IMG/VR virus record: IMGVR_UViG_3300043570_000565
Location: 1 to 54,717 of that record
Origin: a virus
Lineage: Duplodnaviria; Caudoviricetes
Length of the DNA stretch: 54,717 nucleotides
Direction: 5' to 3' (one strand)
A model generated the notes under the pieces. It saw nothing but the letters and a program-made list of their open reading frames with translations. It was not told where the DNA came from and made no database searches. How positions within the stretch are numbered: the stretch's first letter is position 1; each line of letters opens with the position of its first letter. The position numbers and the translations under genes were made by a program. Positions 1 through 54,717 of this stretch are shown piece by piece.

Positions 1-1
1 T

Positions 2-754
2 GACCAGCGTGGTCGGTTCTTAATTAGCTGGGTCCCTCCTACTAATATGCAGAACAATGTGATAACCAGAAATGGAATGAAGTACCCTGGGAATGAACAC
101 CTTGGATCATTTGGCTGTGACCCGTATGATATCTCTGCCGTAGTAGGTGGGAGAGGATCTAATGGATCGTTGCATGGTATGACTAAGTACCACATGGACG
201 ATGCTCCTGCCAACCAGTTCTTCTTAGAGTACATTGCTAGACCACAGACTGCTGAGATATTCTTCGAGGATGTGCTGATGGCATGTATCTTCTATGGTAT
301 GCCAGTGCTTGCAGAGAACAACAAGGCACGTATACTGTACCACTTTAAGAACAGGGGCTACAGAGCGTTCTCATTGAACAGGCCCGACAGGGTACTAAAT
401 AAGCTCAGTAAGACAGAGCGTGAGCTTGGGGGTATACCTAACTCATCTGAAGAAGTTAAGCAGGCCCACGCCTCTGCAATTGAGTCCTACATCGAGAAGT
501 TTGTTGGGTTCGATATGACATCTACTTATAGACCTGCTGATGAGATAGGCACCATGCCATTCATTAGAACACTTGAGGACTGGGCCAAGTTTGATATTAA
601 TGATAGAACGAAGCACGATGCATCAATCAGTTCTGGCTTAGCTATAATGGCAAATCAAAAACATGTATATTTACCAGATAAAAAAGAACCGAAAATTAGT
701 GTTAATTTCGCGAAGTACGCTAACACTGGAAATCAAAGTCAAATTATTAGATGA
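2..754 (+). CDS. terL: Terminase large subunit, C-terminal nuclease domain (5'-truncated)
   Basis: Frame is open from base 2 (DQRGRFLISWVPP...). GCDPYD, LAENNK and KHDASISSGL motifs fit the RNase H-like terminase nuclease; directly upstream of the portal-like gene with an ATGA overlap. Confidence 0.85.
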   Translation, partial: DQRGRFLISWVPPTNMQNNVITRNGMKYPGNEHLGSFGCDPYDISAVVGGRGSNGSLHGMTKYHMDDAPANQFFLEYIARPQTAEIFFEDVLMACIFYGMPVLAENNKARILYHFKNRGYRAFSLNRPDRVLNKLSKTERELGGIPNSSEEVKQAHASAIESYIEKFVGFDMTSTYRPADEIGTMPFIRTLEDWAKFDINDRTKHDASISSGLAIMANQKHVYLPDKKEPKISVNFAKYANTGNQSQIIR

Positions 755-3186
755 AAGATGTCGTAGTCAATATATTATCCACAGCTTTTCCTAGTCAATT
801 CGTGTCTGATGCTGAGAAGGCATCTTCTGAATTTGGGCTTCAGGTTGGTCAAGCCATACAGTACGAATGGTTTCGGAAAGATGGCAGCAATTGCAGATAC
901 TATAACCAGTGGGCTGAGTTTCATCGCTTGCGTTTGTACGCACGTGGTGAGCAGTCCATTCAGAAATATAAGAATGAGTTAGCCGTAGATGGTGACTTGT
1001 CTTACCTGAATCTAGACTGGACTCCTGTACCTATCCTACCAAAATTTGTTGACATTGTCGTTAATGGCATGTCTGATAGACTATTTAAGGTTAAGGCATA
1101 TGCACAGGATGCTATGTCTCAGTCTAAGAGAAGTAAGTATCAGGACATGATTGAGGGCCAGATGGTTGCTAAGGATGTCTTGACTACAATACAGAATGAG
1201 ACAGGAGTTGATCCGTTTGTAATGAACCCTGATGAGCTACCTCAGACTGATGAGGAGCTATCACTATACATGCAGCTTAAGTATAAGCCTGCGATTGAGA
1301 TAGCTGAAGAGGAGGCTATCAATACAATTTTTGATGAGAACCACTATCAGGATACACGCAAGCGTATTGACTATGACCTTACAGTAATTGGCATTGGTAT
1401 AGCTAAGCATCAGTTCCTGCTAGGGTCTGGTGTTGAGGTGTCATATGTTGACCCCGCGAATGTTGTGTACAGCTACACTGAAGATCCATTCTTTCAAGAC
1501 TGTTTTTATTGGGGAGAGATAAAGACCCTACCTATTACAGAGCTTTTAAAGATTGACCCAACTCTTACAAATGAGCAGCTAGAAGAAATATCTAAGTACT
1601 CTCAGAGCTGGTACGACTACTACAATGTAGCTAGGTTCTATGAGAACAGTATGTTCAGTAGAGATACCTGCACACTCCTTTACTTCAACTACAAGACCAC
1701 TAAGAAGATGGTCTACAAGAAGAAGATTCTTGAGGGTGGCGGTACTCGTGTTATAGAGAAGGATGACAAGTTCAATCCTCCTACAGAAATGATGGAGGAA
1801 GGTAAGTTTGAGAAGATAGAGAAGACTATTGATGTCTGGTATGATGGTGTCATGGTGATGGGTACCAACTTCTTATTGAAGTGGGAGATGTCCGAGAACA
1901 TGGTTAGACCAAAGTCCTCTTCTCAGCATGCTATACCAAACTATGCGGCCTGTGCACCACGAATGTACAAGGGTGCCATTGAGTCGTTAGTTAGAAGGAT
2001 GATACCTTTTGCTGACTTGATTCAGATCACTCACTTAAAGCTACAGCAGGTCATTGCACGTACGGTACCTGATGGGGTGTTCATTGATGCGGATGGATTG
2101 AATGAGGTTGACCTGGGAACAGGTGCAGCTTACAACCCAGAGGATGCGCTAAGACTATACTTCCAGACCGGTAGTGTTATTGGACGTAGCTACACTCAGG
2201 ATGGTGAGTTCAACAATGCACGAGTTCCTATTCAACAGCTTACATCTAACTCAGGTGCTGCTAAGACTCAGATGTTGATTGCTAACTACAATCACTATCT
2301 AGAAATGATTAGATCTGTGACTGGTCTCAATGAGGCTAGGGATGGATCTACTCCTGATCCTAATGCACTAGTAGGTGTACAGAAGCTTGCAGCACTTAAC
2401 TCTAACACAGCTACCCGACACATACTTGAGAGTGGTCTATTTATCTATAGGTCACTTGCTGAGGCACTTACGTACCGTGTTGCTGACATTCTTCAGTACG
2501 CTGACTTCAAGGATGACTTTGCCAATAAGATTGGTAAGTACAACGTGTCTATCTTGAATGACATCAAAGATTTGTACATCTATGACTTTGGCATCTTCAT
2601 TGAGATTTCTCCAGACGAGGAGCAGAAAGCACAGCTAGAGCAAAATATTCAGATGGCATTATCTAAAGGAGATATTAATCTTGAGGATGCTATTGATATT
2701 AGAGAGATAAAGAATCTTAAACTTGCCAACCAGCTACTTAAACTTAAGAGAGTAAAGAAGCAGGAGTATCAAGAAAAGATGCAGATGCAACAGCAGGCTA
2801 TGATGGCTCAGCAACAACTGCAATCTCAAGAGATGGCATCTAAAGCAGCTATACAACAAATACAATTGGAGGCTCAAGCTAAGATGCAGTTTAAACAAGC
2901 AGAGGTGGCGTTCGATATTGAGAAGCTAAAGGCAGAGGCAGAGCTTAAGAAAATGCTAATGGCTGAAGAGTTTGGTTATCAGATGCAGATTGCTGGTATC
3001 AAGGAGACTGCACTTGCAGATAGAGATACGATGAAGGAGGACTCTAAGGCCAAACGTATTAGTCAGCAGAACAGCGAACAATCTAAGTTGATTAATCAGA
3101 GGAAGAATAACTTACCTCCATTAAGCTTTGAATCTAACGAGGACACGCTTGATGGGTTTGACATGGCTCAGTTCGAGCCACGTTAA
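751..3186 (+). CDS. Portal protein
   Basis: 811 aa, between terminase and scaffold/capsid; helical, with a Q-rich C-terminal coiled coil as in podovirus portals. Confidence 0.8.
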   Translation: MKDVVVNILSTAFPSQFVSDAEKASSEFGLQVGQAIQYEWFRKDGSNCRYYNQWAEFHRLRLYARGEQSIQKYKNELAVDGDLSYLNLDWTPVPILPKFVDIVVNGMSDRLFKVKAYAQDAMSQSKRSKYQDMIEGQMVAKDVLTTIQNETGVDPFVMNPDELPQTDEELSLYMQLKYKPAIEIAEEEAINTIFDENHYQDTRKRIDYDLTVIGIGIAKHQFLLGSGVEVSYVDPANVVYSYTEDPFFQDCFYWGEIKTLPITELLKIDPTLTNEQLEEISKYSQSWYDYYNVARFYENSMFSRDTCTLLYFNYKTTKKMVYKKKILEGGGTRVIEKDDKFNPPTEMMEEGKFEKIEKTIDVWYDGVMVMGTNFLLKWEMSENMVRPKSSSQHAIPNYAACAPRMYKGAIESLVRRMIPFADLIQITHLKLQQVIARTVPDGVFIDADGLNEVDLGTGAAYNPEDALRLYFQTGSVIGRSYTQDGEFNNARVPIQQLTSNSGAAKTQMLIANYNHYLEMIRSVTGLNEARDGSTPDPNALVGVQKLAALNSNTATRHILESGLFIYRSLAEALTYRVADILQYADFKDDFANKIGKYNVSILNDIKDLYIYDFGIFIEISPDEEQKAQLEQNIQMALSKGDINLEDAIDIREIKNLKLANQLLKLKRVKKQEYQEKMQMQQQAMMAQQQLQSQEMASKAAIQQIQLEAQAKMQFKQAEVAFDIEKLKAEAELKKMLMAEEFGYQMQIAGIKETALADRDTMKEDSKAKRISQQNSEQSKLINQRKNNLPPLSFESNEDTLDGFDMAQFEPR

Positions 3187-3195
3187 AAAAATATA

Positions 3196-3203
3196 TATAT
3201 TTG
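3196..3203 (+). promoter_or_regulatory. Bacteroidota sigma -7 box (TATATTTG), scaffold/capsid
   Basis: Matches TAnnTTTG; intergenic. Confidence 0.7.
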
Positions 3204-3222
3204 TAACATAAAATCTAATTAA

Positions 3223-4314
3223 ATGGAAATCAAAGTAAGATCACTAGATGGGATTGAGCCCAAGAGTGTACAAGAAGTAGAGAAAGAGCTACTTGAAAAA
3301 CATGAAAGGGAAATTAGCGGTGAAGTACAGTTGGATACTTCTAGTATTGACAATGCAGTTCAAGACAGTGCTCCTCAAGAGGAGGAGTTATCTGAAGAAA
3401 AAGTTCTTTCATATATTGGAAAAAGATACAATAAGCAAATCAATTCATTTGATGATTTGATGGAGCAGAGACAGAGCAATGAGGAATTGCCTGAGGATGT
3501 TGCAGCTTATTTGAATTACAAGAAGGATACCGGTAGAGGTTTTGAAGATTTCCTAAAGCTTAGGAAAGACTATGATGCCATGGACCAGAATCAACTTCTT
3601 AAAGAGTACCTTGCAGATACACAGCAGAATCTAGATGACGAGGACATTGAAGTCTTGATGGAGGATTACACCTACGATGAGGACCTAGATGATGAGTCAA
3701 AGATTAAGCATGTAAAGATTGCAAGAAAGAAAGCTATTGCCGAGGCTAAGAAATACTTCAATTCTCAGAAAGATAAATATAAGCTTCCGCTTGAGTCAAG
3801 TGGGATGGGCTTATCTTCAGAAGAGAAAGAAGAATTCGAAGCCTATCGTCAGTATACAAAACAGTCAAAGACTGTAGAAGAGGAAAGTAATCGAAAGCGT
3901 AATTGGTTCAACCAAAAGACAGATGAGGTTTTTAGTAAAGACTTCAAAGGATTTGAGTTTGACATTAACGATAAAAAGATTTTATTTTCTCCGGCATCTG
4001 GTTCAGAATTAAAGAGTGCTCAGTCAAGTCCAATGAACTTTATTAATAAGTACTTGGATGAGAGTGGGTTAATTAAGGATGCATCTGGATACCACAAGTC
4101 TTTGTCTATCGCAATGAATCCTGAGAAGTTTGCCAAGTTCTTTTATGAGCAAGGGCAAGCGGATGCTACCGATGACGTTTTACGAAAGACCAAAAATATA
4201 AATATGTCTGAGCGTAGAGCTCCTGAGGTTGTTAATAAGGGTGGAATGCAGGTGAAGGCGATTGCGCCAGACTCTGGAAGGGGTCTAAAAATTCGCAGTA
4301 TTAAAAAAATATAA
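3223..4314 (+). CDS. Capsid scaffolding protein (putative)
   Basis: 363 aa, highly acidic and helical, located between portal and major capsid protein. Confidence 0.6.
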   Translation: MEIKVRSLDGIEPKSVQEVEKELLEKHEREISGEVQLDTSSIDNAVQDSAPQEEELSEEKVLSYIGKRYNKQINSFDDLMEQRQSNEELPEDVAAYLNYKKDTGRGFEDFLKLRKDYDAMDQNQLLKEYLADTQQNLDDEDIEVLMEDYTYDEDLDDESKIKHVKIARKKAIAEAKKYFNSQKDKYKLPLESSGMGLSSEEKEEFEAYRQYTKQSKTVEEESNRKRNWFNQKTDEVFSKDFKGFEFDINDKKILFSPASGSELKSAQSSPMNFINKYLDESGLIKDASGYHKSLSIAMNPEKFAKFFYEQGQADATDDVLRKTKNINMSERRAPEVVNKGGMQVKAIAPDSGRGLKIRSIKKI

Positions 4315-4333
4315 CAACTAAAAAAACAAAACA

Positions 4334-5755
4334 ATGCCAGTATTAAACTCCCCTGGGTTCCAATTACAGCCAAGTGCTGAGCAGGTCCCTTTGTCAACTA
4401 ACTACATTACCAACTTTGATTTCTTGAACCAGTATCTACCTGATACTTACGAGAAAGAATTCGAGCGTTATGGTAATCGTACTGTAGCTTCCTTCCTAAG
4501 AATGGTAGGAGCTGAAATGCCATCCAACTCTGACATGATCAAGTGGGCTGAGCAAGGTCGTTTGCATACTAAGTATGTGAACTGTGATTCATCTGCGGCT
4601 GCGGCTGCTGACTCTGCAACTATTACTGTTTCTGATTCTAACGTAACCGGTATTGCGATCCGTGCTGGACAGACTGTATTTATCTCTGATAACGCTACAG
4701 GTCTTTCTAACAAGGGTATCGTTACTGCTGTTAACACCGCTGCTGATACTTTCGATGTTGCTTATTACGAAGCTGGAGGACAGACTTTCTCTGGAACTGC
4801 TGTTCTTTCAGTATGGATCTATGGTTCTGAATTTAAGAAAGGAACTGTTGGAATGATCGGATCTTTGGAGGCTGAAGATGAGTTCTTCGACAACTCTCCA
4901 ATCATCATCAAGGACAAGTACGCAGTATCTGGTTCTGACATGGCTCAGATTGGATGGGTAGAAGTAACTACCGAGAATGGTGCAACTGGATACCTTTGGT
5001 ATTTGAAGTCTGAGCACGAGACTCGTCTACGTTTCGAAGACTATCTTGAGACCGCAATGATTGAAGCAGTTCCTGCTGAGGCTGGGTCTGGTGTAGCTAA
5101 CGCTTCTTTGAACCCTACCTATGGTAACAAAGGTTCTGAAGGTATCTTCTACGCTGTTAACAATCGTGGTAACGTATGGGGTGGTGGTAACCCAACTACT
5201 CTATCTGACTTTGATAGCATCATCTCTCGTCTTGATAAGCAGGGATCTATCGAAGAGAACGTAATCTTCTTGAACAGAGCATTCAGCTTTGACATTGACG
5301 ATATGTTGGCAGCTCAGAACAGCTACGGTGCAGGTGGTACTTCTTACGGTCTATTTGACAACGATGAGAAGATGGCCTTGAATCTTGGATTCACTGGATT
5401 CCGCAGAGGTTATGACTTCTACAAGTCTGACTGGAAGTACTTGAACGATCCTACCATGCGTGGTGGTTTGCCTACTGGTGCATCTGCAACTGGTACTGTA
5501 ACTGGTCTATTGGTACCTGCTGGTTCTACTACTGTGTACGATCAGATCCTTGGTAAGAATGCTAAGAGACCATTCTTGCACGTTCGTTTCAGAGCTTCTG
5601 AGACTGAAGATCGTAGATACAAGACTTGGATCACAGGTTCTGCCGGTGGTGCACAGACTAGCGATCTTGATGCAATGGAGGTCAACTTCTTGTCTGAGCG
5701 TTGTGTATGTACCTTGGGTGCAAACAACTTCGTATTGTTCAGATACGGAGCATAA
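4334..5755 (+). CDS. Major capsid protein
   Basis: 473 aa; position after scaffold; strongly biased codon usage (GGT/GCT/TCT/ACT) typical of highly expressed genes; followed by a terminator. Confidence 0.85.
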   Translation: MPVLNSPGFQLQPSAEQVPLSTNYITNFDFLNQYLPDTYEKEFERYGNRTVASFLRMVGAEMPSNSDMIKWAEQGRLHTKYVNCDSSAAAAADSATITVSDSNVTGIAIRAGQTVFISDNATGLSNKGIVTAVNTAADTFDVAYYEAGGQTFSGTAVLSVWIYGSEFKKGTVGMIGSLEAEDEFFDNSPIIIKDKYAVSGSDMAQIGWVEVTTENGATGYLWYLKSEHETRLRFEDYLETAMIEAVPAEAGSGVANASLNPTYGNKGSEGIFYAVNNRGNVWGGGNPTTLSDFDSIISRLDKQGSIEENVIFLNRAFSFDIDDMLAAQNSYGAGGTSYGLFDNDEKMALNLGFTGFRRGYDFYKSDWKYLNDPTMRGGLPTGASATGTVTGLLVPAGSTTVYDQILGKNAKRPFLHVRFRASETEDRRYKTWITGSAGGAQTSDLDAMEVNFLSERCVCTLGANNFVLFRYGA

Positions 5756-5768
5756 TTGTAAGTAATAT

Positions 5769-5794
5769 GGAGGGGCCGATTGGCCCTTCCTTTT
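5769..5794 (+). terminator. Rho-independent terminator after major capsid gene
   Basis: GGAGGGGCC-GATT-GGCCCTTCC hairpin followed by TTTT. Confidence 0.75.
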
Positions 5795-5816
5795 ATAACT
5801 TTAAACAAACAAGACC

Positions 5817-6080
5817 ATGATTAAGAAAAAAATAGGAGATCCAATCCTAAAGAAAAAAGGAGGAGACCCAGTAAAAAAAGAAACAGGTCCAGTTAAAGAG
5901 GGGTACACAATGCCTGAGTTTACAAAAACTGCTTCTAGAATTGTTGACAAGCCTTCAAAGCCTGCAAGAGTAAAAGACTACACTAGAAAGGTTTCAAGAG
6001 TTAATAAGGCTGCATTAAAAAGATCTGGTGCGGCAGCTGGAAAGTCTACCAATATTTTTGGTATGAGAAAAGGACGTTAA
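5817..6080 (+). CDS. Small basic protein, paralogue of 6093..6419
   Basis: KKKxGDP repeated twice; MPEFTKTASRI matches LPQVTVTASRI of the next ORF. Confidence 0.65.
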   Translation: MIKKKIGDPILKKKGGDPVKKETGPVKEGYTMPEFTKTASRIVDKPSKPARVKDYTRKVSRVNKAALKRSGAAAGKSTNIFGMRKGR

Positions 6081-6092
6081 ACAAATAAGACA

Positions 6093-6419
6093 ATGGCTAT
6101 TAAGAAAAAAGGAGGAGACCCTGTCCCCAAGAAGGGCCCAGGTCCAAGAACATTGCCTCAGGTTACAGTAACTGCTTCTAGAATTTATGATACCCCAGCA
6201 AAGAAGCCTGCTGCTAAAAGAGCAACAATGGATGTTAATCTTACCAAAGGATATAAGATGTCTATTGATACTACAAATATGAAGAACCCAGATAAAGACA
6301 CTTATAACTACATGATTAAGGATGCAAGTGGTAAGGTTACATCAAAGGGAAACATAGCAACTAGTGAGAGTAAGTTTGGAGCTAGTCAATTAGTTAAAAA
6401 GCTTAAAGCAGGAAAGTAA
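6093..6419 (+). CDS. Small basic protein with TonB-box-like motif
   Basis: KKKGGDP and TLPQVTVTASR motifs; A-rich start context. Confidence 0.65.
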   Translation: MAIKKKGGDPVPKKGPGPRTLPQVTVTASRIYDTPAKKPAAKRATMDVNLTKGYKMSIDTTNMKNPDKDTYNYMIKDASGKVTSKGNIATSESKFGASQLVKKLKAGK

Positions 6420-6428
6420 CAATTAACT

Positions 6429-6457
6429 GAGGGGGTCGCTGTGGCTCCCTCTATTTT
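6429..6457 (+). terminator. Rho-independent terminator
   Basis: GAGGGGGTCGC-TGTGGCTCCCTC hairpin followed by TATTTT. Confidence 0.6.
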
Positions 6458-6477
6458 AAATCTTTAAATCTAATCAA

Positions 6478-7227
6478 ATGAAAAAGCAATCAATAAGCTC
6501 TGACAAAGTTTACAAACTCAAGGGAGAGTCTGCTCCTTTATCATTCACCCTACCATCAAGAAACACTAGAAGGTATCCACTCCTTTACTTTGATGAAGAA
6601 AATAATGTCAACAGGACATTAAGGTATGCCATCAATCAGAAGTCTCCCTTTGAGGATGAGCAAGATGGCAACGCAATTGTAGAGCCAATCGTATTTGAGA
6701 ATGGCTTCCTATCAGTTCCAAGAACCAACCCTGTACTCCAGCAGTTCCTTCACTACCATCCACTTAATGGTTTATCATTTATTCAGGTTGATTATGAGAA
6801 GGATGCAGCCAAGGAGGTAGAGCAGCTTACATCTGAAGTAGATGCGTTGATTGAAGCACGTCAACTTAGTGTTGATCAGATGGAGACAATCGCTAGAGTA
6901 CTGTTCAGTAAAGATCCAAACAAGTTCACAACATCTGAGCTTAAGCGTGATATCTTGATTTATGCAAAGAGAGATCCAAGGGGATTCTTAAATATCCTAC
7001 GTGATCCAATGCTAAAACTTCAAGCAAATATCCACGTGTTCTTTGAGAACAAGTTACTGGCATTCAGAAATAATAACAAAGAAGTGTGGTTTAATACACC
7101 TTCTGTAAAGAAAAAGATGCTTACTGTCTCTTATGGTGATGACCCATACTTTGCCGTGGCTCAGTTCCTAAAGACAGATGATGGCATCGATGCTTTGAAA
7201 ATGTTAGAAAATAATTTAGATTTGTAG
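6478..7227 (+). CDS. Hypothetical protein in the structural module
   Basis: 249-aa ORF; no motif recognised. Confidence 0.7.
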   Translation: MKKQSISSDKVYKLKGESAPLSFTLPSRNTRRYPLLYFDEENNVNRTLRYAINQKSPFEDEQDGNAIVEPIVFENGFLSVPRTNPVLQQFLHYHPLNGLSFIQVDYEKDAAKEVEQLTSEVDALIEARQLSVDQMETIARVLFSKDPNKFTTSELKRDILIYAKRDPRGFLNILRDPMLKLQANIHVFFENKLLAFRNNNKEVWFNTPSVKKKMLTVSYGDDPYFAVAQFLKTDDGIDALKMLENNLDL

Positions 7228-7259
7228 ACATAGTTTTTTTTGGGCTTAAGTTTAAAAAT

Positions 7260-7288
7260 GGGGGTGTAATAACACCCTCTTTTTTTTT
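7260..7288 (+). terminator. Rho-independent terminator
   Basis: GGGGGTGT-AATA-ACACCCTC followed by a long T run. Confidence 0.75.
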
Positions 7289-7291
7289 GTT

Positions 7292-7299
7292 TATATTTG
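7292..7299 (+). promoter_or_regulatory. -7 box (TATATTTG), tail operon
   Basis: Matches TAnnTTTG immediately after a terminator. Confidence 0.7.
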
Positions 7300-7312
7300 T
7301 AAAAAGACTAGA

Positions 7313-8056
7313 ATGATCAACTCAGTTCGAAATACCGTATTGGCAATTCTGAACAAGAATAATTACGGATACATCTCCCCCTCTGACTTTAACCTGTTTG
7401 CCAAGCAGGCTCAGCTAGAAATATTTGAGGAGTACTTCTCTGAGTATAACGATGCTATTAATAAAGAGAATGCTCGTGTTTCAGGTACTGACTATGCCAA
7501 TGTTAGAAAGGCTTTAGAGGAAGCGATTGAACTATTCGCTATGACATCTACGCTCACTCAGTTTGCTGCGGCTTCAAATAGATATTATCTGCCATCAGTA
7601 ACAACGACTGGCTTTGATTACTTTATGATCAATAAGATTCTTGTGTATGATGGATCTAGTAATCCTAGAGTATTCAAGGGTGAGGCAGACAAGGTAACTC
7701 ATGGTAAGATTACTATGCTAATTAACTCTAACTTGACTGCTCCAACAGAAACATATCCAGCTTATACTCAGGAGGGTAGCGTACTTACTGTATACCCATC
7801 AACCATTAATCTGGCTAACGAGGTGGATGCCAGTTACTTCAGATATCCAAAGGACCCTAAGTGGACATTCACTACACTAACTAATGGTGAGCCTGTGTTC
7901 AATCAGTCGGCTGGCTTAGGATACCAAGACTTTGAGATACCTATAGAGGATGAAATAAAAGTAGTAGTAAAGATTCTTCAGTATGCCGGCATGTCCATTC
8001 GTGAGATTGAGGCAGTTCAATTTGGTGGAGCTGAAGAACAAAAACAATCACAATAA
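7313..8056 (+). CDS. Head-tail adaptor / ring protein (putative)
   Basis: 247 aa; YFRYPKDP-type motif and gene position resemble podovirus/crAss-like ring proteins. Confidence 0.55.
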   Translation: MINSVRNTVLAILNKNNYGYISPSDFNLFAKQAQLEIFEEYFSEYNDAINKENARVSGTDYANVRKALEEAIELFAMTSTLTQFAAASNRYYLPSVTTTGFDYFMINKILVYDGSSNPRVFKGEADKVTHGKITMLINSNLTAPTETYPAYTQEGSVLTVYPSTINLANEVDASYFRYPKDPKWTFTTLTNGEPVFNQSAGLGYQDFEIPIEDEIKVVVKILQYAGMSIREIEAVQFGGAEEQKQSQ

Positions 8057-8058
8057 TC

Positions 8059-8982
8059 ATGGCATACATCACTCAAGAAAAGTACTACGAAAATAATGGA
8101 GTAACTCCTGTAGATGCAAACTGGGGATCATACCAGTATGTTAGCTTACAGGACATTGTCAATAACTTCTTGTTGATGTACTCTGGCAACCACTCATTGG
8201 TAAATAATGAGGAGCGGTATAAGATTTTGTTTCATGCCAAGAGGGCAATACAGGAACTGAACTATGATGCGTTCAAGCAGGTAAAGGTTCTTGAACTCAC
8301 TGTAAATGATACACTTAAGTATATCCTACCATCTGACTATGTCAACTGGGTTAGGGTAAACCTATACAAGGATGGGTATCTAAGGCCATTAACTGAGAAC
8401 ATCCAAGTCCTTTCTTCATTGGCTTATCTTCAGGATAATACCGGAAGGATATTGTTTGATCACGAGGGCAATGCATTGTCTCCTGAGTTTTCTGAGATTG
8501 ACTTACAGAGATTAGAGGGTGTCAAGAGAAGTATTTACTTGAATCCTCAGAGCCCGTACGATGGTCAAGAAGGATGGAACGTGGGGGGAAACTGGTACTT
8601 TGACTACGGTATTGGAGCCAGATATGGATTGAATACTGAGACTGCTAACTTCAACCCTACATTTAATATTGATGCCAAGAGTGGTGTGATTAACTTTAAC
8701 TCAGACATGTATGGCGAATCAGTGATATTGGAGTACATATCTGATGGGCTTGAGAATGGGAATGATGCAAGTGTTAGTGTAAATAAATTGTTTGAAAAAT
8801 TTATTTATGCGTACATTACGTATGAAATATTAAACTCTAAGCTTGGTGTACAGGAGTACATTGTGAACCGTGCCAGAAAAGAGAAGACTGCTCTTCTGAG
8901 AAATTCTAAAATAAGATTGAGTAACATCCACCCAGGCAGACTATTAATGAATCTACGTGGCATGGACAAGTGGTTGAAATAA
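8059..8982 (+). CDS. Tail ring / tubular protein (putative)
   Basis: 307 aa; LPSDYVNWVR and LEYISDG motifs; precedes the muzzle-like gene. Confidence 0.55.
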   Translation: MAYITQEKYYENNGVTPVDANWGSYQYVSLQDIVNNFLLMYSGNHSLVNNEERYKILFHAKRAIQELNYDAFKQVKVLELTVNDTLKYILPSDYVNWVRVNLYKDGYLRPLTENIQVLSSLAYLQDNTGRILFDHEGNALSPEFSEIDLQRLEGVKRSIYLNPQSPYDGQEGWNVGGNWYFDYGIGARYGLNTETANFNPTFNIDAKSGVINFNSDMYGESVILEYISDGLENGNDASVSVNKLFEKFIYAYITYEILNSKLGVQEYIVNRARKEKTALLRNSKIRLSNIHPGRLLMNLRGMDKWLK

Positions 8983-8983
8983 T

Positions 8984-11900
8984 ATGGCGAATATTACAAG
9001 AAACTTCACAGCTGGTAAGATGAATAAGGTCGTTGATGAACGACTTATTCCTGATGGACAATATGTTGATGCGTTAAATATTCGAATGGGATCTACAGAG
9101 AACTCTGAGATTGGGGTCATTGAAAATACTAAGGGTAACAGCAGATTAACTACGATTAAGTATATAAATGGAACAGCACTTAGCTCTTCCGCTAGATGTA
9201 TTGGGACTATATCCGACAACACAAGTGAGACTATCTACTGGTTTATCCATGACTCCAACTTTGCAGTAGGGGCTACAGGTAAGCTTGATATGATTGTATC
9301 CTTCAATGTGTACAACAACATATTGACCTACCACTTGATTAGTATCAACGATGGGGCCGGTATTAATACTACGCTAAACTTTAACTCTGAATATCTAATT
9401 ACAGGAGTAAGCATCATTGATGATTTAATATTCTTTACTGATGACTATAACCCACCAAGGGTAATAAACAGATTTAAGAACTATCCCGATCCTGTTGGCA
9501 ACATTGACCAGTTTAGTGCTGAGTCTATTCTTGTAATTAAGAAGCCACCTATTGAGTCTCCTAGTATTCAGCTTATAAATAGTGGCAACGAAGAGAACTA
9601 CTTAGAGAACAGGTACATATGCTTTGCTTATAGATATCAGTACGCTGACGATCAGTATTCAGCTACGTCTCAGTGGTCTCCTCCTGCATTTCAGCCAAGG
9701 CCTTTTGACTTTAGTTTAAATAGCTACCTTAATGAAGGTATGCAGAATCAGTTCAACACTGCTATCATAACTTACAATACAGGTGGGCCACTTGTGGTTG
9801 GCATTGACCTATTGTTTAAGGAGATTGACAACAATACAATCAATGTAATTGAGAAGCTTAATAAGGCTGATCTTGGATTTACAAATAACACCAACCGTAC
9901 ATACACATTTACTAACAGCAAGATATTTACCACATTAGATGAGCGAGAGCTATTTAGGCTTTACGACAATGTTCCATTATTAGCGAAAGCACAAACAATA
10001 ATGGGTAACAGATTAATGTATGGCAACTATGTTGAGGGGTATGATATGATTGACATCCTTGGCAACCCAATCAATCAAATATATTCTACTGCATTAATAT
10101 CTGAAGAGATTGATAACACTGACATCATTGATTTTCTTAACTCAGGAACTTATAATTTTGGAGGTCCTCAAACTATTCCTAACTCAGTAGTATACTTAGA
10201 CCTATCACCATTTGAGCTTGTCACAGGGGCCTCTATTACGGTTGATATGAGATTGGATCATGAGGACTTTGCAGGAGACACTCCGTTTCCTACAGCAACT
10301 ACTCAGAATGTATTCCTTAGCTTTTTATTTGTGCTACCTAGGTCTTATGGATCAGTATATGAACTTGCTAGTAGTGTAGAGTTTCAAGATGCTATTGGCA
10401 ATTCTTTTAATATAGAGACTGTAGCCAACTCATGTAATGGAACAACATTCACAGACCAGTTTAACTGCGCTCTTCCTAATAATTTAGCAGGGACCCCTAC
10501 CGTTCTAAAATACCAGAGTGGTATTGGATCTGCTGGTCAGGGTCTAGGGATTATTACATCACCTGGAAGCCCATACGTAGGTATACAATTGCTTACAATG
10601 AGGTACGTCAATAATACAACTACCCCTACAGTAAACGTATACGAGTACTATTCATATAGTTTTGTTGAAGCATTCTATCAGAAGGTAAACTCTCCCAGAA
10701 GCTTGCATAGCAACAGAGGATATGAGATTGGTATCGTGTACATGGATGACTTTAACAGATCAACAACTGCTTTAGTTAGTCCAAACAATACTGTTCATGT
10801 ACCTTGCTCTGCATCTAATAGTAAGAATTCTATTCGGGTTACCATCCCACCGGGGCAAGCAGCTCCGTACTGGGCTACACGATACAAGTTTGTGATTAAA
10901 CCTGATGAAGAGAACTACGATACAATATATAGTAGCATATTCTTCAATGATCCATCGAGTAACAATGTTTACTTACTGCTTGAAGGTGAGAATGCCAGAA
11001 AGGTTCAGCAGGGGGACAGATTAATTGTAAAGGCTGACACTGATGGGCCTACTACTAGATGTGTTTACACCACTATACTTGAAAAGGAAGCGAAGGCTGA
11101 AGGATTTATTGAAGTGCCAAGTACTATAGACCCAGCAGAAAATATACTTGTCCCCTCTGGATTATATATAAAGATTAATCCAAATAACTTTGCTGTCGTT
11201 AGGGATGATTTAGCTATTATTTCTCCAGGAAGCGTAACTATTTCTGAAAGGAATGCAGGAGACTTTCCTAAATTAAACTATCCTATGAACAGGTATGATA
11301 CTGCCACCTCAAGATGGGAAGACTATGATGTTCCTATTGGTAGTAGGATAAAGATGAACTTTAAGTTCGAAAGAGATGGCACAAAAGATGGGGGTGCAAA
11401 TTGTGAAAGAAGGATTTATACTCTTGAAAAAACAATGACTGCATCTGCTGACTATGGTAACATGATGGATTGGTGGAATGGAGACAATGTTGAAGTCGTT
11501 CTTAATGAAGGTATACAAGATGTTGGTGGAGGGGGGCCTGATATTAATAATGAGTACATGACCACTATTGCTTCTAGCCCAACAAATATTGACACATCAT
11601 TATCTACTAACTACTATAGATTCTATAGATATCCAGATGTAGCAGGTGCAAATAGAAATAAGCTTATACTTATTGTTAGCGGAACTAGAAGCTGTGGACG
11701 TAGTGATAAAAGAAGATCTACTGTTAATGTAAATATTGAGGTATTTAGAGCTGGTAGTACTTTAATATTTGAAACTCAAGCATCTCCTGCTTTGCCTGAT
11801 ATATTCTTTGAGAATGAATTGTCATTTCCTATTGTTAATGGATACTATACTGGTAATGTTCAAACTCAAACATCTTCATTGCCGGCTATTGTTGACACTA

Positions 11901-13381
11901 ATTTCTTTAACTGTTTTTCTTTTGGAAATGGGGCAGAGAGTTACAAGATATTGGACTCCATTATTGGAAGACCACTCGCATTTGGTAATAGGGTTACAGC
12001 AGTAGCTGCTCAAGATTACAAAAGAACAAGGAGATTTGCAGACATTACCTATAGTGGGATATATAATTTTGAGTCTAATGTTAACAAGCTTAATGAGTTT
12101 AATCTTGGCTTGTTCAACTACAAGTACTTAGAGGTAGCATTTGGTCCAATCTATATATTGGATGGCCGTGAGACTGATATTCTTGTTCTTCAAGAAGATA
12201 AGATTTCTTATGTGTTATCTAGTAAGAATTTAATATCCGACTCTACAGGTGGAGGCGCAATTGCATCTGTACCAGAGATACTAGGAACTCAAATTGCTAG
12301 GACAGAAGAGTTTGGGATTAGCTTTCATCCTGAGAGTTATGTGCAGTGGGGATACGACAGATTCTTTACAGACGTAAAGCGTGGTGCGGTTATTCAATTA
12401 AAAGGTAATGAGCTTGCTGTAATCTCTGAGATGGGCATGAGGACTTGGTTTAGAGATGAGTTTATTGACTCATTTAATACTCAGAAGCTAGGTGGATATG
12501 ATCCGTATCTAAATGAATACGTGTTAAGTACTAACTCTATTGAGTTGCCTAGACCAGTTGATTGTCTTTCTTGTGGTATTGCTCAGACATTTACTATACC
12601 TACAGGTAATACACAAACTTACTGTGTTGACTTAAACGACCCTGTTGGTATTACAACAGTAACTTATAGTGTTCCGGCAGGATCTACAGCATCGTTTACT
12701 GTATCAGTAACTTACAATGGAGTTACTCAGACATCTGGTGCTGTAACTACATCAGGATCATTACAGTTTAATAAGAACTCTAACTCTGTTAACGTAGCCA
12801 CGGTTACGATAACTGCATCTAATCCATTAGAGATAACTGTAACGCCTAGCTGCCCTGCTCAGGAGTCGCTTACTATTGTAAGTGTAACTCTTACTAGTGT
12901 AGTAGACGCAGGCAAGTTCATACACAATCAGTACAAATATACTGATGGAGCTTTTGTGTCACCATTACAGTCAACTCTTATTACATTTGCTACAGGAAGT
13001 GCAAGCCCTATAGTTTCTCAATACAACCAAGTAACAGGTGCAATGGGATCTCCTGGGATACCAACAGCAGGATCTACCTTACAGATTATATCGAATAAGA
13101 TTAACTTTGATACATTTGATTTTGTATTAGGTGAGGATAAGTTTAGATATATTCGTAGCAATACGCTATATCCAAATACTTCTGTAGGAATTTCAAACTT
13201 AATTGCAGCATCTACTTTGGTTTCACCAATAACAGGAGCCGCTGGATTATATTCAGGATCTTTCGTTGTTCCCGGCAGTGGACAATATCTTTACTTAATT
13301 TGGGACTACAGAAATTCAGCACCTATAACTCTTTGTTACTCTAATACAAATACTCTAGCTGCATGCTGCGGCTGCGCATAA
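8984..13381 (+). CDS. Tail muzzle/stabilisation protein (P22 gp10 / crAss muzzle-like), N-terminal part plus C-terminal accessory domains
   Basis: 1465 aa; begins GKMNKVVDERLIPDGQYVDALNIR; contains GNRLMYGNY and KLGGYDPYLNEYVL motifs, then switches to Thr/Ser/Cys-rich beta domains. Confidence 0.65.
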   Translation: MANITRNFTAGKMNKVVDERLIPDGQYVDALNIRMGSTENSEIGVIENTKGNSRLTTIKYINGTALSSSARCIGTISDNTSETIYWFIHDSNFAVGATGKLDMIVSFNVYNNILTYHLISINDGAGINTTLNFNSEYLITGVSIIDDLIFFTDDYNPPRVINRFKNYPDPVGNIDQFSAESILVIKKPPIESPSIQLINSGNEENYLENRYICFAYRYQYADDQYSATSQWSPPAFQPRPFDFSLNSYLNEGMQNQFNTAIITYNTGGPLVVGIDLLFKEIDNNTINVIEKLNKADLGFTNNTNRTYTFTNSKIFTTLDERELFRLYDNVPLLAKAQTIMGNRLMYGNYVEGYDMIDILGNPINQIYSTALISEEIDNTDIIDFLNSGTYNFGGPQTIPNSVVYLDLSPFELVTGASITVDMRLDHEDFAGDTPFPTATTQNVFLSFLFVLPRSYGSVYELASSVEFQDAIGNSFNIETVANSCNGTTFTDQFNCALPNNLAGTPTVLKYQSGIGSAGQGLGIITSPGSPYVGIQLLTMRYVNNTTTPTVNVYEYYSYSFVEAFYQKVNSPRSLHSNRGYEIGIVYMDDFNRSTTALVSPNNTVHVPCSASNSKNSIRVTIPPGQAAPYWATRYKFVIKPDEENYDTIYSSIFFNDPSSNNVYLLLEGENARKVQQGDRLIVKADTDGPTTRCVYTTILEKEAKAEGFIEVPSTIDPAENILVPSGLYIKINPNNFAVVRDDLAIISPGSVTISERNAGDFPKLNYPMNRYDTATSRWEDYDVPIGSRIKMNFKFERDGTKDGGANCERRIYTLEKTMTASADYGNMMDWWNGDNVEVVLNEGIQDVGGGGPDINNEYMTTIASSPTNIDTSLSTNYYRFYRYPDVAGANRNKLILIVSGTRSCGRSDKRRSTVNVNIEVFRAGSTLIFETQASPALPDIFFENELSFPIVNGYYTGNVQTQTSSLPAIVDTNFFNCFSFGNGAESYKILDSIIGRPLAFGNRVTAVAAQDYKRTRRFADITYSGIYNFESNVNKLNEFNLGLFNYKYLEVAFGPIYILDGRETDILVLQEDKISYVLSSKNLISDSTGGGAIASVPEILGTQIARTEEFGISFHPESYVQWGYDRFFTDVKRGAVIQLKGNELAVISEMGMRTWFRDEFIDSFNTQKLGGYDPYLNEYVLSTNSIELPRPVDCLSCGIAQTFTIPTGNTQTYCVDLNDPVGITTVTYSVPAGSTASFTVSVTYNGVTQTSGAVTTSGSLQFNKNSNSVNVATVTITASNPLEITVTPSCPAQESLTIVSVTLTSVVDAGKFIHNQYKYTDGAFVSPLQSTLITFATGSASPIVSQYNQVTGAMGSPGIPTAGSTLQIISNKINFDTFDFVLGEDKFRYIRSNTLYPNTSVGISNLIAASTLVSPITGAAGLYSGSFVVPGSGQYLYLIWDYRNSAPITLCYSNTNTLAACCGCA

Positions 13382-13391
13382 ATAATTTAAT

Positions 13392-15041
13392 ATGGCAACA
13401 TCAGGAACATTTTATTTAGATGCCCCATCACTTAGTACCGCTACGGTGGTATACTCAAATGCTGCACTAACTACAGTAGCTGCAAATGGTTTCTATTCTG
13501 AGGGCTCTATTGTTAGAGAGCAGGCATCTGGAGTACTATTACCTCAGCAATCTTGTCCTGCCTGTGCTGTACCTTGTGGAGGAACTATAAGTGAGGATGG
13601 AGCTCAGGGTATATACTATTTAAATGTAGACCTTGGTACTCCTACAGGAGCTGTACTAATTGAGTTTGATCCTCTGTTTGTGCCTGATGGCATTAAGGCT
13701 GTTTATAATAGCGTTGTATATAATGGTGTATCTTCACCAGTATACGGATGGCTTCAGGGGAGTGCTGGCCTTCCTACCTATATTGGAGAAGCGGCATCTG
13801 ATTGTGGTATGGTTGCGGGTTCACCTTATACACTTAATGAGTTCCAATATGATGGAAGCGATTTTATTTCTTTAGGAACAACTACACCTGTAACTGTATT
13901 AGCAGGGCAATTGGATTTAACAGTATTGGCCCCTGGGAATACGTTGATGGTAATACCAAAGACAGCAGCTAGTCCATCTATATTGAATCTTGAATTTATT
14001 GGACCATGCTCAGGAACTGTTTTTAATGTTTCAGTAACCTGTCCTGCTGCACTACCATCGTTTGATTCAAGCACAATGCATGCAACCAGCGTACTAGCTT
14101 GTGCTGCTGCTATAGGCTCAATATACTACGTGGCTCACGTTAATGGAGCTGCTGGTGTTCTTGGATTATACGACTTAGTATTTAGTGATGCCAATGGTCA
14201 GTCTAAGTTATCAGCAGGGTTTTACAAGACTAATGACGCAGGTGCTAACGATTGGTATCAAGTGGATGCCAATGGCGTAATTATTGCATTTGGAACTTGT
14301 GCTGTAGCTTGCGGAGGCATAATAACTGGTAGTGGTACTCAGGGTGTATATTATGTTGAGACAAATTTAGGTACAGCTACAGGGGCTGTTATTGTTAAAT
14401 TTAATCCTCAATCCATACCTGATGGTATATTGGCCACATATAATAGTGTAAACTACAACGGTGTATCTTCACCACTATATGGTTGGCTTCAGGGGACAAT
14501 TGGTGAGCCTACTTACATTGGTGCACTTGGAGATGACTGCGGTATAGTTGCAGGGTCTCCATATACTCTTAACGAGTTTGAGTATAATGGAAGTGCTTTT
14601 GTTTCATTAGGTACAACTACTAGTATTTCAGTAGGCGCAGGTCAAATGGAGTTAACAGCATTGCCTCCAGGTAATACTGTAATGGTTATCCCAAAGATTG
14701 CAGCTAGTCCATCTCTGCTGAACCTTGAATTCATTGGTGTTTGCGGAGACACTGGGTTCACTATAGATGTAACCTGCCCAGCCGCTTTGACATCATTTGC
14801 ATCTAGTACTGGTAATGGTGATAGCGCATCTGCTTGTTCTGCTACTATAAGCCCAACATACTATGTTGCTCATGTAACGGGATCTGGTGGCGTACTTGGT
14901 ATATATGACTTAGTATTTAGTGATGCCAATGGTCAGTTTAAACTTGGTTCAGGATACTATAAGACCACAGCAGCAGGAGCTAACAACTGGTATCAAGTAG
15001 ATTTTAACGGGGTAATTATTGCATTTGGAACTTGTCCTTAA
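13392..15041 (+). CDS. Cys-containing virion accessory protein with an internal tandem duplication
   Basis: 549 aa; two ~245-aa repeats, each CAVxCGG...IIAFGTC. Confidence 0.7.
   Translation: MATSGTFYLDAPSLSTATVVYSNAALTTVAANGFYSEGSIVREQASGVLLPQQSCPACAVPCGGTISEDGAQGIYYLNVDLGTPTGAVLIEFDPLFVPDGIKAVYNSVVYNGVSSPVYGWLQGSAGLPTYIGEAASDCGMVAGSPYTLNEFQYDGSDFISLGTTTPVTVLAGQLDLTVLAPGNTLMVIPKTAASPSILNLEFIGPCSGTVFNVSVTCPAALPSFDSSTMHATSVLACAAAIGSIYYVAHVNGAAGVLGLYDLVFSDANGQSKLSAGFYKTNDAGANDWYQVDANGVIIAFGTCAVACGGIITGSGTQGVYYVETNLGTATGAVIVKFNPQSIPDGILATYNSVNYNGVSSPLYGWLQGTIGEPTYIGALGDDCGIVAGSPYTLNEFEYNGSAFVSLGTTTSISVGAGQMELTALPPGNTVMVIPKIAASPSLLNLEFIGVCGDTGFTIDVTCPAALTSFASSTGNGDSASACSATISPTYYVAHVTGSGGVLGIYDLVFSDANGQFKLGSGYYKTTAAGANNWYQVDFNGVIIAFGTCP
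13563..15035 (+). repeat. Tandem duplication of ~735 bp within the CDS
   Basis: Units start at 13563 and 14298; shared DNA such as gacttagtatttagtgatgccaatggtcagt occurs in both. Confidence 0.9.
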
Positions 15042-15046
15042 TAACT

Positions 15047-15853
15047 ATGGCAAACTATACACTATCGTACAGCGAATCAGCACAGGGGTGGCCTTCATTC
15101 TACTCCTTCTTTCCCGACTACATGATTGGGATGAACAACTACTTCTACACATTCAAGGGAGGGAACTTGTTTCGTCACAACGTGAATGAGACCAGAAACA
15201 ACTTCTATGGTACTCAGTACACATCTATATTAAAAAGCGTATTTAATACATCTCCTCTTGAGAATAAAATATTCAAGACTCTTAACTTAGAGGGCAGCAA
15301 CAGTTGGGCCACACTAATGGAGACAGACATTCAGACCTCAGGCTTTATTGAAGCCGCATGGTATGAGAAGAAGGAGGGATCTTTCTTTGCGTTTGTAAGG
15401 AACGCAGGTACGGTACCAGCACAGCCATCAGAGTATGCACTTAGATCGGTGAATGGCATTGGCTTAAGTCAGAACGTGACAGGATCTGCGCCAGCATTAA
15501 CTGTATCGTTTCCTATTAGTCCAGACCTAACAGAGATAGGCAGCATAGTAAGTGTAGGGGATTACTTATACTACAGCTTGCCTGCAACATATTCAACACC
15601 GATATTGTGTGGTCAGATCACCAGCATTGTAGTGGACTATCCAACTAGTATCAATAGGATAGTTGTGAATGCATCAATAGCCGGGGGTGGTATCCCTCCT
15701 ATAACTACCCCGTTCTTTATGTATATTAAGGGGTCGGTAGCGGAGTCTCACGGAGTACTAGGACATTATTGTATATTTACACTAGAGAACAATAGCACTA
15801 CTAAGGTTGAGCTATTTGCAGTGGAGTCTGAAGTAATGAAAAGTTATCCTTAA
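15047..15853 (+). CDS. C-terminal portion of the muzzle/stabilisation protein as a separate ORF
   Basis: YTLSYSESAQGWPSFYSFFP, NNFYG and VFNTSPLENKIFKTLNLE motifs normally follow GGYDP in muzzle-like proteins; likely start is the ATG at 15047. Confidence 0.55.
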   Translation: MANYTLSYSESAQGWPSFYSFFPDYMIGMNNYFYTFKGGNLFRHNVNETRNNFYGTQYTSILKSVFNTSPLENKIFKTLNLEGSNSWATLMETDIQTSGFIEAAWYEKKEGSFFAFVRNAGTVPAQPSEYALRSVNGIGLSQNVTGSAPALTVSFPISPDLTEIGSIVSVGDYLYYSLPATYSTPILCGQITSIVVDYPTSINRIVVNASIAGGGIPPITTPFFMYIKGSVAESHGVLGHYCIFTLENNSTTKVELFAVESEVMKSYP

Positions 15854-15858
15854 ATTTG
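15851..15858 (+). promoter_or_regulatory. -7 box (TAAATTTG), ejection-protein operon
   Basis: Matches TAnnTTTG, 5 nt before the ATG. Confidence 0.6.
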
Positions 15859-15863
15859 CATTC

Positions 15864-16274
15864 ATGGGGATCTTAGTAAGACAACTAAATGAAAGTGACT
15901 ACGATGACATCCTAGTAAAGTGGTGGAATGACTGGGCTTGGGTCGCACCTCAGAGAGATTTCTTACCTGAGAACGGGACCGGTGGCCTAATAGTATTCGA
16001 TGGTGATGAACCAGTTTGTGCAGGGTACATGTACACCACCAACTCAAGTGTTGCTTGGGTGGATTGGATAGTGTCAAGCAAGACATATAGGACAAAGCCA
16101 ACCCGAAAGGAGTGCATAGACTTATTGATCTACACCCTTACTAACATTTGCAAAAACAGTGGGCATAAATATGTATACGCCTTAATAAAGAACAAGAACC
16201 TTGTCAGTACCTACGAAAGTTTTGGATACATTAAAGGGGATTCATATACAGGAGAAATGATAAAAGTATTATAA
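15864..16274 (+). CDS. GNAT-fold acetyltransferase-like protein
   Basis: 136 aa with GNAT-like pattern (AWVDWIVS...YESFGY); position before the ejection proteins is common in podoviruses. Confidence 0.55.
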   Translation: MGILVRQLNESDYDDILVKWWNDWAWVAPQRDFLPENGTGGLIVFDGDEPVCAGYMYTTNSSVAWVDWIVSSKTYRTKPTRKECIDLLIYTLTNICKNSGHKYVYALIKNKNLVSTYESFGYIKGDSYTGEMIKVL

Positions 16275-16275
16275 T

Positions 16276-17157
16276 ATGGCAATAATAACGTCAGCAGCAA
16301 TCGCAGGAACAGCAATAACAGCAGGAACAATCGCATCAGGGGTTGGTCTAGCTACTGCTGTAGGAAGTGCTGGAGCATCTTTTAGAAATGTTAAAAAGTT
16401 TCAAGATCAACAGGCTGAAGCCAATGATGCAGCTATGAAATCTCTAGCTGAGGCTAAGAAAAAAATGAATGTAAACTACTATGAGCAGCTAGGAATAGAA
16501 ACCGGAGCTTATGAAATGGCTAGTAGACAAGCCAAGAGCACAGCGGCAGATTTAACTAGAGCTGCTCAGCAGGGAGAGGGGCGTGGCGTTGGTGCTGCGG
16601 CAGGTCAAATTTATGCGGCTGGACTACAAGGTCAGGAACAAGTTAGGGCTTCAATGGCTGAGGATCTAATGGGTCTTGATAAGTTAGTTGCTGCTGAAGA
16701 TTCTAGAATTGCTGGAGCTTTAGCTGGCCTAGATTTGCAGGCTGCTGAGGGGGCTCAGCTTGCCGCTAGAGATGCTCAACAGGCTGCGGCTGCATCTACT
16801 GCTCAAGGGTTTCAATCATTACAGTCAGGGGCTCAACAGCTCTATGAGGCAGCTCCTTTGTTTGATAAGTCTCAAGGTATGAAACAGTACGAAAAGCTAA
16901 AGGGTTTGGCTAGTAAGTATAACCTTACTCAAGAACAACTTCAGAATGATTTGGTTGAATTTGGAAAGAGTGCAAACTTTGGTCAATTGTCAGGCGTTGG
17001 ATATTCGGCCACAGGTGTTGATGCACTAGGCAAACCTGTTCAAGGAGTAATGACTTCTCCTGCATTCCAAGATTACTATGCTACTCAAGGCAAGCAATTT
17101 GGTCAGTCAGTATACGATCCATTTGGTCAATTTTTACAAAAGAAATATCCTAAATAA
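16276..17157 (+). CDS. Internal virion/ejection protein
   Basis: Hydrophobic Ala/Gly-rich N-terminus and Ala/Gln-rich helices, like T7 gp14 / P22 gp7-type proteins. Confidence 0.6.
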   Translation: MAIITSAAIAGTAITAGTIASGVGLATAVGSAGASFRNVKKFQDQQAEANDAAMKSLAEAKKKMNVNYYEQLGIETGAYEMASRQAKSTAADLTRAAQQGEGRGVGAAAGQIYAAGLQGQEQVRASMAEDLMGLDKLVAAEDSRIAGALAGLDLQAAEGAQLAARDAQQAAAASTAQGFQSLQSGAQQLYEAAPLFDKSQGMKQYEKLKGLASKYNLTQEQLQNDLVEFGKSANFGQLSGVGYSATGVDALGKPVQGVMTSPAFQDYYATQGKQFGQSVYDPFGQFLQKKYPK

Positions 17158-17159
17158 TA

Positions 17160-18599
17160 ATGGCAACCTACTACAAATATGCTGAGAGGCAGGCTGATAG
17201 TTTTGTAAACTGGGCAGAGATCGGTAAGGATATTACCGAAATGCTTAAGACCGAGACCAATATCCGAGAGGAGAAGAAAGAAGCTATTGACAAAGCATCA
17301 AGGGAATATGGGGAGAAGCTATCTAATGCTCCAACAGGAGAGCATGGGGGAGCTAATCGCTGGACATTAGGATTTGCTAGTGATGCACAGCAAGCACGAT
17401 TACTTCAGGACCGACTACTTAAGTCTGGTGGTCTTAGTGTAAAAGACTATACTGTGATGAGACAAAATATAAGTGATGGTACTGCTAGGTTATTTAATCT
17501 ATCTAAAGAATACCAAGCCCAGTATAAGGAGAAGATGGAGAGGGCTAATAGTGCAGATCCTGCAACTAGGTCTCAGATGTTAGAAACTTTTTTTATGGAG
17601 ACAGCTGAAGGGTTTGCTAACTTCTCAAAATCAAAACCATTAATTAACCCTACAGACTTTTCAATCAGCATTGGTATCATGGAGCCAGACCCTGAGAACA
17701 AAGGAGTCATGAAGCTTACTGATAATGTTCAGACTGTTGAGTACTTAAGCGGTATGATTAATACTAAGTTTAATTACTTTGATATAAATAAATCATCAGA
17801 TGAAATATCAGGTGGATTTGCTAAGTACATTACAGCAGACATAAAAGCTGATAATTTAAATGGAGTTATTACTACTATTGAAGATGCGTTAGCAAGACCA
17901 GCCGCTAAAGAAATACTTAAGAAAAAGGTTAATGCATATCTACAGAATCCATACAACATAAGTTCAATCCTTACTAATGATATCGGAGGATATACATTTT
18001 CTTTTACCGACAAATCTGGAGGTAATGTTATATTTTTAGAGCAGGACCCAGCATCAAAATCAGTAACACCAATATTTACAGATGAACAAAAAGCTGTAGC
18101 ATCAGATTTCTTGACAGGCATATCTATTCAGAAGGTTGCATATGAGGAGCAGTTAAAACCTTTTTCTCTTCAGCAAAGACAAGTAGTAAAGGCTGAAGAC
18201 CCCAAACCTAGTGGGCCTCCTATTAATGTTCAGGAAGCATATTTATCAAGGGTTAAAGAAAAAACAGGATTGAGTGAAGATACTTTTTCAAATAAAAGAT
18301 TAGAGACTGCAAATAACATGAAATCAATTCTTTCTAAAATTCCTAATGGAACTCAACTATCTGTTGAACTAGATAAAGATCCAGAATCTGGGATAATTAA
18401 TCTTAAGGATGGAGATAATGTTATTAAATCATTTTATGTCTATGAAACTAATCCAGAAATTCGTAAAGGATATTTGAATGAATTTACAGAAATCATTTCT
18501 AACTTAGCCGGTACTGATGGGATGATTGACTACCTTGGAAGGACAGGAGGAATGGGACAATCAGGATCAGGTGGAGCAACTGGAGGAAGTTCTAGATAA
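17160..18599 (+). CDS. Internal virion/ejection protein (putative)
   Basis: 479 aa, between the small ejection protein and the giant protein; Gly-rich C-terminus. Confidence 0.5.
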   Translation: MATYYKYAERQADSFVNWAEIGKDITEMLKTETNIREEKKEAIDKASREYGEKLSNAPTGEHGGANRWTLGFASDAQQARLLQDRLLKSGGLSVKDYTVMRQNISDGTARLFNLSKEYQAQYKEKMERANSADPATRSQMLETFFMETAEGFANFSKSKPLINPTDFSISIGIMEPDPENKGVMKLTDNVQTVEYLSGMINTKFNYFDINKSSDEISGGFAKYITADIKADNLNGVITTIEDALARPAAKEILKKKVNAYLQNPYNISSILTNDIGGYTFSFTDKSGGNVIFLEQDPASKSVTPIFTDEQKAVASDFLTGISIQKVAYEEQLKPFSLQQRQVVKAEDPKPSGPPINVQEAYLSRVKEKTGLSEDTFSNKRLETANNMKSILSKIPNGTQLSVELDKDPESGIINLKDGDNVIKSFYVYETNPEIRKGYLNEFTEIISNLAGTDGMIDYLGRTGGMGQSGSGGATGGSSR

Positions 18600-18607
18600 T
18601 AAAAAAA

Positions 18608-21600
18608 ATGGAAGAACAACTATTAAAAGATTACGTAGCAACGTATTTAAATCCTAAGTATAATGGTGATTGGGATTTAGTTAATTCAAAGTTCCCTGAG
18701 TTATCTGGACTTGACAAGCAATTGTTAAAAGACTATGTAGCAACGTATACAAATCCAAAGTATAATGGAGATTGGGATGTGGTAAACTCAAAGTTCCCGG
18801 AACTATTCCCAGCAGGAGAAACTTCTTCCGAGCCAGTAAAAAAAAAAGATACGGTATCACCATTTGTGGATGGTGGTTCGGAGCTTACAAGATTTGATCC
18901 TGCAAGTGGGCAGGTTGTACAGGAGACTCCTGAGTTTGCCACATCTAAGCCTGAAGTAAAGATCCCTGAGCAGAAGCTACCTGCACGTACTGAGTTCCAA
19001 TACCAGCCTGGCAAGCCTTTGCCTGAGCAGAAGACAGCACCACTCCCTAAGTTTGTTGAGGATCAGTTATCCACTGTTAAACCAGAGCTTATAGGGAAGA
19101 CTGAAGAGAATGTTGTACCACAACTTAAGTATCAGTTCGGTCCACTAGGATTTAAGTTCGAGGAGACTAGAGCTGGAGATTACATGATGGCTACATCTCC
19201 ATCTGGAGAGTCTATTTATATTTCTTTAGACGTTGTAGATAACAAGGATAAGGAGATAGAAGCCAATAAGCTAAACGCATTTTTAAGAAAGGGTGCCACC
19301 ACTGTAAAGAACTTATCTACTCTACAGAAGCAATACACGGACGCTAATAAAAAGATTGTATCTCAGAAAGAACTTGATGAGTCTCTGGCAAGCATCAATG
19401 CAGAGGAGACCAAAATCATGGCAAGGAACGCTGAGTTTGTTAAGGCACAGAATAAACTAGAGGCAGAGAAAGCACAACTAGAAAGTGTTCCTGTACAGCA
19501 AAGAAACAATCCAGCTTACATTGCTAGAGTAAATGACTTTATTGAAAGAGCTGATCAGTTTAGTGGTGAGTTCCAGACATTCGTAAAAGATGCTGAAGAC
19601 TTATCAAAGAGAGGCCAGCAATTAAATAAGTCTATAGGCAAGTACACTGAGATGAAAGCAGAGCAAGGCACATGGTATGGTGCTGGTTTAAATGCATTTG
19701 CTAACAAGTCATACTATAATATGGCTAAGGGATTCACCGGACTTACTATTGATTTGCTAGGTGAGTTTCTTCCAAAAGAAGCCTTGATGAGTCAAGATGA
19801 TTACGAGAAAAACTTTGTTGATCAAGCCAAGAAGGAGGGTATAGCGATACCTGAAGGAGAGGATTTTGCTGATCTTACTAGCAAAATGGATGCAGAGACA
19901 ATCGCAAGGATTGAAAATAAGGTTAGGGACTTATCGAAGAAGATTGTCAAAGGAGATATGATGGAGTCCTTAGGAGTCACATCAGACATGATGATGAAGG
20001 CTAGTGGGGTTTCTCCAGAATACTATAAATCAATTGAGAATAATTTTGTAGGCGGTGCTTTACTTGGCACACTATCATCTATACCGGCAATGGCTGGTGG
20101 ATCATTAACAAGAACTGTATTAATGGGATCTCAAATATTGGGTGGTATAGATGAGGAGATGTCTAATGATCCTGCGTTTGAAGGGATATCAGAGAATGAG
20201 AAGTACCTTGTTAAGGGGCCAATAACAGTAGCTGTTGCCCTGCTTGAGAAGGCTGGATTAAGCAACTTATTAAATCAAAAAGGTTTCTTAAATGGATTGG
20301 TACTTAAGGCATTAGGAAAGGCTAGTGCAGGAGCGAGTTATAAAACTCTAGGTGGATTGATTAGTAATGAAATAGATAATGTTGCTGCTAGAGGTGCTTT
20401 GACATTAGGGGCTGGTTTCCTAGCTGAGGCTGAGACAGGTGCATTACAGGAGGTAGCTGACATCACGGCCAAAGAAATTTACAATATGGCTAAGGAGAAG
20501 GAGATGTTTGATACTCCTGATTCGGTAGTCCAATTCATAGAGCAGGTAGGCAAGGCTGGTTTACAAGAAGGTATTGGAGCTGGTGTACTTAGTGTCCCAG
20601 GATCTGTATCTGCTGCCTATACTGGTAAAGGATTCTTGGGAATGGACGATACTCAGTTTGCTATGTTTGAAAAGATGGCGAACGACTCAAACATTCAGAA
20701 GGGATTCGTTGCTAGGCTCAAGTCTAGAATTAATAACGGTGAGATTACTGCTGCTGAAGGCAAGGACATACTTAATAATTACAGAAATTCTGTAGGCTTA
20801 TTTAACTCATTACCTGAGAACCTTGACATGCAAGGTAAGAAGGAGGCGATGAATTTACTTAAGGAGAAGCGTGACTTGGAGCGTCAGATTGATGGCAAGG
20901 ATCAGGCATTAACTACTCCTCAGCGTAATAGAGTAAACGAAATAAATCAACAACTTACTAAACTATCAGAAGATGCCGTTCAAAAGCAAGCAGCAGGTGA
21001 AGTACCTGTACAGCCAGGAGCCACAGTTGGCCAAGAAGTGGCGCAAGGAGAACCCCAAGCAGAACCTCAAGGCATTGCCCAAGAAGGTCAAGAAGTAGTA
21101 AGCCCTACGTTAGACTTAGATGGAGAGGTATCCTTACTTGAGCAGTTACTTGCACAGGAGGAGACTGCACCTACTGTGTCCGCTGGTATATCAATCTCAA
21201 GTGATACTGATGTTGAGGAGTTGAGAAATAGAACTCAGTCAAGGTCTCAGCAGGCAACAACAAAAGAAGATAAGGAATCTTCTAGTACAAGGTTGAGTAT
21301 TATTGATACCGCTAAGAAGGCCATCAATACATTGAAGTCAGTGTTCCCTAATCTTGATATTGTGATGCATGAAGATGAAGGCAGCTACAATGCTTCTATG
21401 CAAGAGATAGGTGGGAGGGCTGGATCTAGAGGAAACTTCTTTACTGATACTGATCAAGATGGTAATACAACAGGTAGGATCGATATCAATCTATCTAAAG
21501 CTAACTCTAGAACAGTAGCTCATGAGATTGCTCATGGCATACTAATAAATACTTTTGGAGACAATGTAAACTTATTCAATGACTTTAGAACAAGGTTGTC

Positions 21601-24600
21601 TAAGGTCCTTAAGGGAGACGTAAACAAGAAGTTAAATGATTTTGCTAATCAGTATGTTGATAAAAAGACAGGTAAGTTATTAGATGTAAACCACGAGGAG
21701 TTCTTAGCTGAGCTTACTGGAGCACTAGAACAACAGGAGGCCAACTTGTCTGTAACTACAATTCAGAAAGTTGCTGCGTTAATTAATGAGTTTGTGTCTA
21801 AGATTACAGGGGGTAAGTTTACCCCATTTGAGGACATAAAGAATACCAAGGATGTAGTTGACTTCTTTAACACCATATCTGGTGCTATCAGAGAAGGTAA
21901 TCAGATACAACAACTAAATAGTCAAGAGCCATATACTTCAGGTGTAGCACTACCTGTAATTAATCCTAATGAATTTGTTGGTAAGAAGTTTAGATCTCAG
22001 CTTGAGATAGGTGATTATAAATTCCCCTCTGGCATAGACATTCTTAGAATAGCTGATCTTCCTATAAAGAATTTAACCGAATTGGTAAAGCAATATGAAG
22101 GTAAAGTTGTTATTATTACTAGTGATGCCACTGGATATGGTGTAGATAAAAATGGAGATCCTATCTTAGGTGGATTTGGATTTGCTTCAAACAAAAAGAA
22201 TGTTGATGATGGTATTGGATTCGCAAGTCTGGGGACTGGTACAGTAAGTGGTACTTATACAGCAGCTGATAAAGCTTATGGTACAGGAAAGACTCTTGTA
22301 CTAGTAATGATTCAACCACCTCATACAACAATTAATAATTCGTATGGTGCTAAGTATATTGTCAGAGGACTAAAAGAAATAGCTGCATCTTCTAAAGAGG
22401 AGTTAGCAAAAACCAAAGAGTCAATTAAGACCTTTATAAAAGATTCTACGGTTATTCAAGACGAATTAAAAAAGATTAAAGGATCAGAGAAAAGATTGTT
22501 TGATTTTATTGATAGCATAAATGAGAACACCAATATAGATGATGCTGTTAAAGAATTCCTAAATGATACTACTTTTACTGTAAGAAAATTACTTGGTCAG
22601 GGTATATTGTTTAAGAATAAAGATATAAGACCTGATTCAAGTACCACGTATAGTAAGATTGCATTTAATAATATTGGATATAATATCTATGATTTCTTAA
22701 AGGAGTATGGTGACAATACAATACTCACAGATGATTTAATACTAAATGATATTGGAGGATATGTTGTTGGTGGATTTGAATTAGATGTAGTTCCTAATGA
22801 TCAAAGAGAAAATATAATAAATGATATTCAAAACAAAGGTATAGTTCATCCATTATTCAACGCTAAACTTCCTGGCACTAATCACTTTAGATTAGATGCT
22901 CTTTATGATGTTGAAGAAAACTTTGCTCAGTACGCAGTACCTGATACTCAGATATCTATACCTAAAGAAGAGAGAGATGCTTTGGTAAGAGAACTTTACA
23001 AAGATGATAGATTCTACTTAGCTAAAAATAGATCTATACCTTTAGAAGAAAGGACATACACTCATCTAACTGTTCCAGCCAAAGTTGAATTTAAGGATAC
23101 GTATTTAAAACCTAGGGGACTACTAATTGAAACAGCTCCAAAAGTTTCAACAAAGGTAGCTAGAGGAGAAGGCTTTATCCCTATAGAAGGTGCCGCTGAA
23201 CAAATGGCGAAGAGAAATTTTGTAAGCAGATCACAGATAAATGAAGAGCTATCAAAGGCATCTGGATCAACACAAGTTGCAACTACAAAGGGCAGTTATA
23301 GAAAGGCTGCAAATATTTTAAAGAATATTGGTGTAGATGGTGAGGTCCTAGACTATGGAGCAGGGCTTGGATTAGGTACTGATGCCATGAGTGAGGTCCT
23401 TGATAAGCCTGTTGATTCATTAGAAATTAATCCAGAAAGATGGAAGGGAATTAGGCCAGTAAAATATACTGATGCCAATCAAATAGATAAGAAGTATGAT
23501 GGAATAGTATCCTTGAATGTAGTAAATGTAGTTCCAAAAGAAGTAAGGGACTTCATTGTTCTTGACATATTTAATAATCTTAAAGAAGGTGGAACTGCTA
23601 TTATAAGTTCAAGAGGATTTAAAGGAGACATTGATGGTGCTAAAAACTTTGTCGATGGAGGTGAAGAAAAAAGTTACATAATAAAAAAGAGAGAGAAGGG
23701 CAAATTTATTTATGTATTCCAAAAGGGATATGATGGTAATGAGTTGTTTGAATATGTTCAAGGTTTATTAGGAGACTCTGCATTAGTATTGCCTAACAAT
23801 ACATTCGGTAAAAGAGGAGTTGTAATAACTAAACTTAGCAATGTAAAAAGCAGATCTCAATTACCTGGCAATGATGCACAGAGAATAGTTAATCTAGGAC
23901 GTGCTAATGGTTTGTCTGATCAAGCGATATCAAATGTATTAGAGAAGCGTGGCTTCACTCAAGAAGCCATTGACACTGCAATAGGTAAGGCTGAGCCTGC
24001 CGCTAAGAAGGTTGAGGTAACTGAGGAGTTTGCTCCGGGGTATGACCGAATGATTGATGAGCTTGAGGGTGTGGTTGAGAAGTCATTAAATCGTGGTACC
24101 ACTGAGGATAGAGCAATGGAAAATGCCATAAACTATCTACAGGGTACTAAGGTATACGAGAACGCTACTGACGTACAGCGTGAGGCTATGGTCCGTGATG
24201 TACGTAAGCGATTCAAGAAGCGTGAGAAGCGTGCTCCTAGTGCTGAGAAGGTAGTAGGTAAGCCAAAGAAGAAGGAGGTTACTGTCGATGAGATGGTAGC
24301 ACTGAAGGACCAGATTAAGCTTGAGGCAAGAGCTGCTCGTGAAGCTAAGGGAGACCTTAATACCAAACGAAAAGCATTGGCTGCTAAGGTGTCTGCATTG
24401 AAGGGTAAGGGAACGGTTACTACTAACCAGCTTGATACTATTATAAGAAGGATTGAGAGAACTAATCTTGACAATCCTATCATGGTAGATAGGTTGCTTG
24501 CATACATTGAGAAGGTGTTTGATAATGCCAACTATGCAGCGGACATGGCTGAGTTAAGAAAGCTACAACGTCAGGCAAGAACCAAGAAGCATACATCAAT

Positions 24601-27600
24601 GAAGGACTTTGTTGATAGGTTTACTTTTATTAATCCAGAGCTTATCCCACTTGATAGACTACAAGACTACAAGGAAGCACTTGACTTCTTGAATAACCTA
24701 ACTCCTTCTTATGCTAGGATGAATGAGATGCTTCCTGAGATTGAATCTTATCAGGTATCTGAAGAGTTTGATGCAGCTAAGACCTTTGATGGTCTTATGA
24801 GTAAGTATGAAAGCATAGCATTGAATGAGGTTGGTAGTGTAGAGGATTATGTTAATTTAATAAAGGACATAAACTCATTTAAGAGAAAGGCATTTCAGTT
24901 ACTACAGAACGAAGCGATTACTCAGGAAGAATATGACAACCTAATTGATATGGTTGGAAAGGATCAGGCTGAGATAGAGAAGAGATATGAAAAAGAAATC
25001 ACTCAGATAAAGAAGGACTTGATTGCTGAGATAAAGAATCAGAGACCAAAGACTAATCCTGAATTCACTAAGGAAGAGAATGATTTAATCAAAGAATACC
25101 TAGAGCTTAGCGATGCTGACCTTGAGAGTCTATCTCCTGAGGACTTGTTTGTACTAAATGATTTGCTTGAGAACGTAAGCAATGGAGAGATTGACTACTA
25201 TAGATTTAAGAACGTAGTGTCAAAGGCAGCCAATAACAAGGCTGGTGTTGAAGTTGGTAAGCAGTTAAAAGCATCTAAGTTAAGTCTTGGGTCGGCAGAA
25301 TTGAGAAAGAAGATGGCTCAGTTTGAAAGCTCATTCTGGGAGGGGCTTCTTGGTTTAGGTAGAGCCACATCAGGTCCACTACAAAAGTTTATTATCTCTC
25401 CTTTCAATAGAGCAATTGGATCATACGAAAAGTTTTTAAGAGATGGATACAATGATTTCTTAAAGCTTAAGAAGAAGTATAAGATTGATGATTCTAAGTT
25501 TATAAAAAGCACTAAGCAAATGAGCAAGATTGGTATGCTAACCACATACCTTCAAGAGTACATGGCTCAGTTTGACCCTAAGAACAAAGGCATTAAGGAT
25601 ATCGGTAAGCGTGATTGGTTCAAGGAAATATTAGACACCGAAACCATGAGGGACGATTACTCCCCTGAAGAGCTTAAGATTATTGAAGAGATTCATAAGA
25701 GTCTACCTAAAGATAAGGATGGTAATGTAGATCCTAAGGCGGTATACGATAGCTACATAGCTAACGATGGTAAGTTCTTTACCAAGAATGAGAAGGGATT
25801 CTTTGATGCAGTAATGGAGTGGAAGAAGAATAACTCAACATCAAAGCAGAAGGCAGCTAATGAAATGAGTGGCAATGCATTTAAGGAGATTCCTTTTCAC
25901 ATGCTTAGATCAAGATACTCTGGCCAGACTTCACAGATTACCCCATCAACATCTGGTGATAATGGTATGATACGAATCAAGGCTGGTACCGGTAAGGAGA
26001 GAGCAAGCGAAGCAGTAGGTGCTATCAATACAAACTTTGAGAAGCTATTCATCAAAGGACTTGAGCAGACTGGAAGAGATTACTTCTTATCCAAGGCACT
26101 AAAGGATATCAACAACGTGTTGGCATCTGCTAAGAAAGAACTTAATGGAGATAAAGATCCGCTAGTTAAGGCTATATCTTATACGCTATCTGATGCATTA
26201 GCTTATGAGTTTAGTGATACAGCTAGTCAGAACATATTGAAGAGATTGGTTCAGGCAAGAGCTGCTATGACATTGTTCGATCCTATCAGAGCAGGAGTTG
26301 AATTTACATCTACTCTACTATCCTTTGGTCTAAGAGCCAGAACATTATCTGGATACAAGAACTTATTCGGTAGTCAGGGAGATATGAGAAATCTACTTGA
26401 GTTCACGGATAGCCCACTAAGACTACGTCAGAATATCAACAATGCAATTGATATCAATGATGGAAGGATAGAACCACAGGGGATGCTTACGAAGTGGACA
26501 ACATTCCTATCTGGTCTACCAGAAAGAACAATGATGGTTACCTCATGGATGCCAACATTCACTAGTGAGTTTCAGAATATCACGAAGGAGAAGTTTGACA
26601 TGAAGAAGTTTAATGATAGCGAAGCATACAGAGAGAAGTATGGTAAGGCAATCAAAGAAGCTTCTGCTGTGGCTGATGCTCAGACTGAGAAGATTATTGG
26701 TCCAACAACAAAGGCAGGACAGAGAAGAGACATTGTAATTTTCCCTGGTAAAACTGTTGGCAGGGACACGGTGTCTGGTCAAATCCTTGGCTTCTTTAGC
26801 AACTATCCTTATCGAGAAGTAACTGAATTTGTAAATGGATTTAAGGAAGCAGGTGAGGTATTAAAGAAAGGTGATACAGTAGAAGCAATCAGTCAGTTGC
26901 AAAAGCCACTGGGTATTGCATTGAACGTGGCTGCCTACGGATTCTTATCCTCAGTAGTATACGCATCCAGATTAATACTTCTTGGAGACGAGGATGAAGA
27001 GGAGAGAGGCAACAAGTTACTTGAGGAGTTGATGACTTCTAAAGGATTCATTGAGGAGACAGCGGCAAATGCAGCAGCATTAGCAGCAAGTAAGTACGCA
27101 GGTGGAGGTAGAGCTATGCTACAGGTGTTAGGCACTTTAGGTATGATGCTGACTGACAATGAGGAAACAAAGACTACAATTAAAAAGATGCTAAAGGGAA
27201 GTGTCTACGTAGATCCTCTACCTACTCAGAAGTTAAGTGGATATGGTACCGCAGATAAAGTAAATACAGCAATACTAAAATACATTCCTCAGCTTGTGGT
27301 GCTTGGAAATATAATTATAGATGGTATTGGGGCTATTAACGAAGTTAAAGCTATATACGACAAGGTAGAAAGCAAAGGAGTGAATGCACTAACAGAAGAT
27401 GAGGAGCTAAGAGTATTAGCATTGAGTGCAATGTTTACAGCAACTCAATTGTACTTAAATTATAAGGGAACATCATTACCATCTTACAACACCTTGAAGG
27501 CAGGAATGAAAACAGTAAAGGAGGAAGCAGGAGTCGCTGATATATCTGCTGGAAAAGTACCTGCCAAAAAGAAATCATCTAGTGGTGGTGGAGGTGGTAG

Positions 27601-27772
27601 AGCTAAGACAATGAACAAGACTGACTTGAAGAAATATAACCGTGAGTTATATGATCAGATGTATGGATCTGGGTCTGCTACTTATGAGATAGAGCAGGAG
27701 ATAAAAGCATTCGAGAAGGAACAACGAGAATTTAAAAAGGATATCAAGGATAGAGTTTTTGGTGGGGACTAA
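18608..27772 (+). CDS. Giant polyvalent ejection protein (zincin-like HExxH domain and class I SAM-dependent methyltransferase domain)
   Basis: 3054 aa; HEIAH at 21521-21535 with downstream HEEFLAE; VLDYGAGLG...YDGIVSLNVVNV...LKEGG at ~23345-23600; last gene of the virion operon. Confidence 0.7.
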   Translation: MEEQLLKDYVATYLNPKYNGDWDLVNSKFPELSGLDKQLLKDYVATYTNPKYNGDWDVVNSKFPELFPAGETSSEPVKKKDTVSPFVDGGSELTRFDPASGQVVQETPEFATSKPEVKIPEQKLPARTEFQYQPGKPLPEQKTAPLPKFVEDQLSTVKPELIGKTEENVVPQLKYQFGPLGFKFEETRAGDYMMATSPSGESIYISLDVVDNKDKEIEANKLNAFLRKGATTVKNLSTLQKQYTDANKKIVSQKELDESLASINAEETKIMARNAEFVKAQNKLEAEKAQLESVPVQQRNNPAYIARVNDFIERADQFSGEFQTFVKDAEDLSKRGQQLNKSIGKYTEMKAEQGTWYGAGLNAFANKSYYNMAKGFTGLTIDLLGEFLPKEALMSQDDYEKNFVDQAKKEGIAIPEGEDFADLTSKMDAETIARIENKVRDLSKKIVKGDMMESLGVTSDMMMKASGVSPEYYKSIENNFVGGALLGTLSSIPAMAGGSLTRTVLMGSQILGGIDEEMSNDPAFEGISENEKYLVKGPITVAVALLEKAGLSNLLNQKGFLNGLVLKALGKASAGASYKTLGGLISNEIDNVAARGALTLGAGFLAEAETGALQEVADITAKEIYNMAKEKEMFDTPDSVVQFIEQVGKAGLQEGIGAGVLSVPGSVSAAYTGKGFLGMDDTQFAMFEKMANDSNIQKGFVARLKSRINNGEITAAEGKDILNNYRNSVGLFNSLPENLDMQGKKEAMNLLKEKRDLERQIDGKDQALTTPQRNRVNEINQQLTKLSEDAVQKQAAGEVPVQPGATVGQEVAQGEPQAEPQGIAQEGQEVVSPTLDLDGEVSLLEQLLAQEETAPTVSAGISISSDTDVEELRNRTQSRSQQATTKEDKESSSTRLSIIDTAKKAINTLKSVFPNLDIVMHEDEGSYNASMQEIGGRAGSRGNFFTDTDQDGNTTGRIDINLSKANSRTVAHEIAHGILINTFGDNVNLFNDFRTRLSKVLKGDVNKKLNDFANQYVDKKTGKLLDVNHEEFLAELTGALEQQEANLSVTTIQKVAALINEFVSKITGGKFTPFEDIKNTKDVVDFFNTISGAIREGNQIQQLNSQEPYTSGVALPVINPNEFVGKKFRSQLEIGDYKFPSGIDILRIADLPIKNLTELVKQYEGKVVIITSDATGYGVDKNGDPILGGFGFASNKKNVDDGIGFASLGTGTVSGTYTAADKAYGTGKTLVLVMIQPPHTTINNSYGAKYIVRGLKEIAASSKEELAKTKESIKTFIKDSTVIQDELKKIKGSEKRLFDFIDSINENTNIDDAVKEFLNDTTFTVRKLLGQGILFKNKDIRPDSSTTYSKIAFNNIGYNIYDFLKEYGDNTILTDDLILNDIGGYVVGGFELDVVPNDQRENIINDIQNKGIVHPLFNAKLPGTNHFRLDALYDVEENFAQYAVPDTQISIPKEERDALVRELYKDDRFYLAKNRSIPLEERTYTHLTVPAKVEFKDTYLKPRGLLIETAPKVSTKVARGEGFIPIEGAAEQMAKRNFVSRSQINEELSKASGSTQVATTKGSYRKAANILKNIGVDGEVLDYGAGLGLGTDAMSEVLDKPVDSLEINPERWKGIRPVKYTDANQIDKKYDGIVSLNVVNVVPKEVRDFIVLDIFNNLKEGGTAIISSRGFKGDIDGAKNFVDGGEEKSYIIKKREKGKFIYVFQKGYDGNELFEYVQGLLGDSALVLPNNTFGKRGVVITKLSNVKSRSQLPGNDAQRIVNLGRANGLSDQAISNVLEKRGFTQEAIDTAIGKAEPAAKKVEVTEEFAPGYDRMIDELEGVVEKSLNRGTTEDRAMENAINYLQGTKVYENATDVQREAMVRDVRKRFKKREKRAPSAEKVVGKPKKKEVTVDEMVALKDQIKLEARAAREAKGDLNTKRKALAAKVSALKGKGTVTTNQLDTIIRRIERTNLDNPIMVDRLLAYIEKVFDNANYAADMAELRKLQRQARTKKHTSMKDFVDRFTFINPELIPLDRLQDYKEALDFLNNLTPSYARMNEMLPEIESYQVSEEFDAAKTFDGLMSKYESIALNEVGSVEDYVNLIKDINSFKRKAFQLLQNEAITQEEYDNLIDMVGKDQAEIEKRYEKEITQIKKDLIAEIKNQRPKTNPEFTKEENDLIKEYLELSDADLESLSPEDLFVLNDLLENVSNGEIDYYRFKNVVSKAANNKAGVEVGKQLKASKLSLGSAELRKKMAQFESSFWEGLLGLGRATSGPLQKFIISPFNRAIGSYEKFLRDGYNDFLKLKKKYKIDDSKFIKSTKQMSKIGMLTTYLQEYMAQFDPKNKGIKDIGKRDWFKEILDTETMRDDYSPEELKIIEEIHKSLPKDKDGNVDPKAVYDSYIANDGKFFTKNEKGFFDAVMEWKKNNSTSKQKAANEMSGNAFKEIPFHMLRSRYSGQTSQITPSTSGDNGMIRIKAGTGKERASEAVGAINTNFEKLFIKGLEQTGRDYFLSKALKDINNVLASAKKELNGDKDPLVKAISYTLSDALAYEFSDTASQNILKRLVQARAAMTLFDPIRAGVEFTSTLLSFGLRARTLSGYKNLFGSQGDMRNLLEFTDSPLRLRQNINNAIDINDGRIEPQGMLTKWTTFLSGLPERTMMVTSWMPTFTSEFQNITKEKFDMKKFNDSEAYREKYGKAIKEASAVADAQTEKIIGPTTKAGQRRDIVIFPGKTVGRDTVSGQILGFFSNYPYREVTEFVNGFKEAGEVLKKGDTVEAISQLQKPLGIALNVAAYGFLSSVVYASRLILLGDEDEEERGNKLLEELMTSKGFIEETAANAAALAASKYAGGGRAMLQVLGTLGMMLTDNEETKTTIKKMLKGSVYVDPLPTQKLSGYGTADKVNTAILKYIPQLVVLGNIIIDGIGAINEVKAIYDKVESKGVNALTEDEELRVLALSAMFTATQLYLNYKGTSLPSYNTLKAGMKTVKEEAGVADISAGKVPAKKKSSSGGGGGRAKTMNKTDLKKYNRELYDQMYGSGSATYEIEQEIKAFEKEQREFKKDIKDRVFGGD
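18617..18805 (+). repeat. N-terminal tandem repeat with a 34-aa (102-nt) period in the giant protein
   Basis: QLLKDYVATYxNPKYNGDWDxVNSKFPEL occurs twice. Confidence 0.9.
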
Positions 27773-27966
27773 AAGTCCTCATCATATTCTATTGTCTTGA
27801 TGATATCCCTAAGATCCTTGATAAGACTCTTGACATCTTCCTTAACTGATCCGTACTCCCTGTCCACGAGCTTCTCGTAGATCTCAGCAACGCTGGCATG
27901 GAAGCCTTCTGTAGTGAAGGCTATCCTTGCAGCTCTGTCTCTTTCCTGTTGGAGTCTTGCATCCAT
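27769..27966 (-). CDS. Hypothetical protein
   Basis: 65-aa ORF, last of the minus-strand operon, converging on the giant gene. Confidence 0.6.
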   Translation of the reverse strand: MDARLQQERDRAARIAFTTEGFHASVAEIYEKLVDREYGSVKEDVKSLIKDLRDIIKTIEYDEDF

Positions 27967-28406
27967 TCCTTCTCTGTTATAAAATTGTAAATAGGTTTCA
28001 TTCTTTCTTTGAGTAATCTGATCTCCTGCTTAAGTGCCTCATTCTCTTGTACTAATCTACCAACAATATTGTATGAATCAACTGGTTCGTCCCTAAATTT
28101 ATTCATAACCACCATCTCCTTGCACTTCAGATATAAACTTCTAAATTTTGAATCCAGTTCAACAAGGTCATTGAATCTTTTAAGGTAGTACTCAGCAGCG
28201 TATCTGCTCTTCTTTAAGTTGTATGCTATGCTCTCAACGTGCATGCCTGTGTCCTTTAGTAGTGAGGAGAATATCATTCTGGCTTCCACCTCACCACGGT
28301 ACCTTGTGGTAGATAGGATACGTTCTCCTGTTACTAGTTCAACGATGTTCCGTAGATTATCAATCCTCTTTCTCTCTTCCGTAAAAGAGCTCTGCTTTGA
28401 TTCCAT
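27921..28406 (-). CDS. DnaA domain IV-like (TrpR-like HTH) protein
   Basis: RYRGEVEARMIFSSLL...SIAYNLKKS pattern resembles the DnaA C-terminal domain; likely start MESKQ at 28406. Confidence 0.5.
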   Translation of the reverse strand: MESKQSSFTEERKRIDNLRNIVELVTGERILSTTRYRGEVEARMIFSSLLKDTGMHVESIAYNLKKSRYAAEYYLKRFNDLVELDSKFRSLYLKCKEMVVMNKFRDEPVDSYNIVGRLVQENEALKQEIRLLKERMKPIYNFITEKEWMQDSNRKETELQG

Positions 28407-28614
28407 GTTTCTGTAGTTCTTTGATTCTATATTCCTGTAGTTTACTTGGCTTACCTGTCGCTCGCTTAACTTCGTAGAACTCAACGTCAGAGTCCTTAGG
28501 GATAGCAATTAGGTCAGGGATACCGTTCTTGTTGGTCTTAATCAACTTGATTACATAGTACCCCTGATCCTCCAGGTCCTTCATTAACTTAGTCTGTACC
28601 TGCTGCTCTGTCAT
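28360..28614 (-). CDS. VRR-NUC domain nuclease
   Basis: EQQVQ...GIPDL...FYEVKRATGKPSKLQ PD-(D/E)xK motif. Confidence 0.8.
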   Translation of the reverse strand: MTEQQVQTKLMKDLEDQGYYVIKLIKTNKNGIPDLIAIPKDSDVEFYEVKRATGKPSKLQEYRIKELQKHGIKAELFYGREKED

Positions 28615-28807
28615 AGGGCCTAAAGTTTCTCTTAGCAATCATCAATGATTCTGCCTCAGTGTCAGCGAACCCTGTATCGTATGTGAACCCATCGCTGTAC
28701 CAGTACAGCCACTCCCCTACGTGTGATTGGAACACGCCTATAGATCCTACAGGAACCTCCCTCATGTAGAATAACTTCTTTGCTTGATCTCCGATGTAGA
28801 TTGTCAT
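28589..28807 (-). CDS. Hypothetical protein
   Basis: 72-aa ORF overlapping its neighbours in the operon. Confidence 0.55.
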   Translation of the reverse strand: MTIYIGDQAKKLFYMREVPVGSIGVFQSHVGEWLYWYSDGFTYDTGFADTEAESLMIAKRNFRPYDRAAGTD

Positions 28808-28995
28808 TTCACTATCTCTTTAAGTTGATTCCAGATACTCTCTGCATTCTCACCCCAGTAGTATTCACACTTACCATCCTTGATAGGTGGATTCATGAAG
28901 TAAGATTGGTAATCGCTAGGCTTAGCTTTAAACCTATAGCACTTTTCTTTGTGGGGACAATCTGTCCCCGGGCACATCGTTATGTCTGGACTCAT
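28804..28995 (-). CDS. Small Cys-rich phage protein
   Basis: DITMC-x4-CP-x4-CYR...C motif; possibly metal-binding. Confidence 0.65.
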   Translation of the reverse strand: MSPDITMCPGTDCPHKEKCYRFKAKPSDYQSYFMNPPIKDGKCEYYWGENAESIWNQLKEIVK

Positions 28996-29216
28996 AGTTT
29001 CTCTAGTTCTTGTTTAACTTCTTTCCAATACATTAAACCCTTATATGCTGTATTTTCGTGCAACAAATAATTTTTATAATAACTTAATATTTCATCTACT
29101 GCAATCAATGCACATCTTATAGCAGAGTGTATATCTCTGACATCATTGTATCCATCTTGGGATTCACTATGTATGAACTTATCTATCAGTTCTTCTGCTT
29201 TTTCTTTAGGTGTCAT
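28992..29216 (-). CDS. Conserved small protein of Bacteroidota phages
   Basis: MTPKEKAEEL...CALIAVDEIL...YWKEVKQELEKL pattern. Confidence 0.6.
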   Translation of the reverse strand: MTPKEKAEELIDKFIHSESQDGYNDVRDIHSAIRCALIAVDEILSYYKNYLLHENTAYKGLMYWKEVKQELEKL

Positions 29217-29427
29217 CTCCGTAGGTTTCTTTGTAGTATTGTTCTGAATTAATTTCTCCGACATCTGAATACTGAATCTCTAAATCACATGCTCCACATT
29301 TGTAAGCATCTTTAATCTGCTCCTTCTCCATTTCTTTGGCTTTCTTTAAAACATCTGTACCACTTACCTTGTCGAACCAAGTTGAAGTAAGCTGATCATA
29401 TAACCATTCTACTGCTGTCTGTTTCAT
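29206..29427 (-). CDS. Conserved small protein of Bacteroidota phages
   Basis: MKQTAVEWL...AKEMEKEQI...EQYYKETY pattern. Confidence 0.65.
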   Translation of the reverse strand: MKQTAVEWLYDQLTSTWFDKVSGTDVLKKAKEMEKEQIKDAYKCGACDLEIQYSDVGEINSEQYYKETYGDDT

Positions 29428-29588
29428 TTCTTTAATTCATTGATAGCAATCTCTGCTAATCTCTCTGCATCTTTCCTAACTCTGTTATGATAATCTGAGT
29501 TGTCAGAAAATGGGGACTGCCACTTTGTGCTTGATACCTGATCATAGATTAAGGCATCGTAGAATCTTTCTGTTAGTAATTTTTTCAT
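29424..29588 (-). CDS. Hypothetical 54-aa protein (below ORF-track cutoff)
   Basis: MKKLLTERFYDALIY...; ATGA overlaps at both ends. Confidence 0.55.
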   Translation of the reverse strand: MKKLLTERFYDALIYDQVSSTKWQSPFSDNSDYHNRVRKDAERLAEIAINELKK

Positions 29589-29746
29589 GTGTTTGTTAGT
29601 TTGATAATTAAATTGTTTATGTCCTCATCTGATAGGAAGTTATCCTTGTCAGTACTCCAATACTCTAGGTACCTGTCCCTGTGTACAGCATACCACCTCT
29701 TTGTGTATTCATTCCAATGAAATACGTAGTTCCAAATCTTATCCAT
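29585..29746 (-). CDS. Hypothetical 53-aa protein (below ORF-track cutoff)
   Basis: MDKIWNYVFHWNEYTKRWYAVHR...; A-rich start and ATGA overlap downstream. Confidence 0.55.
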   Translation of the reverse strand: MDKIWNYVFHWNEYTKRWYAVHRDRYLEYWSTDKDNFLSDEDINNLIIKLTNT

Positions 29747-29828
29747 GTTGTTTTGTTTTAATGAGAAAGGCTACCTGCTAACAACTCACACCCTAATTGC
29801 AGGCAGGTAGGGTCCCTTAGCCTTTTTG

Positions 29829-29932
29829 TAGTCAGGGCAGGCTATGATCCTGCACGCACATCTAAGGGTATCTCAATGTGCCATTACTTTTACAAGCAGT
29901 TCCAATGTGTGTCTCCATTCCACCACCTGACT
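29829..29932 (-). tRNA. Atypical tRNA-like RNA (class II-like cloverleaf, aberrant anticodon arm and T-loop)
   Basis: AGTCAGG/CCTGACT acceptor stem; D arm GTG-GAATGGAGA-CAC; CATTG/TAATG stem around 16 nt containing TTGTAAA; long variable arm GCACAT...ATGTGC; T arm GCAGG-ATCATAG-CCTGC. Confidence 0.55.
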
Positions 29933-31298
29933 ATGTATTCTTAAAATGATTAACTGTGTAGTCCTTCTTCTTTATCACAGCCTTGTATACGTCATGCTCA
30001 ATGCCTCCCTTACTGAAGACCCAGTACACATGGTTGAACGAACGATCCTTTGTTGTCATCCTATCCCTGCTCTGCCAATAACTCGTAGCACTGAAGTCAA
30101 TGTTGTAGTACACCAAGTACTTGGCATGCCTAAGACTGATCCCCTCCCTGCCGCTAACTATCTGAAGAGCAATGCTTTTATCTGTGCTCTCAAATATACT
30201 AAGATCAGTTGTAAGATCATCACCAAACACATCCTTCAGGGCAGACAACTCTTCCTTAAATTTATAGAAGATGCCTATCTTACTTCCTTGAAATTTTTGT
30301 TTAATGAACTCAGCCTTGCTAGTGTCCAGCACCATGCTGTTGCCACTCTCAAACTTAATAGTCCCACTGCATAGCTGGTGTACCTTCATCATCAACTTCA
30401 CTGCCGTGTCGGCCAGTATCACCTCAGTCTTACCCTCAATCACGAGGTCTCTCTTGAGTCTCTTGATCATGTCGTAGGTGACATCCTTCATCTCCACCTC
30501 TAGGATCTCCTCAGTAACTGAAGACACGAACCCTGCCTCCTTCTGTGAGAAGTTTATCATGTGTGGCTTCATCCTCTCAATGATGCTGTCCAACCCATCG
30601 CTGTAGTCATTGACGAATAGACCGTTGATGTTCTTCTGCTTTACCTTGACATACTTGTCGCAAAATTTGTAGAAATTTGAGAACTCTCGAAAGGGATTGT
30701 TAGGTATCGCATACACCTGATGGTACATCTGTGAGTAACTCTCAGGTGTTGGTGTGCCAGACATGAGTATCACCTTAGGCTTATACTTAGAGATGGCGTG
30801 TCGCATCATTACAGCCCGATTGCTGGGCTTTGGGAACGCACCTATACTATGTGCCTCATCGATGACTATCAGGTCAAATTTGAAGCTATCTACCACGTTG
30901 TGGAGGCTCTCATAATTGATCACCTTTATCTGGTAGCTAGGCTTCAGCAGATCGTAGTCCTTCTCGATGCTGCCGATGGCCTTCTTCTTGGTCACGAACA
31001 GCACTGACTTAGCTCCGCACTGACTTGCTATGCCTAGGCTAGTCAAGGTCTTGCCTGTCCGCACCTCCATCGCTAGGTACACGAAGCCATGTGTCTCAAT
31101 GGCTCGTGCCCCCTGCGATATTATATCCTTCTGGTATGGTCTAAACTGCATGCTATATGTCCCGTAATAAGATAGACTGTTCTTTATTTTAGTTACTACA
31201 TCTGGATCAACGAACTTACTCTTTGATACTACATCGTAAAGTGTACCGCAGTATCGTAGCATCTGCTCATCCGAGTACCCAGGTACCCTGTCAATCAT
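29931..31298 (-). CDS. SF2 (SNF2-like) helicase
   Basis: FRPYQ Q-motif, RTGKT, DEAH, SGTP, GREGISL and YWQSRDR motifs; alternative start at MQFRPYQ. Confidence 0.85.
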   Translation of the reverse strand: MIDRVPGYSDEQMLRYCGTLYDVVSKSKFVDPDVVTKIKNSLSYYGTYSMQFRPYQKDIISQGARAIETHGFVYLAMEVRTGKTLTSLGIASQCGAKSVLFVTKKKAIGSIEKDYDLLKPSYQIKVINYESLHNVVDSFKFDLIVIDEAHSIGAFPKPSNRAVMMRHAISKYKPKVILMSGTPTPESYSQMYHQVYAIPNNPFREFSNFYKFCDKYVKVKQKNINGLFVNDYSDGLDSIIERMKPHMINFSQKEAGFVSSVTEEILEVEMKDVTYDMIKRLKRDLVIEGKTEVILADTAVKLMMKVHQLCSGTIKFESGNSMVLDTSKAEFIKQKFQGSKIGIFYKFKEELSALKDVFGDDLTTDLSIFESTDKSIALQIVSGREGISLRHAKYLVYYNIDFSATSYWQSRDRMTTKDRSFNHVYWVFSKGGIEHDVYKAVIKKKDYTVNHFKNT

Positions 31299-33681
31299 TC
31301 GAATGAATTATGATCCACCTGCCCATCATGTCACGACCCTCCTCAGGTGCAACGCCATACTTGAACAGCCCGTAGGCAGCCAACCACTTGTAGAACTTGG
31401 TCCTGCTGATGGTCATCTTAGACTTTGGTCCGTAGTCAGGATACTCGTTGACGAAGTCATTGTACAGCTCGTTCTTGTACAGCCTTGTGTCTGTCTCCAG
31501 AGTGTTGTTCGTAGGCTGACCCTCCACTAGACCACACCACTCGATGAAGTCATGAGCGGTCTCCGCAGATAGCTGTCTGATCTTTAGGTTCACGAAATTA
31601 CTCTTCACTATCCCTGTATGTAGGTATCTGGATAGGCACCCGATCATGTAGTTGTCAAACTCACACCAGTCATCATCGTTCCAGTCACCAAACATTAGCT
31701 TACCAAACTCATCCAATGGCGTGAATGACTTGGAGTAGTACTGGTGTAGCTCCAGCTCAGACTTACGTCTTGCAAAGCTGTTGCCCGATCCCTTGATGGC
31801 ATAGTTAGTAGTGATGGCAATCTTTGGTGACTTGCTGAATGGGATCTTAATCGCATCCTTGTTCTTCTTCTCCAAGGTCAAGCCTTCAGTCACCACGCTA
31901 AACAAACGCTCAAATTCAAAGTACTTCTTCACATCATCGAACACTAGTATCTGGGTATCAGCAGACACCAGCTGGTATGCGAAGCTACGCTCAAATGTGA
32001 ATGACTTGCCATCAATCGTTACCACCTTCTTCATCTTTGCTAGTGCGTTCATGAACAGACCCTTGCCTGTGCCACCCTCAGGGTTGTCGCTAATCACCTC
32101 ATCGTTAAGGATCACTGCCGGACAGAAGCTTAGGTTCTTGTAGCCATGCATTAGGAACCCTATGTTACTCTCCATCGCCTGTACCCTACCATCATCATCC
32201 CCACAGATGTTGCGTATGAACTTCTTGTAGTTACACGCATCTGTTACATCACACATGATGAAGTTGCGGTCAATCACGTGGTCATTCCAGACGTATCCAC
32301 CCAAGTCAAGGTAGTCAATAGCCTTAACACCTGTCTTGGTAACCTGCACAGCACAGTTCTTGTAGTACAGGTAGGAGGTGTCCTTGGTATCCTCAATGAA
32401 TAAGATGTCTATGGTTGACAGCATGGACAGGAACTCCTCCTTGAAGAACCTAGTGTTGTCAGCGAAGTAGTTGTACACGCCAATGTCATCCAGCTCCATC
32501 AGGTGGGTCAGCACGTAGTCCTTCATCTCCTTCTCAGAGGTGTGGTCAATCAAGTTGTTGGTGACCTTGACGAACACGTAGTTCTTTCCTCCCTCAGGGC
32601 AGAACTTATAGAACCCATGGTCCTCAAGAAACTGCTTGAATAGAATGTGTACTATTCGAATGACTCCCTTATCGCTCTTTTCCCAGAATGTTTTCTTTGC
32701 GTTCTCCTCCTCCACCTTGGTCAAGACTGCTTCGATAGTATCCGTATCCAGTTGAGAGTCCTGTAGCTGAATACGTATTTCTTTTTTTGATACACCCCTT
32801 CTTAGCTTGGCCTTGATGGAGTTGACCCTCTCCTCGTCCTCGTAGTACTTGGTGCCAAAGTTGGCCGTGTGCCGATAGGCTGAGTCAATTGCCGTACCTA
32901 TCTCACTTACTGGGAAGTCCTGAGTAGCGTACTGGTTCAGCATACGTGATGCAAGACTCTTGTTTATCCCGAAGTCATTGAACGCCATCGCTAGGATGTA
33001 CACGTTATGGTTACGCTGTCCCTCAACCATTGGGTACTTCTTCATCCACCACTTCACCAAGATGTCAACCACCTTGTTCTCATCAGTGATTGGTATGGTT
33101 AGCTTGTCCTTAATCTTACTCACCTCCGTGTACTCAAGATCCTCTATGGTGTTCCAGATGGATGAGTTCTCGTTAACGAATATGAGGGCATCGTATGACT
33201 CGTAGCATACACGTGATACGTTCTTGCTAGTCTTGTCGAAGTAAGGGCTATTGAAGTGCTTCTCTAGGCTGTTGAAGTAGTTGATGTGGTTGTCTTGATC
33301 TGCTGGTATCTTTACCAGTACCTTTAGGCCATTGCCAGAGGGAGAGATGAATACGGAGTACACGTACTTGTTCTTGGACAGCCTCTCCTTGTCATCGGTT
33401 AAGTCCTTAGTCTTTTGGTAGCCATCAAAGTCTAGGCAAATCAAACCTGAGTGCTGCATCAGAGAGGCATCTGTTCTCTTGTTGAATGTACCGCTGAAGC
33501 ATATGGCAGGAAGTAACTTCTTCAAGTCATTCCTCTCCTGCTTATTCTTCTCTGCTCTGATTCTTTTGATCAGATCCTTGGATGACCCCGATCTAATTCT
33601 GTCAAGGATTAAACCCACATTCCTGTGGAATGGAGTATCCGTGTCCTTGATGCTTGAGAATATCGTTACTTGATATGTCAT
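31291..33681 (-). CDS. Primase-helicase (BT4734/VirE-N-like primase domain, PriCT-like domain, P-loop NTPase)
   Basis: LPAICFSGTF...HSGLICLDFD...FISPSGNGLK...DKTSKNVSRVCYESYD; EGQRNH; GGTGKG Walker A; FDD; ITTN. Confidence 0.85.
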   Translation of the reverse strand: MTYQVTIFSSIKDTDTPFHRNVGLILDRIRSGSSKDLIKRIRAEKNKQERNDLKKLLPAICFSGTFNKRTDASLMQHSGLICLDFDGYQKTKDLTDDKERLSKNKYVYSVFISPSGNGLKVLVKIPADQDNHINYFNSLEKHFNSPYFDKTSKNVSRVCYESYDALIFVNENSSIWNTIEDLEYTEVSKIKDKLTIPITDENKVVDILVKWWMKKYPMVEGQRNHNVYILAMAFNDFGINKSLASRMLNQYATQDFPVSEIGTAIDSAYRHTANFGTKYYEDEERVNSIKAKLRRGVSKKEIRIQLQDSQLDTDTIEAVLTKVEEENAKKTFWEKSDKGVIRIVHILFKQFLEDHGFYKFCPEGGKNYVFVKVTNNLIDHTSEKEMKDYVLTHLMELDDIGVYNYFADNTRFFKEEFLSMLSTIDILFIEDTKDTSYLYYKNCAVQVTKTGVKAIDYLDLGGYVWNDHVIDRNFIMCDVTDACNYKKFIRNICGDDDGRVQAMESNIGFLMHGYKNLSFCPAVILNDEVISDNPEGGTGKGLFMNALAKMKKVVTIDGKSFTFERSFAYQLVSADTQILVFDDVKKYFEFERLFSVVTEGLTLEKKNKDAIKIPFSKSPKIAITTNYAIKGSGNSFARRKSELELHQYYSKSFTPLDEFGKLMFGDWNDDDWCEFDNYMIGCLSRYLHTGIVKSNFVNLKIRQLSAETAHDFIEWCGLVEGQPTNNTLETDTRLYKNELYNDFVNEYPDYGPKSKMTISRTKFYKWLAAYGLFKYGVAPEEGRDMMGRWIIIHSND

Positions 33682-33714
33682 AAATGTATAATGAATGTCG
33701 TTTATTTGTCAGGT

Positions 33715-33819
33715 TAACTTACTGATACTTAGATGTATGTCGATTATGTTAATTTAACCCCCGTTTACTAGTCAAAGAAACAATAAGTAAACAAGTAGTA
33801 TATATATATATATAGGGAA
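33715..33819. repeat. Origin-like element, copy 1
   Basis: TAACTnnCTGATA, then TGTCGATTATGTT, then (TA)8GGGAA; same layout at 42550-42655. Confidence 0.7.
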
Positions 33820-33843
33820 AAATAAAAACGACATGGTCTGGAG

Positions 33844-33877
33844 AAAAAAAAGAGGGGGAATTTTACCCCCTCCCTTC
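33844..33877 (-). terminator. Rho-independent terminator after the SSB-like gene
   Basis: On the minus strand GAGGGGG-TAAAATT-CCCCCTC followed by a T run. Confidence 0.75.
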
Positions 33878-33880
33878 TTA

Positions 33881-34144
33881 TCAGAAAGGCATCTGGTTGC
33901 TTGGTTCTTTCTTCTTATACTCAGGCTTGGTTGCCTGATAGGTGTTGAGAGTTACGTTCAGCTTTCCAGGAGTTTTGCTATTTTTAATCTCAAGGCTCAA
34001 CCATCCCTCAGCATTTGCATGCTTGTTGATGAATGCGATGGCATCATCTTTAGTAATGTATAGTCTAGCGACTACAAATTCTGGATCTTTTTCGTTTTTC
34101 TTACCGACAAATCCGTTTGCGTAAATTGTTTCTTGCTTTTCCAT
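33881..34144 (-). CDS. Single-stranded DNA-binding protein-like
   Basis: 87 aa with C-terminal ...QMPF, resembling the SSB PF tip; follows the nuclease and SSAP genes. Confidence 0.5.
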   Translation of the reverse strand: MEKQETIYANGFVGKKNEKDPEFVVARLYITKDDAIAFINKHANAEGWLSLEIKNSKTPGKLNVTLNTYQATKPEYKKKEPSNQMPF

Positions 34145-34148
34145 TTGA

Positions 34149-34883
34149 TTAAAGTGTTTCGTTTATAAAGTAATTGTCAATGTCATCTGTTGGATTCGGT
34201 CCGTAGTACCTGTAGTACACCTCCATTGCTCGCTCTACCTTGGCCTCGCCTCCGCTTACGAACTCTTCGGATGGCCTGAACAGACCAAGCTGCTCAGATT
34301 CCTTGTCAATAACGTAAAAGTACAGCGGTTTTCCAAATAATTTCTGGTAAATGTAGCACTGAGAGTCGTAGTTGTAGCTTTTTGCAGACCACCTGAACTT
34401 GTTTATGTCTGATGTGGTCTTCAGATCTATGATTGAATCCGCAGTTACGATGTCAGCCTTCGCCTTCCATTGCAGTCCCTTGATCTCACCAATGATTGGC
34501 TCCTCGTATAGGTTGCCCTCCCTGTAGATGTCATCATAGAACTGGATGTTGGACTTCATTACACTCGCCAGATGCACGATCTCCTCGTACTCCTTGGTCA
34601 GCATGGCGAACTCAAGGTCGTTGTCAGCACAGAAGGTCTTGTACTCCTTTGTATTCCGTGTACTAACGTCCACCTGTGGCACAATTACAGCCTTCTCAGG
34701 CTCAAGTATTAGCTGGTGGAATAGTCTACCCTCATGGAAGTGTTTTGAGTCGCTCTTATGGGCTCTAAATAGCTTCGGGTTTGTAAGCAATGCATAGATG
34801 TCTGAGTTGGACAGGTAGTACTTGCCCTTACCATTGTAGTACTCATCATCATTCCTTAGTTCTTCAATAATTTGATTCATCAT
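34149..34883 (-). CDS. PD-(D/E)XK exonuclease, RecE/DUF3799-like
   Basis: GRLFHQLILEP, KAKAD, DLKTT and YDSQCYIY motifs. Confidence 0.8.
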   Translation of the reverse strand: MMNQIIEELRNDDEYYNGKGKYYLSNSDIYALLTNPKLFRAHKSDSKHFHEGRLFHQLILEPEKAVIVPQVDVSTRNTKEYKTFCADNDLEFAMLTKEYEEIVHLASVMKSNIQFYDDIYREGNLYEEPIIGEIKGLQWKAKADIVTADSIIDLKTTSDINKFRWSAKSYNYDSQCYIYQKLFGKPLYFYVIDKESEQLGLFRPSEEFVSGGEAKVERAMEVYYRYYGPNPTDDIDNYFINETL

Positions 34884-35080
34884 AGTTTTTTAAATGTTAC
34901 ATCATAGTCAGATAGATAACTATATACCCCACTTAGTTTCGCAAACTTTATGAAGTTCCCATCCACATCATTCACCCTTACTTGGTGTATAATAATCTTT
35001 GGATTGTTATTGATATGCTCAAAGGTATATCTGACAATCTCAAAAGACCCAACCTCTCTATCGTTTATAATTAGTCGCAT
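34880..35080 (-). CDS. Hypothetical protein
   Basis: 66-aa ORF overlapping both neighbours. Confidence 0.55.
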   Translation of the reverse strand: MRLIINDREVGSFEIVRYTFEHINNNPKIIIHQVRVNDVDGNFIKFAKLSGVYSYLSDYDVTFKKL

Positions 35081-35691
35081 AGGGAGGCTATCTCCTTCTT
35101 CAACTCTACAGATATGTCATACTTGGTAGTCAACTGCTTGCCAATGAACGATAGTCCCTTGCTTTTGTTGTCAACCACATACTTAAGCACCTTCTTCCAC
35201 TCATCGCTGTCCTTAACCAATGCCACCAACCTAGTAGGTGGTTTGCTCTGCTCCACGACCCTTGGCTCACTCTCTGGAAGATCCTCTCCGGCATAGATGT
35301 AGATCCCCAATCCAAACATCGCCAAGTTCTTAACCAAGCAACGCATCAGGGTCTTGTTGATGTCGAACGTAGTCGCTGCATCCACCTGCTTGTCTCCGTA
35401 CTTGGTAGCATATGAGTACGCCTTCTTCTTCATGCTCTTGTTCTTCCCATCCATGACAGGCAACCACATCTCCAATGTCTGTCCCTCGATTGTCACTGAC
35501 GTGTGGCACATGAACCCAAGGTCCTCATCGTAGTCCGTAGTTAGGATAGTGTACGATGCATCTGGGCACTCCTTCTTTGTCACTGACCATGCCCATGCCC
35601 ACGATAGGTAGGTAAGGTTGTCCTTCTTCTCAACATGTTCGTTCACATTGATGGCTGATAGCCTGTCGAATACTGATTTTTCTGATTTCAT
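35071..35691 (-). CDS. Sak3-like single-strand annealing protein (DUF1071)
   Basis: LTYLSWAWAW, MWLPVMD and INKTLMRCLVKNLAMFGLGIYIYAGEDLP motifs. Confidence 0.85.
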   Translation of the reverse strand: MKSEKSVFDRLSAINVNEHVEKKDNLTYLSWAWAWSVTKKECPDASYTILTTDYDEDLGFMCHTSVTIEGQTLEMWLPVMDGKNKSMKKKAYSYATKYGDKQVDAATTFDINKTLMRCLVKNLAMFGLGIYIYAGEDLPESEPRVVEQSKPPTRLVALVKDSDEWKKVLKYVVDNKSKGLSFIGKQLTTKYDISVELKKEIASLCD

Positions 35692-35978
35692 TTCTCTAGA
35701 TTTTTAATGATTTGTTTGTAGTCTGTGTCAGCTTGTGCTTTACTCTCGATTGATTTGATCCCATGGATAATGGATGAGTGACCTATCACGTACCCATTCA
35801 TGTCCATGTACCTCTGGATGTAGCTCACAGGGATCTTCCTGTTGGAACACAGGTAGTAGAGCATGTGTCTTGCATCTACCACCTGCATCTTTTTATTCTT
35901 CGAGAAGATCCAGTCCCTAGGGATGGAGTAAAGCTTGATGATGTTGTCTAAATAGTTATTGAAGATTTCAACTTTCAT
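35688..35978 (-). CDS. DnaA domain IV-like HTH protein
   Basis: VVDARHMLYYL...HSSIIHGIKSIE resembles the DnaA C-terminal signature. Confidence 0.6.
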   Translation of the reverse strand: MKVEIFNNYLDNIIKLYSIPRDWIFSKNKKMQVVDARHMLYYLCSNRKIPVSYIQRYMDMNGYVIGHSSIIHGIKSIESKAQADTDYKQIIKNLEK

Positions 35979-36154
35979 GATGTTAGAATTATATAAATAA
36001 TAAATGATACTATAAGCAGTCCAAGACTTGCCACCTCAATCAGAAACTTACCCCTCTTAGTGGAGTCATCAATGTCTCTAATCATCCTTGATACGACAAG
36101 GTTTGCTAAAAGAACTAGCATTCCAGATAGGAACATCACATCTAGTTCATTCAT
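35975..36154 (-). CDS. Small 2-TM membrane protein (59 aa)
   Basis: MNELDVMFLSGMLVLLANLVVS...LIEVASLGLLIVSFIIYIILTS; ATGA overlaps at both ends. Confidence 0.55.
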   Translation of the reverse strand: MNELDVMFLSGMLVLLANLVVSRMIRDIDDSTKRGKFLIEVASLGLLIVSFIIYIILTS

Positions 36155-36408
36155 AAGCCTTTGATTATCTGCTCTATAAGACCATGCATATGGTCTTGTG
36201 TAGGTGTGATATTATTCCAATCATCACCATCGTGTTCGGACAGGCGAATAGTAGAAAGGATATTAATCTCAACCTCACCCATTCCCATACAATCCCAAGT
36301 GGATTCCTCACCATACTGGTGAACCTCGTAGCTTCCTACCCACATGTAGTCCTTGTCATCAATGCTGAACTCAACTTCCTCATTGATAAATACTTCGCTA
36401 TCTTCCAT
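36151..36408 (-). CDS. Highly acidic small protein
   Basis: About 21 D/E versus 3 K/R in 85 aa (counted by eye). Confidence 0.65.
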   Translation of the reverse strand: MEDSEVFINEEVEFSIDDKDYMWVGSYEVHQYGEESTWDCMGMGEVEINILSTIRLSEHDGDDWNNITPTQDHMHGLIEQIIKGL

Positions 36409-36716
36409 TAGATTTCAACCCAATCTTTAACGGGCTTTAACACCTTGTAACCTAGGCTCTTTAGTAACTCTGTAGCGTTGTGCTCATTGAGAACTGGCTG
36501 CTCAACTACCTGCTGTTCTAACTCAAGCTGAACAGGTTTTGGTCGCTTCATGTACGTCCTATTGCTTACCCTGTGGCACTCGTTCTTGATGAACTTGATG
36601 TGCTTGCCACCACTAACATCATCTTGGCTAGTAGCAACTCTCTTTAGCCTCACCAGATACTGGTTCGTTGAGAACATCTGGGGCATTGTACTCAGTACTC
36701 TCTCGTAAATTTCCAT
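36408..36716 (-). CDS. Hypothetical protein
   Basis: 102-aa ORF preceded by an AT-rich intergenic region. Confidence 0.65.
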   Translation of the reverse strand: MEIYERVLSTMPQMFSTNQYLVRLKRVATSQDDVSGGKHIKFIKNECHRVSNRTYMKRPKPVQLELEQQVVEQPVLNEHNATELLKSLGYKVLKPVKDWVEI

Positions 36717-36772
36717 AGTAGATTTGATTTAAATTTGATACAATATAAGACAATAAATAAACAATTAATAAT

Positions 36773-36961
36773 TTAAGCACATTTTTTTTCAAGCATCTTA
36801 GCTTCTGCTCCATACCTCACCTCTCTGGGGCATGGATAGGTTTGAAATAAGTTCTCAATCGCATTGACAAACTCTTCCTTGCTCTTCTCATCTAGGTATA
36901 GCAACCTGTCATTCATTGCATGGATCATGTCCATCATCTGTAGTCTTCCTTCTAGTGTCAT
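36773..36961 (-). CDS. Hypothetical early protein
   Basis: 62-aa ORF with ATGA overlap. Confidence 0.55.
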   Translation of the reverse strand: MTLEGRLQMMDMIHAMNDRLLYLDEKSKEEFVNAIENLFQTYPCPREVRYGAEAKMLEKKCA

Positions 36962-37368
36962 TTTAGTTTTTCGTTTACAAAATCAATAATAGTATCAATC
37001 CAGTCCCCATCCCACTCCCTATCCTTGTAGGTGTTGCAGAAATCTGTAGTCAATTCAATGCCCAAGTCATACAGACCAGCAAAATCTACCATGCCTATGA
37101 TGTCACTGAGTTTTTTTGGAATTGTTTTATTGTCAATCATCGCATGGATGGTACAGACCATCTCATGGTGGGTCTCTACCCAGTCTCTGAAGCCATTGGG
37201 TAATAACTTCTTGTTCTTCTTTGAAGCCAACTGATTGAGCATACTTGCTACCATAGTATACTCTAACTGAGTTACATTCTGGGGCAGGTACATTGCATCT
37301 GTCACTGACTGGTACGCATGGTCGAGATCCACTCCCTCCGGTACGTTTACTTCGATTGTAATTTTCAT
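36958..37368 (-). CDS. Hypothetical early protein
   Basis: 136-aa ORF with ATGA overlaps. Confidence 0.65.
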   Translation of the reverse strand: MKITIEVNVPEGVDLDHAYQSVTDAMYLPQNVTQLEYTMVASMLNQLASKKNKKLLPNGFRDWVETHHEMVCTIHAMIDNKTIPKKLSDIIGMVDFAGLYDLGIELTTDFCNTYKDREWDGDWIDTIIDFVNEKLK

Positions 37369-37586
37369 AGTTGAATTGTTAAGGTGTCACTTAAGTTTGA
37401 ATAGATTTGCTTACTCGGATATGCATCCTCCAATGCATGTATGTAGTCCTCGATAAAGTACTTCATCTCATCATGCTGATTCGACATAGGCTCTGTCACC
37501 TTTCTGATTTGCTCCTCCGACAGGCTAGTGTACAAGGTACACTGGTCACCATCCCATGTTCCTATTTTTAATTTGAATACATTCAT
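37365..37586 (-). CDS. Early protein, paralogue of 38347..38571
   Basis: Shares TxLxExQIxKVxEP...ALxDAYP...YS with 38347..38571; likely start MNVFK. Confidence 0.65.
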   Translation of the reverse strand: MNVFKLKIGTWDGDQCTLYTSLSEEQIRKVTEPMSNQHDEMKYFIEDYIHALEDAYPSKQIYSNLSDTLTIQL

Positions 37587-37587
37587 C

Positions 37588-37830
37588 TTAGTTGTCTGAT
37601 AAGTCTGTAAATTGATTAAAGGTATCTGCAATCTGAAGCAGGTGATTGGTTGCTAGTAGCAGTAGTATGTTGTAGTCTACACACTTGTGCATCATCTCGC
37701 TTACTTTACTCACCTTATCCATCTCCCCACTAGACAGTAGGGTTAGGATTGTGGCTAACTGGGCAGCATACTTGTGTTGCTCCACTCCTAGTGACTCCAC
37801 TAGGGAGTTTGCTTCGTGATTGAATTTCAT
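37588..37830 (-). CDS. Hypothetical early protein
   Basis: 80-aa ORF. Confidence 0.6.
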   Translation of the reverse strand: MKFNHEANSLVESLGVEQHKYAAQLATILTLLSSGEMDKVSKVSEMMHKCVDYNILLLLATNHLLQIADTFNQFTDLSDN

Positions 37831-38210
37831 TTGTCTATTAAGTTTGAGAATTGTGCAACAATAAACTGCTCGTAGTTAAACATACTATCCTTCATTGGGA
37901 TGGACTCATACATCTCCCTAAGTTTATGACCATTATGTCCCATGTATTCATACATCACTTCTAGTACATCCAGATCCAAATCGTCAACCCATAGCGGAGT
38001 ATTTTCCCCTACATAAGCATTAAAAGTATTATACTCTAAGTAATCTATTGCATCTTCATAAGACATGCCTTCGTTCTGAATCAAAATATCTACACATTTC
38101 CTCCTAGAGTATACCACCTTCCACATGTTAGGCTCGAACCCAATGATTGCATCATCAAATCCATCTGCAAATAGTACCTCATCGTATGATTCTAAAATCT
38201 TGTCTCTCAT
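37827..38210 (-). CDS. Conserved acidic phage protein
   Basis: DGFDDAIIG...VVYS...GMSYEDAIDYLEYN...AYVGENTP motif; likely start MRDKI. Confidence 0.65.
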   Translation of the reverse strand: MRDKILESYDEVLFADGFDDAIIGFEPNMWKVVYSRRKCVDILIQNEGMSYEDAIDYLEYNTFNAYVGENTPLWVDDLDLDVLEVMYEYMGHNGHKLREMYESIPMKDSMFNYEQFIVAQFSNLIDK

Positions 38211-38350
38211 TTGATTTTTCTTTTCCATTCTGCTACAATTTTAGTTGCCTCGTATAGTGCATCCGCACATTCACCCATGCCCATGTCCTCATTCGCCATG
38301 ATCCACTGGTAGATTTCTTCCACCAGTAATTCCTCTTGTTCCTTTGTCAT
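38207..38350 (-). CDS. Hypothetical 47-aa acidic protein (below ORF-track cutoff)
   Basis: MTKEQEELLVEEIYQW...; ATGA overlaps at both ends. Confidence 0.55.
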   Translation of the reverse strand: MTKEQEELLVEEIYQWIMANEDMGMGECADALYEATKIVAEWKRKIK

Positions 38351-38571
38351 ATGCTGATTAGTTTAGGTGTTGTGTATGAATAGAATTGATTCTCTGGATA
38401 GGCATCCACTAGGGCATCGATGATCGTATCGTTCGTGTACTCCTCACCATGCTCTCGCTCCCGATTAACTATGGGCTCAATCACTTTCTTAATTTGAATC
38501 TCATTCAAGTCTGTGAGGATCACAAAGTTCTCCTCATCATAGGCAGTTGTGTTAATCTCGTATGCTTTCAT
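38347..38571 (-). CDS. Early protein, paralogue of 37365..37586
   Basis: Shares the motif described for 37365..37586. Confidence 0.65.
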   Translation of the reverse strand: MKAYEINTTAYDEENFVILTDLNEIQIKKVIEPIVNREREHGEEYTNDTIIDALVDAYPENQFYSYTTPKLISI

Positions 38572-38737
38572 TTTGTGTTTCGTATAATGCTTCTACTTGT
38601 ATGTCATCCACAAGGATGTGATAACCTTCTATTGTTACAAATAACCAACCCTCTTCTGCATGGGCGTCAATACCTTTTGAGATTAAATAATCCCTTGCTA
38701 ATTCTACAACTTCATCTTCAAATACTTTCTTTCTCAT
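38552..38737 (-). CDS. Hypothetical early protein
   Basis: 61-aa acidic ORF. Confidence 0.55.
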   Translation of the reverse strand: MRKKVFEDEVVELARDYLISKGIDAHAEEGWLFVTIEGYHILVDDIQVEALYETQNESIRD

Positions 38738-38738
38738 A

Positions 38739-38975
38739 TCAACAAGTCATTAGGTGTCCCATTCTATCCCAATTCCTACTCTCTGTAGGTGTTGCCTTGT
38801 GTAGTGTATCGTAGTTAACTACACCACTAGGAAACTGCCTCTTGAGTTCTGATTTAAACTCCACCAGATCCTTTGCCCAGATGTCGTTCCATCCACCACC
38901 TACCCAATTGAATAGGTATCTGTACTGCCCTCTTGAATTCTTCAGTAGGCTTTCTCTTTTGATTGTCTTTCTCAT
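38739..38975 (-). CDS. Hypothetical early protein
   Basis: 78 aa containing YLFNWVGGGWNDIWA. Confidence 0.65.
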   Translation of the reverse strand: MRKTIKRESLLKNSRGQYRYLFNWVGGGWNDIWAKDLVEFKSELKRQFPSGVVNYDTLHKATPTESRNWDRMGHLMTC

Positions 38976-38980
38976 AGTTT

Positions 38981-39265
38981 TTAATAAGTTGTCATTGAAC
39001 TTATATAATCCTCATTATTTCTTAATGCATTTCTACATTCACTTTGTAACTCTGAATCCAGAATTTGAATCCCTCTGAATGTACCTAGTCTACCACCATA
39101 GGTTGATATACTTATCAAAGTTTTATTTTCTTTGGCGTACTCCTGCACATCATCTGTGAGATCCTTGAATACATCGTATGCTCGAATCACTCCCACTTGC
39201 CCGTACCTATCTACACTACACTCTCTGTAGTACTCTACTAATTTTTCTCTGATTAAATTTTCCAT
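38981..39265 (-). CDS. Hypothetical early protein
   Basis: 94-aa ORF with AAAACTATG start context. Confidence 0.65.
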   Translation of the reverse strand: MENLIREKLVEYYRECSVDRYGQVGVIRAYDVFKDLTDDVQEYAKENKTLISISTYGGRLGTFRGIQILDSELQSECRNALRNNEDYISSMTTY

Positions 39266-39269
39266 AGTT

Positions 39270-39404
39270 TTATTCTTCTATATCTGCTTTGATTACCCAG
39301 TTATCTAAATCACCCACATTTGGATGCTGATTTTTAAATTCTTCAAGAATTAAAAGGTATAATTCTTCACTGATTAGGTCGATGTTTAATTCAATTGTCT
39401 TCAT
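39270..39404 (-). CDS. Hypothetical 44-aa acidic protein
   Basis: MKTIELNIDLISEELYLL...; fills the gap between neighbouring genes. Confidence 0.5.
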   Translation of the reverse strand: MKTIELNIDLISEELYLLILEEFKNQHPNVGDLDNWVIKADIEE

Positions 39405-39406
39405 AG

Positions 39407-39556
39407 TTATATTATTTTAGTTCCAATTACCTTAACTCTATTCTGATTCTTGTCCATCCATGACAGCCAATTGTCTAGATGTTTGTCATCTTTGAACTCC
39501 TTGGTTTGACTGAATGTCCCTCCGTAGATTCCTCTCATGTGTATTACTGCTTTCAT
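39407..39556 (-). CDS. Hypothetical 49-aa protein
   Basis: Likely start MKAVIH with ATGA overlap. Confidence 0.55.
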   Translation of the reverse strand: MKAVIHMRGIYGGTFSQTKEFKDDKHLDNWLSWMDKNQNRVKVIGTKII

Positions 39557-39720
39557 AACTTTTCTTTTATTGTGTTGTATAATAAATCTAAACCATACCT
39601 TGTCAATCCATTTGTCTTGAATGGATATGCAATCCATAAATCTTCAGAGGAAATAATTCTATTCTGAGTTGTTAAAATTTGCACAATCCAATCATAGGAT
39701 TCGCTTAATCTTTTGTCCAT
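39553..39720 (-). CDS. Hypothetical 55-aa protein
   Basis: MDKRLSESYDWIVQ...; fills the gap between neighbouring genes. Confidence 0.5.
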   Translation of the reverse strand: MDKRLSESYDWIVQILTTQNRIISSEDLWIAYPFKTNGLTRYGLDLLYNTIKEKL

Positions 39721-39724
39721 AGTA

Positions 39725-40432
39725 TTAGTGTTCTAAGATTTGAATATTTGTTTTACCTTTTCTCATTCCGCTACATAGTCCACATTTCTCACATGTAGAT
39801 TTGTATCCCATTTCTTTACTGGCAGGACATTGGACTGCATTTTCAATCTTATTTTTTACTGCCATGAATGACCTGTATCCTAGTTTTTTAGCCATTTCTG
39901 ATTGGCCATCACTATGTGTACTTGCCATGAAGTACTTATGGTACTCAGGCTTTCTTGCCCATTGATGCGTGTATCCTGTATGTGATTTGGATAGACCAAT
40001 CATGTTGGATACCATGTCAATTGGAATCAAAGATGGCTCACCATATGTACCAAATCTGATGTACCTATCTTTGGACATCTTCATGACCTTTGTCCAGACA
40101 TCATCCAAGCTAGGGATTTCTTTGTCTTTGAACTCCTTTACCAGACTTTTAAACATGGAACAGAATCCTGCATACTGCTCGTACTTATGTGTATAGCATT
40201 TCAGATATCCTCTGAATGGGCAGTCAAAACAGACTGCATCCGCTAGGTCAAAGAACTCTTTAGGAATCATCTTCTCACCATTGGAATACTTTTTACTGGC
40301 GTACTCCAATTGTGATTTGCTGAATGAATAAACTTGCAAGATTTTTTCTTTGCCAGATGTTATCTTGCCATTGGTACTTTTGTCCAATCGGAATACAATA
40401 ATTGCATCCTTGATTTGTGCAGTTACTCTCAT
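39725..40432 (-). CDS. Cys-rich phage Gp88-like / radical-SAM-like protein
   Basis: CFDCP...CY, IRFGTYGEP, TGYTHQW, FMAS and CPA...TCEKCGLC motifs. Confidence 0.55.
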   Translation of the reverse strand: MRVTAQIKDAIIVFRLDKSTNGKITSGKEKILQVYSFSKSQLEYASKKYSNGEKMIPKEFFDLADAVCFDCPFRGYLKCYTHKYEQYAGFCSMFKSLVKEFKDKEIPSLDDVWTKVMKMSKDRYIRFGTYGEPSLIPIDMVSNMIGLSKSHTGYTHQWARKPEYHKYFMASTHSDGQSEMAKKLGYRSFMAVKNKIENAVQCPASKEMGYKSTCEKCGLCSGMRKGKTNIQILEH

Positions 40433-40453
40433 TTTTTTTGGGGTTTAAGTTTG

Positions 40454-40497
40454 AGACCATGGCAGAAATCGAATCTGCCTGTACTCCAAGATGGTCT
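40454..40497 (-). ncRNA. Minimal tRNA-like element (acceptor stem plus T arm)
   Basis: AGACCAT-CTTGGAGTACA-GGCAGA-TTCGATT-TCTGCC-ATGGTCT; canonical T-loop; intergenic. Confidence 0.6.
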
Positions 40498-40708
40498 AGA
40501 TATTATTTTGGTAGCAAAAGTTATCAAAGTATGCATCCTCGTTTGCTTTGATGTGAGCGAAAGTCTGGTTTGCTTCCTTTCTATCTCTGTATGCTTTTGA
40601 TGATTCGCAGTATGCTTTGCCATCGTAGTAGATGGATTCACCTTTGCCAATTACCTTGCCTGTCTCGGCACAATTGCTTTTGAATCTAGATGTAATAAAT
40701 CGTCCCAT
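40496..40708 (-). CDS. Small protein with Zn-finger-like Cys pattern
   Basis: SNCAETGKVIGKGESIYY...YCE. Confidence 0.6.
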   Translation of the reverse strand: MGRFITSRFKSNCAETGKVIGKGESIYYDGKAYCESSKAYRDRKEANQTFAHIKANEDAYFDNFCYQNNI

Positions 40709-40709
40709 G

Positions 40710-40868
40710 TTATTTCCAAATTTTAGTTAGTATTACAATTGAGAATGCTACATAAACTTTCATTATCAATAGTACTACAGCATCGTCTATTGATATTATC
40801 CATAATGCTCCCATTACCCATAGGTAAGCAATTAAAAAATTCGATAAGTAATTATATGCTTTTGTCAT
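40710..40868 (-). CDS. 52-aa 2-TM membrane peptide
   Basis: MTKAYNYLSNFLIAYLWVMGALWIISIDDAVVLLIMKVYVAFSIVILTKIWK. Confidence 0.55.
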   Translation of the reverse strand: MTKAYNYLSNFLIAYLWVMGALWIISIDDAVVLLIMKVYVAFSIVILTKIWK

Positions 40869-40870
40869 TT

Positions 40871-40960
40871 TTATAGTAGTTTAAGTCCAAGCATGTATCC
40901 AAGTATAAATATTGGGAGTAATGCCACAATCGTGTAGATAATTAATCCTAATGTTCTCAT
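40871..40960 (-). CDS. 29-aa single-TM peptide
   Basis: MRTLGLIIYTIVALLPIFILGYMLGLKLL. Confidence 0.55.
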   Translation of the reverse strand: MRTLGLIIYTIVALLPIFILGYMLGLKLL

Positions 40961-40961
40961 G

Positions 40962-41081
40962 TTAGTAGGTGTTTGATATGTAGAAACTTTTTTCCAATTG
41001 TACTCCATAAAGAAGTCCAATTACTATGATTACTACCATTATCCCAATGGCAAGTAGTGTTCCTTTTGTGTTGCTGTTCAT
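40962..41081 (-). CDS. 39-aa single-TM peptide
   Basis: MNSNTKGTLLAIGIMVVIIVIGLLYGVQLEKSFYISNTY; A-rich start context. Confidence 0.55.
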   Translation of the reverse strand: MNSNTKGTLLAIGIMVVIIVIGLLYGVQLEKSFYISNTY

Positions 41082-41108
41082 CTTGTTTTAGTTTAGGGTT
41101 AAAGTTTG

Positions 41109-41149
41109 TTCCATGTCGCAATCGAATGCCACATCCTAGATGCATGGAA
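41109..41149 (-). ncRNA. Second minimal tRNA-like element
   Basis: TTCCATG-CATCTAGGATG-TGGCA-TTCGAT-TGCGA-CATGGAA; followed by CAAACTT like the 40454 element. Confidence 0.5.
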
Positions 41150-41163
41150 TGTATACTATTTTC

Positions 41164-41409
41164 TTACCAGTCTATTTCAATCATTACTTTCTCCAACAAT
41201 CTAGATGGCTTGATGTCATTCTCTAAGCATAGGTTGAATACAAATAGTAAGCAATCTACCTTCTTTTTTGGTGCTTCTGGGAATACTTCTCTGAATTTTG
41301 TGAATGGGTTATAGTTACCCAAATTGGTATTGTACTTGTAGTTCATTACCATTTCTCCTTGAATTGCAGTAAACCATAATGCGTTCACTTCTTTTTGTAC
41401 TAATGCCAT
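41164..41409 (-). CDS. Early protein (81 aa)
   Basis: Likely start MALVQKEV at 41409, after AAAAAACACAAAACT. Confidence 0.65.
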   Translation of the reverse strand: MALVQKEVNALWFTAIQGEMVMNYKYNTNLGNYNPFTKFREVFPEAPKKKVDCLLFVFNLCLENDIKPSRLLEKVMIEIDW

Positions 41410-41424
41410 AGTTTTGTGTTTTTT

Positions 41425-41478
41425 GGTTAAGACCAATCCGTAGATTGGTTTCGTCTATTCAAGACTCGTCAGTTAACC
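41425..41478 (-). ncRNA. Hammerhead ribozyme, type I
   Basis: GGUUAA-CUGACGA-GUCU(UGAAU)AGAC-GAAA-CCAAUC(UACG)GAUUGG-UC-UUAACC. All core nucleotides and three stems are present; GUC cleavage site at 41431/41430. Confidence 0.9.
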
Positions 41479-41721
41479 TTTGATCGCTTCCAATATTTCT
41501 TCCAATTGGGATCTCATTGATGTAGCATTACCTTGGATTCCAAAGTAGTTTTTAACATCTGAGATCTTCCATCTGCTATGTGGTTTCATTCCAAACTCAT
41601 AAAGTTTTAGATCCCTTATTGATACAATTAAATTGTACCATCCTCTATTCGTTCCATTGGTCTCCTTAATAAGATCAGCATAGAATTGGCTTTGTCCGTT
41701 GATAATTTGCTTGGTGTTCAT
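41473..41721 (-). CDS. First early gene, hypothetical protein
   Basis: 82 aa; first ORF of the minus-strand operon. Confidence 0.7.
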   Translation of the reverse strand: MNTKQIINGQSQFYADLIKETNGTNRGWYNLIVSIRDLKLYEFGMKPHSRWKISDVKNYFGIQGNATSMRSQLEEILEAIKG

Positions 41722-41934
41722 AGTGTATGTTGTTTTAGTGGTTTTGCTTATTGCATGTACAATATTAAATCATTTCTAGTTCATAATCTAATACTCGTTC
41801 AATTTATTTTCATTATTGAATAACATTTTATGTAAGTGATTGATAATCAGCGACATTAATTTTATTGTGGATCTTATATATTATTTGTTCGTACAATCTG
41901 GGTGATGGGGATAAAGCAAAAGATCATGGCATGT

Positions 41935-41977
41935 GATCTCCTGGTGTTGGATCTCCTGGGGATGATCTCCTGGGGAT
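41935..41977 (+). repeat. Three direct copies of GATCTCCTGG
   Basis: Copies at 41935, 41950 and 41964; GATCTCCTGGGGAT occurs twice in tandem. Confidence 0.85.
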
Positions 41978-42239
41978 CTTTCTCTATGCATTGACTATGA
42001 GTCAAGTTTATCTGGAAGGAATGTAGCTAGGTAGATCATGGAAGGAAGGATAAGCTAGGGCATAGGTGTTCGCAATGGCTGGCCATGGCCATGTCATGCA
42101 GTCCCTAGCAAAAAGCCAAAAAATCCGAGGGGATCGGAGATCATGCCTACCCCCCATGCCGAAAAAAAAATCGTTTCCGGTTCGGGCCGGCTGTCGTAAT
42201 TTGGTGGTATTACCCAACCACTCCTATCATCTAAAGTAT

Positions 42240-42247
42240 TATATTTG
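42240..42247 (+). promoter_or_regulatory. -7 box (TATATTTG)
   Basis: Matches TAnnTTTG. Confidence 0.65.
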
Positions 42248-42250
42248 TGC

Positions 42251-42448
42251 ATGATTGATGGACTAACAATGAAGAACGGTCGTTTGATAAATGATCGTCC
42301 TAACAGCGTAACAGGAATTCAAAAGGCTATCGATATTAAGAGAACCTTGAAGAAAGCAGAGAAGCTTGAGATGTATTCTGAAGCTGTGTCGCTAGGTATT
42401 CAGAGAGCAGGCAATGACGATAACATCAGAGGGATGTTCTTGAAGTAG
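42251..42448 (+). CDS. Hypothetical protein
   Basis: ATG at 42251 just after TATATTTG; followed by a terminator. Confidence 0.6.
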   Translation: MIDGLTMKNGRLINDRPNSVTGIQKAIDIKRTLKKAEKLEMYSEAVSLGIQRAGNDDNIRGMFLK

Positions 42449-42470
42449 TAGCTTTTTGAGTTTATTGGAG

Positions 42471-42498
42471 AGAGGGATTTTATGGTCCCTCTTTTTTT
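42471..42498 (+). terminator. Rho-independent terminator
   Basis: AGAGGGATT-TTAT-GGTCCCTCT followed by a T run. Confidence 0.75.
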
Positions 42499-42549
42499 GT
42501 ACCCCTCATGCCAGATAAACTGTCATGGACTGTACGAAATTATGTCGTG

Positions 42550-42655
42550 TAACTAGCTGATATCTAGAGTCCTGTCGATTATGTTGATTTTTAAAATGAG
42601 TTGTAGTGAGAAAAATATAAAAGAGAGATATTAATATATATATATATATAGGGAA
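42550..42655. repeat. Origin-like element, copy 2
   Basis: Same motifs and spacing as 33715-33819. Confidence 0.7.
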
Positions 42656-42694
42656 GAAGAAGTTTGTCATTCAATTTGATATTCCATTTTTCAT

Positions 42695-42702
42695 TATCTT
42701 TG
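42695..42702 (+). promoter_or_regulatory. -7 box (TATCTTTG)
   Basis: Matches TAnnTTTG. Confidence 0.65.
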
Positions 42703-42728
42703 TCTGAACAAACTAAACAAACAAAAAA

Positions 42729-43019
42729 ATGGAGAAATTTTTAAGTATCCCCGTAACCGACCAGCAGAATCAATTGCTTTCTGCAACAGGTATTGTATTA
42801 ATTTCGCAAGCGTCAACAACTACTGTGACTGTGAACTACAAGTCAAGCACAGGTACTGATGTTGTAACAATTACTCACGCTACAGCTGGTGCTGGTGACG
42901 AGAGTATGCGTGACGCTATTCAGGCTGCTGTTGTCAGTGCATTGACTACATCATGGACGTATGTAGCATTTCAGGTTGAGAACCTACCGTTTGCGGTGTC
43001 AGGTATTGCAATTGCATAA
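42729..43019 (+). CDS. Small beta-rich protein, possibly a virion component
   Basis: 96 aa, Thr/Ala-rich; has its own promoter and terminator. Confidence 0.65.
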   Translation: MEKFLSIPVTDQQNQLLSATGIVLISQASTTTVTVNYKSSTGTDVVTITHATAGAGDESMRDAIQAAVVSALTTSWTYVAFQVENLPFAVSGIAIA

Positions 43020-43040
43020 TATTCCTGAGCTTATTGAAAG

Positions 43041-43068
43041 GGCCATTCTTCGGGATGGCTTTTTTTTT
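43041..43068 (+). terminator. Rho-independent terminator with cUUCGg tetraloop
   Basis: GGCCATTC-TTCG-GGATGGCT followed by a T run. Confidence 0.85.
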
Positions 43069-43083
43069 GTAAAAATTATTTTA

Positions 43084-43091
43084 TAGATTTG
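43084..43091 (+). promoter_or_regulatory. -7 box (TAGATTTG), groEL
   Basis: Matches TAnnTTTG after a terminator. Confidence 0.65.
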
Positions 43092-43107
43092 GTAAAATTT
43101 AATTCAA

Positions 43108-44709
43108 ATGGAACCTAAAGATTTATTTTTCGCCCAGGAGGGCAGGCTAAAGTTAATCTCTGGCATCAAGAAGATTGCTGGAGCGGTCAAGAGTACGTTG
43201 GGGCCATATGGCAACACAGTACTAATTGAGAGTCCTAATCACACGCATGGTATTACTGTAACTAAGGATGGGGTGACTGTCGCTAAGGCTGTTGACCTGA
43301 TTGACCCTGTGGAGAACCTTGCTGTGAAGATGATGAAGGAGGCGGCTGATAGAACGGCTACTGCTGCTGGTGATGGCACGACTACTGCCATAGTGTTGAC
43401 AGAGGGGTTGGTGCTTGGATGGTTGGAGCACATTGGCACTGAGCAGTTAAATAACACTGAGGTGCTGCGCAACATATCTGAGCTGAGTTCAAAAGTGATT
43501 GAGGGGTTGAAGAGGAAGGGCAAGAAGGTGACTAACTCAATGCTGCTTGACGTAGCGACTATCTCTGCGAACAATGACAGTCACATAGGTCGGATCATTG
43601 CTGATGTGTACAAGGAGGTGGGGAAGAATGGCATAGTAACGGTGGAGCGAAGCCAGACTGCTGACACGTATGCTGAGACCACTAGAGGGTTAAAGATTGA
43701 CAGGGGTTACACAAGCCCACTGTTCATCAACGATCAGAGTAGGGACGAGTGCGTGTTTGAGGATGTGCTGGTGCTGGTGGCTGACATTGAGATAAGTAAT
43801 GTGTTGCAGATTGAGAACGTGCTGAAGCCAATCATCCAGGAGGGGAAGAAGCTACTGATCGTATCGCCATGCCACGTGAACGTGGTGAACACCTTGGCGG
43901 CAAACGTGATGAAGAGTAACCTAAAGATGTGCGTGGTTCAACCACCTAGCTTCGGGTACCGACAGCATGAGCTGATGCAGGACCTGGCGGTGAGTGTTGG
44001 GGCAACATACTTCAGTGAGAAGACCGGGGATGACCTGAGTCAAATTACTATTGCTGACCTAGGGCATGCAGCCAGAGTAGTGGTTGGCAAGGACAAGACC
44101 ATCATACTCAAGAGTGACCTCAAGCTCGACACAGTAAAGATTGAAGAGAGGGTACAGCAGCTATGGCAGGCGCATAAGATTGCTAAGAAGAAGGCTGACA
44201 AGGACCATCTGTTGGAGCGAATCGCCTCCCTTACGGGAGGGATAGGTGTGATATACGTAGGTGGGCAGACTGACCTGGAGCAGAAGGAGCTGTACGACCG
44301 TGTTGATGATGCGGTGTGTGCGGTACGATCCGCTCTGGAGGAGGGCATACTACCAGGTGCAGGCAAGGCATTGCTTGACGAGAGTGCAGCACTCATTCCT
44401 ACTGGCAGCTTTCACTATAGCCCTGAGCTGAGTGTGGCGATTAAGATCCTATCCAATGCGATGATGGCACCATTCCAGCAGATCCTAGCAAACGCTGGGC
44501 TCAAGCCTAGTGACGTGTACAAGGAGGCGATGCCTGTGGGGCATGGGTACAACCTAAAGACTGGACAGATGGGTGACCTGATTAAGATGGGTGTGATTGA
44601 CCCGTTGAAGGTGACACGCAGTGCGTTGCAGAACGCTGTGAGTGTAGCGACAACTATATTGAGCACTAACGCCATCATAACTATGGCACGATCATACGAG
44701 ACCAGATAA
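43108..44709 (+). CDS. groEL: Chaperonin GroEL (phage-encoded)
   Basis: TLGPYG, TKDGVTVAK, AGDGTTTA, DRGY, ALEEGILPGAG and GVIDPLKVTRSALQNA motifs; no GGM tail. Confidence 0.95.
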   Translation: MEPKDLFFAQEGRLKLISGIKKIAGAVKSTLGPYGNTVLIESPNHTHGITVTKDGVTVAKAVDLIDPVENLAVKMMKEAADRTATAAGDGTTTAIVLTEGLVLGWLEHIGTEQLNNTEVLRNISELSSKVIEGLKRKGKKVTNSMLLDVATISANNDSHIGRIIADVYKEVGKNGIVTVERSQTADTYAETTRGLKIDRGYTSPLFINDQSRDECVFEDVLVLVADIEISNVLQIENVLKPIIQEGKKLLIVSPCHVNVVNTLAANVMKSNLKMCVVQPPSFGYRQHELMQDLAVSVGATYFSEKTGDDLSQITIADLGHAARVVVGKDKTIILKSDLKLDTVKIEERVQQLWQAHKIAKKKADKDHLLERIASLTGGIGVIYVGGQTDLEQKELYDRVDDAVCAVRSALEEGILPGAGKALLDESAALIPTGSFHYSPELSVAIKILSNAMMAPFQQILANAGLKPSDVYKEAMPVGHGYNLKTGQMGDLIKMGVIDPLKVTRSALQNAVSVATTILSTNAIITMARSYETR

Positions 44710-44712
44710 TAT

Positions 44713-44955
44713 ATGGAGACAATACTAAACCCATTTGGCTACGGCCAAGCGACAAAAGTCGTTGACGAGAACCGAAAGACCGCTGAGATGTGGCTAGAGT
44801 ATTTTGGCCTACACCAAGTGTTAGTTGAAAATGAATTCTATGTGCTGTTCGAGGGGGGCCTGCTAGTGAAGAAGGGTCGGTCTAAGTTCAGTACAAGCCA
44901 GTACCTCAAGGGCGAGCGGTTCAAAAATTTCATAGGGCACTATGAGACCGCTTAA
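44713..44955 (+). CDS. Hypothetical protein
   Basis: 80-aa ORF following groEL. Confidence 0.6.
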   Translation: METILNPFGYGQATKVVDENRKTAEMWLEYFGLHQVLVENEFYVLFEGGLLVKKGRSKFSTSQYLKGERFKNFIGHYETA

Positions 44956-45037
44956 GAGCTGGGCGATTATTGTGGGCCTAGCGATAGTGTTCGCATTGCT
45001 AGTGATATGGTGGTATGAGACTAATAAATTAAATTAA
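44942..45037 (+). CDS. 31-aa single-TM peptide
   Basis: MRPLKSWAIIVGLAIVFALLVIWWYETNKLN; fills the gap between neighbours. Confidence 0.45.
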   Translation: MRPLKSWAIIVGLAIVFALLVIWWYETNKLN

Positions 45038-45038
45038 G

Positions 45039-45296
45039 ATGGAGGCACCATTTGCAATTAAGGTAGGCGAGGTACTGGAGCAGATTGAGCGTATGCTCAT
45101 TGAGAAGAACCGCAGGTACGGCAACTCAGCACTAGAGCCGATTGGTGTGTTCAGTCAGTTGTCCGCAAAAGAAGGACTACTGATCAGAATAGATGACAAG
45201 CTTAAGCGAATCAAGAACGGCAGCCTTGAGAAGGATGATGAGGACGTGGTGAACGACCTGATTGGGTACCTAGTGCTGTTAAAAATTCATGCATAA
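45039..45296 (+). CDS. Nucleotide modification associated domain 1 (DUF1599-like) protein
   Basis: KNRRYGNS...RIDDKLKRI...DLIGYLVL. Confidence 0.65.
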   Translation: MEAPFAIKVGEVLEQIERMLIEKNRRYGNSALEPIGVFSQLSAKEGLLIRIDDKLKRIKNGSLEKDDEDVVNDLIGYLVLLKIHA

Positions 45297-45297
45297 C

Positions 45298-45527
45298 GTA
45301 AAACATATTTTACAAATGAGTGAGATATCATTCATTGTGGTTTACATTATGCGTAAATGTAGTAGATATACTACTATATTACGGCACTCTTTACCATAAG
45401 CTGCCAAATGTCTCCATTTTGTCTACATTTGGAGACTAATGTTGTCGATTTTTGGGACGAATATTTGTAAAATTGTGACAACCAATTCGGATAATTTCCG
45501 AATAACAACCTATAAGTTCACAGGTTG
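45298..45527. repeat. Array of diverse short inverted repeats
   Basis: At least 8 different 16-27 bp palindromes packed back-to-back in a non-coding convergent gap. Confidence 0.8.
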
Positions 45528-45544
45528 GGAACTTTTGTTAACCT

Positions 45545-46081
45545 TTAGAATAACTTTTTGCTTACACCTATCTGGTGAATATTCTGTAGTGGCTGGTACT
45601 GGTACTCAAAGATGTACTTGTTGTCCAGGTAGGCTACTGCTGCGCCTGGTTGTAACAGAGAGTTCACCGTTGCGCCTAGATATAATCCTTTGCTCTTCTT
45701 TATAATTGTCTTAGTCTCTGTGTTCGTAACCGTGTTGGTTACCACAGGTATTTTAAAATCGTTCGTAACGCTCATTTTAAGTACCTCTCCGAGGACTTCT
45801 CCACTAACGTAGGTGTTACCATACTCGAAAGGAGTCGTGGTGCTGAACAAGCTTATAGTAGGCTTATATTCTTCTAGGACTGTATCCCTAACAAACTGTG
45901 ATTTTATCCACATTTTCGGCACATAAACTGTGTCCTTGACCTCGATAATCAAAGTGTCCGTATTTGTCACGCTTTCAAACTTGTATACCGTTTCCGATTC
46001 AGGCTTTGGCATTATAAGAAATGCTAAAATGATTCCTGCTATAAAAGAAATGATCGATGTAAGTATTCTCTTGTCTTCCAT
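45545..46081 (-). CDS. Membrane-anchored protein, possibly spanin-like
   Basis: N-terminal TM helix, DTL/DTVY/DTV motifs and a beta-rich C-terminus. Confidence 0.45.
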   Translation of the reverse strand: MEDKRILTSIISFIAGIILAFLIMPKPESETVYKFESVTNTDTLIIEVKDTVYVPKMWIKSQFVRDTVLEEYKPTISLFSTTTPFEYGNTYVSGEVLGEVLKMSVTNDFKIPVVTNTVTNTETKTIIKKSKGLYLGATVNSLLQPGAAVAYLDNKYIFEYQYQPLQNIHQIGVSKKLF

Positions 46082-46302
46082 TATTGTTCGATAAAAAGGT
46101 TATCCTGTTCTAATATTTTTCTTAACTCCTTGCGGCAGTAGTCATACGCTTTGTAGGTCTCATCAGATAACTCCTTGTACTTCATTTCAGAACGAAGTAA
46201 TTGGTCAAAGTCCCAGATGGCACTTTTGTAGTTATGCCCGTTAATAGCTGCTTGAAAATCTGTGTTATCTTCAGGCAAATCAAATTCTAGTATTGCTTTC
46301 AT
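46081..46302 (-). CDS. Conserved small phage protein
   Basis: MKAILEFDLPED...LRSEMKY pattern. Confidence 0.6.
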   Translation of the reverse strand: MKAILEFDLPEDNTDFQAAINGHNYKSAIWDFDQLLRSEMKYKELSDETYKAYDYCRKELRKILEQDNLFIEQ

Positions 46303-47180
46303 AGGGGAAATTTACAACTGTCTACTAATAATTCGTAACTTCTAAAGTCTTTTTTGTGTGTGTCCTTACCATATAGGTTAAGTATCCTTCCACCAATAGG
46401 TTTTATAGGAGCTCCTCGTTCAATATGCCAACCAAAGGCTCCATCTTGGTACTCTTCCTTATAACTTCCTGTTATAGCTAGGTGAATCTGCTTGTGAACT
46501 ATCTCGTGTACATGCTTACCAGGGTTAAACTGGATAGTATCACGTACATCGTTACGACTAGAGTTCTCATGTATGTGTCCCATGATGAATATGTCCATGT
46601 TCTCGTACATTTCTAGGGCTCTTGTCAAATTTATAGCTCCCTTTGTAACTATTCCACCCCCACCACTACCATGAAAGTACTTTAAATTTTTTGACAGTAT
46701 AGTGTTGGCGTGTATTTTATACTTAATCACTAACCATCCCCCATATCCACCAGTATAAACATCAGTCTTGTTGGTATAGTTTAGCAAGTCAACGAATCTT
46801 TGTAGAGGATCAGTCTCTAGATTCTTAATGATTGCTGTCTCGTGGTTGCCATATCCAATAACTGTTAGCAGATTAGCGTAAGGAGACCAATAATCTACTG
46901 CATCTTCAATAACAGCGTCTATATAATTTGCTTTATTGTGTTCAGGCAAAATATCTTTCTTGTTTCTTCTTGGATCATACTTGCCCTGCATCAAGCAGAA
47001 GAAATCACCATTGATTAAGATTGGGATATCATTTTTTTTGCAGTACTCTAGGTGATCTTTTAGTTTATTTCTATCGCATTTTGGGTTGTCCCAGTGAATG
47101 TCTGATAGTAGAGCTATTTTTGTCTCTGATTTCTCTAGATCAATGACGTGAACATTTCTGCTAACCTTTTTTAGATTCAT
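46299..47180 (-). CDS. Calcineurin-like metallophosphoesterase
   Basis: SDIH, NGD, GNHE, HG and GHIH motifs. Confidence 0.85.
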   Translation of the reverse strand: MNLKKVSRNVHVIDLEKSETKIALLSDIHWDNPKCDRNKLKDHLEYCKKNDIPILINGDFFCLMQGKYDPRRNKKDILPEHNKANYIDAVIEDAVDYWSPYANLLTVIGYGNHETAIIKNLETDPLQRFVDLLNYTNKTDVYTGGYGGWLVIKYKIHANTILSKNLKYFHGSGGGGIVTKGAINLTRALEMYENMDIFIMGHIHENSSRNDVRDTIQFNPGKHVHEIVHKQIHLAITGSYKEEYQDGAFGWHIERGAPIKPIGGRILNLYGKDTHKKDFRSYELLVDSCKFPL

Positions 47181-47266
47181 CAGAAGCTTATTTGTTGTCC
47201 ATAAAGTTACTATTATTTTTTATTTTTCAAATTCGTTTATTATATTGGCAACACAAAAATAATCTT

Positions 47267-47371
47267 ATGGCACTAAACGAAAGGGATTATCGGAACTTCA
47301 TAGATGGGCTTCTGATAGGGGTTGTATTTGGGGTAGTTGTTTCCAGTATTTTGTTTCTGGTCTTTACATAA
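47267..47371 (+). CDS. 34-aa single-TM peptide
   Basis: MALNERDYRNFIDGLLIGVVFGVVVSSILFLVFT. Confidence 0.45.
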   Translation: MALNERDYRNFIDGLLIGVVFGVVVSSILFLVFT

Positions 47372-47372
47372 C

Positions 47373-47380
47373 TATCTTTG
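47373..47380 (+). promoter_or_regulatory. -7 box (TATCTTTG), groES
   Basis: Matches TAnnTTTG, 4 nt before the ATG. Confidence 0.65.
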
Positions 47381-47384
47381 TAGT

Positions 47385-47642
47385 ATGAAAGCTATAGGAA
47401 AAAATATTGTAATCAAATCAATTGACGAGGAAGTAAAGACTTCTTCAGGATTAGTCCTATCTGGTGAGGATACCAACCAATTACGCTACAAGCGTGGAGT
47501 AGTAATCAACTCAGGGACAGAGGTAAGTGCAATCAAGCCAGGAGACAACGTGTACTACGACAAGGCTAACAGCTATGTGATGATCATCAATGATGAGCAC
47601 TGCGTAATTATTCAGGAACGTGACGTAGTTCTTGTCCTGTGA
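47385..47642 (+). CDS. groES: Co-chaperonin GroES
   Basis: KTSSGLVL mobile loop, GVVINSG, IKPGDNVYY and IIQERDVVLVL; start ATG at 47385. Confidence 0.9.
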   Translation: MKAIGKNIVIKSIDEEVKTSSGLVLSGEDTNQLRYKRGVVINSGTEVSAIKPGDNVYYDKANSYVMIINDEHCVIIQERDVVLVL

Positions 47643-48084
47643 GTCTATTCTCCTTTAGTTCCTGATTCATAGTAATAATCATGTTCCTGTAGACTTTGTC
47701 CGAGAACCTTACGTTCTTCTTGAACATTGGGTTGTTGCACATTGTCTCAGGAATCTCTTCTCCCTCTAACTTTTTGTAGATTGAGTTAACCATTCTCTTT
47801 GCTTTATAGGATAGTGAGTACAATGCCTTAGACCTCATGGCAGGTCTACCCTTCTGTCTGCTAGAAAACAGTTCAATCCATCCTTCTTTAATTAATCTGT
47901 AGAACCTCTGCTTATCCCAGGCAAATATCTTTTCGTATTGCTTGAATGTGGTGATGTTGAAGTAGCGTTCTGAGTATAGGTACAGCAGCATGTCTAGATC
48001 TGCTTGGCTGAGATTGTGCCTTACCTTGAAGTATTCACGGATTACTTTCCAGAATTTAAGGTAGTCTCTTTTATTTGATTTCAT
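47608..48084 (-). CDS. Putative winged-helix DNA-binding protein
   Basis: LSQADLDMLLYL...RLIKEGWIE...LYSLSYKA pattern is MarR/wHTH-like; basic protein. Confidence 0.45.
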   Translation of the reverse strand: MKSNKRDYLKFWKVIREYFKVRHNLSQADLDMLLYLYSERYFNITTFKQYEKIFAWDKQRFYRLIKEGWIELFSSRQKGRPAMRSKALYSLSYKAKRMVNSIYKKLEGEEIPETMCNNPMFKKNVRFSDKVYRNMIITMNQELKENRLTGQELRHVPE

Positions 48085-48093
48085 TTTTATTAT

Positions 48094-48101
48094 TACATTT
48101 G
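48094..48101 (+). promoter_or_regulatory. -7 box (TACATTTG), small basic protein cluster
   Basis: Matches TAnnTTTG. Confidence 0.6.
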
Positions 48102-48190
48102 TAAACAAAGGTACCACATTTAAACAACAAGAATATGCAACCTTGCACTCAAAAAGTTAAATCCGCAACCTCTTACAAACCAAAGAAAAA

Positions 48191-48331
48191 ATGAAGGGAG
48201 ATCAAATGATGGCTATGGGTATGCCCAAAGCCGCTGTCCTATCTGGACCAAAGAAAGCAATGGCTAAGAAAGCTGTTAAAGCAGTAGCCAAGAAGATGGT
48301 AAAAAAAGCTGTCGCTAAGAAAAAGTATTAA
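48191..48331 (+). CDS. 46-aa Lys/Ala-rich histone H1-like peptide
   Basis: ...PKKAMAKKAVKAVAKKMVKKAVAKKKY; TAATG overlap with the next gene. Confidence 0.6.
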   Translation: MKGDQMMAMGMPKAAVLSGPKKAMAKKAVKAVAKKMVKKAVAKKKY

Positions 48332-48621
48332 TGGCTGAGAAGTCTACAATGAAATGTAACCGTGTCGTTGCTTCTGACAGGCCCGGCAAGAAGAGGATGG
48401 TAAAGGCTTGTGCTAATGGACAAGAGAAGCTAATTCACTTTGGTGCCGAGGGGTATGGTCATAACTATTCAGCAGCGGCACGGTCTTCATTTAAGGCTCG
48501 TCACAAATGTGACAGTGCTACAGATAAATTATCTGCTAAGTACTGGGCATGTAAGAACTTATGGGCAGGTCCTGGAGGATCTACCAAATCATCACCTAAG
48601 AGCAAGAGAGGGAAGTACTGA
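48331..48621 (+). CDS. Basic protein, DUF5754-like
   Basis: KK...IHFGAEGY...FKARH...SAKYWACKNLW. Confidence 0.55.
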   Translation: MAEKSTMKCNRVVASDRPGKKRMVKACANGQEKLIHFGAEGYGHNYSAAARSSFKARHKCDSATDKLSAKYWACKNLWAGPGGSTKSSPKSKRGKY

Positions 48622-48956
48622 TGAAAGACTCTTGCTACAAAAAGGTAAAGGCATCGTATGATGTGTTCCCTTCTGCTAGGGCATCCCAGGCTATTGCTAA
48701 ATGTCGTAAGGCATCTGGCAATGTCGTTAAGTCTGAGAAGGGCTCTAGTCTAAAAAGATGGGAGAAAGAGAAGTGGCAGGACACCAAGAGTGGTAAAGCC
48801 TGTGGCGCAGGTGGACGTAATGAGTACTGCCGACCAACATTGAGAGTATCAGAAGAGACACCAAAGACTAAGAGTGAAATAAGTCCATCAAAACTTTCTG
48901 CTAAAAAATTAGAGAAGGCTAGAGTTGGTATGGGCAAAAGAATTTCCAAAGTTTAA
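48621..48956 (+). CDS. Basic Cys-containing protein, DUF5872-like
   Basis: FPSARAS...LKRWEKEKW...CG...YCRP. Confidence 0.5.
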   Translation: MKDSCYKKVKASYDVFPSARASQAIAKCRKASGNVVKSEKGSSLKRWEKEKWQDTKSGKACGAGGRNEYCRPTLRVSEETPKTKSEISPSKLSAKKLEKARVGMGKRISKV

Positions 48957-48957
48957 C

Positions 48958-48965
48958 TATATTTG
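48958..48965 (+). promoter_or_regulatory. -7 box (TATATTTG)
   Basis: Matches TAnnTTTG. Confidence 0.65.
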
Positions 48966-48988
48966 TTCATCATTAAAAATCAAATCAA

Positions 48989-49390
48989 ATGGCACAGAAA
49001 GTATTAAAGACAAACGCTGAATTGCTAGAGCTAGTTAGAGCGTTAAATGTAACACCTACTGAGAAAGGTAGTAAGGCAGAGGCTAAGCTCAAGAAGATTG
49101 TAGACAAGATTAAGCCTCTATTTGAGCAGTACAATGAGAAGAGAGAAGACATTCGTCTTGACCACGCTCATACTGAATCGAATGGTGTACTAGAGTTGAA
49201 TGAGAAGGGTGAATACAAGTTTACCAAGGAAGGAATCAAGGCTATGTCCAAGGACATGAAAGCATTACTTGATGAATCGTTTGAGTTCTATCAGTTTACT
49301 TTCTCAAGTGAGGGTATTGAGGACTTTAAGTTCTTAGCAGGATGGGTTGAAAGTATTGAGGCCGAGCAATCTGCTGAAGAAGTTGAATAA
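48989..49390 (+). CDS. Hypothetical helical protein (possible tail-fibre chaperone)
   Basis: 133 aa; own TAnnTTTG promoter; biased codon usage. Confidence 0.6.
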   Translation: MAQKVLKTNAELLELVRALNVTPTEKGSKAEAKLKKIVDKIKPLFEQYNEKREDIRLDHAHTESNGVLELNEKGEYKFTKEGIKAMSKDMKALLDESFEFYQFTFSSEGIEDFKFLAGWVESIEAEQSAEEVE

Positions 49391-49460
49391 ATTATTCATC
49401 TAAATCATAAAGAGCGGCATCAGTCTTAATTGGTTGGTGCCATTCTTTCTTATAAAGACT

Positions 49461-49619
49461 ATGAAAAGCAAAGGACTAGGAGATACTATTGAAAAAGTAA
49501 CTACAGCTACTGGGATCAAGAAGGTAGTTGAAACTGTTGCTAAGGCCGCAGGCAAAGATTGTGGCTGTGGAAAAAGAAAAGATGCACTTAACCGTGCTTT
49601 CCCATATAACGAAGATTAA
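49461..49619 (+). CDS. Conserved small phage protein
   Basis: GLGDTIEK...GIKK...DCGCGKRKDALN. Confidence 0.65.
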   Translation: MKSKGLGDTIEKVTTATGIKKVVETVAKAAGKDCGCGKRKDALNRAFPYNED

Positions 49620-49630
49620 TTAATAAGATC

Positions 49631-49888
49631 ATGGCATATCAAAAATTACAACAATCAAGAGCGGCAGTAGTAACGAAGAGCGATACTGTTGACATTCCAA
49701 ATCCAGGAAATGGAGAGGTAACAGGATGTATATTGTACGTAGGTACCGGAGGAATCCTTCGAGTGCTAACAGCAGGGGGAGATGACATTACATTCCAGAA
49801 TGTACCAAATGCATTTGTTACTAGCTTTCAAGTAGTTAGAGTATTTGCTTCTACTACAACAGCTTTAAACATTGTAGCTCTCTGGTAA
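49631..49888 (+). CDS. Head spike base protein (Rcc01079-like)
   Basis: AAVVTKSD...LYVGTGG...VVRVFASTTTALNIVALW. Confidence 0.65.
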   Translation: MAYQKLQQSRAAVVTKSDTVDIPNPGNGEVTGCILYVGTGGILRVLTAGGDDITFQNVPNAFVTSFQVVRVFASTTTALNIVALW

Positions 49889-50173
49889 ATGAATCCTCAC
49901 GAGAATAGTAGGCTTGATTATATGGCAGCAGAATTGGATGCGTTAAAGAATGACGTGTCTGAAGTGAAAGCTATAGTTAAAGATATGCACACGTTGCTTT
50001 CAGGTAATCCCATTGACAAGGACTCTAATGGAATGATTGGAGACTTGAGGACAATGAAGAAAGAAGTTTACGAATTGAAGTCTGAATTAAAGAAATACAA
50101 GAATTATTTTTATGCGCTTGTCACACTTGTTGGATTGGGGGCATTAAAAGTTATTGTTGAAATATTGAAGTAG
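49889..50173 (+). CDS. Coiled-coil plus C-terminal TM protein (possible holin/lysis accessory)
   Basis: Two heptad stretches followed by a single hydrophobic helix. Confidence 0.45.
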   Translation: MNPHENSRLDYMAAELDALKNDVSEVKAIVKDMHTLLSGNPIDKDSNGMIGDLRTMKKEVYELKSELKKYKNYFYALVTLVGLGALKVIVEILK

Positions 50174-50175
50174 TA

Positions 50176-50634
50176 ATGAACCAAGGCTTAAAGATAATAA
50201 GTAAGTCTCCAAGTTTTAAAAAAATTGACATGGGAGATTACATCCTTGTAATAGGCAAGGATGCTACTGATATATTTAAGTTTTACAATGTAGAAGAAAT
50301 GCATGGGCTAAATTTAAAAGATGCTCAAGCAGAAGAGGTTGACAAGACAAAAGGTAACGGAGTCTACATCTATGGTCTTACAAACTATGATCCAGATGAT
50401 AAAAAACTTACAGCAAAAAATCCATACAAGCCTTTTATTTTCTTGAATATGGGTGCGTTTAAGAGATACAGTGCTGATGAGCAGAAGACAGCTATTATGC
50501 ATGAGACTATGCATCTAGCTATTTTGCTTAACAACTGGGACATAAAAGATAAAGAAGAAGAGGCAATAACTTTTGCTGAAGATGAGGCTAATAAAATTAT
50601 AAAAAAACTTAAAACTCTAGCTCTTATAAAGTAA
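50176..50634 (+). CDS. Zincin-like metalloprotease-motif protein
   Basis: IMHETMHL (HExxH) with downstream EEEA. Confidence 0.55.
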   Translation: MNQGLKIISKSPSFKKIDMGDYILVIGKDATDIFKFYNVEEMHGLNLKDAQAEEVDKTKGNGVYIYGLTNYDPDDKKLTAKNPYKPFIFLNMGAFKRYSADEQKTAIMHETMHLAILLNNWDIKDKEEEAITFAEDEANKIIKKLKTLALIK

Positions 50635-50771
50635 TGGCAAAGGCTAAGATTTCAATCGCAAACACATACGTCAAGAAGTCTAACAGTAAAGGCGTAGCTG
50701 CCAAGACCAAGACTAGTACAAGTAAAGGAAGTATTCTTTATAAGAAGCCATATAAAGGCCAAGGACGATGA
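50634..50771 (+). CDS. 45-aa basic peptide ending YKGQGR
   Basis: MAKAKIS...KKPYKGQGR; overlaps both neighbours. Confidence 0.6.
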   Translation: MAKAKISIANTYVKKSNSKGVAAKTKTSTSKGSILYKKPYKGQGR

Positions 50772-50992
50772 AAAAATTATTTGATTGGTTAAAAGGCTTC
50801 TTGTCTGAAAATGGAGAAGCATCTTCTAAAAGATTTGTTGGAGTATTTGCTGCAATAGCTTTGTGCTATACGCTTTATGCCAACCATGATTCGGCTAACG
50901 AACCATCAGAAGCTTTAGTTTATTCGGTTGCTGCTTTATCTGCTGCTGCTTTAGGTATTACGGCAGCTGAGAAGATATTCAAGAAGGAATGA
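50768..50992 (+). CDS. Holin-like 2-TM protein
   Basis: 74 aa; SSKR motif, two hydrophobic helices and a charged C-terminus; upstream of the endolysin. Confidence 0.6.
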   Translation: MKKLFDWLKGFLSENGEASSKRFVGVFAAIALCYTLYANHDSANEPSEALVYSVAALSAAALGITAAEKIFKKE

Positions 50993-51741
50993 AGAACTTA
51001 AGCAAGGAGGAACTACTAAGTCGAATGGAGGCAATTAATCGTAGCAATGCGATTATTTACTTTGACTTAAATGGTTTTATCCTTGGAGTAAACGCTATCT
51101 TCTTAGAGGCTATGGGCTTGGGTGAAGATGAGCACGATAAACTTATTGGAAAGCATCATTCGATTTTTGTTAGCTACGAGTATTCTAAGTCTGAAGACTA
51201 CACAAAGTTCTGGGAAACGCTTAGGGCTGGAAAATTTTACGAAGGTGAATTTGAAAGAAGAAAGATAGATGGTAGCCCTATTTATTTGCAGGCTACATAC
51301 AATCCTATCTTTGACGAAAGCGGTACTATCACTAAGATAATGAAGATAGCTACCGATATTAGCCAAACTATTGTAAGTAAAAATAAGATTGGTGAACTAT
51401 CTAAAAGTTTGCAGGCTGAGTTAGAAAACTCAAATAAGTTAAGGGCAGCGATTGAGATTGAAAAGGATGCAGCAGTTAATGACTTGGATGCAACAATTAA
51501 GAAAAGTCAAAACGAACTGATTAAGGTAATTGTAAAGTCTGCCTTATTCGTGATTATGTCGGTAGGGTTTATTACTACTATCATGTACTCGTTTGCTATT
51601 CTTTCGAATAAGGATACGCAAATCATTGGATCTACTTGGTCAAATATGTTTTCGGTTTTATTGACGAATGCCTTCTCTATTGTCGGCACAATCATGGGAA
51701 TTAAATACGCAACTTCAGAAGATAAAAAAAATAAGGAATGA
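50989..51741 (+). CDS. PAS/PAC-domain, coiled-coil, 2-TM protein
   Basis: AINRSNAIIYFDLNG...GKHHSIFV...FWETLRAG...EFERRKIDG...ATYNPIFDESG...KIATDI matches the BdlA/MCP-type PAS consensus; two C-terminal TM helices. Confidence 0.85.
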   Translation: MKNLSKEELLSRMEAINRSNAIIYFDLNGFILGVNAIFLEAMGLGEDEHDKLIGKHHSIFVSYEYSKSEDYTKFWETLRAGKFYEGEFERRKIDGSPIYLQATYNPIFDESGTITKIMKIATDISQTIVSKNKIGELSKSLQAELENSNKLRAAIEIEKDAAVNDLDATIKKSQNELIKVIVKSALFVIMSVGFITTIMYSFAILSNKDTQIIGSTWSNMFSVLLTNAFSIVGTIMGIKYATSEDKKNKE

Positions 51742-52199
51742 AAATTAGTCAACACTTAAATCTATCAGAGCTCACTAGAAGTGACTCTGCAAAGCGTCAC
51801 GGCATTGACAACACTCCTACTGCTGAGCATTTAGAGAACTTTAAGTTACTAGCGGAGAAAGTATTTGAGCCTATCCGCGCACACTTTGGAGTTCCTATTC
51901 ATATCAGCTCTGGGTACAGGTCAGAGGCTCTCAATAAATTCATTAAGGGAAGTGCATCCAGCCAGCATTGTAAGGGCGAAGCGATTGACATCGACATGGA
52001 TGGCAGTAGTAGTGGGGTTACTAACAAGATGGTCTTTGACTTTATTGTTGCTAACCTTGATTGGGACCAGATTATATGGGAGTTTGGAACTGACTTTAAT
52101 CCAGACTGGGTACACGTATCATATACTAAAGGCAAGAACAGAAAGCAAAAGTTAAAAGCTGTGCGTACGAATGGTAAGACTTCTTACCTTAATCTTTAG
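51738..52199 (+). CDS. Endolysin, peptidase M15A family
   Basis: SSGYRS, SQH-x6-D and WVHVSY motifs. Confidence 0.9.
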   Translation: MKISQHLNLSELTRSDSAKRHGIDNTPTAEHLENFKLLAEKVFEPIRAHFGVPIHISSGYRSEALNKFIKGSASSQHCKGEAIDIDMDGSSSGVTNKMVFDFIVANLDWDQIIWEFGTDFNPDWVHVSYTKGKNRKQKLKAVRTNGKTSYLNL

Positions 52200-52207
52200 T
52201 ATATTTG
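52200..52207 (+). promoter_or_regulatory. -7 box (TATATTTG), tail fibre
   Basis: Matches TAnnTTTG directly after the endolysin stop. Confidence 0.65.
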
Positions 52208-52226
52208 TTCAATTACTTAATAGCAA

Positions 52227-54717
52227 ATGGCAAAGATAAGTACATACCCAATACTATCAACACCTACAGTCAATGACATATTAATTGGAACTGATGTAGA
52301 TGACTTGAATATCACCAAGAACTTCTCGATAGGTTCGATAATAGGGATAGTTGGTAATCAGTTTGTGCCATACACTGGTGCAACTGGGAATGTAAACTTA
52401 GGTGCTTTCAGCATTACTGCCGATTCTTTTATTGTTGCAGGAGGACTTGCTACTCAGTTTGTAAAGGCTGATGGAAGCCTAGACAGCACAGTCTATGTAC
52501 CTGCTAGCAGAACACTTACGATCAATTCTGTAACATTTGATTTAAGTGCTAACAGATCTTGGGATCTAAACACAATTAATTCTTTAACAACCACTGGTAC
52601 AAGCGGTCCTGCCACCTATATTGGCAAGACTCTTAATATTCCACAGTACCAGGCTCAGGGCAACTACATCACTCAGCTTAGTGGTGAGGCTACTGCTATG
52701 GGCCCGGGTAACGCTACAGTTACATTAAGCAACCTGGCTGTAATCAGCAAGATACTAACAGGGTTGAATATTACTGGTGGTACTATTGTCGATACAGACA
52801 GCATCCTTACAGCATTTGGCAAGGTACAAAACCAGCTAAATGGATTAACTGGTGGGGTTACTTACCAAGGAACTTGGAACGCTGCTACTAACACGCCAAC
52901 TTTAACTAGTTCAGTAGGAACAAAGGGATACTACTACGTAGTAAATGTTGCAGGTAGTACCAACCTAAATGGTATTACTGACTGGAAGCTTGGTGATTGG
53001 GCCATCTTTAATGGCTCGACTTGGGAGAAGGTAGACAATACCGATGCAGTCGTTAGTGTTAACGGCTACACGGGTGCTGTTGTGCTTACGTTCAGTGATG
53101 TCGGAGCACCTCCAGCAACAAGAAATCTTACTATCAATGGAGTCCAGTTTGACTTGACTGCCGATAGAACATGGACGGTAGGTGATGTACGTACAGACCA
53201 GAGCTATGCTAACCCGACATGGATTACTGCACTTGCATGGTCCAAGATTACAGGAACACCTACTACTCTTGCAGGGTACGGCATTACTGATGGTGCTTTA
53301 AAGACAACTACACTTACTATAAACGGTGTAACATTTGACTTGTCTGCTAATAGGAGTTGGAGTGTAGGTACAGTTACGTCAATTGCCACAACTGGACCGC
53401 TTACAGGAGGAACTATTACAGGTTCAGGCACAATTGGAATCACACAGGCAGGTGCAAGCTCAGATGGATATCTATCTAGCACTGACTGGAACACGTTTAA
53501 CAACAAGCAGAACGCATTAACCAATCCTGTAACAGGGACTGGTACGATTTTTACTTTGCCCATGTGGGGTGGTGCTACATCTTTGATCGATAGCCCACTA
53601 TCCTATGGATCAGATAACTTTAACTTTCAGTACAATAGTGCAACTGGTGGATCAGTAACCTTTACGAATAGTGGGTTGACTGCTTATGCGTACACTATAC
53701 AGATGAACAACTTCGGTTCTCCTAGATCAACTGTACATGGCTACACTGATGGGATTGTCGTTCAATCTATAGCTGGAACTCAGGTATCTAGGATGTTTGC
53801 CAATGGTAATCTAATTCTAGGTACAGGTACTGTAGAGACTGGTCATAAGCTAACTATTAGTGGAGACTTATTTGTAAATACAATTATTAATGCTGTCACA
53901 GATACAGATAGATTTATTGTAAGTGATGGAGGAATAATTAAGTACAGAACAGGTGCTCAGTTATTAAGTGACATTGGAGCACAGGGTTCTTTGACTTTAA
54001 CTACAACAGGCACAAGTGGAGCGGCAACATTAATTGGCAATACATTAAATATCCCTCAGTACACTGACCAATTTGTAGGTACGGTTACTAGTGTAGGGCT
54101 TAGTATGCCTATTGCATTTACTGTATCAAACAGCCCTGTAACAAGTGCTGGTACACTTACTGTTGTAGGTGCAGGTTTAGCATCTCAGTATGTTAGAGGT
54201 GATGGTACTCTTGGAGACTTTCCAAGTGGCGGAGGTGGCGGAGGCTCATCTGTATCTTACTACTTAAATGGCTCTATAAATCAAGGGACATTTGCAGGCA
54301 ACACGTACTATGAGATGAGTAAGGTTCCAGTATTTGGAGCTGGCACTGATTTTAATATTGCTACAGATGGATACGTTGCTCAGTTTATTACTGATGCCAA
54401 TGACCCTGAATCATTATTAATTCCAGCAGGAAACTGGAACTTTGAGCTTTATTTCTCTGCATCATCTAGTGGGGGGACTCCATCATTCTATGTTGAGTTG
54501 TATAAGTACGATGGTACCACATTCACTTTGATTGCAGACAACTCTGCTAACCCTGAGTTGATTGCTTTTGGAACTATCATCAATCCTTACTTCTCACCAC
54601 TGGCTGTTCCTGAGACTGTGTTGGCTATTACTGATAGACTTGCTATTAGAGTGTATGTCAATAACTCAGGAAGAACAATTACGCTACATACTGAGAATAG
54701 TCACCTTTGCCAAATCA
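52227..54717 (+). CDS. Tail fibre protein (3'-truncated; absent from the ORF track)
   Basis: ATG at 52227 and the frame matches at the window end; Gly/Thr-rich; VPYTGATGNVNLG, YQGTWNAATNTP, three LTINxVxFDLxAxRxW and two TTTGTSGxAT...LNIPQY repeats. Confidence 0.85.
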   Translation, partial: MAKISTYPILSTPTVNDILIGTDVDDLNITKNFSIGSIIGIVGNQFVPYTGATGNVNLGAFSITADSFIVAGGLATQFVKADGSLDSTVYVPASRTLTINSVTFDLSANRSWDLNTINSLTTTGTSGPATYIGKTLNIPQYQAQGNYITQLSGEATAMGPGNATVTLSNLAVISKILTGLNITGGTIVDTDSILTAFGKVQNQLNGLTGGVTYQGTWNAATNTPTLTSSVGTKGYYYVVNVAGSTNLNGITDWKLGDWAIFNGSTWEKVDNTDAVVSVNGYTGAVVLTFSDVGAPPATRNLTINGVQFDLTADRTWTVGDVRTDQSYANPTWITALAWSKITGTPTTLAGYGITDGALKTTTLTINGVTFDLSANRSWSVGTVTSIATTGPLTGGTITGSGTIGITQAGASSDGYLSSTDWNTFNNKQNALTNPVTGTGTIFTLPMWGGATSLIDSPLSYGSDNFNFQYNSATGGSVTFTNSGLTAYAYTIQMNNFGSPRSTVHGYTDGIVVQSIAGTQVSRMFANGNLILGTGTVETGHKLTISGDLFVNTIINAVTDTDRFIVSDGGIIKYRTGAQLLSDIGAQGSLTLTTTGTSGAATLIGNTLNIPQYTDQFVGTVTSVGLSMPIAFTVSNSPVTSAGTLTVVGAGLASQYVRGDGTLGDFPSGGGGGGSSVSYYLNGSINQGTFAGNTYYEMSKVPVFGAGTDFNIATDGYVAQFITDANDPESLLIPAGNWNFELYFSASSSGGTPSFYVELYKYDGTTFTLIADNSANPELIAFGTIINPYFSPLAVPETVLAITDRLAIRVYVNNSGRTITLHTENSHLCQI

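Follow-up and report, generated by a model that had tools for sequence, protein, structure and literature searches.

In true tRNAs the T-arm, with its UUCGANU loop, is stacked coaxially on the acceptor stem and the 3′ strand continues without a break, and in the tRNA punctuation of mitochondria the tRNAs sit between the genes of a polycistronic transcript. The PeSL cassettes of T4-type phages, which consist of a promoter and a simple hairpin, are located upstream of small genes in a hypervariable region.

Hammerhead ribozymes flanking genes of phages were described in 2011 (Perreault et al. 2011, PMC3088659). In the sections of that paper drawn on here, clustered prophage hammerheads cleave in vitro and are proposed to process polycistronic RNA, and in haloviruses HF1 and HF2 a hammerhead lies 13 nt before a start codon with a transcript 5′ end mapped beside the cleavage site (PMC3088659). 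What purpose the thousands of hammerheads in phage genomes serve has been a standing question since then, and a 2019 review, in the part drawn on here, still calls their function elusive (PMC6765202). In plant mitochondria, according to the excerpted text of Forner et al. 2007 (PMC1920247), t-elements are taken to direct the cleavages by RNase Z and RNase P from which mRNA ends arise, and the cox1 5′ end was shown to form beside such an element.

The window analyzed here is a stretch of 54,717 nt from a lake-water phage of the Caudoviricetes (IMG/VR record IMGVR_UViG_3300043570_000565). An earlier note on this DNA had placed a structured RNA in every sizeable gap among the first seven genes, which it took to be early. 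Within this phage that description holds: the gaps between genes 1 and 2 (63 nt), genes 2 and 3 (82 nt) and genes 6 and 7 (63 nt) contain, respectively, a hammerhead (41478-41425) and two small tRNA-like elements, e1 (41149-41109) and e2 (40497-40454), all on the minus strand, which is the gene strand, and all where the note had put them. Elsewhere among the first seven ORFs, neighboring genes are 1-2 nt apart. Beyond this phage the description fails, as relatives are often without an element at the same junctions: those having a gene 7 that is 60-67% identical have none before gene 7, and L026 has none before the homologues of genes 3 and 6. Hence, the elements are dispensable at those junctions. 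The note was also right that two of the three elements overlap the upstream stop codon. The last codon and stop of gene 1 (41473-41721, minus strand; 82 aa, no PHROG or Pfam match), GGT TAA, are the 5′ strand of hammerhead stem I, and the stop codon TAG (40498-40496) of gene 6 (40496-40708, minus strand; 70 aa) overlaps acceptor bases 1-2 of e2, whereas the stop codon upstream of e1 lies 14 nt before the element. The start codons that follow the three elements are ATG 41409 (gene 2), ATG 41081 (the gene after e1) and ATG 40432 (gene 7, 235 aa). A blastn search with positions 39700-42300 against named phages gave no match. The capsid gene is shared with phages of Flavobacterium, Cellulophaga or Maribacter.

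Read on the minus strand, the 41478-41425 segment is composed of GGUUAA (5′ strand of stem I), CUGACGA, GUCU-UGAAU-AGAC (stem II and its loop), GAA, ACCAAUC-UACG-GAUUGGU (stem III and its loop), C, and UUAACC (3′ strand of stem I). The catalytic core (41472-41425, minus strand) is complete: C3 U4 G5 A6 N7 G8 A9, G12 A13 A14, the A15.1-U16.1 pair and H17, here C17, are all present; stems II and III each end in a loop, and stem I is open. Folding by minimum free energy gives the three-way junction, with a z-score of -3.1 and none of 200 shuffles as good, and the hammerhead descriptor found a single site in the window, this one, versus one in 300 shuffled windows. Judged by its sequence, the segment is a genuine, complete type I hammerhead, as had been claimed, and is predicted to cut itself between C41431 and U41430. 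Such cleavage would leave a 21-nt leader, UUAACCAAAAAACACAAAACU (41410-41430, minus strand), on the gene 2 message. No Rfam model matched anywhere in the window at gathering thresholds. The best Rfam match of the hammerhead in a search of 40300-41900 at E ≤10 was RAGATH-1-hammerhead (RF03152), at 26.9 bits versus a gathering score of 56.3; the ribozyme thus scores below the cutoff although its sequence features are all present, the model being short and stem I minimal. No tertiary contact of loop II with stem I was identified. Given this and a stem I of only 6 bp, fast cleavage in the cell is not assured.

By its sequence the ribozyme belongs to a very large phage family having the fixed stem I GGUUAA/UUAACC. 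A pattern scan of the viral collection gave 128 loci, from 17 of its 64 parts. In the DNA searched the family has 139 unique copies, both stems being intact in 119 of these, with 97 distinct stem III strands; N7 is U in 78 copies, C in 45, A in 13 and G in 3, and H17 is C in 111 and A in 28. The distance from the 3′ end of the ribozyme to the next ATG is 12-20 nt in 107 of 130 copies. Close relatives (L026, and L027 and L153 with two copies each) carry hammerheads of this type that differ in stems II and III, both of which covary among the hammerhead relatives, and loop II in this subfamily is 5 nt, UNAAU or UNAGU. Scores against RF00163 in L161 and L204 were 29.5-30.5 versus a threshold of 34. 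The hammerhead part of the finding is ordinary; what gives the finding weight is the mini-tRNA family, where e2 counts for more than e1.

Element e2 (40454-40497, minus strand) reads AGACCAU, CUUGGAGUACA, GGCAGA-UUCGAUU-UCUGCC and AUGGUCU, which is a 7-bp acceptor stem closed by its first and last segments, an 11-nt linker that includes UGG, and a 6-bp T-stem (GGCAGA/UCUGCC) with the loop UUCGAUU. Its 3′ strand is unbroken, UCUGCC of the T-stem running straight into AUGGUCU of the acceptor. A discriminator C and a 20-nt leader (AAACUUAAACCCCAAAAAAA; together 40433-40453, minus strand) then precede the gene 7 start codon. The loop fits UUCRANY, with an A-U closing pair rather than G53-C61. Relatives of e2, found by way of the neighboring gene, keep both helices through compensatory changes. 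In an 11-row alignment six of the seven acceptor pairs changed on both sides, with 97.4% of cells paired, and all six T-stem pairs covary. The closest relatives do not keep the T-loop sequence; they have AUCGUUU in place of UUCGAUU and hence are without the U54-A58 pair of a T-loop. Covariance model R1 gave e2 a score of 57.5 bits, e2 itself being one of the training rows. We consider e2 a well-supported mimic, at the level of sequence, of the acceptor stem and T-arm of a tRNA.

The mini-tRNA family extends beyond these close relatives to unrelated phage contigs, where compensatory changes likewise preserve both helices. Over the whole 11-row alignment 97.9% of cells were paired, versus 38-47% when the partner strand was slid, and 12 of 13 pairs changed on both sides; five of the rows came from a descriptor that demands pairing, so that part of the covariation arises by selection, and the independent rows (the window, L004, L027, L153, L154 and L003) are close relatives. 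Element e1 and the L167 element were left out of alignment A2 because MAFFT misaligned their 5′ halves with respect to the e2 type. A strict acceptor plus T-arm descriptor gave 22 distinct matches in 683 kb of loci versus 0-6 in five shuffles, and was used in place of a loose descriptor dropped as uninformative (469 matches versus 355 in a shuffle). Model R1 found four further elements at E <0.05 in hammerhead-bearing loci (two in L235, one each in L200 and L214), all on the hammerhead strand, and in unrelated viral loci (196 kb) it gave a single match, at E 0.34; L167-type elements were unmatched at E ≤1. A fifth new R1 match (E 0.039) falls on the other strand of L235, where it overlaps a hammerhead read in reverse complement, and was taken as spurious. 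UGG is found in all 13 tabulated linkers, although the descriptor did not demand it, UCG in every loop (the invariant T26, C27 and G28 of the alignment), and 17 of 22 elements have C as their discriminator. All nine elements checked lie on the strand of the hammerhead and the genes.

The longer relative in L167 has a 7-bp acceptor stem on which a T-arm of textbook form, UAGGG-UUCGAGU-CCCUA, is stacked; L167, L166 and L234 combine a canonical T-arm with an extra covarying hairpin, and in L164, L205, L167, L204 and L032 the T-loop has the full consensus and is closed by a G-C pair. Elements of the 43-45-nt class stack 13 bp, and those of L167, L204 and L032 stack 12 bp. A class with a 10-nt linker (L182, L205, L197 and L235) has a small hairpin between element and leader. 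None of these elements is called a tRNA by any tool, and they do not form a cloverleaf with a D-arm and an anticodon arm. ARAGORN found no tRNA genes in the window or in 18 loci, and the Rfam tRNA model did not match the elements at E ≤10 (40300-41900) or at E ≤1 in 10 loci. Real tRNAs are also present in some of these phage regions (L164 and L228).

Element e1 (41109-41149, minus strand) departs from this pattern. Its closing stem is UUCCAUG/CAUGGAA (7 bp, or 6 bp if the terminal G and C are not counted), its linker GCAUCUAGGAU, and its T-stem GUGGCA/UGCGAC, which contains a G.G mismatch and stacks on the acceptor only if that mismatch is allowed; the loop is the 6-nt UUCGAU, or UUCGAU(U). 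The fold z-score is -1.2, with 24 of 200 shuffles as good, and R1 left e1 unmatched even with filters off at E ≤10. An astrovirus frameshift-site model of Rfam gave a chance match that overlaps e1 on the opposite strand (40300-41900, E ≤10). The element nevertheless recurs. A 100% identical copy is found in L002/L022 in a different gene context with both flanks differing, and a 36-nt core with four differences is present with unrelated flanks in contigs of four lake runs, a comparison that left out the low-confidence joint from 40460 to 40890. Element e1 thus appears from its sequence to be conserved, yet is only a degenerate fit to a mini-tRNA. The earlier note had described T-arm mimicry for both elements and had proposed covariance models as a check on it. 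On both counts the outcome was divided: e2 has the acceptor stem and T-arm, its helices covary and the model built finds further elements, but e1 has no proper T-arm and is not matched by that model.

The claim of a shared tail was upheld for both elements, each having C and AAACUU(U/A)AACCC on its 3′ side, ahead of an A-rich leader. After e1 the discriminator C and tail AAACUUUAACCC occupy 41096-41108 (minus strand), and the A-rich leader and the start codon come next. The window contains exactly two perfect matches to CAAACTTWAACCC, and eight with ≤2 mismatches versus 2.58 expected. The tail that follows e1 is also found 3′ of e2-type and L167-type elements. In the L002/L022 phage the 17-nt GGAACAAACTTTAACCC occurs twice, flanking an extra gene, and in L022 this tail also stands alone ahead of a gene, without a hairpin. 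In pattern scans for the tail, ATGG..CAAACTTWAACC gave 116 loci of which three (L054, L098 and L147) are true elements, the others being chance matches in coding DNA; TTCGATT..CAAACTTWAACCC gave L002 plus one chance match and nothing else. The e2-type pattern was found in four viral and two metagenome stretches, all close relatives, and the L167-type pattern in four stretches bearing one identical element.

Hammerheads and mini-tRNAs occur together in L153, L027, L167, L161, L164, L182, L205, L197, L235, L200 and L214, and they may occupy the same slot. Homologous downstream proteins are preceded by a mini-tRNA in L153 and L027 and by a hammerhead in L161, and a second gene family has the same replacement ahead of homologues in L182 versus L254. 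The leaders predicted to follow the cuts are alike in length at 21 nt (hammerhead), 20 nt (e2) and 26 nt (e1). A shared slot and replacement ahead of homologous genes are most simply explained by a shared cutting function.

Given these data our preferred reading, to which we assign a probability of roughly 0.55, is that the leftward operon gives a long message containing two kinds of cis-acting cutting modules located about 20 nt before start codons. The small genes would be transcribed leftward as one such message. The hammerhead would cut itself after C41431, the gene 1 message retaining the folded ribozyme at its 3′ end and gene 2 being left with an A-rich leader that starts with a 5′-OH. 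Element e2, and probably the decayed e1 as well, would imitate the top half of a tRNA, the acceptor stem stacked on the T-arm, and the GG of the linker could dock on UC(G) of the loop as a D-loop does. Host tRNA-trimming enzymes would recognize this shape. The key cut would be of the RNase Z type, made just past the discriminator C, so that the structure would stay on the upstream message and the downstream gene would receive its 20-nt (e2) or 26-nt (e1) leader, a geometry like that of the hammerhead. RNase P could also cut at the 5′ side, which at e2 would fall inside the gene 6 stop codon UAG. That cutting occurs, which enzyme performs it and how expression is timed are what we infer in this reading.

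The behavior of e1 allows a narrower reading, which we find rather unlikely, in which the hammerhead and e2 alone are functional and e1 is a mini-tRNA remnant so decayed that it is no longer folded or processed, persisting since its tail and leader serve the downstream gene. Its mismatched T-stem and short loop, its invisibility to R1 and a fold no better than that of many shuffles would all be expected of a remnant, as would the tail that stands without a hairpin in L022. A remnant would not, however, be expected to remain fully identical where both flanks have changed, and the recurrence of its core in the four lake runs implies selection on the element itself. Even intact mini-tRNAs need not be cut sites. 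They could be landing pads for a CCA-adding enzyme, a modification enzyme, an elongation factor or a phage protein, caps that stabilize the upstream message at its 3′ end or the downstream message at its 5′ end, or decoys released against host defenses that target tRNA. It is the conserved structure, and not cutting, that is seen from sequence, the hairpin that follows the 10-nt-linker elements resembles a stabilizer, and the retention of loop UCG and linker UGG even where the T-loop consensus is lost fits a sequence-specific partner. We nonetheless regard such roles as improbable, because the elements share their slot with self-cleaving ribozymes and replace these ahead of homologous genes. 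Moreover, no candidate binding protein is linked to the elements, the neighboring genes being variable, and without an anticodon arm they cannot be decoys for anticodon nucleases.

A role at the level of DNA, either as PeSL-like recombination hot spots or as N4-like hairpin promoters for a phage RNA polymerase, would account for the gene shuffling seen around the elements. The small-gene set is entirely different between phages whose gene 7 is 94% identical, the borders of the elements are the points where similarity between phages breaks, and the identical e1 precedes a different gene in the other phage, the one in which the repeated GGAACAAACTTTAACCC flanks an extra gene. The phage also encodes a 3054-aa virion protein of unassigned family. 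This giant protein, however, matches no solved polymerase: it had no PHROG match, a Pfam methyltransferase match below threshold and no PDB sequence match, and thus the idea of a virion polymerase acting at N4-like hairpin promoters is unsupported. The Bacteroidota promoter consensus was not seen around the elements. Neither a promoter nor a recombination site would need a T-loop sequence, a GG linker, a fixed 7 + 6 bp stack or a discriminator C; one of the pairs is G-U, which in the opposite strand would read as a C-A mismatch, and the strand bias of the elements (nine of nine on the hammerhead and gene strand) argues likewise for RNA. As the stems covary freely, it is pairing and not sequence that is under selection. 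The shuffling may be a by-product of having repeated RNA modules, which leaves room for an RNA function, and we consider a DNA-level role very unlikely.

Returning to the cutting reading, the presence of a mimic in the hammerhead slot, sometimes before homologous genes, points to plain RNA cutting as the selected function, the outcome being a short leader of about 20 nt before the start codon. Somewhat more tentatively, and with a little less than even confidence, we suggest that many unrelated phages share a set of interchangeable punctuation modules, located about 20 nt before start codons: type I and type III hammerheads, twister, real tRNAs, and an undescribed 40-45-nt mini-tRNA that would hijack host RNase Z or RNase P while keeping only the acceptor/T-arm stack and the GG of the D-loop. 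If a substrate of host enzymes does replace a ribozyme, then phage hammerheads would serve simply to make a defined short A-rich mRNA 5′ end for every gene, and the upstream message would keep the structured module as a cap at its 3′ end. For RNase Z or RNase P the 40-45-nt element would, in addition, be a minimal substrate of natural origin, and it could serve as a compact processing tag in multi-gene constructs.

The novelty that the earlier note claimed for the combination was overstated, since clustered phage hammerheads are already in print (PMC3088659). A search for papers on mini-tRNA elements in phage operons, judged on titles and the starts of abstracts, found none. In the sections of the 2011 paper drawn on here, the phage hammerheads resemble those of this family in having the full consensus core, in occurring as several copies per operon and in flanking single varied genes, and for them too a role in dividing long phage transcripts into mRNAs of gene length was proposed (PMC3088659). 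In contrast to that set, the present ribozymes are of type I with a fixed 6-bp stem I and a 5-nt loop II and score below the Rfam thresholds, and those sections make no mention of tRNA-like elements in hammerhead slots. The core, stem III and cleavage site of RAGATH-1 (RF03152) align with those of the window ribozyme, but the extra 5′ hairpin of that model does not form here (non-standard pairs are marked) and stem II is a regular 4 bp rather than reduced.

The likeness to PeSL lies in short repeated intergenic modules that precede small genes without assigned function, the genes between the modules differing from phage to phage, although here the modules are ribozymes or tRNA-shaped RNAs without a recognizable promoter. 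With true tRNAs and mitochondrial punctuation the mini-tRNAs share the stack with its unbroken 3′ strand, the UUCGANU loop and the intergenic position; they differ from a true tRNA in lacking the anticodon arm, D-stem and CCA, and in a stack of 13 bp (in the 43-45-nt class) versus 12 bp. Among the systems compared, the t-elements of plant mitochondria are, as far as the excerpted account goes, the closest known case (PMC1920247). These are also tRNA-like without tRNA function, have a conserved T-arm and lie at mRNA 5′ or 3′ ends, but they are imperfect cloverleaves of about 70 nt in an organelle. The phage elements are 39-58 nt, lack both D-arm and anticodon arm (the L167 type may have a small hairpin), and alternate with ribozymes at positions about 20-35 nt before a start codon.

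The virus record of 54,717 bases carries a plus-strand block of structural genes (portal, capsid and a 3054-aa protein without known family) and a long minus-strand, leftward block with helicase, primase and recombination genes. For its capsid protein, identity is 72% to an uncultured spring-water phage and 48-55% to podophages of Flavobacterium, Cellulophaga and Maribacter. The elements considered here lie on the minus strand, where the leftward block starts and just inside a divergent non-coding region of 1.4 kb, among small genes that matched no PHROG or Pfam family and that, from their position, we guess to be early. The first seven minus-strand ORFs are separated by junctions of 1-2 nt except for three gaps of 63, 82 and 63 nt, which hold a hammerhead (41478-41425, between genes 1 and 2), element e1 (41149-41109, between genes 2 and 3) and element e2 (40497-40454, between genes 6 and 7).

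Several other features of the record deserve mention. The 3054-aa ORF (18608-27772, plus strand), at the end of the structural block, had no PHROG match and no PDB sequence match, and its sole Pfam match, a methyltransferase, was sub-threshold. A GroEL-type chaperonin gene lies at 43108-44709 on the plus strand (phrog_5725, E 1.4e-132). A non-coding block of about 150 nt (42090-42250, minus-strand reading) is almost invariant in five phages while its surroundings vary; its counterparts are at L003 1085-1260, L022 476-650 and around 3750-4005 in L026 and L027 (L-numbers denote other phage contigs or loci compared with the window). The block runs from TTGGGTAATACCACCAAATTACGACAGCCGGCCC through CGGAAACGA, a T-run and CGGCATGGGGGGTAGGCATG to GATTTTTTGGCTTTT, and includes a small GC hairpin that precedes a T-run. 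Upstream of the first leftward gene, GATCTCCTGG(GG) occurs as three direct repeats (41925-41975), and the aligned place in L026 and L027 holds two repeats of another word, GATATCCACAAG; both sets look like phage-specific operator or iteron sites.

The earlier note had placed a hammerhead in the first gap, and it is complete there, with core, stems and cleavage-site C. The order is GGUUAA, CUGACGA, a 4-bp stem II, GAA, a 7-bp stem III (first pair A-U), the cleavage-site C and UUAACC. The minimum-free-energy fold is the exact three-way junction (0 of 200 shuffles were as good), and a descriptor of core plus three stems matched the window once, here, and 300 shuffled windows once in total. Rfam at gathering scores did not report the hammerhead; the top match was the RAGATH-1 hammerhead (26.9 bits versus 56.3), whose extra hairpin is absent here.

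The ribozyme is a member of a very large family in phages. In the corresponding region of three close relatives there are hammerheads of this type, one or two per phage, with stem I unchanged and stems II and III different but still paired. When 17 of the 64 parts of the viral collection had been scanned, the pattern of stem I plus core had matched at least 128 loci, a single locus holding up to five copies. The collected loci gave 139 unique copies. Stems II and III are uninterrupted in 119 of them, with 97 distinct stem III strands and 35 distinct stem II strands. In 107 of 130 distinct copies the distance from the ribozyme to the first ATG behind it is 12-20 nt; the ribozyme is therefore a module of the gene's 5' leader. 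Perreault et al. (2011) describe single prophage genes flanked by multiple hammerheads, three such arrangements that cleave in vitro and, in a halovirus, a hammerhead that precedes a start codon by 13 nt and has a mapped 5' end; they propose processing of long phage transcripts (PMC3088659). The hammerhead arrangement itself is already published. A 2019 review still treats the purpose of phage hammerheads as unresolved (PMC6765202).

The other two gaps contain the 41- and 44-nt elements that had been described as tRNA mimics. Behind each come C, AAACUU(U/A)AACCC and a leader rich in A; the only perfect matches to the 13-mer tail in the window are these two. Element e2 is a mini tRNA-like element (mini-tRNA) made of an acceptor stem plus T-arm. 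It is kept, with compensatory changes, in relatives found via the neighboring 235-aa gene 7 (88-94% identical): the inner stem GGCAGA/UCUGCC becomes GAGGGA/UCCCUC or AGGGGA/UCCCCU and the outer A-U pair becomes G-C. The loop in these closest relatives is not a T-loop, and e2 is missing from relatives in which the 235-aa gene is 60-67% identical. A longer version was met among the hammerhead-bearing loci in an unrelated contig, L167, 230 nt upstream of a hammerhead. It has a 7-bp ACUGCCG/CGGCAGU stem, the e2-type linker CUUGGAG, an extra small hairpin and UAGGG-UUCGAGU-CCCUA, which is a textbook T-arm continuous with the outer stem's 3' strand.

A strict descriptor (a perfect 7-bp stem, a contiguous perfect 5-6-bp stem and the 7-nt loop WUCGWNN) gave 22 distinct matches in 683 kb of collected loci; five shuffles gave 0, 3, 3, 4 and 6. 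Two of the 22 are real or likely tRNAs (L228; L164 132-214), a few others seem to be chance matches, and about 12 are built alike (7 bp, linker of 10-12 nt, 6 bp, loop of 7 nt, then 6 and 7 nt). In an alignment of 11 such elements 97.9% of cells are paired versus 38-47% with the partner slid 1-3 columns, and 12 of the 13 pairs change on both sides; this covariation is partly built in because five of the 11 rows came from a filter demanding pairing. The filter did not demand the UGG found in all tabulated linkers (13 of 13 elements), the C directly after the stem (17 of 22) or location on the hammerhead strand of the same locus (9 of 9 checked). A covariance model trained on these 11 rows found four further elements in hammerhead-bearing loci (L235 twice, L200 and L214; E 8e-5 to 0.05) and, in 196 kb of unrelated viral loci, one match only (E 0.34). 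We regard a fifth new match (E 0.039) as spurious; it is on the opposite strand in L235, where it overlaps a hammerhead read in reverse complement. No Rfam family, the tRNA model included, matched the elements and ARAGORN called none a tRNA; unlike tRNAs, they lack CCA after the stem, and the main class has a helical stack of 13 bp. In the 10-nt-linker class (L182, L205, L197 and L235) the discriminator C, the base directly 3' of the acceptor stem, is followed by U plus a 4-6-bp hairpin and then the A-rich leader; this hairpin could be a 5' stabilizer of the downstream message.

The case for e1 is weaker. It can be read like e2 (with UUCCAU/AUGGAA as acceptor, GCAUCUAGGAU as linker, GUGGCA/UGCGAC as T-stem and UUCGAU as loop) if a G.G mismatch and a 6-nt loop are allowed. 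The covariance model did not match it even without filters and 24 of 200 shuffles fold as well. In another phage an identical e1 precedes a different gene and has different flanks on both sides, and a 36-nt core with four differences recurs between unrelated sequences in contigs of four lake runs; by such comparison e1 is conserved as a unit. In L022 the 17-nt GGAACAAACTTTAACCC is a direct repeat (1496-1512 and 1711-1727) flanking an extra gene absent from the window. The first copy is the e1 3' end plus tail and the second is the last codons and stop of the extra gene, which encodes about 70 aa from an ATG (82 aa in the ORF list, from a GTG inside e1).

Mini-tRNAs share their regions with real tRNAs, with type III hammerheads and with a sub-threshold twister. 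The sub-threshold matches, all in loci with a GGUUAA hammerhead and a mini-tRNA, are a type-P1 twister (L164 2745-2809, minus strand; 47.5 bits versus 67.2) and type III hammerheads at L197 4223-4277 (plus strand; 48.4 bits versus 48.5) and L205 2042-2099 (plus strand; 42.0 bits versus 48.5). In L157 and L237 about 60 conserved nucleotides, from GGGTTAAACTTGAATCCGTGT to CTTAACC and upstream of CTTAACCATAAA, occupy the usual hammerhead place before the gene leader without a CUGANGA core, and may be another kind of module.

Both hammerhead and mini-tRNA modules directly precede a gene leader, and homologous proteins are encoded downstream of either: behind a mini-tRNA in L153 and L027 and a hammerhead in L161, with the same contrast between L182 and L254 (36-55% identity; E 1e-11 to 2e-14, small database). 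Homologous genes behind either module point to one shared job, RNA cutting. Hammerhead cleavage would leave gene 2 with 21 nt before its AUG, and a cut behind the discriminator C would leave 20 nt to gene 7 (e2) and 26 nt to gene 3 (e1); for both module types the folded part would remain on the upstream message. This leader geometry points to an RNase Z-type position for the mini-tRNA cut. A look-up of sequencing runs containing this phage listed no RNA run. An RNase P cut is also conceivable; at e2-type elements it would split the upstream stop codon between U and AG, giving a message that lacks one. The modules may additionally act as recombination points, because the gene set of the region is hypervariable among relatives and one relative has the 17-nt e1-tail piece on both sides of its extra gene. 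A point of caution is that, when relatives are compared, a given junction may or may not carry an element.

A literature search covering titles and the starts of abstracts found no mini-tRNA family alternating with ribozymes in phage operons. The closest precedent is the t-elements of plant mitochondria, which are tRNA-like, have a conserved T-arm and lie at mRNA ends (PMC1920247). The t-elements are considered to guide RNase Z and RNase P, and the cox1 5' end was shown experimentally (PMC1920247), whereas the phage cutting is predicted from sequence.

Follow-up and report, generated by a model that had tools for sequence, protein, structure and literature searches.

The lysis cassette of an uncultured freshwater phage, analysed within a 54,717-nt stretch of DNA (the window), contains a membrane protein with a PAS sensor domain (PAS-TM), encoded between a holin-like gene and an endolysin gene, in that order. 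PAS-TM is a conserved lysis-cassette member rather than a one-off neighbour, and it is accessory. Because it is kept beside lysis enzymes in hundreds of related phages, it may time host bursting by an intracellular signal, and we see a roughly even chance that it acts in the cassette as an accessory membrane component coupling a cytoplasmic signal to the time of inner-membrane breach, an effect of PAS-TM on either membrane permeability or the timing of lysis being purely what we infer.

The cassette belongs to a tightly packed block of six genes (all features described here are on the + strand), which orf94 (49889..50173) opens and the endolysin closes. The orf94 product has an N-terminal helical/coiled region and one C-terminal transmembrane (TM) segment (aa ~73-94), an XhlA-like predicted architecture; its matches are weak (phrog_33933, 6.5e-7; phrog_937 'hemolysin', 0.011), and its relatives (cluster c10) match phrog_937 at 2.2e-6 and, below the cut-off, Pfam XhlA at 0.0013. 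Downstream are orf152 (50176..50634), which encodes a soluble 152-aa protein with an HExxH-like motif (MHETMH) and only sub-threshold matches in Pfam and PHROGs, and orf45 (cluster c8; 50634..50771), which encodes a very basic 45-aa peptide with relatives beside lysis genes in 12 of 80 loci. The candidate holin gene c1 (50768..50992; 74 aa), PAS-TM (50989..51741; 250 aa) and an endolysin gene of the Peptidase_M15_3 type (51738..52199; 153 aa) complete the block. The initial annotation had placed ATGA overlaps at 50989 and 51738; both are present (50989-50992 and 51738-51741), and the chain extends upstream, with a further ATGA at 50768-50771 (orf45 stop/c1 start) and a TAATG at the 50634 junction. 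By its sequence, the whole block, ending in the endolysin, is predicted to be translationally coupled. Scanning the region for promoters and terminators yielded nothing above chance; a weak terminator-like hairpin (52173..52188) lies at the end of the endolysin gene and does not exceed chance expectation, since two such sites were found in the region versus 3.0 in shuffled sequences. Three metatranscriptome runs each contained 0.05 of the sampled words, and RNA reads at 80% likeness led to contigs of relatives less than 90% alike, one of which (925 nt) spans PAS-TM into the endolysin; such libraries can contain DNA, so these contigs are no evidence of transcription.

The last gene of the block encodes an M15 endolysin, as first read (Peptidase_M15_3, 9e-20, 71.3 bits against a cut-off of 23.2; phrog_894 'endolysin', 1e-35); a sequence comparison with solved structures gave no relative at E ≤ 0.001. 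In no 19-aa window does its mean hydropathy exceed 1.5, it lacks an N-terminal hydrophobic segment, and it is predicted to be soluble and not of the SAR type; that is, the N-terminal signal-anchor-release segment by which the endolysin partner of a pinholin is recognised is absent. The GH19 and GH24 endolysins that partner PAS-TM in other loci likewise begin with polar sequence.

For the PAS-TM protein itself, the proposed PAS domain (aa ~12-126; 51022..51366) was borne out by matches that exceed the curated thresholds of four Pfam models (PAS_9, PF13426, 42.6 bits, cut-off 27, 8e-11 over aa 22-126; PAS_3, PF08447, 40.7 bits, cut-off 25.6; PAS, PF00989, 39.1 bits, cut-off 22.6; PAS_4, PF08448, 31.1 bits, cut-off 23.1) and of the NCBIfam model TIGR00229 sensory_box (9.2e-13, 48.4 bits, cut-off 22.9). 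PAS is the only domain among the Pfam matches, in agreement with the claim that the protein carries no kinase, MCP or cyclase output domain, and no PADLOC match was found. As a signal peptide is absent, the PAS domain is predicted to be cytoplasmic. It is followed by a helical linker (aa ~127-175; 51367..51513) and a TM hairpin composed of TM1 (aa ~176-206; 51514..51606), which is hydrophobic and moderately variable (π at codon positions 1+2, 0.17), and a short outer loop with TM2 (T210-T242; 51616..51714), which is invariant and amphipathic; hydropathy places the two helices, both anticipated in the initial annotation, at about aa 176-206 and 214-240. Two smaller details of that annotation gave way. 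The best heptad register of the supposed ~50-aa coiled coil has L/I/V/M at 7 of 16 a/d positions, a weak signal for which '~50-aa fixed-length helical linker' is the better name, and the supposed short basic tail (K239-E250) is of mixed charge, net about +1, and not clearly basic. In 101 of 103 proteins the distance between the last PAS motif and the TM2 motif is exactly 95 residues, with no indel in the linker and TM1 (in the other two proteins the search pattern missed the last PAS motif). The TM hairpin matched no holin or antiholin family in Pfam or PHROGs, the C-terminal module had no usable match in the ESM Atlas, and the hairpin is unrelated to c1 (hhalign probability 1.2%). A candidate family for PAS-TM, phrog_1544, was set aside as unspecific: 19 of 27 members match it (best E 3.8e-4), but so do 11 of 14 control genomes.

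A chemoreceptor-type origin of the PAS domain, as had been suggested, is supported by the closest cellular relatives, which are soluble multi-PAS chemoreceptors: of eight close cellular homologues examined, seven combine multiple PAS domains with an MCPsignal domain, and the alignments, at 36-46% identity over PAS, continue into the PAS-to-MCP linker helix. By sequence comparison, the PAS domain and linker thus appear to derive from PAS-MCP chemoreceptors. PAS-TM resembles soluble multi-PAS MCPs of the BdlA/McpS architecture in this degree of PAS identity, in the linker helix that follows and in the tandem PAS units of some members, but has a TM hairpin in place of the MCP signalling hairpin. 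The database name 'methyl-accepting chemotaxis protein' is an over-annotation for the family: MCPsignal (PF00015), the domain that defines such proteins, had no match on PAS-TM.

The proposed flavin binding was not supported by residue mapping. The closest solved sequence is PAS-A of the FAD-binding redox sensor MmoS (3ewk; E 1.2e-9, aa 25-144), for which the FAD-pocket residues listed in the available part of the source include H132, N164 and R195 (PMC9668731). When these three were mapped (T103 of MmoS was left out), the His alone was kept (H132 = H57), whereas N164 corresponds to an invariant Arg (R90) and R195 to Ala (A121); the output also differs, being a TM hairpin and not a kinase. The mapped residues therefore do not place PAS-TM among FAD-binding PAS domains of the MmoS/Aer/NifL type, nor do they support for PAS-TM the FAD binding that is predicted, in the part of the source available, for the BdlA and McpS PAS domains (PMC8694187). 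The NifL NCBIfam model reached 28 bits on PAS-TM against a cut-off of 242. Among the heme-binding types (FixL, DosP and Aer2), which are recognised by an axial His at the position characteristic of the family and by a heme spectrum, a DosP model matched at E 0.0014 (profile positions 142-251); PAS-TM has an invariant H56-H57.

With one of three mapped flavin-pocket residues kept and no cofactor motif assignable in the domain, the PAS domain may act for dimerisation alone, PAS domains often being dimerisation modules according to the accessible part of one account (PMC8694187); as a scaffold setting the oligomeric state of the hairpin, it would leave PAS-TM constitutive rather than signal-gated. 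We regard this as quite improbable, given that strong purifying selection acts on the PAS core and extends to buried polar residues such as H56, H57, R90 and N105 (across 145 PAS units, H56-H57, W75, E89-R90 and Y104-N105-P106 are invariant), that the cellular relatives are chemoreceptors, and that the PAS domain is duplicated in 2xPAS forms with an exact spacing (121 residues in 40 of 40) typical of sensory arrays.

PAS-TM was found solely in uncultured material, where viral contigs contain 503 confirmed stretches and metagenome contigs at least 551, and it carries one or two PAS domains across the family; in the deposited phage genomes searched, the PAS part alone matched, in three records. 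Loci were retrieved by exact peptide patterns, and the sample is accordingly biased to conserved members. Whether homologues might be unlinked to lysis genes was examined, and linkage was found instead: among 80 viral loci, 72 encode an M15, GH19 or GH24 endolysin on the strand of PAS-TM and no more than 2.5 kb away, 50 of the 80 have it as the immediate neighbour of PAS-TM, and six of the eight loci without one end right after PAS-TM. Endolysin homologues were also found in 60 of 79 loci of a second viral set (flanks up to 3 kb a side), in 61 of the 74 metagenome loci whose flanks were long enough, and beside PAS-TM in all three family members on MAG contigs. Other neighbours include the canonical holin Phage_holin_4_1 and spanin-like genes, and either c1 or a Phage_holin_4_1 gene lies within 2.5 kb in 65 of the 80 loci. 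Because the architecture recurs beside endolysins in hundreds of independent contigs, its position is not due to chance. Around PAS-TM, the 80 loci have 36 different five-gene arrangements, and on a tree of 102 PAS-TM proteins the neighbouring endolysin family switches approximately 19 times, compared with a mean of 35.6 (minimum 28) when labels were shuffled on the same tree. The link to endolysins thus persists through these rearrangements and switches.

The check that the initial annotation had proposed, whether the TM module also occurs alone as a holin, gave no such case: none of the 227 loci (80 + 79 + 68) contained a PAS-less form. Among 13 short database proteins with the TM module, 12 begin inside the PAS sequence and are therefore truncated gene calls; the sole case with its own N-terminus is P0239 (126 aa). 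No protein of 439 aa or more with the TM module was found, although this is weak evidence.

The upstream gene c1 encodes two hydrophobic segments, consistent with its first description as a holin-like 2-TM gene, and the positive N-terminus and charged C-terminal tail of its product predict an N-in/C-in topology; we treat it as a candidate holin. It had no match in Pfam, PHROGs, NCBIfam or PADLOC and no tblastn match in deposited phages. At least 7744 proteins among 8000 candidates scored belong to its family at E ≤ 0.001, with no Pfam domain and no 'holin' name among the 120 matches listed. c1 is fast-evolving (mean column identity 35% in alignment A2, down to about 20%), and the locus scan used a single c1 sequence as A2 was too variable. 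In 80 loci with a c1 relative (73-100% identity), PAS-TM was present in 33 and absent from 47, which would fit the dispensability of an antiholin. The endolysin start lies within about 25 nt of c1 in 32 of these 47 loci, and unrelated membrane genes lie between c1 and endolysin in others; in one locus (L093), a spanin-like pair occupies the PAS-TM slot while orf94, orf45, c1 and an 88%-identical M15 gene are kept.

PAS-TM is the slowest-evolving gene of the cassette: its diversity at codon positions 1+2, divided by that at position 3, gives 0.24, compared with 0.37 for the M15 gene and 0.52 for c1. TM2 (T210-T242) is invariant in 27 aligned sequences, with a diversity of 0.48 at third codon positions, where synonymous sites are near saturation, versus 0.036 at positions 1+2, and 103 proteins show only three rare conservative changes in it. 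The helix is strongly amphipathic (hydrophobic moment 0.94), with a Ser/Thr/Asn/Gly face (S215, T216, N219, S222, T226, N227, S230, G233, T234 and G237) that forms a small/polar ladder at i, i+4. Read together, the fixed linker length, the constraint and the invariant TM2 look like hallmarks of a signal transducer. A co-evolving interface between c1 and TM2 is disfavoured, since TM2 is invariant, c1 is variable and c1 is missing from a 93%-complete record; the combination points to a more conserved partner, whether PAS-TM itself, a lipid or a host protein.

A conserved partner of TM2 would also suit a different role, in which PAS-TM is no timing device but a late membrane protein whose TM2 binds a conserved host inner-membrane component (respiratory, transport or envelope-synthesis) for host takeover, energy management or superinfection exclusion, the lysis region being a hot spot for membrane genes. 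Such a partner best explains an invariant TM2 beside a variable c1, no holin or antiholin homology was found for PAS-TM, and unrelated membrane genes also occupy the slot between c1 and the endolysin. However, the linkage spans three endolysin families, either gene order and many genome backbones (among them contigs of 118 and 272 kb in which PAS-TM and the endolysin form a two-gene pair), which makes a lysis role hard to avoid; in addition, the start and stop codons of PAS-TM overlap those of lysis genes, and other occupants of the slot are lysis-type genes (spanin-like pairs). We therefore consider a host-directed role unlikely.

It is similarly doubtful, in our assessment, that PAS-TM is itself the hole-former, that is, a holin- or pinholin-like channel with the polar face of TM2 as the lining of an oligomeric pore, the PAS domain as a gate shut until the signal arrives, and c1 and the small TM proteins as partners or redundant. 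PAS-TM has the features by which a holin is recognised (at least one TMD, a charged C-terminus and a gene next to an endolysin), here with two TMs in a predicted N-in/C-in topology and the amphipathic TM2 ladder, but at 250-370 aa across the family it is larger than is usual for a holin. In five loci (L065-L068 and L198), a 2xPAS form lies immediately upstream of a PG_binding + GH19 endolysin and has no other TM gene next to it, and two records with PAS-TM, 93% and 76% complete, lack c1; both observations would suit a hole-forming PAS-TM. Yet near-identical c1 + endolysin cassettes manage without PAS-TM, which is thus not the essential holin in those cassettes, and c1 or Phage_holin_4_1 is close by in most loci (the 65 of 80 noted above), with c1 lying 6.5 kb off in L065-type records. 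Holins as a class evolve fast, whereas PAS-TM is the most constrained gene of its cassette. Furthermore, a small pinhole alone would be insufficient, because the endolysin is soluble and would not be released through it. The pairing of PAS-TM and endolysin in the large-phage loci L065 and L198 fits a self-sufficient holin as well.

In the reading that we prefer, that of an accessory component coupling a cytoplasmic signal to membrane breach, PAS-TM would sit in the membrane with both termini inside, and its PAS domain would shift conformation when a ligand binds or leaves. A rigid linker could carry this change to the TM hairpin, which would restrain or trigger the real hole-former (c1 or the Phage_holin_4_1 holin), either through helix-helix contact in the membrane or by opening a small channel that depolarises it. 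The endolysin, which is predicted to be soluble and to be translationally coupled to the genes before it, would then get to the wall; the effect of PAS-TM could be a delay or an advance of lysis. More tentatively, and with a probability that we place clearly below even, a PAS-gated module with a wide distribution among phages of freshwater Flavobacteriia-like hosts reads the intracellular state (redox, energy, oxygen, a metabolite or light might serve as input) and sets the moment of lysis via an invariant helix that lines a pore or binds a target, for instance by forming a small depolarising channel to trigger the true holin.

Lysis timing determines phage fitness and burst size and, to our knowledge, T4 lysis inhibition is the only well-studied case in which it depends on a signal. 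In T4, the antiholins RI (periplasmic) and RIII (cytoplasmic) act on the holin T, and the signal is superinfection, sensed outside the cytoplasm. PAS-TM would resemble RI and RIII as an accessory lysis protein, dispensable for lysis, that ties holin triggering time to a signal (proposed for PAS-TM), but RI and RIII lack a PAS domain and are unrelated to PAS-TM in sequence. In PAS-TM, a predicted cytoplasmic PAS domain and a TM hairpin are parts of one protein, and holin binding is only a candidate property. The S pinholin of the lambdoid phage 21, a class II holin/antiholin, works with a SAR endolysin. It shares with PAS-TM two TM helices in an N-in/C-in arrangement, a possibly pore-lining helix with small/polar residues at i+4 and a gene adjoining the endolysin; in contrast, PAS-TM has 175 aa of cytoplasmic sensor and linker, an endolysin without a SAR or signal segment, no holin family match, and far stronger conservation than is usual for holins.

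The initial annotation knew of no described PAS-holin system, and we likewise found no account of PAS-TM in the literature searched. If our reading is correct, phages can read the internal state of the host at the last step of infection. On the more tentative reading above, PAS-TM would be the first known sensor domain hard-wired to the lysis machinery at the protein level and represent a previously unrecognised class of lysis control. Because the family is abundant in environmental data while the PAS part alone appears in three deposited phage records, a mechanism that is common in the environment may have gone unnoticed. As a two- or three-gene system, it could also give a ligand-controlled lysis switch.

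A phage-borne PAS sensor that decides the time of host killing (proposed for PAS-TM) has a parallel in VqmA-Phage, a phage-encoded PAS-domain receptor of vibriophage VP882 which, in the part of the account available, is a soluble DNA-binding transcription factor in a lysogeny-lysis switch (PMC8284805). PAS-TM, in contrast, is membrane-anchored, has no DNA-binding domain and lies inside a late lysis operon. The named relatives of its source phage are lytic-looking podophages.

The window is a linear-class record of 54,717 bases with an estimated completeness of 90%, and its portal protein matched 87 deposited phage records, with an uncultured podovirus from a spring as the top match (77%). The 86 phages with a named host, at listed identities of 47–50%, are all from Flavobacteriaceae (Flavobacterium 68, Cellulophaga 15, Tenacibaculum 2, Maribacter 1). 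At 49631–52199, plus-strand genes lie head to tail in the order orf85, orf94 (49889–50173), orf152 (50176–50634), orf45 (50634–50771), c1 (a candidate holin of 74 aa, 50768–50992), PAS-TM (250 aa, 50989–51741) and the endolysin M15 (51738–52199; Peptidase_M15_3, 9e-20; phrog_894, 1e-35), whose N terminus has no hydrophobic segment. The first two genes abut with a gap of 0 nt, orf94 and orf152 are 2 nt apart, orf152 and orf45 share a TAATG overlap, and the orf45/c1, c1/PAS-TM and PAS-TM/M15 junctions are ATGA overlaps. The initial annotation had correctly described the three terminal genes: c1, which has two hydrophobic segments and no family match; PAS-TM, with a PAS domain, two transmembrane (TM) segments and no other domain; and the M15 endolysin. 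PAS-TM matched four Pfam PAS models and TIGR00229 with scores above their curated thresholds, Pfam and NCBIfam profile searches recovered no domain besides PAS, and the TM segments span approximately residues 176–206 and 214–240. Two finer features call for more cautious wording: heptad periodicity in the linker described as a coiled coil is weak (best register, L/I/V/M at 7 of 16 a/d positions), and the C-terminal tail, described as basic, is of mixed charge. In source annotations, family members are named 'methyl-accepting chemotaxis protein' despite having no MCP signalling domain, and many database entries of 122–209 aa are truncated gene calls whose first Met is a codon inside the PAS domain.

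PAS-TM belongs to lysis cassettes across many phage backbones. A scan of viral contigs returned 268 relatives. For the best 80 of the 268 (72–100% identical over full length), ORFs on the same strand and up to 2.5 kb away were grouped into clusters of neighbours. An endolysin-family gene was present in 72 of the 80 loci (the immediate neighbour in 50), with M15 in 42, GH19 in 24 (representative: Glyco_hydro_19, 5.1e-8; phrog_181, 3.2e-67) and GH24 in 9 (representative: Phage_lysozyme, 4.1e-38; phrog_7, 2.2e-49). In six of the eight loci without one, PAS-TM was the final ORF before the locus end, and in L010, L030 and L038 the start of an M15 gene was visible by tblastn at the cut. The other two of the eight are L071, a plain miss, and L054, which had a 181-aa protein upstream of PAS-TM and a spanin-like pair downstream. 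That 181-aa protein (L054 4456–5001), without a family match and in the expected endolysin position just 5′ of PAS-TM, may be an undescribed cell-wall enzyme.

Three more samples pointed the same way, bearing out the adjacency to endolysins that the initial annotation had proposed as a test. A second viral scan, for which a divergent C-terminal module served as the seed, gave 503 confirmed stretches, and 60 of 79 new loci had an M15, GH19 or GH24 homologue in flanks of up to 3 kb a side; this set included contigs of 118–272 kb in which a form with two PAS units lies directly 5′ of a PG_binding + GH19 endolysin. A metagenome scan queried with two TM2 peptides gave at least 596 stretches (at least 551 confirmed), with an endolysin homologue in 61 of the 74 loci that had more than 700 nt of flank, and three contigs of metagenome-assembled genomes labelled Flavobacteriales, Saprospira and Saccharibacteria carried two-PAS forms with a GH19 homologue nearby.

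Other lysis-type genes also recurred around PAS-TM: c1 in 57 of the 80 loci (directly upstream in 34, directly downstream in 13), a Phage_holin_4_1 holin (8.5e-9) in 9, overlapping pairs resembling inner- and outer-membrane spanins, single lipobox proteins with a C-terminal TM segment resembling unimolecular spanins, and XhlA-like coiled-coil + TM proteins. Taken over five genes, the 80 loci show 36 arrangements, and the endolysin may lie before or after PAS-TM. On a FastTree phylogeny of 102 distinct PAS-TM proteins (the neighbour was labelled for 93), the adjoining endolysin family switched roughly 19 times, compared with a mean of 35.6 for shuffled labels (s.d. 2.5, minimum 28), and the one-PAS/two-PAS state changed once. 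Because the endolysin family switches while the linkage stays, the linkage is to lysis function rather than to one particular gene. Proteins of approximately 180–210 aa with an N-terminal TM segment and a beta-rich body (clusters c6 and c22) directly adjoin the endolysin in numerous loci, as well as in the deposited phage MW202828 (for example, L005-type loci and L330 1871–2494); the window's c6 homologue (45545–46081, minus strand) lies 5 kb off on the opposite strand. Such proteins may help these phages to disrupt the outer membrane. Near the window's own cassette (49600–52300), neither a spanin pair nor a unimolecular spanin could be recognised.

PAS-TM is accessory to the cassette. Approached from c1 (80 loci with a relative at 73–100% identity), PAS-TM was present in 33 and absent from 47, of which 37 have more than 900 nt on each of the two sides of c1. 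In 32 of these 47 loci an endolysin starts within approximately 25 nt of the c1 end, 14 have other genes in the gap and 1 is cut. In one example (L090), c1 and M15 are 97% and 90% identical to those of the window and the endolysin follows c1 directly. Another (L093, with 4236–4887 compared against 49600–52300 of the window), which shares orf94, orf45, c1 (100% over 72 residues) and M15 (88% identical) with the window, has a spanin-like pair exactly in the PAS-TM slot and a lipobox + C-terminal-TM protein 3′ of the endolysin; in L107 the slot is filled by two multi-TM proteins. The nearest deposited relative, MW202828, runs from Phage_holin_4_1 through a 207-aa N-terminal-TM protein to M15, with no PAS-TM, and a search of 50,697 deposited phage records gave three matches, to the PAS part alone and covering at most 53% of the query. 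PAS-TM is nearly always near another candidate hole-former: c1 or Phage_holin_4_1 lay within 2.5 kb in 65 of the 80 loci, c1 was 6.5 kb away in three L065-type records, and c1 was not found in two PAS-TM records (76% and 93% complete).

The constraint on PAS-TM is unusual. In an alignment of 27 sequences (74–98% identical to the window's protein; mean column identity 85%), residues T210 to T242, spanning TM2, are all invariant. Nucleotide diversity in this stretch was 0.036 at codon positions 1+2 and 0.48 at position 3, compared with 0.109 and 0.49 in the PAS domain, 0.17 and 0.53 in the linker, and 0.17 and 0.55 in TM1; with the codons threaded in this way, low diversity at positions 1+2 and high diversity at position 3 indicate selection on the protein. 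Between T210 and T242, 103 distinct full-length proteins drawn from every viral locus differed only by S222G, V223I and I238V (four proteins each), in a sample whose loci were found by exact peptide patterns, some inside this stretch, and whose proteins were picked by one 8-residue motif; 21 further residues of the stretch lie outside that selection, and the c1-retrieved set gives the same invariance. D209, immediately N-terminal to the stretch, is Glu in 15 of the 103, and variants only 62–65% identical overall still keep T210–T242. TM2 is strongly amphipathic (hydrophobic moment 0.94), with S215, T216, N219, S222, T226, N227, S230, G233, T234 and G237 on one face.

Across 22 loci with all three genes (231 pairs), PAS-TM was the most conserved (mean pairwise identity 0.83; diversity ratio of positions 1+2 to 3, 0.24), followed by M15 (0.78; 0.37) and c1 (0.64; 0.52), the identity of PAS-TM exceeding that of M15 in 193 pairs and that of c1 in 179. 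The chief puzzle is that TM2 is invariant beside a c1 that varies, which tilts the balance away from a simple antiholin specific to c1 and towards a homo-oligomeric pore or a conserved host partner. That PAS-TM is a self-sufficient gated holin or channel is a reading that we consider unlikely and that, if true, would set the protein further apart from known systems. We consider it just as unlikely that PAS-TM is a membrane protein made late that acts on a conserved target in the host and plays no part in timing. The TM module had no relative outside the family in Pfam, PHROGs, ESM Atlas, size-based and profile searches, and is unrelated to c1 (hhalign probability 1.2%). Nor did it occur alone, a check that the initial annotation had suggested: no PAS-less form was found in 80, 79 and 68 loci (overlapping collections, not 227 independent phages). 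One candidate for a TM module on its own is the database protein P0239 (126 aa).

The PAS domain has chemoreceptor ancestry. Exhaustive comparison by phmmer with 1.84 billion representative proteins yielded 31,239 matches at E ≤ 0.001; the best 150 were mainly multi-PAS proteins, 27–46% identical, and distant single-PAS relatives would fall beneath these. Among the matches listed, four extend past the PAS domain and linker (P0012, 251 aa, 88%; P0006, 371 aa, 70%; and two shorter). Seven of eight close cellular homologues checked carry three to seven PAS units and an MCPsignal domain, and in a BLASTP comparison with one of them the phage domain aligned to each of four repeats at 36–44% identity and on into the linker; on these grounds, its assignment as chemoreceptor-type was right as to origin. 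The expected binding of heme or flavin by this subtype found no support in our analysis. Among solved structures, the closest in sequence is MmoS PAS-A, which binds FAD (3ewk, 1.2e-9) and for which the Aer PAS structure paper names pocket residues T103, H132, N164 and R195 (PMC9668731). In our alignment H132 is kept (invariant H57), and N164 and R195 are replaced by an invariant R90 and by A121, respectively. BdlA and McpS PAS domains appear, in another source, as FAD binders by prediction only (PMC8694187). Use of the PAS domain as a mere dimerisation scaffold would be a further reading, which we judge very improbable.

Of 103 proteins, 101 have exactly 95 residues between the final PAS motif and the TM2 motif (the search pattern missed that PAS motif in the remaining two), and all 40 of the 40 two-PAS proteins have their units spaced by exactly 121 residues. 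We infer that such a fixed linker length would be expected if a conformational change must travel along a rigid helix. PAS-TM would sense something, the signal would pass from the PAS domain to the TM hairpin, and the hairpin would act on lysis. We give roughly an even chance to PAS-TM being a sensor-coupled regulator of holin triggering, in either direction, and we rate it as belonging with the accessory regulators of phage lysis, an already known kind. Judged by titles and the beginnings of abstracts, open-access papers and preprints combining PAS domain or Per-Arnt-Sim with holin, antiholin, lysis cassette or phage-encoded describe no such protein. The nearest described is reportedly VqmA of vibriophage VP882, a soluble PAS transcription factor.

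Several smaller features accompany these cassettes. The product of orf94 (49889–50173, plus strand) has a coiled-coil-like N terminus and a single C-terminal TM segment; it and its relatives (clusters c10 and c59) lie upstream in many cassettes of the family and match XhlA/'hemolysin' PHROGs weakly (phrog_937, 0.011 for the window's protein and 2.2e-6 for one relative; the Pfam XhlA score falls short of its cut-off). Directly 5′ of c1, orf45 (50634–50771, plus strand) encodes a very basic 45-aa peptide; similar peptides (cluster c8) lie beside lysis genes in 12 of the 80 loci, and L107 has an unrelated, equally basic 40-aa peptide in the same position. Some c1 variants (L069 4463–4717; L073 2681–2947) begin M-K-M-K-K or M-R-M-K-K, giving, from ORF calls alone, two in-frame starts two codons apart with a basic residue between, reminiscent of dual-start holin/antiholin genes. 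HExxH-like motifs occur in small soluble proteins of the cassette area (MHETMH, window 50176–50634, plus strand; HEVAH, L065 7312–7719, with a weak Peptidase_M48 match), which may be metallopeptidase-like accessories. Elsewhere, the plus strand of the window encodes a 3054-aa ORF (18608–27772) and a GroEL-like chaperonin (43108–44709; phrog_5725, 1.4e-132).
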